Counted from the first letter of the stretch, positions 1 to 36,920 are shown. The stretch is 36,920 nucleotides of DNA from an uncultured Planctomycetaceae bacterium (GCA_964552875.1 CAZKIY010000003.1:1324-38243), one strand, 5' to 3'. Notes: generated by a model not told the origin, from the letters alone. Made by a program: numbers and translations.

Positions 1-182
1 TCGCGCACGAAGAAGGCGCCGAGGCTCGGGAAATCACGGATCGCCAAGCGCACCTCCGAGAGGTCCGCACCCGCGTAGCGCGCGAATCCGCCGTAGACGG
101 CCGCGCGCAAGAAGCGCGGCACGCGGAGGTCGGTCGCCCAGCCCATCAACCGGGAGAGGCCCCGGCGCGCAAAGCGGGTCAT
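1..182 (-). CDS. psd: Phosphatidylserine decarboxylase-like protein, N-terminal part only (gene runs off the window edge)
   Basis: The reverse-strand ATG at 182-180 overlaps the stop of the upstream gene (ATGA). The translation MTRFARRGLSRLMGWATDLRVPRFLRAAVYGGFARYAGADLSEVRLAIRDFPSLGAFFVR resembles bacterial Psd proenzyme N-termini. It is absent from the ORF track because it is open at the edge. Confidence 0.55.
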   Translation of the reverse strand, partial: MTRFARRGLSRLMGWATDLRVPRFLRAAVYGGFARYAGADLSEVRLAIRDFPSLGAFFVR

Positions 183-955
183 CCGCCGGACGCGCCCCCG
201 CCCTGACCGCCGGCGCCGTTCTGTTCGCGGCGCGCCGGGCGATTCCCGCCGCCACCATCGCCACCCGAACCGCCGCCACCGAAACCGCCACCGCGGTAAC
301 GCTCGATCTCGGATTCGGCGATCTGTCGTCCCGTGTCGGGCCCGAACAGGCGCTCGAGTTCCTGCGTGGACCAATCGCGCGCGTCGCGCATCGCGGTGCG
401 GAGTTGCTCGCCGTCCATCGCGCCGCTTTCGCGAGCCGCGCGCATGGACTCACGCACCTCGTCGAGCTTGGTCTTCGACTGCAGGTAGTAGTCGGCGAGC
501 TGACGTTCTTGCGCCTCATTCAAGCCGAAACGTTGAGCCTGGCGATCCGCGCGTTGAAGTCTGTTCTCCTCTTCGCGCTTCAGCCGTTCCTCTTCGCGAC
601 GGCGCTCATCAGCCGCCTTCTCGTCGGCGATGACCTGGAGGATCTGCTCGCGTTGGCTCGCGACGAGCGGCGCTGCCGACGTCGTCGTCTTCGGAACCTC
701 ATCGGGGATCACGGCCGATCGCGCGGCAGCCGTCCGTAGCTCGCGGATCTGCGCTTCGAGATCGGCCACTTCCATGGAGAGCGCGTCGATCCGTTTCTCG
801 GCGTCGAGCGACAGGTTGGAGACCGACGGCGCATCTCGTTTGGCCGGTTCGACCGGGGCGCTCGTGGACGTAGCGGGCGGCGCGAACAGGGCGGCACCCG
901 CGGCACCGGCAGCAGCGGCGACGAGAAGTGCGGCGAGGATGAGGAGAATCTTCAT
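179..955 (-). CDS. Secreted coiled-coil protein with a Gly-rich C-terminal tail (function unknown)
   Basis: The internal ATG at 955-953 gives MKILLILAALLVAAAAGAAGAALFA, a signal peptide. The 302-aa track ORF start is probably too far upstream. The protein has a charged, heptad-like E/R/Q-rich core and ends in GGGFGGGGSGGDGGGG. High GC3. Confidence 0.6.
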   Translation of the reverse strand: MKILLILAALLVAAAAGAAGAALFAPPATSTSAPVEPAKRDAPSVSNLSLDAEKRIDALSMEVADLEAQIRELRTAAARSAVIPDEVPKTTTSAAPLVASQREQILQVIADEKAADERRREEERLKREEENRLQRADRQAQRFGLNEAQERQLADYYLQSKTKLDEVRESMRAARESGAMDGEQLRTAMRDARDWSTQELERLFGPDTGRQIAESEIERYRGGGFGGGGSGGDGGGGNRPARREQNGAGGQGGGASGG

Positions 956-1095
956 GGAGGTGCCTGGAACCGAGCGATTCGAGCGAGTGAATCTTATGAG
1001 TTTCTGAAGGCGGAGGCACGCACGGTGCTCCATCCTGCTCGCCCGATGAACCCACGGCCGGTGCCCAGGTTCCTCGAAGGCCGCCACGGACTCCC

Positions 1096-2240
<1,145 letters not shown>

Positions 2241-2244
<4 letters not shown>

Positions 2245-2927
2245 GTGTGAATCCTGTGGACCGCGCGATCGTCGTCATGGCGAAGGCGCCCATCGCGGGG
2301 CTCGCGAAAACGCGGCTGCAGCGTGAAACGGGGCTCGAACCGGAGGCGATCTCGAGGCTTGCGAATGCGTTCCTCACGGATGTCCTGGCGAGCTGTGCTC
2401 GAGTGACCGAGGCACGGACCGTGATCGCGTTCACGCCGGAGGGCGGCCGGGACTTCTTCGCGGCCGCCGCGCCCCACGCGACGCTCGTCCCGCAGGTCGA
2501 GGGCGACCTCGGCGCTCGTATGCGAGCTGCATTCGAATTCGCGTTCGCGACCGGTGCTTCGGCCGTCGTCATGATCGGGACGGATGCGCCGCACTTCGGA
2601 GCGACGAGGATTCGTGCCGTATTCACCGTCTTGGAGCGCGCGCCGTGCGTGATCGTGCCCGCGGACGACGGTGGTTATTGCGCGATCGGACTCGATGACC
2701 CGTGCACAGGACTCTTCGCGAACGTGCCCTGGAGCACGAGCGAAGTCCTCGACGTCACGCTGGCGAACGCGACTTCGTCGGGGATCCGGGTCGAACTCGT
2801 CCCGCGCGAATTCGATGTCGACACCGCCGCCGATCTCGATCGACTGGCGGCGCTCCTCGCCGTGAGCCCCGAGCGTGCGCCGAAGACCGCGCGTGAACTC
2901 CGATCCTTCCCGCGTCGAGGTCAGTAG
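2241..2927 (+). CDS. DUF2064 / TIGR04282-family glycosyltransferase-like protein
   Basis: The GTG start overlaps the upstream stop (GTGA). Motifs seen: AIVVMAKAPIAGLAKTRL, GDLGARM, VVMIGTDAPH, PADDGGYCAIGL, VPWSTSEVL. Confidence 0.65.
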
Positions 2928-4441
2928 CCCAGCGACTTCAGGATGCGAACCGTCTCCGCGTCGTTCGACTCGAATGCCGCGCGGTGTTCGCGCAGGATCG
3001 CTCCGAGTTCGGGAAAGCGCGCGTCGAGCGCCGTGAAGCGCGCGAGCTCGGCTTGCAATCGTTCGACAGGCGCGCGCGTCGGTGGATCCGCGGCAAGGTT
3101 CGCCTCCTCGAAGGGGTCCTCAGCGAGGTCGTACAGCTCGTCGGACAACGTGACGAGTCGACGCGCTCCGTCCTGCGCAGCCGTGGCGTGCACGAAGCGA
3201 CGGATCCACTTCCACCCGCCGATCCTCACCGACTTCGATTGGACGGCGCCTTCGGTCTCGTCGCGGTCGATTTTCTCGGCGAAAACAGGGCGAATCTCCT
3301 CCGCGCCGGATCGCCACGCGGCCGCGAGTGACTTGCCGCGCGCGGGTGCCGGCTCTCCGAGCGGAGGAAGTCCGAGCAAGTCGAGAAGCGTCGGTGCGAG
3401 GTCCGTGAGGCTCGTGTCGGTGCCGCGCACGCCCGGTGATGGTCGCTTCGAGAGACTTTCGGGCCAGCGCACCAGGAGCGGCACGCGCACGGTCGCCTCG
3501 GACACGTTGCGCCCGTGTTCGAACCAATAGTCCTGCTCGCCGAGACTTTCGCCGTGATCCGACGTGACGACGACGAGCGTGCGCTCGAGTTCGCCCGTCG
3601 TACGCAATGCATCGAGGAGTCGGCCGAGCTCGTGGTCCGCGTAACGCACCTCGGCGTCGTACCGCGCGATGACGCGGGCCGCGTCGATCCGCCCGTTGGC
3701 TCCGCGTGCATCGACGGGCACGTTGTAGTCGGCGATCCAGCGTCGGTTCAACCCCGACGGTTCTGGGGTAGGGGGCATCGGAATCCACGCCGGATCCGTC
3801 TCGGAAAAAACCTGGTGTTCGATCGGCGCTTCGTAGACGCCGTGCGGATCCATGAGGTGCAACCACAGGAACCACGGCGCGCCCTCGCGGCGCATCGGAG
3901 CCCGCGGACCTGCGTTCGCGGAGGGGGCACCGAGACCGAGCGCCGCGAGCGCACCCTCGACGAGGGACCGAGCGGTGCGCTGCGGCACGTTCTCGGGCGG
4001 GACGCCTTGCACGTCCGGCAGATCCTCGGTCCACGAATCGAAACCGCGCGCCAGGCCGGAGAAATCGTCGCGCAAGACGAAGTTCCCGACGATCGCGGCG
4101 GTCGAATACCCGGCCTCGCGCAGTCGTTCGGCGAGGACCGGGCGCGACGCATCGATGGGCACCAGCAGGTCGCGTGCGCCGTGTTCGTGGGGGTAGAGCC
4201 CCGTCATCAAGCTCGCGATCGACGGCGTCGTCTTCGCGCGCGGTGCGGTGACGCTGGTGAATCGCAGTCCTTCGCGGGCGAGGCGATCCAGGTTCGGCGT
4301 GATGTCCCGCGGATAACCCGCACACGAGAGTCGGTCCGCGCGCCATGTGTCGATCGTGACGAGCAATACGTTCGGTCGTTCCGGCGCGCGCGAGCACGCA
4401 GCGGAGAGGAGCGCGACGACGGCGAGCGCGATGAGCTTCAT
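2921..4441 (-). CDS. Sulfatase-fold (alkaline-phosphatase superfamily) lipoprotein, non-canonical active-site motif
   Basis: Lipobox LLSAAC. N-terminal PNVLLVTIDTWRAD metal site and SDHGESLGE are present. The position of the C/S-x-P-x-R formylglycine motif reads T-T-P-S-I (4231-4217). Confidence 0.85.
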   Translation of the reverse strand: MKLIALAVVALLSAACSRAPERPNVLLVTIDTWRADRLSCAGYPRDITPNLDRLAREGLRFTSVTAPRAKTTPSIASLMTGLYPHEHGARDLLVPIDASRPVLAERLREAGYSTAAIVGNFVLRDDFSGLARGFDSWTEDLPDVQGVPPENVPQRTARSLVEGALAALGLGAPSANAGPRAPMRREGAPWFLWLHLMDPHGVYEAPIEHQVFSETDPAWIPMPPTPEPSGLNRRWIADYNVPVDARGANGRIDAARVIARYDAEVRYADHELGRLLDALRTTGELERTLVVVTSDHGESLGEQDYWFEHGRNVSEATVRVPLLVRWPESLSKRPSPGVRGTDTSLTDLAPTLLDLLGLPPLGEPAPARGKSLAAAWRSGAEEIRPVFAEKIDRDETEGAVQSKSVRIGGWKWIRRFVHATAAQDGARRLVTLSDELYDLAEDPFEEANLAADPPTRAPVERLQAELARFTALDARFPELGAILREHRAAFESNDAETVRILKSLGY

Positions 4442-5166
4442 CGCGACCGCACGAACGTCGGGTCGATGTAGCGCGCACCGAGGACCTTCGCGCGGTCCCG
4501 CTCGTCGGCCTCGGGGACCGCGCGCAGGAATCGAAGGTCGAACGCGCTCGCGAGAGACTCCGCCACGAGGATCCCGACTTCGGCCGGTCCTCTATCGCGA
4601 CCTCCGCCCGGGATCGTCGCGACGCCGGTCTCGAGGATCGATTCGCCGAGCTTGATCGATCCGTGGTGGAGCACGCGGCCTTTCTTGCGTCGCTGCGCGG
4701 AACCGACGCCCTTCTTGCCGTTCCACGCGAGATCGAGCGGCGTCGAGGTGTGGAAGCACATCCCCGTGCCGGTGCGGTCGGACTCGAGGATCGTGTCGCC
4801 GCGCGGCGCGGCCTCGACGCCGACTCCGCGCAGCGCCGTGGACAGCGCCGCGTGTACGCGCGTATACGAATCGGCCACCGTTCCTCGATAGATCGGGTGA
4901 TCGAGCGACACCGCGATCGAGAACGTCAGCTCGTTCACATGATGGATCGCACCACCGCCGGTGATTCGCCGCACGATCGCACGCGCGCGCTCGTGCCCCG
5001 GCACGTCGGCGAGCGACTGGAAATACCCCAGTGAAAGCGTGTCCGGCTTCCACGTGTAGAGCCGCAGTGTCGGCGGCGCGAGGGGTTCTTCGAGCAGCGT
5101 CTCGTCGAGGCCCATGTGAAAGGCCGGATCGGCGCCGAAGGTGACGATCAGGCGCCAAGGTTCCAC
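4438..5166 (-). CDS. Lipoate-protein ligase / octanoyltransferase family protein (BPL/LPL catalytic domain)
   Basis: Motifs seen: LRLYTWKPDTLSLGYFQ, RRITGGGAIHH, and GKKGVGSAQRRKKGRVLHHGSI with the conserved Lys. Its stop overlaps the start of the sulfatase-like gene. It sits next to the gcv genes, whose H protein needs lipoylation. Confidence 0.8.
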   Translation of the reverse strand: MEPWRLIVTFGADPAFHMGLDETLLEEPLAPPTLRLYTWKPDTLSLGYFQSLADVPGHERARAIVRRITGGGAIHHVNELTFSIAVSLDHPIYRGTVADSYTRVHAALSTALRGVGVEAAPRGDTILESDRTGTGMCFHTSTPLDLAWNGKKGVGSAQRRKKGRVLHHGSIKLGESILETGVATIPGGGRDRGPAEVGILVAESLASAFDLRFLRAVPEADERDRAKVLGARYIDPTFVRSR

Positions 5167-5215
5167 GCCGCGATCCTATTCGGAGCACGACCCCGCACTG
5201 AAGCCAGAACTCGCC

Positions 5216-6274
5216 TCAGGCCGAGCGAGCGGCGAGGAACGTGTCGCAAGCGATCTCGAGGATCTTCGGACGGTCCTCGGCCGCGATCTGGAGGAAATCG
5301 AACTCCGGCAGTTGTTCCAACCGCGCGGATTCGCCCATGCCGCCGATCGAGAGCACGAGATCGATCGTGTGGACGAGCCGTGCCAGAGCCGCCTCGCGCG
5401 GGAACGATTCGTTGCGCTCGTACTGGTGGTGGCGCCCGGCCACGGAGACGAGTTCCTCCGGCAGTTTCCAGGCTTGCGCGATGCGCTCACCCGCGCGTTC
5501 GTGCTGGAGGAAGAACACACGTCCGAGGAGGCACGGTCGCACTTCGGCGCGGTCGCGGACCTCGCGGCGGACGGTTTCGATCAGTGCGATCTTGCCGATG
5601 TCGTGGAGCAACCCGATGAGGAACGCGCGATCCGGATCCATCCCCAGCGAGGGACCGATCGCGCGTGCAATCTGGCCCGCGGATTGGGATTGCCGCCAGA
5701 CCTGCGTCGCGACGTTGGCGATGGCCTTGTCGTGCAAAAGCATCGTTCTCATCGAGACCGACATGATCATGGAGCGCGTCGCGCGCATCCCGAGTCGGAC
5801 GACGGCGTCGCGCAGCGTGGTGCACGGATGCGCGCCCGCGTAAAGGGCCGAGTTCGCGACGCGCAGCATCTCGCTCGAGAGCACGGCGTCGTGCGCGAGG
5901 AGCTCGACGATGTCGGCGACGTTCGCGGAGTTCTTGGCTGTCATCTCCATCGCAGCGAGGCTCGACTGCGGGAGGTGGGGCAGGATGAGATCACCCGACT
6001 CGACCCTCTTCGCGACCGCGCTGAGGATCTGGTTCTCGCGCCCCGTGAGCGTCTCGTTGAAGTGATCGCGTCCGTCGAGCATCGACAGGATGTCGCCGTC
6101 GCACACCGGCTGGTCGATCGTAGGCGGGTTGCGCGTCGCGGGGATCGGCCCGGGGATCGAGTCGAGATCGGTGGCGCGGGCCCGGCCCTCCTGCGTGGTG
6201 GCGCGCTGCGCCAGCGGACGCGCCTTTTGGGCTGGAGCGCCGAGTCCGAGCAAACGCTTGAGGAAAGCCAGCAT
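5216..6274 (-). CDS. HDOD domain signalling protein
   Basis: Motifs seen: LPHLPQSSLAAMEMT...VADIVELLAHDAVLSSEMLRVANSALY...TLRDAVVRLG...LIGLLHDIGKIAL, which is the typical HDOD layout. Confidence 0.8.
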   Translation of the reverse strand: MLAFLKRLLGLGAPAQKARPLAQRATTQEGRARATDLDSIPGPIPATRNPPTIDQPVCDGDILSMLDGRDHFNETLTGRENQILSAVAKRVESGDLILPHLPQSSLAAMEMTAKNSANVADIVELLAHDAVLSSEMLRVANSALYAGAHPCTTLRDAVVRLGMRATRSMIMSVSMRTMLLHDKAIANVATQVWRQSQSAGQIARAIGPSLGMDPDRAFLIGLLHDIGKIALIETVRREVRDRAEVRPCLLGRVFFLQHERAGERIAQAWKLPEELVSVAGRHHQYERNESFPREAALARLVHTIDLVLSIGGMGESARLEQLPEFDFLQIAAEDRPKILEIACDTFLAARSA

Positions 6275-6486
6275 GGGGACGGAACGAAGCGGGACTCCTC
6301 CCGAGTCTCCGGATTCCTATCGGTCGCGATGCCCTGGACCTTGATCCTCGCGCCCTGGCGTCCGTCCGCCGCCCGTTCCCTGCCGATGCGCCGGCTCACA
6401 AGATGCGCCGGCGAAGCGCCGACCGAGGCGCCGGCGCCGTGATGACCCGCGGCGGAGTTCGGGTGCCGCCGCCGTCAGACCTCTTC

Positions 6487-6546
6487 ACCACGCAGGTCGA
6501 GCGCGACCCGCGCATTCACCACGCACGTCGAGCGCGACCCGCGCAG
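6487..6546. repeat. Tandem direct repeat, 2 copies with a 31-bp period, between the gcvP stop and the HDOD gene start
   Basis: caccacgcaGgtcgagcgcgacccgcgca (6487-6515) and caccacgcaCgtcgagcgcgacccgcgca (6518-6546) show 28/29 identity. Each copy contains a small gtcg-agcg-cgac hairpin. Confidence 0.8.
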
Positions 6547-6555
6547 CTCAGACGC

Positions 6556-9495
6556 TCACTCGGGTTGCGGGGTCCCGTACGAATCGATCGGCGGGCACGA
6601 GCACACGAGGTGTTTGTCGCCGTAAGCGTTGTCCACGCGACTGACGGACGGCCAGAACTTCGACTCACGCGTCCACGGAGCGGGATACGCGGCCGATTCG
6701 CGCGAGTAGCGTCGCGACCACGTGTCGGAGATCACGACTTCCTGCGTGTGCGGCGCGTGCTTGAGCGGGTTGTCCTCGCGGTCGAGCTCGCCGCGCTCGA
6801 TCTGAGCCACTTCGGCACGGATGCGCGCCATGGCATCGACGAAACGGTCGAGTTCGGCGCGACCTTCGCTCTCCGTGGGCTCGACCATGAGCGTTCCGGC
6901 GACGGGCCAGCTCATCGTCGGCGCGTGGAACCCGAAGTCCATGAGACGCTTGGCCACGTCCTCGACCTCGACGCCCGCGGACTTCAACTGCCGGCAATCC
7001 AGGATGCACTCGTGCGCGACGAGCCCGTTCGCCGCGCGATACAGGATCGGATAGCTCGACTCGAGACGCTTCGCGACGTAGTTCGCGTTCAGGATCGCGA
7101 CCTCGGTCGCATGACGGAGCCCATCGGGGCCCATCATCGCGATGTACATCCACGGGATCGGCAGGATGCTGGCGCTGCCCCACGGAGCCGACGAGATCGG
7201 GCCGATCGCGTGCTGACCGCCGATCGTCGTCGCGTTCGGATGTCCGGGCAAGAACGGCGCGAGGTGCTTCGCGACAGAGATCGGGCCCATGCCGGGTCCG
7301 CCCCCGCCGTGCGGGATGCAGAACGTCTTGTGCAGGTTCAAGTGACAGACGTCCGCGCCGATGTCGCCCGGTCGGCACAGCCCGACCTGCGCGTTCATGT
7401 TCGCGCCGTCCATGTACACCTGGCCGCCGTGACGGTGGACGACGGTGCAGATCTCCGCGACGCTGGCTTCGAAAACGCCGTGTGTCGAGGGATACGTGAT
7501 CATCAGCGCGGCGAGGCGCGACGAGTTCGCTTCGGCTTTCGCCTTCAAATCGGCGACGTCGACGTTGCCCTGCTCGTCGCATTCGACGACGACCACTTTC
7601 ATCCCGGCCATCACGGCGCTGGCGGGGTTCGTCCCGTGCGCGGAGTGGGGGATGAGGCACACGTCGCGCTGCGGGGCGCCACGGTCCTGGTGGTACGCGC
7701 GAATGACTTGGAGTCCGGCGTATTCGCCTTGGCTGCCCGCATTCGGTTGCAGCGAAGTCGCGGCGAACCCCGTGATCTCCGAAAGCCAAGCTTCGAGCTC
7801 CGCGAACAGCCGCTGGTAGCCCTTCGTCTGCGTCGGCGGCGCAAACGGATGGATGCGGCCGAAACCGGGCTCCGTGATGGGCAGCATCTCGGCCGCCGCG
7901 TTGAGCTTCATCGTGCACGAGCCCAACGGGATCATCGAGTGGACGAGCGAGAGGTCCTTCGATTGCAGCTTGTGCAGGTAGCGCATCATCTCCGTCTCGG
8001 AGCGATGCGTGCGGAAGACCGGGTGCGTGAGGATGTCGCCCTTGCGCGCATGAGCGCCTAGATCGGGAACGGTGGTCCGCCCGACGAGCGCCTCGACCTC
8101 TGCGAGAGTCGTCTCGTGATTCGTCACGACGCCGATCAAGTCCGCGACGTCCTGGAACGTCGTCGTTTCGTCGAGCGCGATGCCGACGCCGTCTTCATAG
8201 AGGCGCAAGTTGATGCGCTTCGTCTCGGCCGCGCGCAGTACGCGCCGCATCTCGGAGTGCGTGAGGTCGACGCGCAGGGTGTCGAACACGATGCCCGGCC
8301 GCACTTTCGCGCCCACCGCGAAGAGCCCGGACGCGAGCGACGCCGTGAGGTGACGCACCCTTCGCGCGATGCGTTGAAGGCCGTCGGGCCCGTGGTAGAC
8401 CGCGTAGCAACCGGCCATCACGGCGAGAAGCACTTGCGCCGTGCAGATGTTGCTCGTCGCCTTCTCGCGACGGATGTGTTGCTCGCGCGTCTGCAACGCG
8501 AGGCGCAACGCCCGGCGCCCGTTCCGGTCGACGGAAACGCCCGCGAGACGGCCGGGAAGGCTGCGTTTCCAAACTTCTCGCGTGGCCAGGAACGCGGCGT
8601 GCGGTCCGCCGAAACCGAGCGGCACGCCGAAACGTTGCGTGTTCCCCACGGCGACGTCGGCACCCCAGGCGGCGGGCGGTTCGAGGAGGACGAGCGACAG
8701 CGGATCGCAAGCGGCTACGACGTGCGCACCGGCGGCGTGAGCGCGCGCGGCGAACCCGGACAAGTCCCGCACGATGCCGTCGGTCGACGGATGCTGCGCC
8801 AACGCGCCGAAGAAGCGGCCGGCCTCGAACTCGAACGTCATCGGATCACCGACGACGATCTGGAAGCCGAGCGGCAGCGCGCGCTGCTTCACGACCTCGA
8901 TCGTTTGCGGATGGCAGGCTGCGTCGACGAAGAACGCGATCGCGCTCTTCGACTTGGCGACGTCGTGGACGAGCGCCATCGCCTCCGCGGCCGCCGTGCC
9001 CTCGTCGAGCATCGACGCGTTCGCGATCTCGAACCCGGTGAGGTCGGCGACCATCGTCTGGAAGTTCAGCAGTGCTTCGAGACGACCCTGCGAGATCTCG
9101 GCTTGGTAGGGCGTGTACTGCGTGTACCAGCCGGCGTTCTCGAGCACGTTGCGCAATACGACGGGCGGCGTGACGCAGTCGTGATAGCCCTGGCCGATGT
9201 AGGTGCGGAAAACCTGGTTTTCGGCGGCCATCTTGCGAATCGCGACCAACGCGTCGCGCTCCGACAACGCGGTCGGCAACTTCAGCAGGCCTTTCATCCG
9301 GATCGCCGCCGGCACCGCCGCGTCGACGAGCGACGCGAGCGATGTGTGACCGACGACCGCGAGCATCTCGGCCACGTCCGCCGCGCGCGGGCCGACGTGT
9401 CGGTCTACGAAACGGTCCTGAGCGGTCGCTTGGGTTTCGCGCATGGGGGTCGTCGCGCTTGCGGCGCGCACTTCGTCACGGATCGTCGGTGTCAT
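6556..9495 (-). CDS. gcvP: Glycine dehydrogenase (decarboxylating), single-chain P protein
   Basis: 979 aa, colinear with bacterial GcvP. Includes [20 protein letters not shown] and the PLP-lysine region [19 protein letters not shown]. Confidence 0.95.
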
Positions 9496-9684
9496 TGGGA
9501 TCGTCGTACTTCGGCTGCCGGGTGGGGGCCGTGCACGTGCACGGACTCGTACGTCGCTCGGAGTTCCGCGCGGCGGCCTCTCCGCCGCCTCTCGGAGACC
9601 GTGGAGAATTCACGGGCTCGAGCCAGCCGCGAAGCGGCGCAGATGGAGTCTCTGCACGTGAAGACTCGATTTCTGCAAGTGCTC

Positions 9685-10125
9685 TCAGTGCTTCTTTTCG
9701 GCCAAGAAACGCTCATAGGCGGCGGCGTCCATCATCTTCGGGAGCTCCTTCGAGTTCGGGCGGATGCGCACGAGCCAACCTTGGTTCCACGGATCCTTCG
9801 AGAGGATCTCGAGATGGTCCTCGATCGCCGTGTTCGTCTCGACGACTTCGCCGGCGACAGGCGTGTAGAGATCGGAGACGGCCTTGACCGACTCGATCTC
9901 GCCGAAGGTCTCGCCTTGGTCGAGCGCGCGGCCCGACTCCGGCAGATCGCAGTACACGAGGTCGCCCTCGTTGCCGTTGCACAGCTCGTTGATGGCGAAG
10001 TCGGTGATGCCGATGAGGACGGTCTCACCGTCGACCTTCACCCACTCGTGGCTCTCGGTGTAGCGGCGGTCGTCGGGGCGCGCGGAACGCGTGGCGGATT
10101 TCTGGCTCATGTTCGAAGGGTTCAC
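9685..10125 (-). CDS. gcvH: Glycine cleavage system H protein
   Basis: YTESHEWVKV and the lipoyl-lysine motif GEIESVKAVSDLY are present. The GTG at 10125 overlaps the gcvT stop (GTGA). An alternative ATG start lies at 10110. Confidence 0.9.
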   Translation of the reverse strand: MNPSNMSQKSATRSARPDDRRYTESHEWVKVDGETVLIGITDFAINELCNGNEGDLVYCDLPESGRALDQGETFGEIESVKAVSDLYTPVAGEVVETNTAIEDHLEILSKDPWNQGWLVRIRPNSKELPKMMDAAAYERFLAEKKH

Positions 10126-11219
10126 TTCCGGGTGCGAGAGAAGAACGGCAGCGCGCAGAACGTTGCGGCCTGGCGCTTGCCCTTGATGTCGATCTCGGCC
10201 GCGGTTCCCGGTTCACCCAGGTGAACCGGGACGTACGCGGTGCCGATGTTCGTGCTGAGAGTGGGTGACGGCGATCCGGATGCGACCGCGCCGACGACCG
10301 CGCCACTGACCGCGACTCCGTATCCCTGACGCGGGGCGCGCGGTCCGTCGGTCTTCACGCCGACGAGGCGGCGCACAGGCCGCGCGCGGATGGCTTCGAG
10401 CGCGCTGCGACCGATCCAGTCGCCTTTTTCAGGCGCAAACGACACGCCGAATTCGAGTCCGGCCTGGATCGGATCGTGGGTCGCGTCGATCTCGTGGCCG
10501 TAGAGCGGCATGCCGGCTTCGAGGCGCAACGTGTCGCGCGCGCCCAACCCGATCGGCGCGATGTCGTGCATCGCGCCCGCGGTGAGCACCTCGTCCCACA
10601 CGCGGCTCGCGGCGTTCGTCGGCACGTACAGCTCGTACCCGAGCTCGCCGGTGTAGCCCGTGCGACTGACGCGCACGTTCGGGATGCCGCACACGGTGCC
10701 GTACGCGAACTTGTAGTAGCCGAGCTTCGCGAGGTCGATGCCCTTCACGACGTGCTCCGTGATCTCCCGCGACTTCGGACCTTGCACCGCGATCATCGCG
10801 AGCTCGTCCGTCTGATCCTGGATCACGACGTCGAAGCCCTTTTGGTGCTCGCGCATCCAAGCGAGATCGACGTCCGTGTTCGACGCGTTCACGACGAGGA
10901 ACACTTCGTCCGTGTCGGGATAGACGAGCAAGTCGTCGATGGGCATGCCGTCCGCACGACAGAACAGCGCATAGCGGATCGAGCCGGCGCTGATCTTCGC
11001 GACGTGGTTCGTGAGCAGCCGATCGAGGTACGCGACGCGGTCCTTGCCCGTGACGCGCACGCGACCCATGTGCGAGAGATCGAAGAGCCCGGCGTGCGTG
11101 CGCACGCGCGTGACCTCCTCCAGGATCGGCCCGTACTGGACCGGCATCTCCCATCCGCCGAACTCGACGAGGCGCGCGCCGTGGCGGACGTGCCGGCTGT
11201 GCAGCGGTGTGTTCTTCAT
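10122..11219 (-). CDS. gcvT: Aminomethyltransferase, glycine cleavage T protein
   Basis: Motifs seen: LVEFGGWEMPVQY, GLFDLSHMG, VSRTGYTGELGYELY, RDTLRLEAGMPLYGHE. Confidence 0.95.
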   Translation of the reverse strand: MKNTPLHSRHVRHGARLVEFGGWEMPVQYGPILEEVTRVRTHAGLFDLSHMGRVRVTGKDRVAYLDRLLTNHVAKISAGSIRYALFCRADGMPIDDLLVYPDTDEVFLVVNASNTDVDLAWMREHQKGFDVVIQDQTDELAMIAVQGPKSREITEHVVKGIDLAKLGYYKFAYGTVCGIPNVRVSRTGYTGELGYELYVPTNAASRVWDEVLTAGAMHDIAPIGLGARDTLRLEAGMPLYGHEIDATHDPIQAGLEFGVSFAPEKGDWIGRSALEAIRARPVRRLVGVKTDGPRAPRQGYGVAVSGAVVGAVASGSPSPTLSTNIGTAYVPVHLGEPGTAAEIDIKGKRQAATFCALPFFSRTRK

Positions 11220-11289
11220 CGAAGGTCAGGGGTCGGTGCGTGGGGGAGAGAGACGGTCCGCGCGGGGTTCCGCGTCGATCGAGTCGCTT

Positions 11290-11513
11290 GGAAACGAAGC
11301 AGGGGCGCTCGTCCGCCACGGCCCAAGGCCTGTGGGAGTCGCGCCCCTGTGCAGTCCCTTCCGCGCCGAAGCGCCGACGGACGAGGTCCAGGGCCGGTCG
11401 AGTTCTCGAGTCCTTCTTGCCTGAGAGTTTCGCGAGGAGCGCAGGCCTCCTCACTTGCCCCTTCGGCGCCTGGCGCGTGGCCAGGACTCTCCCCGAGGTC
11501 GACGGCGTGTTGT
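11290..11513 (-). ncRNA. Glycine riboswitch in the gcvT leader: one canonical aptamer, a degenerate second aptamer and a terminator-like hairpin
   Basis: Reverse strand 11513-11398 reads CCUCGGGGAGAG-(hairpin CCUGGCCACGCGCCAGG)-CGCCGAAGGGGCAA-(hairpin GAGGAGGCCUGCGCUCCUC)-AAACUCUCAGGCAAGAAGGACUCGAG. This matches the glycine aptamer core GGAGAG / CCGAAGGGGCAA / CUCUCAGGCAA-AGGAC. Downstream there is a weaker copy (CCCUGGAC...GGCGC-UUCG-GCGC-GGAAGGGAC...CUCCCACAGGCC). A stem CAGGGGCGC/GCGCCCCUG (11349-11300) is followed by CUUCGUUUCC. Confidence 0.75.
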
Positions 11514-11585
11514 CGGCGACCAATCTAATCCCCGGCGCGGCCCGCGCCAAGCACGGCGACTCCTCCTTCCGAGCACGACCGCGCC

Positions 11586-13214
11586 GTGCGCGACGAGGTA
11601 CGTTTTTCCGTGGCGTCCCCTCGCGCGCATCGGCCCCGGACGGCACTCCTCCTGATGACCGCGGCGCCCTGCCTCGCGTCTCGGAGCGTTGCGCAAGGCG
11701 ACCCTTTCGCCCCTGCAATCCGGTGGGAGCACGGTCCGGCGCTCCAGGCCCCCGCTTTACCGCGCGCCGTCGCCTTCGCCGGCCTCGAGAACGCCGCAGT
11801 GGGCGCGTGGTCGGGCGGCAACCCGGGGTTCAGCGCGGCCGCAGCGCACGCCGTCGGAAGCTCCGATCCGCTCGCCCGCGAACCCGCGAGTCCGGGAGTG
11901 ACCGGATCGATCGGCATCGCGGCCGGCGAGTCGCCGTGGATCTTCGCGTTGGAGCAGGTGCCCGCCCCCGACGCGTGGCATCGGCGCACGCGCGTCCTGG
12001 GTTCTCATCTCGACGACGCGGCCGCGAGCGGCGGCATGACGCCGCGCTGGATTCGCGAGATGCCGTTCACCGCGAACGGCGCCGCGCGTGTCGCGACGGA
12101 TGCGAGCGGCGCGAGCGTGTGGGTCGCCGCGTACGACAACGTCGCGCAGCGCGTGCACGTCGAGCGACTCGATGCAGCGAGCGGAGCGGTCCTCGCCGTG
12201 CGCGACCTCACCGGGCTCGGGCTCCAAGAGATCGCCGTCGCCGCGGACGGATCGCGCATCGCGATCGCGGCAGGGCTCGACCTCCACGTGCTCGATGCGA
12301 CCGGGGCCAGCGTTCATCAGGCGTCGCTCACCGCGACGACATCCGCCCTCGCACTGTCGGGCGACGGCCGGACGCTCGTGCATGGCGCGAGCGGGATCCT
12401 CGCGGTGCGCATCGACGCGGGGTTCGGTTTCGTTCCGAGCGCGTCGATCGCCGCGAACGCGAGCGAACTCGCCGTCTGCACCGCACTCGACGCCGCTGGA
12501 TCGACTCTCGCGATCGGTTGGTGGAGCTCGAACATCGGGACGGCGTGGCGATTCGAAGTCCGCGATCTCACGGCGGGGACGCGCATCGAACAGCGCGCGT
12601 TCGTCGGGATCGCGGGCGGACTCCAAGACTTGCCGACCGCGGTCGCGTTGACAGCCGATGGTCGGCGCGCGGCGTTCGCGTGCTGGGGCACGGGCTCGAG
12701 CGCACCCGAAGCCGCGATCTGGGATCGCGCGACCGACACGTACGTGCTCGAAGCGAACCTCGCGGGTAGCGCGTTCGACCTCGCGCTCGACGCGACGGGC
12801 ACGCGCGCGCTCGTCGCCGAGAAATCGACGCACGCGAACGTGCTGTCGGGAACGGGCGAGGTCGTGTTGCTCGACACGGGCGAGCGCGATCTCCAAGTGC
12901 TCGGCGCACCACGCGTCGGCGGCACGCTGCACCTCGCCGCTCGCGCGGCGGGCGCCACGTCCGTGCTGTTCCTCTTCGGCGATCCGGTCGCAGTCCCGTT
13001 CCGCGTGCCCGGCGTCGCTGGTTCACTCGCTCTGCGGCGCGTCGGGCTCGGCGTGATGCGTTTGATCACCGATGCTCAGGGCCGCGCGGACTGGACATCC
13101 GCGATTCCCGCCGACCCAGCACTGATCGGGACGACGCGCTCTTTCCAAGCCGCTTTCCGCGGCCCGCTCGGGACGCGACTCGGATCGACGCTGCTCCACG
13201 TGCGCGTGCTGTAG
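11586..13214 (+). CDS. Secreted repeat protein, probable beta-propeller (function unknown)
   Basis: Signal-like N-terminus RTALLLMTAAPCLASRSVAQG, with an alternative ATG at 11655. A motif x-A-(L/V)-(S/T/A)-x-D-G-(S/R) recurs about every 45 aa: IAVAADGSRIAIAAG, LALSGDGRTLVHG, VALTADGRRAAFACWG, LALDATGTRALVAEK. High GC3. Confidence 0.6.
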   Translation: MRDEVRFSVASPRAHRPRTALLLMTAAPCLASRSVAQGDPFAPAIRWEHGPALQAPALPRAVAFAGLENAAVGAWSGGNPGFSAAAAHAVGSSDPLAREPASPGVTGSIGIAAGESPWIFALEQVPAPDAWHRRTRVLGSHLDDAAASGGMTPRWIREMPFTANGAARVATDASGASVWVAAYDNVAQRVHVERLDAASGAVLAVRDLTGLGLQEIAVAADGSRIAIAAGLDLHVLDATGASVHQASLTATTSALALSGDGRTLVHGASGILAVRIDAGFGFVPSASIAANASELAVCTALDAAGSTLAIGWWSSNIGTAWRFEVRDLTAGTRIEQRAFVGIAGGLQDLPTAVALTADGRRAAFACWGTGSSAPEAAIWDRATDTYVLEANLAGSAFDLALDATGTRALVAEKSTHANVLSGTGEVVLLDTGERDLQVLGAPRVGGTLHLAARAAGATSVLFLFGDPVAVPFRVPGVAGSLALRRVGLGVMRLITDAQGRADWTSAIPADPALIGTTRSFQAAFRGPLGTRLGSTLLHVRVL

Positions 13215-13449
13215 AGCGGAACCGGAGACGCACCTCAGCGCCTGCGACGTGCTCGGCCCATCGCGACAAAGTCTTGGACGGAGACCCTCGGACGGTTGGC
13301 GGTGGCGAGCCACGTCGGCGTCACCATTCGAGCGCTCCGCAGCGACCGGGTTGAGGTCGCGCGGATGCGGCCGTGAGGCGCGCGTCGGAGAGGTTGGGGC
13401 CCACCCGTGGCCTCAACAGGGCTCCCTGGCGGGGCATTGTTGCCGAGAC

Positions 13450-13484
13450 TTGACAACTTTCGGCATTCGGTCGATGCTTCGGGC
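13450..13484 (+). promoter_or_regulatory. Candidate sigma70-like promoter for parDE, giving a near-leaderless transcript
   Basis: TTGACA (13450-13455), a 17-nt spacer, then GATGCT (13473-13478). The ATG of parD lies 6 nt further on (13485). Confidence 0.3.
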
Positions 13485-13760
13485 ATGCGACAAGCGAGCG
13501 ACCTGACCACCCTGAACGTCTCCCTGCCCCGGCCGCAGCGTGAGTTCGTCGAAGCCGAAGCCGCACGCTCCGGCTGCACGACGACGAGCGAGTACGTCCG
13601 CCGGCTCATCCACGAAGCGCAGAAGCGGGCAGCGCAGGACGAGCTCGAGAGAAAACTCCTTCAGGGCCTCGACAGCGGTGATCCGATCGACGTCACGCCG
13701 GAGTACTGGGAGCGCAAGCGCCGGGAGCTCATCGAGCGGCATGCGCCGAAGAAGGCGTGA
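13485..13760 (+). CDS. parD: ParD/CopG-type ribbon-helix-helix antitoxin
   Basis: Starting from the internal ATG at 13485: MRQASDLTTLNVSLPRPQREFVEAEAARSGCTTTSEYVRRLIHEAQKR...LLQGLDSGDPIDVTPEYWERKRRELIERH. This matches the ParD4-like antitoxin pattern. The stop overlaps the toxin start. Confidence 0.75.
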   Translation: MRQASDLTTLNVSLPRPQREFVEAEAARSGCTTTSEYVRRLIHEAQKRAAQDELERKLLQGLDSGDPIDVTPEYWERKRRELIERHAPKKA

Positions 13761-14086
13761 CCCGGATTCGCGTACGACCGCAAGCCGATCGCGACATCGA
13801 TCGAGCGGCCGACGATTACGCCCACGACGCGAACGTTGACGTTGCCCTCCGGTTCCTCGCAGCGATCGACGAAGCCTTCCTCCGGTTGTGTCGCCATCCA
13901 AAGAGCGGGAGTGACGTGCAGAAGGTCAGCACACGGCTCGCTGGGCTGCGGTTCGCTCTCGTGCCCGGCTTCGAGAGCTACCTCGTGTTCCACATTCCAT
14001 CGCCGGAGTGCATCGAGATCGTCCGCATCCTGCATGGAGCGCGCGACCTGGCCCCAATCCTCGAAGAGGACCTGGACGGACAATAG
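13757..14086 (+). CDS. parE: ParE/RelE-family toxin
   Basis: 109 aa, with a GTG start overlapping the parD stop. Motifs seen: RVRPQADRDIDRAADDYA...ALRFLAAIDEAFLRLCRHPKSG...ALVPGFESYLVFHIPSPECIEIVRILHGARDL. Confidence 0.8.
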   Translation: MTRIRVRPQADRDIDRAADDYAHDANVDVALRFLAAIDEAFLRLCRHPKSGSDVQKVSTRLAGLRFALVPGFESYLVFHIPSPECIEIVRILHGARDLAPILEEDLDGQ

Positions 14087-14300
14087 GGAACGCGCCGTGT
14101 TACCTGGGATGTGACACGAGTTCCCAGCAGCCCGTGGTGAAAGTCGCCGCGCCGCTCGAGCGGGCACCGGCCGCTCGAGTGGCCTGACGCCCTCATCGCC
14201 GTCCGCGGCTGCACCTCCCTAGACGCGCGCGGGTACACCTCCGAATCGAAGCTGCCTGTAGACTCCGCATGTTCGATTCCCCCGCAGCCCCCGCTCGCGC

Positions 14301-18008
<3,708 letters not shown>

Positions 18009-18088
18009 CCCTTGGCCCTCGAACCCTCAGTCCTTTTCCCTTTCCGAAGGTGACGACATCCCTCGTCCGCCGCGTCACCGCGTTCTGA

Positions 18089-18119
18089 GCGCGGCGCAGC
18101 CGCGCGGCGACATTTTTTT
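18089..18119 (+). terminator. Candidate hairpin plus T-run between the target gene and TR
   Basis: GCGCGGC-gca-GCCGCGC (18089-18105), then ggcgaca, then TTTTTTT (18113-18119). The 7-nt gap between stem and T-run is atypical. Confidence 0.35.
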
Positions 18120-18244
18120 CTCAACCGTGGGAACCGCGTCCAAAATCTCCGCGAAGAGCTGGATTCACGCGCCTCGGATCGGAAGGCTGCCCTCATGGCC
18201 GGGGCGCGTCCCCGACCCTGGGGCACAGATCGTAAGCGTCGCTG

Positions 18245-18360
18245 ACGCGCGTTCTGCGCGGCGGGTCCTGGAACAACAACCCTGACAACTGCCGCGCCGC
18301 CAACCGCAACAGGAACGCGCCCGCCAACCGGAACAACAACGTCGGTTTCCGCGTCGCGAG
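18245..18360 (+). repeat. DGR template repeat (TR), non-coding, adenine-rich at AAC codons
   Basis: Read in the VR frame it gives [38 protein letters not shown]. It has 11 AAC codons and 26 adenines in total. Confidence 0.9.
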
Positions 18361-18382
18361 CACGCCCGAAGTCCGAGCTTGG

Positions 18383-18946
18383 GTGATGAACCAACCACAT
18401 CTCCTAGGGAGCGCATCGGGGAGTCCCGGACCTGGTCCCGAGCGCGAGATCGTTCCGCCGCCGCACGCGGGGACGGAGCCCTCGTCGCCAAACGCCTGCG
18501 AAACCCGGCCGCCTCCTCCTCACGGAAAGGCGGCCGGGCCTGCTCTCGCCGACCTCGAAGCCGAGGGCGCCGGCGCCGCGCGACCGGCGCGCGCGCCGAG
18601 GCCGACGCTTCAAGTCATCGAGAGCACGCACGACCTGATCCTCTGGGCTGTCCCCGCGATCGGGAAGTTCCCGCGACACCTGCGCTTCACGCTCGGTGAG
18701 CGCATCGAGCAGCGCCTCTACGCCCTGCTCGAGAGCCTGATCCAGGCCCGGTTCGCGAGCGGGCCCAAGAAGGTCGAGCACCTGCGCCAAGCGAACGTCG
18801 ACATCGAGATCGCGCGGCACGGAGTCCGCCTCGCCTGGCGACTGCGGGTCCTCTCCCTGAAACAGCTCGAGCACTTCGCCCGCCTCACCGACGAGGTCGG
18901 CCGGCAAGTTGGCGCCTGGATGAAGTCGGCCACGGCGGTTCGATGA
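18383..18946 (+). CDS. avd: Accessory variability determinant (Avd-like four-helix-bundle protein) with an atypical low-complexity N-terminal extension
   Basis: The C-terminal ~115 aa have the Avd-type helical pattern: [47 protein letters not shown]...[45 protein letters not shown]. Starts are GTG 18383 or ATG 18386. The stop overlaps the RT start (ATGA). Confidence 0.8.
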
Positions 18947-20004
18947 GCGCCGGCCGCTGCGTACCTCTGGGTGCGTTCGAGGAGTTGTCGAGCTTCCCGG
19001 CCTTGATCCGTGCGAGTCGTCTGGCCGCTCGCGGGAAGCGCTCGTCTCCCGACGTCGCGGCGTGGCTCGCGGACTTGGAGACCAACGTCCTGTCGCTCTC
19101 GGCGGAGCTTCGCGCCGGAGCCTGGCGTCCGGCGGGCTACCGCGTGTTCGCGATCACGGACCCCAAGCCGCGCACGATCTGCGCCGCGCCGTTCGGCGAG
19201 CGCGTGGTGCACCAAGCCTTGATCAGCGCCGTCGAGCCGACCTTCGACCGTGGGTTCATCGAGGATACTTATGCGTGTCGCAAGGGTCGCGGAACGCACG
19301 CCGCCCTGCGCCGCGTGGCGGGATGGGCCGCCACCTATCCGTGGGCGCTCAAGATGGACGTTCGGAAGTACTTCCCCTCGATCGATCACTCCATCGCCTT
19401 GGAACTCGTCGCGCGACGCGTGCGCTGCCCGCGGATCCTGCAGCTCTTCGAGGTCATCCTGGCGTCGTGGGTCAGCGACGAAGCGCCGCGAGTTCGATTC
19501 GCCGGGGACGGGCCCGGCTCGACGGAACGCCCGCGCGGATTGCCGATCGGGAATCTGACGTCGCAGTTCCTGGCGAACGTCGTCCTCGATCCCGTCGATC
19601 AGCGGATCAAGTGCGGTCTCGGGGTCCGGCCCTACGCGCGTTATTGCGACGACTTCGTCGTCTTGGCCCACGATCGTGACGGACTGCGGCGCGTTCGCGA
19701 CGAGATCGAAGCCTCCCTCGCACGGCTGCGGCTCGTCCCGCACCCCTGCAAGACGCACGTCTTCCCGACCGCGCAGGGGATTCCCTGGCTCGGCTTCGTC
19801 GTGACGCCGCGTGGCATTCGCCTGCGCGAGTCCGGTCTGCGCGGCGCTCGACGTCGACTGCGCGCATTCACGTTCCGAATCCGCCGCGGGGACGCTCGGC
19901 CCGAGCGCTGGGTCGAGTGCGTTCGCGCTTGGGCCGCGCATGCGTCCCACGCGAGCGGCGGTCTTCGCGCGCGACTCTCGGCGCAGTGGGGATACGGAAG
20001 CTGA
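18943..20004 (+). CDS. DGR reverse transcriptase
   Basis: 353 aa. RT motifs are present: [44 protein letters not shown], the DGR-specific [16 protein letters not shown], the catalytic [12 protein letters not shown], and WLGF. Confidence 0.95.
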
Positions 20005-20095
20005 TCCCGTCGACTCTCCGTCCTGCCTGAAGAGGCCCGCGCGTGAGCGCCGACCCTTCGACCTCGAGTGCGTTCGTTTCCCGGTGGGCACGAGA

Positions 20096-20320
20096 CTGGA
20101 GCTCGGACTCGAACTCCTCGACGCTCGGTAGGCTGCCCTTCAGATTCTTGGGAAGCGTCGCGAGGACCTTCGTCTCCCACTCGGCCACACCGCTCGGTTT
20201 CTTCAGGTCGCGCAGCGCGTACTCGACGACGATCTTGTCCTTCGAGCGGCACAGCCTGAACCCGATCGTCGGCTTGTCGTCGGGATGCCGCAGGAGATCG
20301 TCGACGGCGCGTGAAGCGAA
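20096..20320 (-). pseudogene. 3'-terminal remnant of a DUF1016/YhcG-type PD-(D/E)xK nuclease gene
   Basis: The reverse-strand frame, bounded upstream by a TGA at 20323-20321, reads AVDDLLRHPDDKPTIGFRLCRSKDKIVVEYALRDLKKPSGVAEWETKVLATLPKNLKGSLPSVEEFESEL. From memory this matches the conserved C-terminal ~70 aa of YhcG-like proteins (PtIGliLC--Kn--vVEYAL---kPigVa-y...LP--L---LPs-eel). No N-terminal part is present. Confidence 0.5.
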
Positions 20321-20542
20321 TCAGCAATTGCATGCGGAGATCGAGGCGCTGCATGTCGCCTCGACGCCACGCTGGCGTCCGCCGGATCCGTGAGTCGAGG
20401 ACCGCCTCCGTCTCAAGGCGCGCGCTCATCCCCGCCGATAGCGCGGAGGATCGCATCCGGACCCCCTCCGGCGGCGGTCCGTCCGCGCATGTCCGCGGGC
20501 GCACCCTCGAGATACACGAAGAGAATTCCATTGAGGTCCCCG

Positions 20543-23500
20543 ATGCGTCTTGGGAAGTACGCGATCCCCGTCACGTTCGCCGTCCTGGCATCCTTCACCG
20601 GCTGCTCCAGCGGCTCGAGCGAGGTCACTTCGAACGCGATCTCCGCGGTCGTTCAGGACCTCGACGCGGATCCGACGGGTCAGACGACCACCATCACGTT
20701 CGTGCGCGACGACGGCCTGGCCGCCGCGACCATCGCGAACTTCGTCTCTGAGGACGGAGAGACGGCCACGTCCGTCGACGTCGCGGGCTCGGTCGTCACC
20801 GTCGAATGGGACGGGCGCGTCACGCCCTCGAACCGCGTCCGCGCGACGGGGTTGACGGACGTTCCCGAGACTTTCGTCTCTGTCACGACGAGTGACGACT
20901 CCGCGCCGACGTTCGCTATCACGTCGGGCACGCAGACCACGGGCCTCGGCGGTGACGGCGTCGTCGTCACCTGGTCCGGTCCCAACGTCGTCGAAGCCGA
21001 CGTCGAGGACTTGGACAATTGGACCCTCACGATCGACGGAACGACGATGGACCTCGACGGGTCCACGTTCGTCCTGAACCCGACCACGCAGGTCCTCACG
21101 ATCACTCTCGGGGATCTCGCGAACCTTCACGCCGACTTCGAGCTCGAAACGAGCGGTGTGCGCGGCGTCAACGACGTCACGGTCTCGTCCGCGGCCGTCG
21201 CCGGCGCGGCGAGCGGTGATGCGGTCGCGCCGACGCTCACGTCCGTGGTGCAGAACCTCTCCGAGGACGAGTTCGGCCGCGTCGTCGACTTCACGTTCAG
21301 CGAAGCGATGGATCCGGTCTTCTCGACTTCGATCGCGCACTTCACAGTCTCTGCTCCGGCCACGGCGACCACCGTCGAGCAGCCGAGCGAGAACGTGCTG
21401 CGCGTCTCGTTCAGCGCGCCGATCGTGCCCGCGGCGGACGACGTCGACCTGTCGGGAATCGTGGACGCGCACGGCAATCCGTTGACCGACGCGACCGTTG
21501 CGGTGACGCAGCCCTCGCCGGTCGCGAACGCATTCGCGGCGACGCCCGAGGCGACGACCGTGGCGGACGCGGGTGGCGACACGCTCGTCGTGGAAACGAC
21601 GCAGGCTCTCGATCCGGACACGGCCGAGGATCCGGCCAGTTGGACGCTCGTCGTCGACGGCAACACGATCGACCTCGCCGCTCAGACGCTGGCGTACGAC
21701 CTCCTCGCGAAGACGCTCACGTTAGAACTCGCGTTCGACATGTCGAACGGCGACGCGTTCACGATCACGGGCGTCTCCGTGCTCGACGTCGACGGTCAGA
21801 CGTTCGCGCAGAGCTCCGGCGGCACGGTCGCCGGCGATTCCGGTGCACCCGCACTGACCTCGATCACGCAGAACCGCAACGTCGACACGGCCGGCAAGAC
21901 GCTCGATGTCCGATTCTCCGAGGACGTGCTCGAAGTCGGTGCCGAAACGCTGGGCAACTACGTGGACAACGGCACGATGACGCTGCAATCGGCGACGCTC
22001 CTCGTCGGACTCGACACGGTGCGCCTCGTCTACGACGCGGCCGTCGTTCCGGGCGACGTCACGATCGCGATTTCGAACGTGCAGGACCTGGCCGGGAACA
22101 CGATGACGGCGGTGCCGGCAGCCACCGTGATCTCCACGGACATCGCGAGCCCGAGTCCGACCACGGCCCAGGCCGACGCTGTCGCGGGTGGAGCGAACGA
22201 CACGGTCACCGTGCAGTTCGACGACGACATGATCGAGTCCGAGATCGAGGACCCCACGAATTGGACTCTCGAGTCGCCCGTCGGCACGAGCGTCTCGACG
22301 GCGAGCGCCACGATCGCGTACACGAGTGCCTCCCGCACCGTGACGCTCGCGCTCACGAACAGCGAGAATTTCCAGCGCGGCGACGACTTCCAAGTCTCGT
22401 TCACGAGCTGCCGTGACATCGGCGGCAACGCGATCACGACCGCCACGGTGACCGGTGACGTGGATGCCGAGGACGATTCCCCCGAAGTCCACGCGGCCTA
22501 CCGCGAGAGTGCGGTGGCGAACGAGCTCGTCGTGACCTTCACGGAGCCGTGCGCGAACCTCGACGACCTCTACGACGCGACGACGAACGCGGACGGGACG
22601 CGCTACGACTTGCGCGATTCGTTCGGCGTATTCCGCGGCCGTCCGACCACGGCGACGATCGAAGAGTTCGGACTCGCCGTTCGCCTCGGATTCGGCTTCA
22701 CCGTGGGCGCCACCGACACGCTCGACGTGTACGGCACGACGGACCTGTGCGGTAACGCGCTCATCCCCGCGCTCGACGTGGCGACGGTCGCGGAAGCCAC
22801 CGCAACGCCCTCGCTCTCGACGGGGGCCTCGACCGTCACGGCCGTCTCCGGCGAGAACAACGACGAGCTCGTCGTGGTGTTCGACCGTCCGATGAACCCG
22901 TGGTTGCTCACCGATCACGACGGCTACGTGTTGTCCGGGCCGAATGGCCTGGTCGACCTGACCTATGCCACGTTGACTTTCGACGGCGCCTCGACCGTCA
23001 CGATTCGCCTGCGCGCGAACACGAACAACGACTTCACGACGGGCGCGAACTATTCGCTCTCGATCAACGAGGTCTACTCGAGCCAGGGCGTCCAACGAAC
23101 GGTCACGCAGACGGAGAATCCGATCGCGGCGATCGGTGACACCACCGCACCCGTGGTGCTCTCGACGGGCGTCCGTCTCGATCCGTCCGACGCGAACTCG
23201 CTGCTCGTCACGACGGACGAAACCGTCAACTCGACCGAGTCGGCGACCGCGGCGAACTACGACCTGAATTCCGGGACGATCGCCACGTCGGCTGAACGGA
23301 TCGGAGCGCGCGTCATTCGCGTGACCTTCGGCGTCGCGCCGATCGCCGGTGACACGCTGGACTTCACGGTTTCCGACTTGGCGTCGAACGCGACCGGCAC
23401 GATCAGCCGTGTCGTCACGGCGGCCGACGCGACTCCGCCGCTCGTGACTTCGGTCGCGGGCGTCATCGTGCCGGGCTATGGCGGCGACTACGTGGACGTG

Positions 23501-24046
23501 GTGTTCGACGAGCCCGTCACGACGAGCGTGCTGACGCTCTCGAATTGGTCGCTCCTCTCGAACGGGGTCGCCCAAGTCCTCACGGGAGCGCGCCTCACGA
23601 TCGTCGGGACGAGCAACACGGTGCGCCTGATCCTGTCGGGCTCGGCCGACCTCGACGCGAACGGCGGCATCAACGTCACGATCCAAGTGGCGTCGGACCA
23701 CTCGGGCAACGTGATTTCAGGCCCCATCGCCCTCGGCGGCTCCACGTCGGGTGATTCCACGCCTCCTTCGGAGCTCGAATCGTTCGTGAACTGGCGCGTG
23801 GACCCCACCGGGACCACGATCGACGTCTGGTTCGACGAGGACGTCGACACGGCCGTCGCGGGCACTGCGGCGAACTGGTCGGTGACCGGAGCCCCGACCG
23901 TCTCGGCCGTCGAGACGCTCGAGCGCGACCACTACCGTTTGACGCTCTCCGCGACGCCCGGGGCCTCCGACACGGTCTCGATCACGAGCCTCGACGACAC
24001 CTCGAAGAACACGTCGGGTGTCCTGACGTTCGATCCCTTGGAGTGA
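20543..24046 (+). CDS. Large lipoprotein built from tandem Ig-like (SbsA/Big-like) repeats
   Basis: ATG at 20543, preceded by GAGG. Signal and lipobox MRLGKYAIPVTFAVLASFTGC. At least 8 modules of about 110-130 aa each open with D-(S/A/T)-x-(A/P)-P-x-(L/V)-(T/S), for example DSAPTFAITS, DAVAPTLTSVVQN, DSGAPALTSITQN, DTTAPVVLSTG, DATPPLVTSVAG, DSTPPSELESF. The composition is T/V/D/A-rich, typical of beta structure. Confidence 0.8.
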   Translation: MRLGKYAIPVTFAVLASFTGCSSGSSEVTSNAISAVVQDLDADPTGQTTTITFVRDDGLAAATIANFVSEDGETATSVDVAGSVVTVEWDGRVTPSNRVRATGLTDVPETFVSVTTSDDSAPTFAITSGTQTTGLGGDGVVVTWSGPNVVEADVEDLDNWTLTIDGTTMDLDGSTFVLNPTTQVLTITLGDLANLHADFELETSGVRGVNDVTVSSAAVAGAASGDAVAPTLTSVVQNLSEDEFGRVVDFTFSEAMDPVFSTSIAHFTVSAPATATTVEQPSENVLRVSFSAPIVPAADDVDLSGIVDAHGNPLTDATVAVTQPSPVANAFAATPEATTVADAGGDTLVVETTQALDPDTAEDPASWTLVVDGNTIDLAAQTLAYDLLAKTLTLELAFDMSNGDAFTITGVSVLDVDGQTFAQSSGGTVAGDSGAPALTSITQNRNVDTAGKTLDVRFSEDVLEVGAETLGNYVDNGTMTLQSATLLVGLDTVRLVYDAAVVPGDVTIAISNVQDLAGNTMTAVPAATVISTDIASPSPTTAQADAVAGGANDTVTVQFDDDMIESEIEDPTNWTLESPVGTSVSTASATIAYTSASRTVTLALTNSENFQRGDDFQVSFTSCRDIGGNAITTATVTGDVDAEDDSPEVHAAYRESAVANELVVTFTEPCANLDDLYDATTNADGTRYDLRDSFGVFRGRPTTATIEEFGLAVRLGFGFTVGATDTLDVYGTTDLCGNALIPALDVATVAEATATPSLSTGASTVTAVSGENNDELVVVFDRPMNPWLLTDHDGYVLSGPNGLVDLTYATLTFDGASTVTIRLRANTNNDFTTGANYSLSINEVYSSQGVQRTVTQTENPIAAIGDTTAPVVLSTGVRLDPSDANSLLVTTDETVNSTESATAANYDLNSGTIATSAERIGARVIRVTFGVAPIAGDTLDFTVSDLASNATGTISRVVTAADATPPLVTSVAGVIVPGYGGDYVDVVFDEPVTTSVLTLSNWSLLSNGVAQVLTGARLTIVGTSNTVRLILSGSADLDANGGINVTIQVASDHSGNVISGPIALGGSTSGDSTPPSELESFVNWRVDPTGTTIDVWFDEDVDTAVAGTAANWSVTGAPTVSAVETLERDHYRLTLSATPGASDTVSITSLDDTSKNTSGVLTFDPLE

Positions 24047-24076
24047 ACCGGAGAGAGGGTTTCAAAGGCCTTCCAA

Positions 24077-24115
24077 GACGGCGCGTGCCCCCGTGGCGCG
24101 CGCCGTCGTTCGTTC
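24077..24115 (+). terminator. Candidate intrinsic terminator after the lipoprotein gene
   Basis: Stem GACGGCGCGTG / CGCGCGCCGTC (24077-24087 / 24097-24107, one G-U pair), a 9-nt loop, then GTTCGTTCC. Confidence 0.45.
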
Positions 24116-24230
24116 CGGTCGCCCCTCGATTCGATTCCTTGCTTCAGACGGCGGGAGCCCCGGCCCGATAGGTCGGAAGTGCCGAGGACCCCGCCGCAGG
24201 GGGAGCAGCACGCACCCCCAAGGAACTCTG

Positions 24231-25427
24231 TTGAACGCCCGAGCCCAGGACGAACGACTCTTCGTCGACGACGTCGTGACTGCTTTGACCGGCACCGTCG
24301 TGCCGTCAGGCGAACCGCGCCCGGTCTTCGAAGACCAGATGAAGCGCGCGACGGAGGAATTCGACCTCCGTACCGCCGAGGCTTTCGCGCGCGCGTTGCT
24401 CGAAGCGCTGTGCCAGGAACCGATCGATCCGCGCCGACTCGAGGCACTCCTGATCCTCGGTCTCGCGCACCCGACGATCCTCGAGCGTCATCGGATCTCG
24501 CTGCCCAAGGAAGGCGAGCGGTTGGCCGCGATGCTCGCCGCTCAGGGCCAGCACGACCGCGCGCGGACGCTCCTCGACGTGATCGCGAAGTCCGTGAGTG
24601 CCGCGGCCGAGACCGAGTTCACGGAGCCTTCTCAACCGATCCCGACCACTGCCGCCGGCCTCAAGGCGAATGGGACGTCGTCGGTTCACGCGCCCAACCC
24701 GGACGCGAATGCCGCAGGCGACCCGACCTCGCCGCATCCGGTCGAACGCGATCACGCGCGCATCGAGATGCTCTTGCGTCAGGCCGACGAGGCTGCCGCG
24801 CGTGGTCGCACGAACCAAGCGATCCTCTGCTTGCAAGAGGTGGTCACGCTCGATCGCCAGCGTCGCGACGTGACGCGGATGATCCGCGACCTCCGTTGGC
24901 AGGCACAAGACCGTCGCGCGCGCTCGATCCGTCGTTCGAAGCTCGCCGCGATGGTGATCGCGCTCACGGCCGCTGCCGCCGGCCTCGCTTGGCGCGAGCA
25001 CGGCGTCCGTCTCCGTTTCGACGCGATCCCGCGCGCCACGCCGGGCGAGCTCGCGTCGTTGCGCGCGCGCATCGAATCGATCGACGCACTGATCTCCGCC
25101 GAGAAGGCCTGGATCGGGATGGGCACGGCGCTCTCCGATCGTTCCGAGCTCGAGCAGGCGGCCATCGAGATCGAGTCGCGCGAGACGGCGAAAGCGTCCG
25201 AAGTCCGTCTCGACGTGACGCGCTCGCTCGAGATCGCCGAGTCCGCGCGCACGCGCGGGATGATGCTCGCTCAACAAGGTCGCTTCGACGATGCGCTCGT
25301 CGAACTGCGTCGCGCGCTCGAACTGGGCGGCACGGATTGGTCGGCGAGGCGCGATGTCGAGACGAACGTCGTCGCGATCGCCGAGTGGATCGAGAAGGGA
25401 CCCGAGCGCAAAGGACACGTGCGATGA
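24231..25427 (+). CDS. Hypothetical single-pass membrane protein, helical/coiled-coil; first gene of the mglA operon
   Basis: The start is uncertain: either TTG 24231, 6 nt after AGGA, or ATG 24339. TM helix LAAMVIALTAAAAGLAW. Helical, charged flanks. The stop overlaps the next start (ATGA). Confidence 0.55.
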   Translation: MNARAQDERLFVDDVVTALTGTVVPSGEPRPVFEDQMKRATEEFDLRTAEAFARALLEALCQEPIDPRRLEALLILGLAHPTILERHRISLPKEGERLAAMLAAQGQHDRARTLLDVIAKSVSAAAETEFTEPSQPIPTTAAGLKANGTSSVHAPNPDANAAGDPTSPHPVERDHARIEMLLRQADEAAARGRTNQAILCLQEVVTLDRQRRDVTRMIRDLRWQAQDRRARSIRRSKLAAMVIALTAAAAGLAWREHGVRLRFDAIPRATPGELASLRARIESIDALISAEKAWIGMGTALSDRSELEQAAIEIESRETAKASEVRLDVTRSLEIAESARTRGMMLAQQGRFDDALVELRRALELGGTDWSARRDVETNVVAIAEWIEKGPERKGHVR

Positions 25428-26512
25428 GCTTCCTGAATCGCTTCCTCTCCGGCAGCCGGACGCGCGATGCAGCGCGCCGCGTGGCCAAGGAGCCGTCCGC
25501 CGCGGCGTACGCGGAGTTGGCGCAAGAGCACGCCGTCACCGGCGATCTCGACGACGTGCTGCGTGTCACGGCTGAAGGCCTGAAGCTCTTTCCGGGCGAC
25601 GTCGAGCTCAAGCGCCTCGCGGACCGTACGCGCTCGCTGCGCGTCGAGAGCCGCATCCGCGAGCTCCAGCAGGAGCTGCGCGCAGCCCCGCGCCCCGCCG
25701 TGCGCAAGGAACTCTGCGAACTGCTCATCGAGGCCGGCCGCACGGCGCGTGCCGAAGAGGTCGCCGTCGAGTGGCACCAGAGCACGAAGAGTGGTGAAGC
25801 GGCCTACTTCCGGGCGTTGGCGCGCAGCGAGCGATTCTTCGCCGATCGTCGCCGCGACGATGGCCGCCTCGCGTTCGATCTCGCGAAGGCTGCCGAGGAC
25901 GCGCTCCCCGGCGATCCCCGTCCGGTCAAACTCTTCCTCCAGCTCTCGTCCCGAGTGGGCGCATGGGCCGACGCGCGGCGCTCGATCGCGCGGCTCCTGG
26001 AGCACTTCCCGGGTGATCCGGCTCTCGAGGCGCGGTTCCGTACCGTCCTCGCATTGGCCGAGGGATCGAAGGGGATCGATCAGGCTTTGCGCGAGGTCGA
26101 GCGCACCGGTCGGCTCGTCGACGACGCCCCCGAGAAGCGGGAAACCATCGAGTCCATCAGCGTGCGGCCGATGCTGCAGAGCCTGGTGAAGGAACCCGGC
26201 GTCCAAGCGGCCTTCTTCGCGCGCGGTGCGACGGCGCTCGTCCAAGGACCGAAGGGCGCGACGGCGGAGCGCGCGGCGCGCGGCGTGCGTGAAGTCGTCG
26301 TGGGCTGTCGTGCCGCGGCGCGCAAACTCGGGCTCGGCGCCGCACAGAGCGCGCGCCTCGAAGGCGACTTCGGAGCGCTCATGCTCGTCATCGGTGAACA
26401 GGGATCGTCCGCGCTGTGGTGCGACGGATCCGCGGATCAGCGTCACGAGGAACGACTGCGCCAACTCGCCGGCGCGGGCTCGGTGTCCACGAACACAGGA
26501 GACGTCGCGTGA
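25424..26512 (+). CDS. Helical-repeat (TPR-like) protein with a C-terminal Roadblock/LC7-like domain
   Basis: ATG at 25424. The N-terminal ~230 aa form alpha-helical repeats. The C-terminus reads MLQSLVKEPGVQAAFFARGATALVQGPKG...AARGVREVVVGCRAAARKLGLGAAQSARLEGDFGALMLVIGEQGSSALW, which follows the Roadblock pattern. The stop overlaps the next start (GTGA). Confidence 0.6.
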   Translation: MSFLNRFLSGSRTRDAARRVAKEPSAAAYAELAQEHAVTGDLDDVLRVTAEGLKLFPGDVELKRLADRTRSLRVESRIRELQQELRAAPRPAVRKELCELLIEAGRTARAEEVAVEWHQSTKSGEAAYFRALARSERFFADRRRDDGRLAFDLAKAAEDALPGDPRPVKLFLQLSSRVGAWADARRSIARLLEHFPGDPALEARFRTVLALAEGSKGIDQALREVERTGRLVDDAPEKRETIESISVRPMLQSLVKEPGVQAAFFARGATALVQGPKGATAERAARGVREVVVGCRAAARKLGLGAAQSARLEGDFGALMLVIGEQGSSALWCDGSADQRHEERLRQLAGAGSVSTNTGDVA

Positions 26513-27045
26513 AGCACATTCTCGAACCGCTGGCGCGCATCGCCGGAGTCCGCACGGCGGCGTTGATCACGACCGACGGCGTGCCGATCACCGTGCAAGG
26601 TCGCGCGGCGCCGCGTGGGGGCGGCGAATCGGGTGAGCTCGATGCGCTCGCCGCTCTGGCGGCAGCTTGGGTCGCCGAAGTGAACCGCGCGACGGCGCCA
26701 CTGGCGTGGGACGCACCGCGTCACCTCGTGCTACGCGCCGTGCGTGGGACGCTCGTCGCGATGCAGGCACCCGGTGCCTTGCTCGTCGTCGTGCTCGAAA
26801 GTGGCGCGAGCGCGGAAGAGCTGCGTTTGCCGATGGAAGCCGCGGTGGGACGCATGTTGCGCCACCTGCGTCAGCCGGCTGCCCCGCGCGCGCTGGCCGC
26901 AAAGTTCGCGCAATCGAACACCGAAGTGACTCGAACCGCGGAGCCTCGCGCTCCGCTGCCGCTCGCGCCTTCGATGCCGCAAACCGACAGGAGCCCTCAG
27001 CAAGCGCTGAGCGGAACCGAGGACCCCACGAACTCCGGGAACTGA
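26509..27045 (+). CDS. Roadblock/LC7 domain protein (MglB/MglC paralogue)
   Basis: GTG at 26509. The sequence reads LEPLARIAGVRTAALITTDGVPITVQG...DALAALAAAWVAEVNRATAPLAWDAPRHLVLRAVRGTLVAMQAPGALLVVVLESGASAEELRLPMEAAVGRM. Confidence 0.7.
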   Translation: MKHILEPLARIAGVRTAALITTDGVPITVQGRAAPRGGGESGELDALAALAAAWVAEVNRATAPLAWDAPRHLVLRAVRGTLVAMQAPGALLVVVLESGASAEELRLPMEAAVGRMLRHLRQPAAPRALAAKFAQSNTEVTRTAEPRAPLPLAPSMPQTDRSPQQALSGTEDPTNSGN

Positions 27046-27048
27046 CGC

Positions 27049-28569
27049 ATGGTCCAGATCAACTTCGCTCAGAAGCAAGTCAACGCCAAAGTCGTCTACT
27101 ACGGCCCGGGCATGTCCGGGAAGACGACGAACCTCGAGATCGTGCACCAGCGCGCTCCCGCTCCCAATCGTGGCGACCTCACGAGCATCAGCACGGACGG
27201 CGATCGCACGCTGTTCTTCGACTTCATGCCGCTCGACCTCGGAACGGTCGCGGGCATGCGGACATGCTTCCAGCTCTACACGGTGCCCGGTCAGGTCTAC
27301 TACAACTCGACACGCAAGCTCGTCCTGCAGGGCGTCGACGGTGTCGTGTTCGTGGCGGATTCGTCCGCGTCGATGGTCGAGGAGAACCTCGAGTCGATGC
27401 GCAACCTCGAGCAGAACTTGGCCGAGTACGGCAAGTCGCTCGCGACGATGCCGCTCATCATCCAATACAACAAGCGCGACCTACCGGATGCGCTGCCGGT
27501 GGAGGAGCTGCAACGGCTCCTGAATCCTTACGGCGCGCCGTGCTACGAGGCGATCGCGAACACGGGTCAGGGCGTCTTCCCGACGCTCAAGGCGCTCGCC
27601 GCGCGCGTGCTCGAATCGATCCACACGGGCAGCCGTTCGAATGCGGCGCAAGCCGGCATCCAAGCGGGTCTCGGTCAGACGGGATTCCATCAGGCTCCGA
27701 ATGGAGGAGCGCCGATTCCGCGCACGCTCCAACAGACGGGCTATCACGCCGCGCCGATGGCGCAGGCGATGCCGCCGCAGATGACGCCGCAGATGGGAGC
27801 TCAGCGAGCGGTGCCGATGCAGCCCGCGATGTCGATGCAGCCCGGCGCTCAAGTTCCGAACGGACAGCCAATGGTGCCCGGACAAACGGGGTACCACGAG
27901 TCGCTCGCCCGCACGGTCGTGCATGCACCGCCGATGCAGCCGGGCATGCACTCCGGTATGCAGCCGGGCATGCAAAACGGCATGCAGCCGGGCATGCAAA
28001 ACGGCATGCAAAACGGCATGCACGCCGGCATGCAGTCGATGCCGATGCAGCAGCCGACCGTTCAGGGCCACATGCCGCAACAGCACATGCACGGCCAGCA
28101 GCCCGGGATGATGCATCCGCAGATGCAGGTCCCCGGCCCGATCCCGCAACACACTCAGGCCGCCATGCACCAGACGGGCTACGGTTACGCGCCGCAAGGG
28201 CAACCGGGCATGCAGTCCGGGATGCCGATGCAGCCGCAGCACGGGATGCAACCGATGCAGAGCGCGCCCGCGACTCTCATGGCACCGCAGGCCCAAGCTC
28301 CGCAGGGCGGCATCCAGATGCTGCGCGTCGAAAAGGGTGGAGCCAGCGCACCGACCTCGGCTCAGAAGCCCCGTGCGGTCGCGCCGAAGCCAGTCGCGCC
28401 TGCAGCTCCGCTTGCCGCCGCCGAGACGGGAGCACGAATCCAACCGCGCAACCAACCGATGGCCACGCCCGGTTCGGGCAAGAAGCGACTCGTCTACACC
28501 GCGGTGTTCATCGTCGTCGCGCTCGGCGTCGGCGCATTCGTGGCCAAGATGGTCCTGTCCGTCCTCTGA
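27049..28569 (+). CDS. mglA: MglA-family Ras-like GTPase fused to a Met/Gln/Pro/Gly-rich low-complexity region and a C-terminal transmembrane helix
   Basis: The first ~195 aa are colinear with Myxococcus MglA: VNAKVVYYGPGMSGKTTNL, DRTLFFDFMPL, LYTVPGQVYY, VDGVVFVADS, IQYNKRDLP, GVFPTLKAL. About 285 aa of M/Q/P/G/H-rich sequence follow, ending in KKRLVYTAVFIVVALGVGAFVAKMVLSVL. Confidence 0.9.
   Translation: MVQINFAQKQVNAKVVYYGPGMSGKTTNLEIVHQRAPAPNRGDLTSISTDGDRTLFFDFMPLDLGTVAGMRTCFQLYTVPGQVYYNSTRKLVLQGVDGVVFVADSSASMVEENLESMRNLEQNLAEYGKSLATMPLIIQYNKRDLPDALPVEELQRLLNPYGAPCYEAIANTGQGVFPTLKALAARVLESIHTGSRSNAAQAGIQAGLGQTGFHQAPNGGAPIPRTLQQTGYHAAPMAQAMPPQMTPQMGAQRAVPMQPAMSMQPGAQVPNGQPMVPGQTGYHESLARTVVHAPPMQPGMHSGMQPGMQNGMQPGMQNGMQNGMHAGMQSMPMQQPTVQGHMPQQHMHGQQPGMMHPQMQVPGPIPQHTQAAMHQTGYGYAPQGQPGMQSGMPMQPQHGMQPMQSAPATLMAPQAQAPQGGIQMLRVEKGGASAPTSAQKPRAVAPKPVAPAAPLAAAETGARIQPRNQPMATPGSGKKRLVYTAVFIVVALGVGAFVAKMVLSVL
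27934..28029 (+). repeat. Eight tandem 12-bp units (ATGCAnnnnGGy) encoding (M-Q/H-x-G)n inside the mglA extension
   Basis: atgcagccgggc atgcactccggt atgcagccgggc atgcaaaacggc atgcagccgggc atgcaaaacggc atgcaaaacggc atgcacgccggc. Confidence 0.85.
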
Positions 28570-28591
28570 TCCCCCTTACGAGCCCACAATC

Positions 28592-29095
28592 ATGGCGATG
28601 ATGGACCAGAAACTGCGCAGCGAACGCCTCGTCTTCTACGAGAAGGACGTCCAGCGCATCGACGAAGAAATCGACGGCCTGCTCGAGCTCTCGGGCTCGC
28701 GCTGTGCCTTCCTGATCGACCGCGATGGTCACCTCGTGACGCGGCGCGGCGATGCGGTGCAGAACTCGCTCGAATCGATCTCTGCGCTCGTCGCGGGATC
28801 CTTCGCTGCGACCCGCGAGATGGCGCGACTGCTCGGCGAGGACGAGTTCGCGACGCTCTTCCACCAGGGCGAGCGCGAGAGCATCCAGATCTCGCTCGTC
28901 GGCGAGCGCGCGTTGCTCGCGATGGTTTTCGACCAACGGACGAATCTCGGCCTGGTGCGCTATTACGCGGTCGAGTCCGTGCGGCGCCTCACCGAGATCC
29001 TGAACGAGATCGACAAGCGCGAACCGTCGGCGCAAAGCGGTCTGTCGAGCGACTTCTCGTCGAGTGCCGCAGCCGCGCTCGACCGATTGTTCTGA
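28592..29095 (+). CDS. mglB: MglB (Roadblock/LC7 GTPase-activating partner of MglA)
   Basis: ATG at 28592. The sequence LVFYEKDVQRIDEEIDGLL...AFLIDRDGHLVTRRGD...ISALVAGSFAATREMARLLGEDEFATLFHQGERESIQISLVGERALLAMVFDQRTNLGLVRYY is closely colinear with Myxococcus MglB. Confidence 0.85.
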   Translation: MAMMDQKLRSERLVFYEKDVQRIDEEIDGLLELSGSRCAFLIDRDGHLVTRRGDAVQNSLESISALVAGSFAATREMARLLGEDEFATLFHQGERESIQISLVGERALLAMVFDQRTNLGLVRYYAVESVRRLTEILNEIDKREPSAQSGLSSDFSSSAAAALDRLF

Positions 29096-29134
29096 GCCCA
29101 ATCCCTTTCGGGGGAGGCTCGTCGGAATCGAAAA

Positions 29135-29179
29135 CTGCCGCGAAGCACCGCGAGGTGTGACGCGGCAGATTCGTTTTCC
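29135..29179 (+). terminator. Candidate terminator after mglB
   Basis: CTGCCGCG-aag-CACC-gcga-GGTG-tga-CGCGGCAG (29135-29168), then ATTCGTTTTCC. Confidence 0.4.
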
Positions 29180-29527
29180 ACACCACGCGGCCCAGAAATG
29201 GGACGACGCAGCGCGTCGCTTGCGCCCTTTCGCCGAGACTGCTCGGGAGTGTCCCGCAGCGAGGCGAGTCCAGGTCTCAAGTGCTTGCTCGCGCGCGGCT
29301 TGCTGCGTTCGGAACCGCCGCGTGTTCGCGGTCCGTGCCCGCGCGACGGCCGCCTATCCGCGATGAGCACTCGTTGGAAAGCGCGGCACGCGGCTGAATC
29401 TCGTGGGAGATCCATGGCTCGCGAGGAAAGGAAGCACGTGCACGAGCCGATCCGACCTACAGAGCCACACGGAGCGCGATGATCGCGCTGCACCCGTGCG
29501 CGCCAGCCGACTCAGGAGTCGATTTCC

Positions 29528-29722
29528 ATGGCGAGGAAGAAACAGGCGTCGAAGAAAAAGGCCGCGCAGGCGACGACGCGCCGCAAGAAGGCCGGCGCTC
29601 GTCGGACAGGTGCGCGGAAGTCGAGCGCGCGGAAGTCGAGTGCGCGGCAGTCGAGCGCGCGGAAAACGGGCGCACGGAAGAAGTCGGCCGGTCGCGCAGG
29701 TCGCAAGGCTACCCGGAAGTGA
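29528..29722 (+). CDS. Small highly basic Lys/Arg/Ala-rich protein (histone H1-like / HU-tail-like)
   Basis: 64 aa: MARKKQASKKKAAQATTRRKKAGARRTGARKSSARKSSARQSSARKTGARKKSAGRAGRKATRK. AGGAG lies 9 nt upstream. This frame has clearly higher GC3 than the other open frames here. It contains degenerate 15-bp tandem repeats (29612-29686). Confidence 0.55.
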   Translation: MARKKQASKKKAAQATTRRKKAGARRTGARKSSARKSSARQSSARKTGARKKSAGRAGRKATRK

Positions 29723-29765
29723 GCGGACCCCTCCGATTCCCCGACTCGAACGCGGGCCTCCGGAC

Positions 29766-30035
29766 ATGAACAAGAGCCATCTCATCAACTTCGTCGCCGA
29801 CGAGCTGCGCACCTCGAAGCTTCAGGCAGGTCTCCTGGTCGAGACCGTTCTCGGCGGAATCAAGAAGGGATTGCGCGACGATCAGAGCGTCACTCTGACG
29901 GGCTTCGGGACTTTCGAAATGAAATCGCGCAAGGCTCGGCAAGGACGCAACCCGCACACGGGTGCCCCGATCGAAATCGCAGCTGGGCATCGCGTCGGTT
30001 TCCGCGTCGGTAAGGCGCTGAAGGACGCCTTGTAA
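29766..30035 (+). CDS. hup: HU-family nucleoid protein
   Basis: MNKSHLINFVADEL...VTLTGFGTFEMKSRKARQGRNPHTGAPIEIAAGHRVGFRVGKALKDAL. Confidence 0.9.
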   Translation: MNKSHLINFVADELRTSKLQAGLLVETVLGGIKKGLRDDQSVTLTGFGTFEMKSRKARQGRNPHTGAPIEIAAGHRVGFRVGKALKDAL

Positions 30036-30103
30036 CCGCGACGGGTCGTGACGACGCCTCTTCCATAGGATGAGGCTTTCGGCCCGTGCCGAGCACAGGA
30101 CGA

Positions 30104-30131
30104 GCGGTGTTCCGGAATCCCGGAACGCCGC
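30104..30131. terminator. Candidate bidirectional hairpin between the convergent hup and metG genes
   Basis: GCGGTGTTCCGG-aatc-CCGGAACGCCGC, a 12-bp stem with one G-U pair. There is no U-tract. Confidence 0.3.
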
Positions 30132-30186
30132 TCGCTCGTAGTGCGCGAGTGCTACGCGGCTCGACTCGGCGAGCTTCCGACTGCCG

Positions 30187-31908
30187 TCACCCGGCCGGAC
30201 GGCGGGCTTCGAGGGCCGCGACCTCGGCCTGGATCACGGCATCCTCGATCTTCGGGAACAGTCCGGTCACGACGCCCAACTTCTGCCCGGCGGGCACGAT
30301 GCGCCACGCGCCCGCGACCGGGATTCCCGGCCAGCTTTCTCGCCCGACCGGCGTCGTCTGACCGAGCATCTCCCACAGAGCTTGCGCCTTCTTCGGGACG
30401 AACGGCGCCATCCAACGCGCGAGCCACGCGATCCACTGACAGGCCGTGTTCAGGACGCTCGCCGCGAGCGGCGGGTCCGTCTTGCGCAGCGTCCACGGCG
30501 CGAGGTCGTTCACGAACTTGTTGCCGACGTGCGCGCAGCGGATGAGCTCTTCGGCCGCGCGGCGGAAGCGGTACTCGAGGACGTGTTGACCCGGGTCCGC
30601 GTACTCACCGCATTCGCCGAGGATGCGCCGATCGAGCGCTTCCTCGTGTTCGGCAGCTAGCGCGGGTACGACTCCACCGGCGTTCTTCTCGATGAATTTC
30701 AGTACGCGCGTCGCCAAGTTGCCGATCGCGTCCGCGAGGAGCGAATTGTTCGTCGCCTGGAAGTCTTCCCAGCGCCACTCGGAGTCCGCAGCTTCGGGCA
30801 TGCTCGCGATCAGGTGGAAGCGTGCTGCCTCCGCGTCGAAGCGCGCGAAGAAGTCGGCGACCGGCACCGTCCAGTTCTGCGACGTCGAGAACTTGCCGCC
30901 CTGGAGGTTGTAGAACTCGTTCGCGGGCACCTGCCACGGCATCGTCCAGCCTTCGTCCATCCCGAAGAGCATCGACGGGAACACGAGGCAGTGGAACGGG
31001 ATGTTGTCCTTGCCGATGAAGTGCACGAGCCGCGTATCGGGCGACTTCCACCAGCGTTCCCAGTCGCCCGGTCGGCCCTGCGCGCGCGCCCATTCCTGGG
31101 TGAATGACACGTACCCGATCGGCGCATCGAACCAGACGTAGAGAACCTTGCCCGTCTGACCGTCGGCGCGGTCCTCGGGCACGGGCACGCCCCAGCTCAT
31201 GTCGCGCGTGATCGGTCGCGGCTGGAGGTCGGCCAGCATGTTCCCGATGAAGCCTTGGACGTTCGGCTTCCACGGATGTCCCTCGAACCAGGCGCCGAAA
31301 CCGGCGTCGCGCAAGCTCGGCAGGTCGAGGTGCCAGTGCAGCGTGTCGCGCTGCTCCGGAACGGTGCCGCAGATCTTGCACACGGCTCTCGTCTTCCGCG
31401 CCATCTCGAGCGGATCGAGCCACGTCCCGCAGCGCGGGCACTCGTCGCCGCGAGCCTGCTCGTAGCCGCATTTCGTGCACGTGCCGAGGATGTAGCGGTC
31501 GGCGAGGAACATCGCGTCGCGCACGCAGTAGAGCTGCGCCGAGGTCTTCTTCAGCAGGAACCCGCGCTCGTCGAGACGACGGAAGAAACCTTGGCTCGCG
31601 GCGCGGTGCTCGGGGCAGATGCTCGTGCCCGACCAGATGTCGAACTCGATGCCGAATCCGTCGAAGGTCTTCTTGATGACCTCGCGCCAACGCGCGACGT
31701 ACGCGGGGTAAGGCGTGCCTTCCTGCTCCGCGCCGATCGTGATCGCGACTCCGTGTTCGTCGGTGCCGCAGACGAAGAGGACTTCCTCGCCCATCATGCG
31801 CAGAGTGCGCACGTAGACGTCGGCCGGCAGATACGCGCCGGTCACATGGCCGAAGTGGATCGGCCCGTTGGCGTAGGGGAGAGCGGATGTGACGAGGTAG
31901 CGGACCAA
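30187..31908 (-). CDS. metG: Methionyl-tRNA synthetase
   Basis: Motifs seen: LVTSALPYANGPIHFGH (HIGH), zinc knuckles CTKCGYEQARGDECPRCG and CKICG, and GGKFSTSQN (KMSKS-type). The proposed TTG start at 31908 gives MVRYLVTSALPYANG. The 759-aa track ORF extends spuriously upstream across the LAB_N gene. Confidence 0.9.
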   Translation of the reverse strand: MVRYLVTSALPYANGPIHFGHVTGAYLPADVYVRTLRMMGEEVLFVCGTDEHGVAITIGAEQEGTPYPAYVARWREVIKKTFDGFGIEFDIWSGTSICPEHRAASQGFFRRLDERGFLLKKTSAQLYCVRDAMFLADRYILGTCTKCGYEQARGDECPRCGTWLDPLEMARKTRAVCKICGTVPEQRDTLHWHLDLPSLRDAGFGAWFEGHPWKPNVQGFIGNMLADLQPRPITRDMSWGVPVPEDRADGQTGKVLYVWFDAPIGYVSFTQEWARAQGRPGDWERWWKSPDTRLVHFIGKDNIPFHCLVFPSMLFGMDEGWTMPWQVPANEFYNLQGGKFSTSQNWTVPVADFFARFDAEAARFHLIASMPEAADSEWRWEDFQATNNSLLADAIGNLATRVLKFIEKNAGGVVPALAAEHEEALDRRILGECGEYADPGQHVLEYRFRRAAEELIRCAHVGNKFVNDLAPWTLRKTDPPLAASVLNTACQWIAWLARWMAPFVPKKAQALWEMLGQTTPVGRESWPGIPVAGAWRIVPAGQKLGVVTGLFPKIEDAVIQAEVAALEARRPAG

Positions 31909-32498
31909 GAGGGCTCGGTTCTTCGGTTCCTGGGTTCGCGGTTCCTGTAGATCAGGACGAGGTTGCGAGCGTAGACGAAGACACCGGTCGATTGACCGAC
32001 GACTCCCACGACGTCCTTGCGCCAAACGAAATAGGCGAGCAGCAGGATGCCGCCGAAGAGGCTGCCCCACCAGAACCCGACGGGCACGACCGAACGTTTC
32101 GATTTCTCGCTCGCGTACCACTGGAGGAGCATGCGCAGCGTGAAGAGCGCTTGACCCGCGAATCCGACCGCGATCCAGACCAGGCTCCAGGGCGTCGTGA
32201 TGTTGAAGAACACGTAGAGCAGCCCTCGGGTGCCCTGCTCCGTGTGCGCCGCCTGGAGCGCCCCGAGCCACAGATCGGCCGGGACGAGGCGGCCCTCCGG
32301 CGGCACCACGACGAAGAATCGGCCGTCGTGTTCGACGACTTCGAGGTCTCTCAGTCGACCTTGGAGGTCGACGCGGACCGCGGCGGCCTTGGGCTCCTCG
32401 GCCCTGACTTCCTGTGCGGCGGCGGATCTGGTCAGACCACCACCCGCGAAGAGTGACGCCACGCACGCGAGTGCGAGCAGGATGCGTTCAATTCCCAC
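31842..32498 (-). CDS. Lipid-A-biosynthesis N-terminal (LAB_N) domain membrane protein
   Basis: Signal peptide MGIERILLALACVASLFAGG. The C-terminal half reads GFAGQALFTLRMLLQWYASEKSKRSVVPVGFWWGSLFGGILLLAYFVWRKDVVGVVGQSTGVFVYARNLVLI, the LAB_N pattern. Confidence 0.75.
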   Translation of the reverse strand: MGIERILLALACVASLFAGGGLTRSAAAQEVRAEEPKAAAVRVDLQGRLRDLEVVEHDGRFFVVVPPEGRLVPADLWLGALQAAHTEQGTRGLLYVFFNITTPWSLVWIAVGFAGQALFTLRMLLQWYASEKSKRSVVPVGFWWGSLFGGILLLAYFVWRKDVVGVVGQSTGVFVYARNLVLIYRNREPRNRRTEPSWSATSSHPLSPTPTGRSTSAM

Positions 32499-33252
32499 CG
32501 ACGACCTCGAGGATGGGGAGCTTGAGCAGCCGCGTGCGCATCCAGCGAACCGCGAACAGGTCCTTCGTGGCGCGGAAGGCGCGGTTCCACACTCCGTACT
32601 TGCTCGTGCCCGCGGTGCGCGGGTGATGTTCGACGCCGTGCTCGACGACGTCGAAGCCGTGGTAACGCAGGAGCGTCGGCAGGAAACGGTGCATCCCCTC
32701 GAACAGCGGCAGTGCCTGGATCGCCTCCGCGCGAAAGACCTTGAGCGAGCACCCGGTGTCGCGGATCGAGTCCTTCGAAATCCAGTTCCGGACTCGGTTC
32801 GCGATGCGCGAACTCGCGCGACGGACGAACGTGTCGCGCCGCTTCGTGCGCCACCCGACGACGGCGTCGTGACGCCGACACAGGTCGATCATGGCCGGCA
32901 GGTCGCGTGGATCGTTCTGCAGGTCCGCGTCGAGCGTGGCCAGCAACCTGCCCCTCGCCAATTGGATCCCAGCAGCCGTTGCCGCGGTCTGCCCGCAGTT
33001 CCTTTGGAAGAAAACGCCCACGACGCGCGGGTCGCGACGCGCGAGTTCGCGGATGATCTCGGCCGACCGATCCCGGCTGCCGTCGTCCACGAGGAGGAGT
33101 TCCCACGTGACGTGCGTCCCGAAGACCTCGACGACGCGCGCGTGCAAGCGCTCGACGTTCGCTTCCTCGTCGTACACCGGAGCGATCAGCGACAGTTCGA
33201 TCAACCCGCGTCCGCGAGACGGAAATCGGTCGCGGACGGCGAAGGGCAGCAC
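32488..33252 (-). CDS. Family-2 glycosyltransferase (polyprenyl-phosphate sugar synthase, ArnC/DPM1-like)
   Basis: Motifs seen: LSLIAPVYDEEANV, LLVDDGSRDRS, NCGQTAA, TLDADLQNDP. The start is uncertain, with candidates TTG 33204, GTG 33252 and GTG 33318. The track ATG at 33486 would overlap the divergent gene by more than 130 bp. Confidence 0.85.
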   Translation of the reverse strand: MLPFAVRDRFPSRGRGLIELSLIAPVYDEEANVERLHARVVEVFGTHVTWELLLVDDGSRDRSAEIIRELARRDPRVVGVFFQRNCGQTAATAAGIQLARGRLLATLDADLQNDPRDLPAMIDLCRRHDAVVGWRTKRRDTFVRRASSRIANRVRNWISKDSIRDTGCSLKVFRAEAIQALPLFEGMHRFLPTLLRYHGFDVVEHGVEHHPRTAGTSKYGVWNRAFRATKDLFAVRWMRTRLLKLPILEVVGGN

Positions 33253-33350
33253 GCCTTCGCGAGTGGCCGATCGAGACTTGGTACTGGACGTGGACAATGC
33301 GGTTCCGATGATGCGCACGACATGGTCGCTGCGCGACGAAAGAGCGTTGA

Positions 33351-34985
33351 GTGAGGCCGGTACTTTCGTACCGGGCCCCTTTTCTCGGTGGATGGCACCT
33401 GGCGCTGCCCTTGGTGGCGTTGGCCGCTTTTCGGGACTTGTGGGCGCCGGACGAGCCGCGTTACGCGCAGATCGCGCGCGAGGCATGGGACAGCGGGAGC
33501 TTCATCGTCCTCCACATCTGTGGGGACATCTACCCCGACAAACCCCCGCTCGTGTATTGGCTCACGTCGCTCGCGGGTGAACTCGGAGGGTGGACGAGCT
33601 TCGCCCTTCGCGCGCCATCGATCCTCGCGACGCTCGGATCCGCTTGGATCGCAACCCGCATCGCTCGTCGTCACTTCGGTGAGGTCGTAGCCGCGTGGAC
33701 GCCGACCTTCTACCTCGGCACCGCGATGATCGTGTGGTTCGGCGGACGCTTGCAGCTCGATCCTCTGCTGGCGTTCTTCTGTCTCGCCGCCATCGACCTC
33801 GTGTGGACGGACGGAGGAACGGATCGCGAGCGGACGCGGCGCTTCCTCCTCGCGGGACTCCTCACGGGTCTGGGTGCACTCTGCAAGGGACCGGTCGCAT
33901 GGCTCCACGTCGGATTCGCATTGCTCGCGCTGTTCGCCGTGCCGCGCGCGGCTCGCGCGGCGACACGTTGGAGCGTGCGTGCTTGGATCGGTTTCGTGCT
34001 CCTCGCGTTGCTGCCCGTCGCCACTTGGGCGATCGCAGCGAGCTTGCGCGAACCGACCTTGTGGAGGCCGCTGTTCCTCGGTCAGCACCTAGGGCGTGCA
34101 ACCAGCCTCGATGCTCCGCATGCGGGACCACCGTGGGAGCACGCGTGGCAATTCCCGGCGCTCGGTCTGCCTTGGTCCGGCCTCGCGTTCCTAGGGCTTG
34201 CTGTCGCGTGGCGTGCGTGGCGCGACGCGCAGCGAGCGCCCCGACTCGCCCGGGAGATCGGGCCGACCGAACGCGGACTCGTGCGCGCGTTGACGTGGTT
34301 CGCACTCGTCTTCGTCGTGTTCTCGATCATGCCGCCGAAGCGCGAGCTCTACCTCTTGCCGCTCTATCCCGTCGCTGCGTGGTTCGCGGCCATCGCATTC
34401 GCACGCGCGCTCGAGCGCGGAAGTCTCGCGACACCCGTCGCATGGGGCACGACGACTCTGATGCTCCTGCTCGGTCTCGGCGCGGCGATCGTTCCGCGCC
34501 TCCTCACGAAGGCCCGACCGTACGCGGATGCCGCGCTGCCCGCCGCGATCGCGTTCACGGCCGCGGCTCTCTCGAGCGCCCTTTACTTGCGACGCGGCAA
34601 CCTCGCGCGCTGGGCCGACTCGATCGCGCTCGGGCTCACCGCGGGCGGAGTCGCCGCGGCGATCTTTGTCTTGCCGCTCGTCGATGCGACGAAGTCGGCG
34701 CGCACCCTCGCGCACGAAATTGCCGCGCGTCCCGAGAAACCGCTCGAGATCCCGTGCCTGGGCGTGCAGCCCGAGGGCTATCGCTTCTACGCGGGCGTGC
34801 CGACCGTGCGCGGCGAGCTCGTGGACTTCGAAACGGGGCCTCAGCGTTTCGGCGCCGATTTCCTGGGTCTGATCGCAGAACGGAACTGGGCCCACTTGCC
34901 AGCCGACTTCCGCGCGCGCTTCACGATCCAGCACCGCCGCCAAGTCGGTTCGCGCGACGTGCTCGTGGTCGGCGTTGCGCGCTGA
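33351..34985 (+). CDS. ArnT/PMT-family GT-C glycosyltransferase (multi-pass membrane)
   Basis: The N-terminal loop motif LWAPDEPRYAQIAREAW...GDIYPDKPPLVYWL is present, followed by about 12 hydrophobic helices. The start is uncertain (GTG 33351, or TTG/GTG 33411-33414). Confidence 0.8.
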   Translation: MRPVLSYRAPFLGGWHLALPLVALAAFRDLWAPDEPRYAQIAREAWDSGSFIVLHICGDIYPDKPPLVYWLTSLAGELGGWTSFALRAPSILATLGSAWIATRIARRHFGEVVAAWTPTFYLGTAMIVWFGGRLQLDPLLAFFCLAAIDLVWTDGGTDRERTRRFLLAGLLTGLGALCKGPVAWLHVGFALLALFAVPRAARAATRWSVRAWIGFVLLALLPVATWAIAASLREPTLWRPLFLGQHLGRATSLDAPHAGPPWEHAWQFPALGLPWSGLAFLGLAVAWRAWRDAQRAPRLAREIGPTERGLVRALTWFALVFVVFSIMPPKRELYLLPLYPVAAWFAAIAFARALERGSLATPVAWGTTTLMLLLGLGAAIVPRLLTKARPYADAALPAAIAFTAAALSSALYLRRGNLARWADSIALGLTAGGVAAAIFVLPLVDATKSARTLAHEIAARPEKPLEIPCLGVQPEGYRFYAGVPTVRGELVDFETGPQRFGADFLGLIAERNWAHLPADFRARFTIQHRRQVGSRDVLVVGVAR

Positions 34986-34992
34986 CAGCCAA

Positions 34993-36120
34993 TCAAAGTG
35001 GGATCGCGACGCGGCGAGACTCGGGTCGCATCGAATTCTTGTCGAGACGACAGAGGAGCCACTGTCCGCCGATCGAAGCACACGGAACTCCCACGAGCGG
35101 TCCGATGAAGGGCACCAGGAAGATCAGACTCGTCACGACGCCGAGGGCCAGGATCGCGCCCAAGTGTTGGAACAGGAACCGCACGCGCTGCTTCAACGAC
35201 CAATTGCGTCGGGAAAAGGGGATGTCGAGCAACGTGAGCGCCGTGGCGAAGCCGGCCACCATCGCGAAGAGCGGCAAGCCGACGAAGGGCACGAACTTGA
35301 GCCACACGAACGCGATCAGGATCAACGCGGCGAGTAGGGATGCTTTCAGGCTGGTCCAGAGTGCGCGCGCCTGCGAACGCGCGAACCAAGCGGACCAAGA
35401 GGCCGAACCCGGGACGCGCCGCGCCGCGATCGCGAAAGAGAGCGGGATCACGGCCAGGAACGCCCACGACCATCCGGCATCGACCCAGAAGAACGCGCAG
35501 ATCGCTGCGATCGAGATGCCCGCTGCGATGGCCGATGCACGCGCGGCGGCGGCGGGATCTTCTCCGGGCGGCCGCTCGAGTCGCACGCGCGGATCCGCTC
35601 CGAACCACCGAGCTTCGACGCGCGCTTGGATCGTGTCGAGGAACGGACCGCAGACGAGCTCGTACGCGATCGAGAACGTCCAGAGGCCCGCGATCGCGAA
35701 CGCGGCGAGGAACACGACGATGGAGAGCGAGTGCGCGATGGCGAGCACGAGTTGCAGCCCGGCGAGCCATTCGACGACGTCGCTCCAGAACCCCGGGCTC
35801 AAGCCCAGCGCTCCCAAATCCTCGTTGCGAACGGCGTCGAAGAAGCGCGAGAGAGCCCGCACCAAGGCCAAGAGGATCGCGCCGAAGATCGCGACCGTGA
35901 GCAGCATCGGCGGAACGAGGAGTCGTTTCGTGCGCGGTGTCGCGAGCAGTGCACGCGCGCCCTGCGGCAACGCACGCAACCCGTCCCTGAACTCGCGCAT
36001 GACGCCGGTCCGCGCCTCGCGCAACGTCGGTTCGCGCGGAGCGAGCCCGCACGCCGGACACGCGAGTTCCGGGGCGTGGTATCCGCACAGCGGGCAGGGG
36101 ACGACGAGTTCGGGAGCCAT
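34993..36120 (-). CDS. Multi-pass membrane protein with an N-terminal CxxC-x-CxxC zinc ribbon; EI24/CysZ-like
   Basis: N-terminal PCPLCGYHAPELACPACG. There are about 6-7 TM helices. LLDIPFSRRNWSLKQRVRFL resembles the EI24/CysZ family signature. The family assignment is tentative. Confidence 0.55.
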   Translation of the reverse strand: MAPELVVPCPLCGYHAPELACPACGLAPREPTLREARTGVMREFRDGLRALPQGARALLATPRTKRLLVPPMLLTVAIFGAILLALVRALSRFFDAVRNEDLGALGLSPGFWSDVVEWLAGLQLVLAIAHSLSIVVFLAAFAIAGLWTFSIAYELVCGPFLDTIQARVEARWFGADPRVRLERPPGEDPAAAARASAIAAGISIAAICAFFWVDAGWSWAFLAVIPLSFAIAARRVPGSASWSAWFARSQARALWTSLKASLLAALILIAFVWLKFVPFVGLPLFAMVAGFATALTLLDIPFSRRNWSLKQRVRFLFQHLGAILALGVVTSLIFLVPFIGPLVGVPCASIGGQWLLCRLDKNSMRPESRRVAIPL

Positions 36121-36220
36121 GGAAGGGCGCGGTTTCGATCGCGACGCCCGTGCTCTAGAATGCAGGACTCGCCCGCCTCGTTCGAGGCCCGCGCACAGCT
36201 CCCGTCACGTCGACATCCCC

Positions 36221-36920
36221 ATGCAGCCGTTCCGCCAACTCGACTACGTTCAACTCGACGACTCGCTCTCGAACGAGGAGAAGATGGTGCGCGACACCGT
36301 GCGCGACTGGGTGTCGGAACGATTCCTGCCGCTCGCGGCCGAGCATTTCGAGGCGGGTACGTTCCCCATGGAGATCGTCCCCGAGCTCGCCGATCTGGGC
36401 GTCTTCGGTCCCACGATCCCCGAGGAATACGGCGGTCCCGGCCTGAACAACGTCGCGGCCGGGTTGATCTACCAGGAGATGGAACGCGGCGATTCCGGCC
36501 TGCGTTCGTTCGTCTCCGTGCAGGGCGGTCTCGTCATGTACCCGATCTTCGCGTACGGATCCGAAGAGCAGAAGCGGCGCTGGTTGCCGCTGATGGCGAA
36601 GGGTCAAGCGATCGGTTGCTTCGGACTGACCGAGCCCGACTTCGGCTCGAACCCGGGCGGCATGTTGACGGTCGCGAAGAAGGACGGGAGCGGTTGGGTG
36701 CTCAACGGCCGCAAGATGTGGATCACGAACGGCACGGTCGCCGACGTGGCCGTCGTGTGGGCCCGCGCTGAAGGCAAGATCCGCGGTTTCCTCGTCGAAA
36801 AGGGGACTCCCGGCTTCAGCGCGCCCGAGCAGAAGCACAAGTGGAGCCTGCGCGCGTCGGTGACGAGCGAACTCGTGCTGCAGGACGTCAAGGTGCCCGG
36901 CAGCGCGATGTTGCCGAAGG
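36221..36920 (+). CDS. Glutaryl-CoA dehydrogenase-like acyl-CoA dehydrogenase, 5' part (runs off the window)
   Basis: ATG at 36221. My own translation: MQPFRQLDYVQLDDSLSNEEKMVRDTVRDWVSERFLP...GPTIPEEYGGPGLN...CFGLTEPDFGSNPGGM...WITNG...KWSLRASVTSELVL. It is not in the ORF track because it is open at the window edge. Confidence 0.85.
   Translation, partial: MQPFRQLDYVQLDDSLSNEEKMVRDTVRDWVSERFLPLAAEHFEAGTFPMEIVPELADLGVFGPTIPEEYGGPGLNNVAAGLIYQEMERGDSGLRSFVSVQGGLVMYPIFAYGSEEQKRRWLPLMAKGQAIGCFGLTEPDFGSNPGGMLTVAKKDGSGWVLNGRKMWITNGTVADVAVVWARAEGKIRGFLVEKGTPGFSAPEQKHKWSLRASVTSELVLQDVKVPGSAMLPK

What the first reader, a model, noticed from the sequence alone, without database searches (positions are those of the whole stretch)
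24231..29095. Five-gene operon: an MglA-family GTPase with three Roadblock/LC7 proteins and a membrane anchor protein
The genes are tightly coupled, by ATGA at 25424, GTGA at 26509, a 3-nt gap before 27049 and a 22-nt gap before 28592. They encode:

- a single-pass membrane coiled-coil protein
- a TPR-like protein with a C-terminal Roadblock fold
- a stand-alone Roadblock protein
- an MglA orthologue
- a clear MglB orthologue

In the Myxococcus polarity module, MglA/MglB and the Roadblock paralogue MglC are encoded separately. Here one GTPase is packaged with three Roadblock-fold partners plus membrane tethers. This is reminiscent of multi-Roadblock GTPase platforms such as Ragulator-Rag. The arrangement suggests a membrane-localised GTPase switch of unknown output.
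Basis: partly seen in the sequence, partly recalled or inferred. Interest (0 to 1): 0.65.

Follow-up and report, generated by a model that had tools for sequence, protein, structure and literature searches.

The report
Membrane-anchored MglA switch with three Roadblock partners
This planctomycete operon encodes a Ras-like MglA GTPase that is fixed to the cell membrane by its own long flexible tail, together with its MglB off-switch, two further Roadblock-fold proteins and a membrane-spanning TPR protein; the layout is conserved across many genomes and has not been described.

Summary
Five tightly coupled + strand genes occupy 24231-29095, with the stated ATGA and GTGA overlaps and 3-nt and 22-nt gaps.

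- **GTPase:** it is a Group-1 MglA (E 3e-71 to Thermus MglA; DRT and TVPGQ motifs present).
- **Last gene:** it is MglB (E 1e-25).
- **Extra ORFs:** both carry Roadblock domains. This rests on Pfam hits in 31/39 and 23/38 orthologues, an AlphaFold model (pLDDT 92) and profile comparisons.

The MglA is 506 aa: a G domain, about 285 aa of low-complexity linker and a C-terminal transmembrane helix. This tail anchor is kept in about 58 complete orthologues.

Gene order is conserved in all 80 related species-level Planctomycetota genomes, including cultured Engelhardtia mirabilis. The g2/g3 overlap is kept in 76/76 loci.

A core of TPR-Roadblock, Roadblock, tail-anchored MglA and MglB recurs in distant lineages, such as Candidatus Schekmanbacteria. 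There it sits beside a PATAN-TPR-beta-propeller protein instead of gene 1.

Best reading: a membrane-tethered MglA/MglB switch with a second Roadblock platform and an envelope-spanning adaptor. Its output is unknown. I rate it a new variant of a known kind, interest about 0.6.

The parts
20543..24046 (+). g0: 1167-aa predicted lipoprotein (signal peptide plus Cys, then an S/G-rich stretch). It has no Pfam, NCBIfam or PDB match. It is conserved directly upstream of the operon within this clade only. A link to the module is inferred, not shown.
   Evidence: present in about 59 loci; lipobox-like N-termini in orthologues; median gap to g1 203 nt.
24231..25427 (+). g1: 398-aa bitopic membrane protein. 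The N-terminal half is helical and TPR-like, with the conserved motif RRDVxRMIRDLR just before the TM helix. The C-terminal part is a long helix plus a TPR pair. Predicted topology is N-in/C-out.
   Evidence: TPR_2 E 6.6e-9; conserved TM, net-positive N flank; AF2 pLDDT 88.5, all-helical; only generic TPR fold matches.
24942..24992 (+). g1 transmembrane helix (residues 238-254, LAAMVIALTAAAAGLAW).
25424..26512 (+). g2: 362-aa TPR-Roadblock fusion. Residues 1-228 are TPR-like helices; residues 247-358 form the Roadblock domain.
   Evidence: (AF2 pLDDT 92.2).
26162..26497 (+). g2 Roadblock domain (alpha-beta-beta-alpha-beta-beta-beta-alpha). It carries the invariant stretch RG-TALVQGP-G-TAER.
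   Evidence: secondary structure. (Foldseek 7yh1_A Asgard Roadblock, E 1.1e-3, TM 0.67, rmsd 2.9 A). (23/38 orthologues hit Robl_LC7). (hhalign to g3: 94.7%, E 5.7e-8). (invariant columns).
26509..27045 (+). g3: 178-aa stand-alone Roadblock protein (domain residues 1-122) with a variable, probably disordered tail of about 55 aa.
   Evidence: profile vs PDB 7f8m Robl_LC7, E 5.3e-5; 31/39 orthologues; hhalign to MglB: 92%, E 6e-7.
27049..27633 (+). g4 G domain: Group-1 MglA, with P-loop GPGMSGKT, the DRT intrinsic arginine finger, TVPGQ and NKRD.
   Evidence: E 3e-71 to T. thermophilus MglA, 1.2e-69 to M. xanthus MglA. Motif definitions from PMC4316618.
27634..28488 (+). g4 linker: about 285 aa, Q/P/A/G/M-rich and low-complexity. 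It includes a 12/24-nt tandem repeat at 27934-28035 that encodes MQPG/MQNG units.
   Evidence: (composition; tails of 165-390 aa in orthologues).
28489..28569 (+). g4 C-terminal transmembrane tail anchor (LVYTAVFIVVALGVGAFVAKMVLSVL), preceded by GKKR, plus the stop codon.
   Evidence: mean hydropathy 2.49 over 19 aa. A TM helix ending 0-8 aa from the C-terminus is present in about 58 complete orthologues.
28592..29095 (+). g5: 167-aa MglB (Roadblock fold plus a C-terminal helix ending ...LDRLF).
   Evidence: Robl_LC7 E 3.7e-12; NCBIfam MglB E 1e-30; E 1e-25 to M. xanthus MglB, aligned to the last residue.

Best explanation
The operon encodes a membrane-tethered version of the bacterial MglA/MglB small-GTPase switch.

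**Shown**
- g4 is a catalytically complete Group-1 MglA.
- Its G domain is joined by a long disordered linker to a C-terminal transmembrane tail anchor. The G domain therefore faces the cytoplasm and stays on the inner membrane in both nucleotide states.
- g5 is MglB.
- g2 and g3 carry two further Roadblock domains. They are closer to each other than g2's domain is to MglB.
- g1 is a single-pass membrane protein.

**Inferred**
- The g5 dimer is the GAP that turns MglA-GTP off, as in Thermus and Myxococcus.
- g2's Roadblock domain and g3 form a second Roadblock dimer. They are made in equal amounts through the invariant stop/start overlap. This dimer docks onto the G domain or onto MglB and acts as an exchange-promoting or sequestering platform. 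g2's TPR arm serves as the scaffold or effector site.
- g1 holds this platform at the membrane and links it through its periplasmic TPR-containing domain to the envelope, possibly to the conserved upstream lipoprotein g0.

Because MglA cannot leave the membrane, spatial information would be carried by where it is GTP-bound, not by where it sits. The GTP form would recruit cytoplasmic effectors to that patch of membrane. The likely output is surface or envelope behaviour: type IV pili, adhesion, or cell-shape and protrusion dynamics. The output itself is not shown.
For: **Identity of the parts:**

**Tail anchor:** it is conserved in about 58 complete orthologues although the linker sequence and length vary from 165 to 390 aa. 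Basic residues lie on the cytoplasmic side.

**Constraint on the G domain:** it is 77-99% identical across a clade in which g1 falls to 27% and g2 to 41%. This fits a G domain that must satisfy several partners.

**Translational coupling:**
- g1/g2 overlap in 64/74 loci
- g2/g3 overlap in 76/76 loci
- g3-g4 gap mostly 1-6 nt
- g4-g5 gap mostly 9-22 nt

**Recurrence outside the clade:** the four-gene core (TPR-Roadblock, Roadblock, tail-anchored MglA, MglB) recurs in six of seven neighbourhoods examined outside the clade. Their GC content runs from 37% to 70%, and one is Candidatus Schekmanbacteria. Homology was confirmed by hhalign: g2 94%, E 9e-8 over the full length; g3 98%, E 5e-13.

**g1 topology:** conserved TM helix with a net-positive N flank.

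**Precedents from the literature:**
- MglB dimer as GAP for MglA with an intrinsic Arg finger (PMC4316618).
- TPR proteins as MglA-GTP partners: Bd2492 and SgmX (PMC3983030; PMC7519303).
- MglB with GEF-like behaviour, and Roadblock partners that sequester it (PMC13408092).
Against: - No interaction, GAP, GEF or localisation data exist for any of these proteins.
- g2's Roadblock domain aligns only weakly to MglB itself (hhalign 8%, E 0.004).
- g3 shows no specific similarity to MglC.
- Nothing in the window encodes a motility or pilus machine, so the output is a guess.
- Housekeeping neighbours (gcvPHT, HU, metG) are also syntenic in 42-58 loci. Synteny alone therefore does not tie g0 to the module.
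- No RNA data cover the locus, and no promoter was recognised.
Confidence: 0.6

Rival explanations
1. This is an ordinary MglA/MglB polarity module, as in Myxococcus or Thermus. The other genes are only neighbours, and the long tail of g4 is an annotation or assembly artefact, for example a fused small membrane ORF.
For: The G domain and MglB are close to the characterised proteins. Unrelated housekeeping neighbours are also syntenic in this clade.
Against: The g4 reading frame is continuous from the G domain to the TM helix in about 58 independent genomes, although linker lengths differ. It is also continuous in 46 of the best 150 representative clusters. The g2/g3 stop-start overlap is invariant and g1/g2 is nearly so. 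The g2-g3-g4-g5 core recurs in unrelated genomic contexts and across GC contents from 0.37 to 0.70.
Confidence: 0.05
2. g2 and g3 do not act on MglA. Instead they form an MglC-like adaptor that binds and sequesters the MglB dimer and tunes GAP activity in space. g1 is merely their membrane receptor. Nucleotide exchange on MglA is spontaneous or MglB-assisted.
For: In M. xanthus the Roadblock paralogue MglC binds MglB, not MglA (PMC4719450 and PMC9481161, listed). RomR sequesters MglB (PMC13408092). g3 is detectably related to MglB (92%, E 6e-7), as expected of a paralogue that could stack on it.
Against: The g3 profile shows no specific similarity to MglC against PDB. The most invariant patch in g2 (RG-TALVQGP-G-TAER) co-occurs with an exceptionally conserved G domain, which would fit a G-domain contact equally well.
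Confidence: 0.2
3. This is a conservon-like transmembrane signalling system. g1 senses a periplasmic or envelope cue, relays it through the Roadblock proteins to the GTPase, and the output is regulatory (gene expression or second messenger) rather than cell polarity or motility.
For: The logic is the same as in the actinobacterial conservons: a membrane sensor, a Roadblock protein and an MglA-family GTPase (PMC4316618; PMC13343842). g1 has a predicted periplasmic domain.
Against: There is no histidine-kinase-like CvnA and no DUF742 CvnC. The GTPase is Group 1 (RT, TVPGQ, NKRD), not Group 2 (motif definitions). No transcription factor or cyclase lies in the conserved block.
Confidence: 0.1
4. 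This is a Ragulator-Rag-like nutrient-signalling platform.
For: Several Roadblock domains sit with a membrane-anchored GTPase. There is a weak Pfam Gtr1_RagA hit (21.5 bits against a cut-off of 22).
Against: Rag GTPases carry their own C-terminal Roadblock domain and work as obligate heterodimers. Here there is one GTPase with a disordered tail. The G domain is about 65% identical to MglA. No kinase or transporter partner is conserved.
Confidence: 0.03

Closest known systems
MglA/MglB polarity switch of Myxococcus xanthus and Thermus thermophilus (Group-1 MglA; PDB 3t12, 6izw)
   Same: The G domain is about 65% identical, with the intrinsic arginine finger (DRT), TVPGQ and NKRD. An MglB gene is adjacent, with a Roadblock fold and a C-terminal helix.
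   Different: Canonical MglA is a soluble 195-aa protein that cycles between cytosol and pole. This one carries a 311-aa tail with a transmembrane anchor. It is co-translated with two further Roadblock proteins and a membrane TPR protein.
MglC (Roadblock paralogue of MglB) and RomR/RomX/RomY of M. xanthus
   Same: Additional Roadblock-fold or adaptor proteins modulate the MglA/MglB pair.
   Different: MglC is encoded away from mglBA and is a plain Roadblock homodimer. Here one extra Roadblock domain is fused to a TPR array and the other follows it with an overlapping start codon. No RomR, RomX or RomY homologue is in the cluster, and no specific similarity to MglC was seen.
Group-1 MglA loci with two MglB genes and/or a PATAN protein (e.g. 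Chloroflexus <PATAN>MglA<MglB-MglB; table S2 of Wuichet & Sogaard-Andersen 2014)
   Same: One MglA is coupled to more than one Roadblock gene. In the outgroup versions of this module (L081, L084-L086, L089) a PATAN-domain protein is adjacent.
   Different: The listed MglAs are 191-196 aa. No TPR-Roadblock fusion or tail anchor was reported. Planctomycetes were not in that survey.
Long MglA paralogues such as SofG (MXAN_6703, 298 aa) and MXAN_2693 (372 aa, next to PATAN)
   Same: A Group-1 G domain with terminal extensions.
   Different: SofG has no cognate MglB. I know of no report of a transmembrane anchor in it (own knowledge). The present G domain is much closer to MglA proper.
TPR effectors of MglA-GTP: Bd2492 (Bdellovibrio) and SgmX (Myxococcus)
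   Same: TPR proteins work with MglA at a membrane-proximal site.
   Different: Those TPR proteins are encoded elsewhere, with tamAB. They have no Roadblock domain and no demonstrated homology to g1 or g2.
Eukaryotic membrane-anchored small GTPases with Roadblock/Longin partners (Rab or Ras with a hypervariable linker plus lipid anchor; SR-beta with the SRX domain of SR-alpha; Ragulator-Rag)
   Same: The design principle is shared: a G domain, a flexible linker and a C-terminal membrane anchor, regulated on the membrane by Roadblock/Longin-fold platforms (PMC3747258).
   Different: The anchor here is a protein TM helix, not a prenyl group, and the G domain belongs to the MglA family. This is an analogy; no closer relationship to these eukaryotic systems was tested.
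Actinobacterial conservons (CvnA-D)
   Same: A membrane protein, a Roadblock protein and an MglA-family GTPase in one operon.
   Different: There is no histidine-kinase-like CvnA and no DUF742 CvnC, and the GTPase is Group 1, not Group 2.

Membership tests
MglA family, Group 1 (Wuichet & Sogaard-Andersen 2014) | P-loop GxxxxGKT and G4 NKxD | tested here: met
   GPGMSGKT and NKRD are in the alignment to 3t12_A.
MglA family, Group 1 (Wuichet & Sogaard-Andersen 2014) | Intrinsic arginine finger next to the G2 threonine (RT), and the G3 motif TVPGQ | tested here: met
   DRTLFFDF and YTVPGQ are present. The definition comes from PMC4316618. Both are also kept in outgroup tail-anchored MglAs.
MglA family, Group 1 (Wuichet & Sogaard-Andersen 2014) | Gene coupled to an mglB gene | tested here: met
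   g5 lies 22 nt downstream. The coupling is conserved in 59 loci.
MglA family, Group 1 (Wuichet & Sogaard-Andersen 2014) | Single-domain soluble protein of about 190-200 aa | tested here: not met
   g4 is 506 aa, with a 285-aa linker and a C-terminal TM helix.
MglA family, Group 1 (Wuichet & Sogaard-Andersen 2014) | GTP binding and MglB-stimulated hydrolysis | not testable with these tools
   Needs biochemistry.
MglB | Roadblock/LC7 domain with full-length similarity to characterised MglB, including the C-terminal helix | tested here: met
   Robl_LC7 E 3.7e-12. E 1e-25 to M. xanthus MglB, aligned over residues 12-167 to its last residue.
MglB | NCBIfam equivalog score (NF052242, cut-off 200 bits) | tested here: not met
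   The score is 107 bits, E 1e-30. The model's name suggests it was built for the Thermus-type protein, so I read this as divergence, not as exclusion.
Roadblock/LC7 (g3) | Match to Pfam PF03259 and to solved Roadblock proteins | tested here: met
   The window's own sequence scores 22.2 bits against a cut-off of 23. 31/39 orthologues match, best E 4.4e-10. The profile hits PDB 7f8m at E 5.3e-5. hhalign to MglB gives 92%.
Roadblock/LC7 (g2 C-terminal domain) | alpha-beta-beta-alpha-beta-beta-beta fold and profile similarity | tested here: met
   AF2 topology at pLDDT above 90. Foldseek 7yh1_A: TM 0.67, rmsd 2.9 A. 23/38 orthologues hit PF03259. hhalign to g3 gives 94.7%. The window's own sequence alone does not hit Pfam.
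MglC | Specific sequence similarity to M. xanthus MglC | tested here: inconclusive
   The g3 profile against PDB lists no chain named MglC at E <= 1. I could not retrieve an MglC sequence for a direct comparison.
Conservon (CvnA-D) | Histidine-kinase-like CvnA, DUF742 CvnC and a Group-2 MglA (NxFD G4, no Arg finger) | tested here: not met
   None of the five proteins has an HATPase or DUF742 hit. The GTPase has NKRD and RT.
Ragulator-Rag | Rag GTPase heterodimer with its own C-terminal Roadblock domains, on a LAMTOR scaffold | tested here: not met
   There is one GTPase with a disordered tail. Gtr1_RagA scores 21.5 bits, below the cut-off. MAPKK1_Int scores E 0.023, below the cut-off, on g5 only.
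Anti-phage defence systems (PADLOC) | Match to any PADLOC model | tested here: not met
   Only two chance-level hits, E > 0.003, both on g1.

The most novel reading that the evidence does not exclude
The tail-anchored MglA with its hypervariable-like linker and Roadblock platforms is a bacterial counterpart of eukaryotic Rab/Arf-type membrane-identity switches. Where it is GTP-loaded on the inner membrane, it recruits TPR scaffolds and cytoskeletal or envelope machinery. In this way it steers the membrane and cell-shape remodelling (protrusions, 'trunk' formation, amoeboid-like movement) reported for the Saltatorellus/Engelhardtia group of planctomycetes. No regulator is named for that behaviour in the preprint I read (10.1101/817700).
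Probability: 0.12. Interest if true: 0.9.

Novelty: new variant of a known kind. Interest (0 to 1): 0.6.

Why it matters
MglA/MglB is the model for how bacteria use a Ras-like switch to set cell polarity. In every studied case the GTPase is soluble, and its location carries the information.

A permanently membrane-anchored MglA implies a different operating principle, one closer to eukaryotic Rab, Ras and Arf systems. It is conserved across at least 80 species-level genomes. Its four-gene core is shared with distant lineages. It is always packaged with a second Roadblock pair.

It also gives a concrete, testable candidate regulator in a planctomycete group with a cultured member, Engelhardtia mirabilis, which is known for unexplained shape-shifting. 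Finally, it adds bacterial data to the question of how GTPase-Roadblock/Longin platforms arose.

Tried and rejected
- **Structure prediction of g1 with locus-derived orthologues:** I repeated it with database homologues.
- **Complex prediction:** no multimer tool was available.
- **Transcript evidence:** the locus is found only in DNA metagenomes from microbial mats and fresh water, with no RNA runs.
- **Promoter and terminator scan:** no sigma-70-like promoter. There is only a weak hairpin at 29059-29083.
- **g0:** no hit in Pfam, NCBIfam or PDB.
- **g1 fold search:** only generic TPR matches with very high rmsd.
- **Defence-system reading:** rejected.
- **Last homologue search:** I ran it with a mixed-lineage g2 profile to learn the taxonomy of the outgroup modules. 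It was swamped by the window's own clade and added only that L084 is also Planctomycetota.
- **Motility, pilus or PATAN genes in the window:** none found. The neighbours are glycine cleavage, sulfatase, acyl-CoA dehydrogenase, glycosyltransferases, HU and MetRS.
- **Literature:** no paper in the searchable library combines MglA with a tail anchor or analyses MglA in Planctomycetes. The Saltatorellota preprint does not mention MglA or GTPases.

Full report
**1. What is in the sequence**

- ATGA at 25424
- GTGA at 26509
- TGA-cgc-ATG at 27043-27051
- a 22-nt gap before 28592

Shine-Dalgarno-like AAGGA or AGGAG sequences precede g1, g2 and g3 (read directly). The unusual TTG start of g1 at 24231 is supported because its orthologues begin at the same position with the same MxxxxxxxxLFVDDVVTALT N-terminus.

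**2. Identity of the five products**

*g4 (27049-28569, 506 aa).* Residues 1-195 match Thermus and Myxococcus MglA at E 3e-71 and 1.2e-69. The P-loop GPGMSGKT, the DRT intrinsic arginine finger, TVPGQ and NKRD are all present. These are the features that define Group-1 MglA in Wuichet & Sogaard-Andersen 2014 (PMC4316618). The remaining 311 residues are a Q/P/A/G/M-rich low-complexity stretch. It contains a 12/24-nt tandem repeat and ends in GKKR-LVYTAVFIVVALGVGAFVAKMVLSVL, a strongly hydrophobic helix at the very C-terminus. This is a tail anchor.

*g5 (167 aa).* This is MglA's partner MglB:
- Robl_LC7 E 3.7e-12
- E 1e-25 to M. xanthus MglB, aligned through the C-terminal ...LF
- NCBIfam MglB E 1e-30, although below that equivalog's cut-off

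*g3 (178 aa).* On its own it scores 22.2 bits on Robl_LC7, against a cut-off of 23. The Roadblock call is supported by further evidence:
- 31 of 39 orthologues hit the family, best E 4.4e-10.
- The family profile finds solved Roadblock proteins (7f8m, E 5.3e-5).
- It aligns to the MglB profile at 92% probability.

*g2 (362 aa).* On its own it shows only TPR repeats. Three results add a Roadblock domain:
- 23 of 38 orthologues hit Robl_LC7.
- The AlphaFold2 model (pLDDT 92.2) has TPR-like helices at 1-228 and an alpha-beta-beta-alpha-beta-beta-beta-alpha domain at 247-358. Foldseek matches that domain to an Asgard Roadblock protein (7yh1_A, TM 0.67, rmsd 2.9 A).
- Its profile aligns to g3 at 94.7%, but only weakly to MglB (8%, E 0.004).

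*g1 (398 aa).* It has a C-terminal TPR motif (E 6.6e-9) and one hydrophobic helix (residues 238-254). That helix is conserved in its orthologues and has a net-positive N-terminal flank. The flanking charge predicts a cytoplasmic N-terminal half and a periplasmic domain of about 140 aa. The AF2 model (pLDDT 88.5) is all-helical. A single 53-residue helix carries the conserved RRDVxRMIRDLR motif into the membrane. Fold search gave only generic TPR matches.

**3. Conservation**

A scan of one genome per species with a g2 profile returned 80 loci. All are Planctomycetota MAGs, plus the cultured Engelhardtia mirabilis Pla133.

Every locus that is long enough has g1-g2-g3-g4-g5 in this order. Identity to the window proteins varies by gene:

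| Protein | Identity range or lower bound |
|---|---|
| g1 | down to 27% |
| g2 | down to 41% |
| g3 | down to about 35% |
| MglB | 58-98% |
| G domain | 77-99% |

The junctions are conserved as well:

| Junction | Result |
|---|---|
| g1/g2 | overlap in 64/74 loci |
| g2/g3 | overlap in 76/76 loci |
| g3-g4 | mostly 1-6 nt apart |
| g4-g5 | mostly 9-22 nt apart |

In about 58 complete g4 orthologues the tail varies from 165 to 390 aa and is not alignable. It always ends in a TM helix 0-8 residues from the C-terminus, preceded by Lys/Arg. Two loci deviate, L016 and L065, and these look like frameshifts or assembly errors.

A 1167-aa predicted lipoprotein, g0, has no recognisable domain. It lies upstream in about 59 loci, at a median gap of 203 nt. 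However, gcvPHT, HU and metG are also syntenic in this clade. I therefore treat g0's link to the module as a lead only.

**4. The module is wider than this clade**

An exhaustive HMMER search with the G domain against 1.84 billion representatives gave 6833 hits. Nearly all of the best 150 are 300-717 aa long with the G domain at the N-terminus.
- 46 of them end in a TM helix.
- Many others end in a basic, amphipathic KKGFFxxLF-type motif.

I looked up seven tail-anchored examples outside the clade. Six share the order PATAN-TPR-beta-propeller protein (about 800-1090 aa), TPR-Roadblock (359-400 aa), Roadblock (116-117 aa), tail-anchored MglA, MglB. In L084 the PATAN protein follows MglB instead of leading. 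On the short L088 contig the upstream ORF has no Pfam record, and the L085 contig ends before any MglB gene. Their GC content runs from 0.37 to 0.70. One is Candidatus Schekmanbacteria and one is another Planctomycetota lineage.

hhalign confirms that the L081 proteins are homologues:
- g2 homologue: 94%, E 9e-8, full length
- g3 homologue: 98%, E 5e-13

The conserved core is therefore g2-g3-g4-g5. In the window's clade, g1 (and perhaps g0) occupies the place held by the PATAN protein elsewhere. One amphipathic-tail example (L083) has TPR, PATAN, long MglA and MglB genes but no g2/g3 pair.

**5. How it most likely works**

Shown:
- a catalytically complete Group-1 MglA
- a tail anchor that fixes it to the cytoplasmic face of the inner membrane
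- a cognate MglB
- two further Roadblock domains, encoded with obligatory translational coupling
- a bitopic membrane TPR protein

Inferred from the established behaviour of the family:
- The MglB dimer is the GAP.
- g2's Roadblock domain and g3 form a second dimer. It binds either the G domain or MglB and biases exchange or GAP access.
- The TPR arrays act as scaffold or effector sites. TPR proteins Bd2492 and SgmX are known MglA partners.
- g1 anchors the platform and connects it to the envelope.

Recent work shows that MglB itself can behave as both GAP and GEF, and that a partner can sequester it (PMC13408092). Either role for g2/g3 therefore has precedent.

Because this MglA cannot leave the membrane, the switch would mark membrane patches by nucleotide state and recruit cytoplasmic factors there. 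The output is unknown. PATAN domains in the sister modules, and the biology of the only cultured relatives, point towards pili, adhesion or shape dynamics. Those relatives show shape-shifting and trunk formation and encode PilB and PilT, and no regulator is named in the preprint (10.1101/817700). This is conjecture.

**6. Comparison with what is known**

The system is a member of the Group-1 MglA/MglB family by every sequence criterion except the single-domain architecture.
- It is not a conservon: there is no CvnA or CvnC, and the GTPase is the wrong MglA group.
- It is not Ragulator-Rag: there is no Rag heterodimer and no LAMTOR scaffold.
- It is not a defence system.

Wuichet & Sogaard-Andersen recorded that a few Group-1 MglAs are coupled to two MglB-family genes and that PATAN genes are sometimes adjacent. 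Their table lists longer paralogues such as SofG, MXAN_2693 and Fisuc_0226. Planctomycetes, a TPR-Roadblock fusion and a transmembrane anchor do not appear there. The library holds no paper that combines MglA with a tail anchor or that analyses MglA in Planctomycetes.

The design of G domain, flexible linker and C-terminal membrane anchor, with Roadblock/Longin-type regulators, parallels eukaryotic Rab and Ras and also SR-beta/SRX. This is an analogy, not membership.

**7. Verdict**

I rate it a new variant of a known kind. It is moderately to highly interesting because it is widespread, cleanly defined and undescribed, and because it changes the expected operating mode of a well-studied switch. 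No functional evidence exists yet.

Noticed in passing
window 20543-24046 (+): A 1167-aa predicted lipoprotein (MRLGKYAIPVTFAVLASFTGC-SSGSS...) has no Pfam, NCBIfam or PDB match. It is conserved immediately upstream of the operon in about 59 related genomes and absent from the outgroup modules. It could be a periplasmic or surface partner of g1.
   Followed up: partly
window about 13200-20300, including 14301-18008 (+) and 18718-20091 (-): This stretch carries a 1235-aa Ser/Thr kinase fused to an FGE-sulfatase-type domain, plus a 457-aa ORF with no family match. It has no counterpart in the related loci, where gcvPHT and the ORF equivalent to 11586-13214 lie directly upstream of g0. It looks like a lineage-specific insertion.
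   Followed up: partly
window 11398-11504 (-): A glycine riboswitch aptamer (Rfam RF00504, 57 bits, E 2.3e-9) lies upstream of the gcvT-gcvH-gcvP genes on the minus strand.
   Followed up: no
window 29528-29722 (+) and 29766-30035 (+): A 64-aa Lys/Arg/Ala-rich ORF lies just upstream of an HU gene (Bac_DNA_binding E 8.5e-26). The ORF has a weak, below-cut-off resemblance to the histone H1-like protein Hc2 (E 0.004).
   Followed up: partly
window 27934-28035 (+): A 12/24-nt tandem repeat (8.5 or 4.2 copies) encodes MQPG/MQNG units inside the MglA linker. This suggests that the linker changes length by slippage, which fits the 165-390 aa range among orthologues.
   Followed up: partly
proteins P0287-P0390; locus L083:3881-5734: A second large class of long MglA proteins ends in a basic, amphipathic C-terminal motif (e.g. 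KKGFFSKFFN, KKKGFFDGLFKR) instead of a TM helix. The motif looks like a membrane-targeting helix. The one neighbourhood examined has TPR, PATAN, long MglA and a 251-aa MglB.
   Followed up: partly
loci L081:1218-4379, L084:7846-11115, L085:2023-4443, L086:1201-4341, L089:1332-4430: A large PATAN (PatA_N)-TPR-PQQ-type beta-propeller protein accompanies the tail-anchored MglA core in distant lineages. It is missing from the window and its close relatives. In L089 a gene with a faint prepilin N-methylation motif lies next to it.
   Followed up: partly
window 25424-25470; alignment A5, columns 1-60: g2 and its distant homologues all begin with a short M-[GSA]-hydrophobic-hydrophobic segment followed by basic residues (MSFLNRFLSGSR, MGLFENMRRRRE, MGLLSNLLNNRE). 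This may be an N-terminal amphipathic helix.
   Followed up: no
loci L065 and L016: In L065 the MglA reading frame runs on into the MglB sequence, giving a 584-aa product that ends in the MglB C-terminus. In L016 the frame ends early at 252 aa. Either could be an assembly or frameshift error or a real variant.
   Followed up: no
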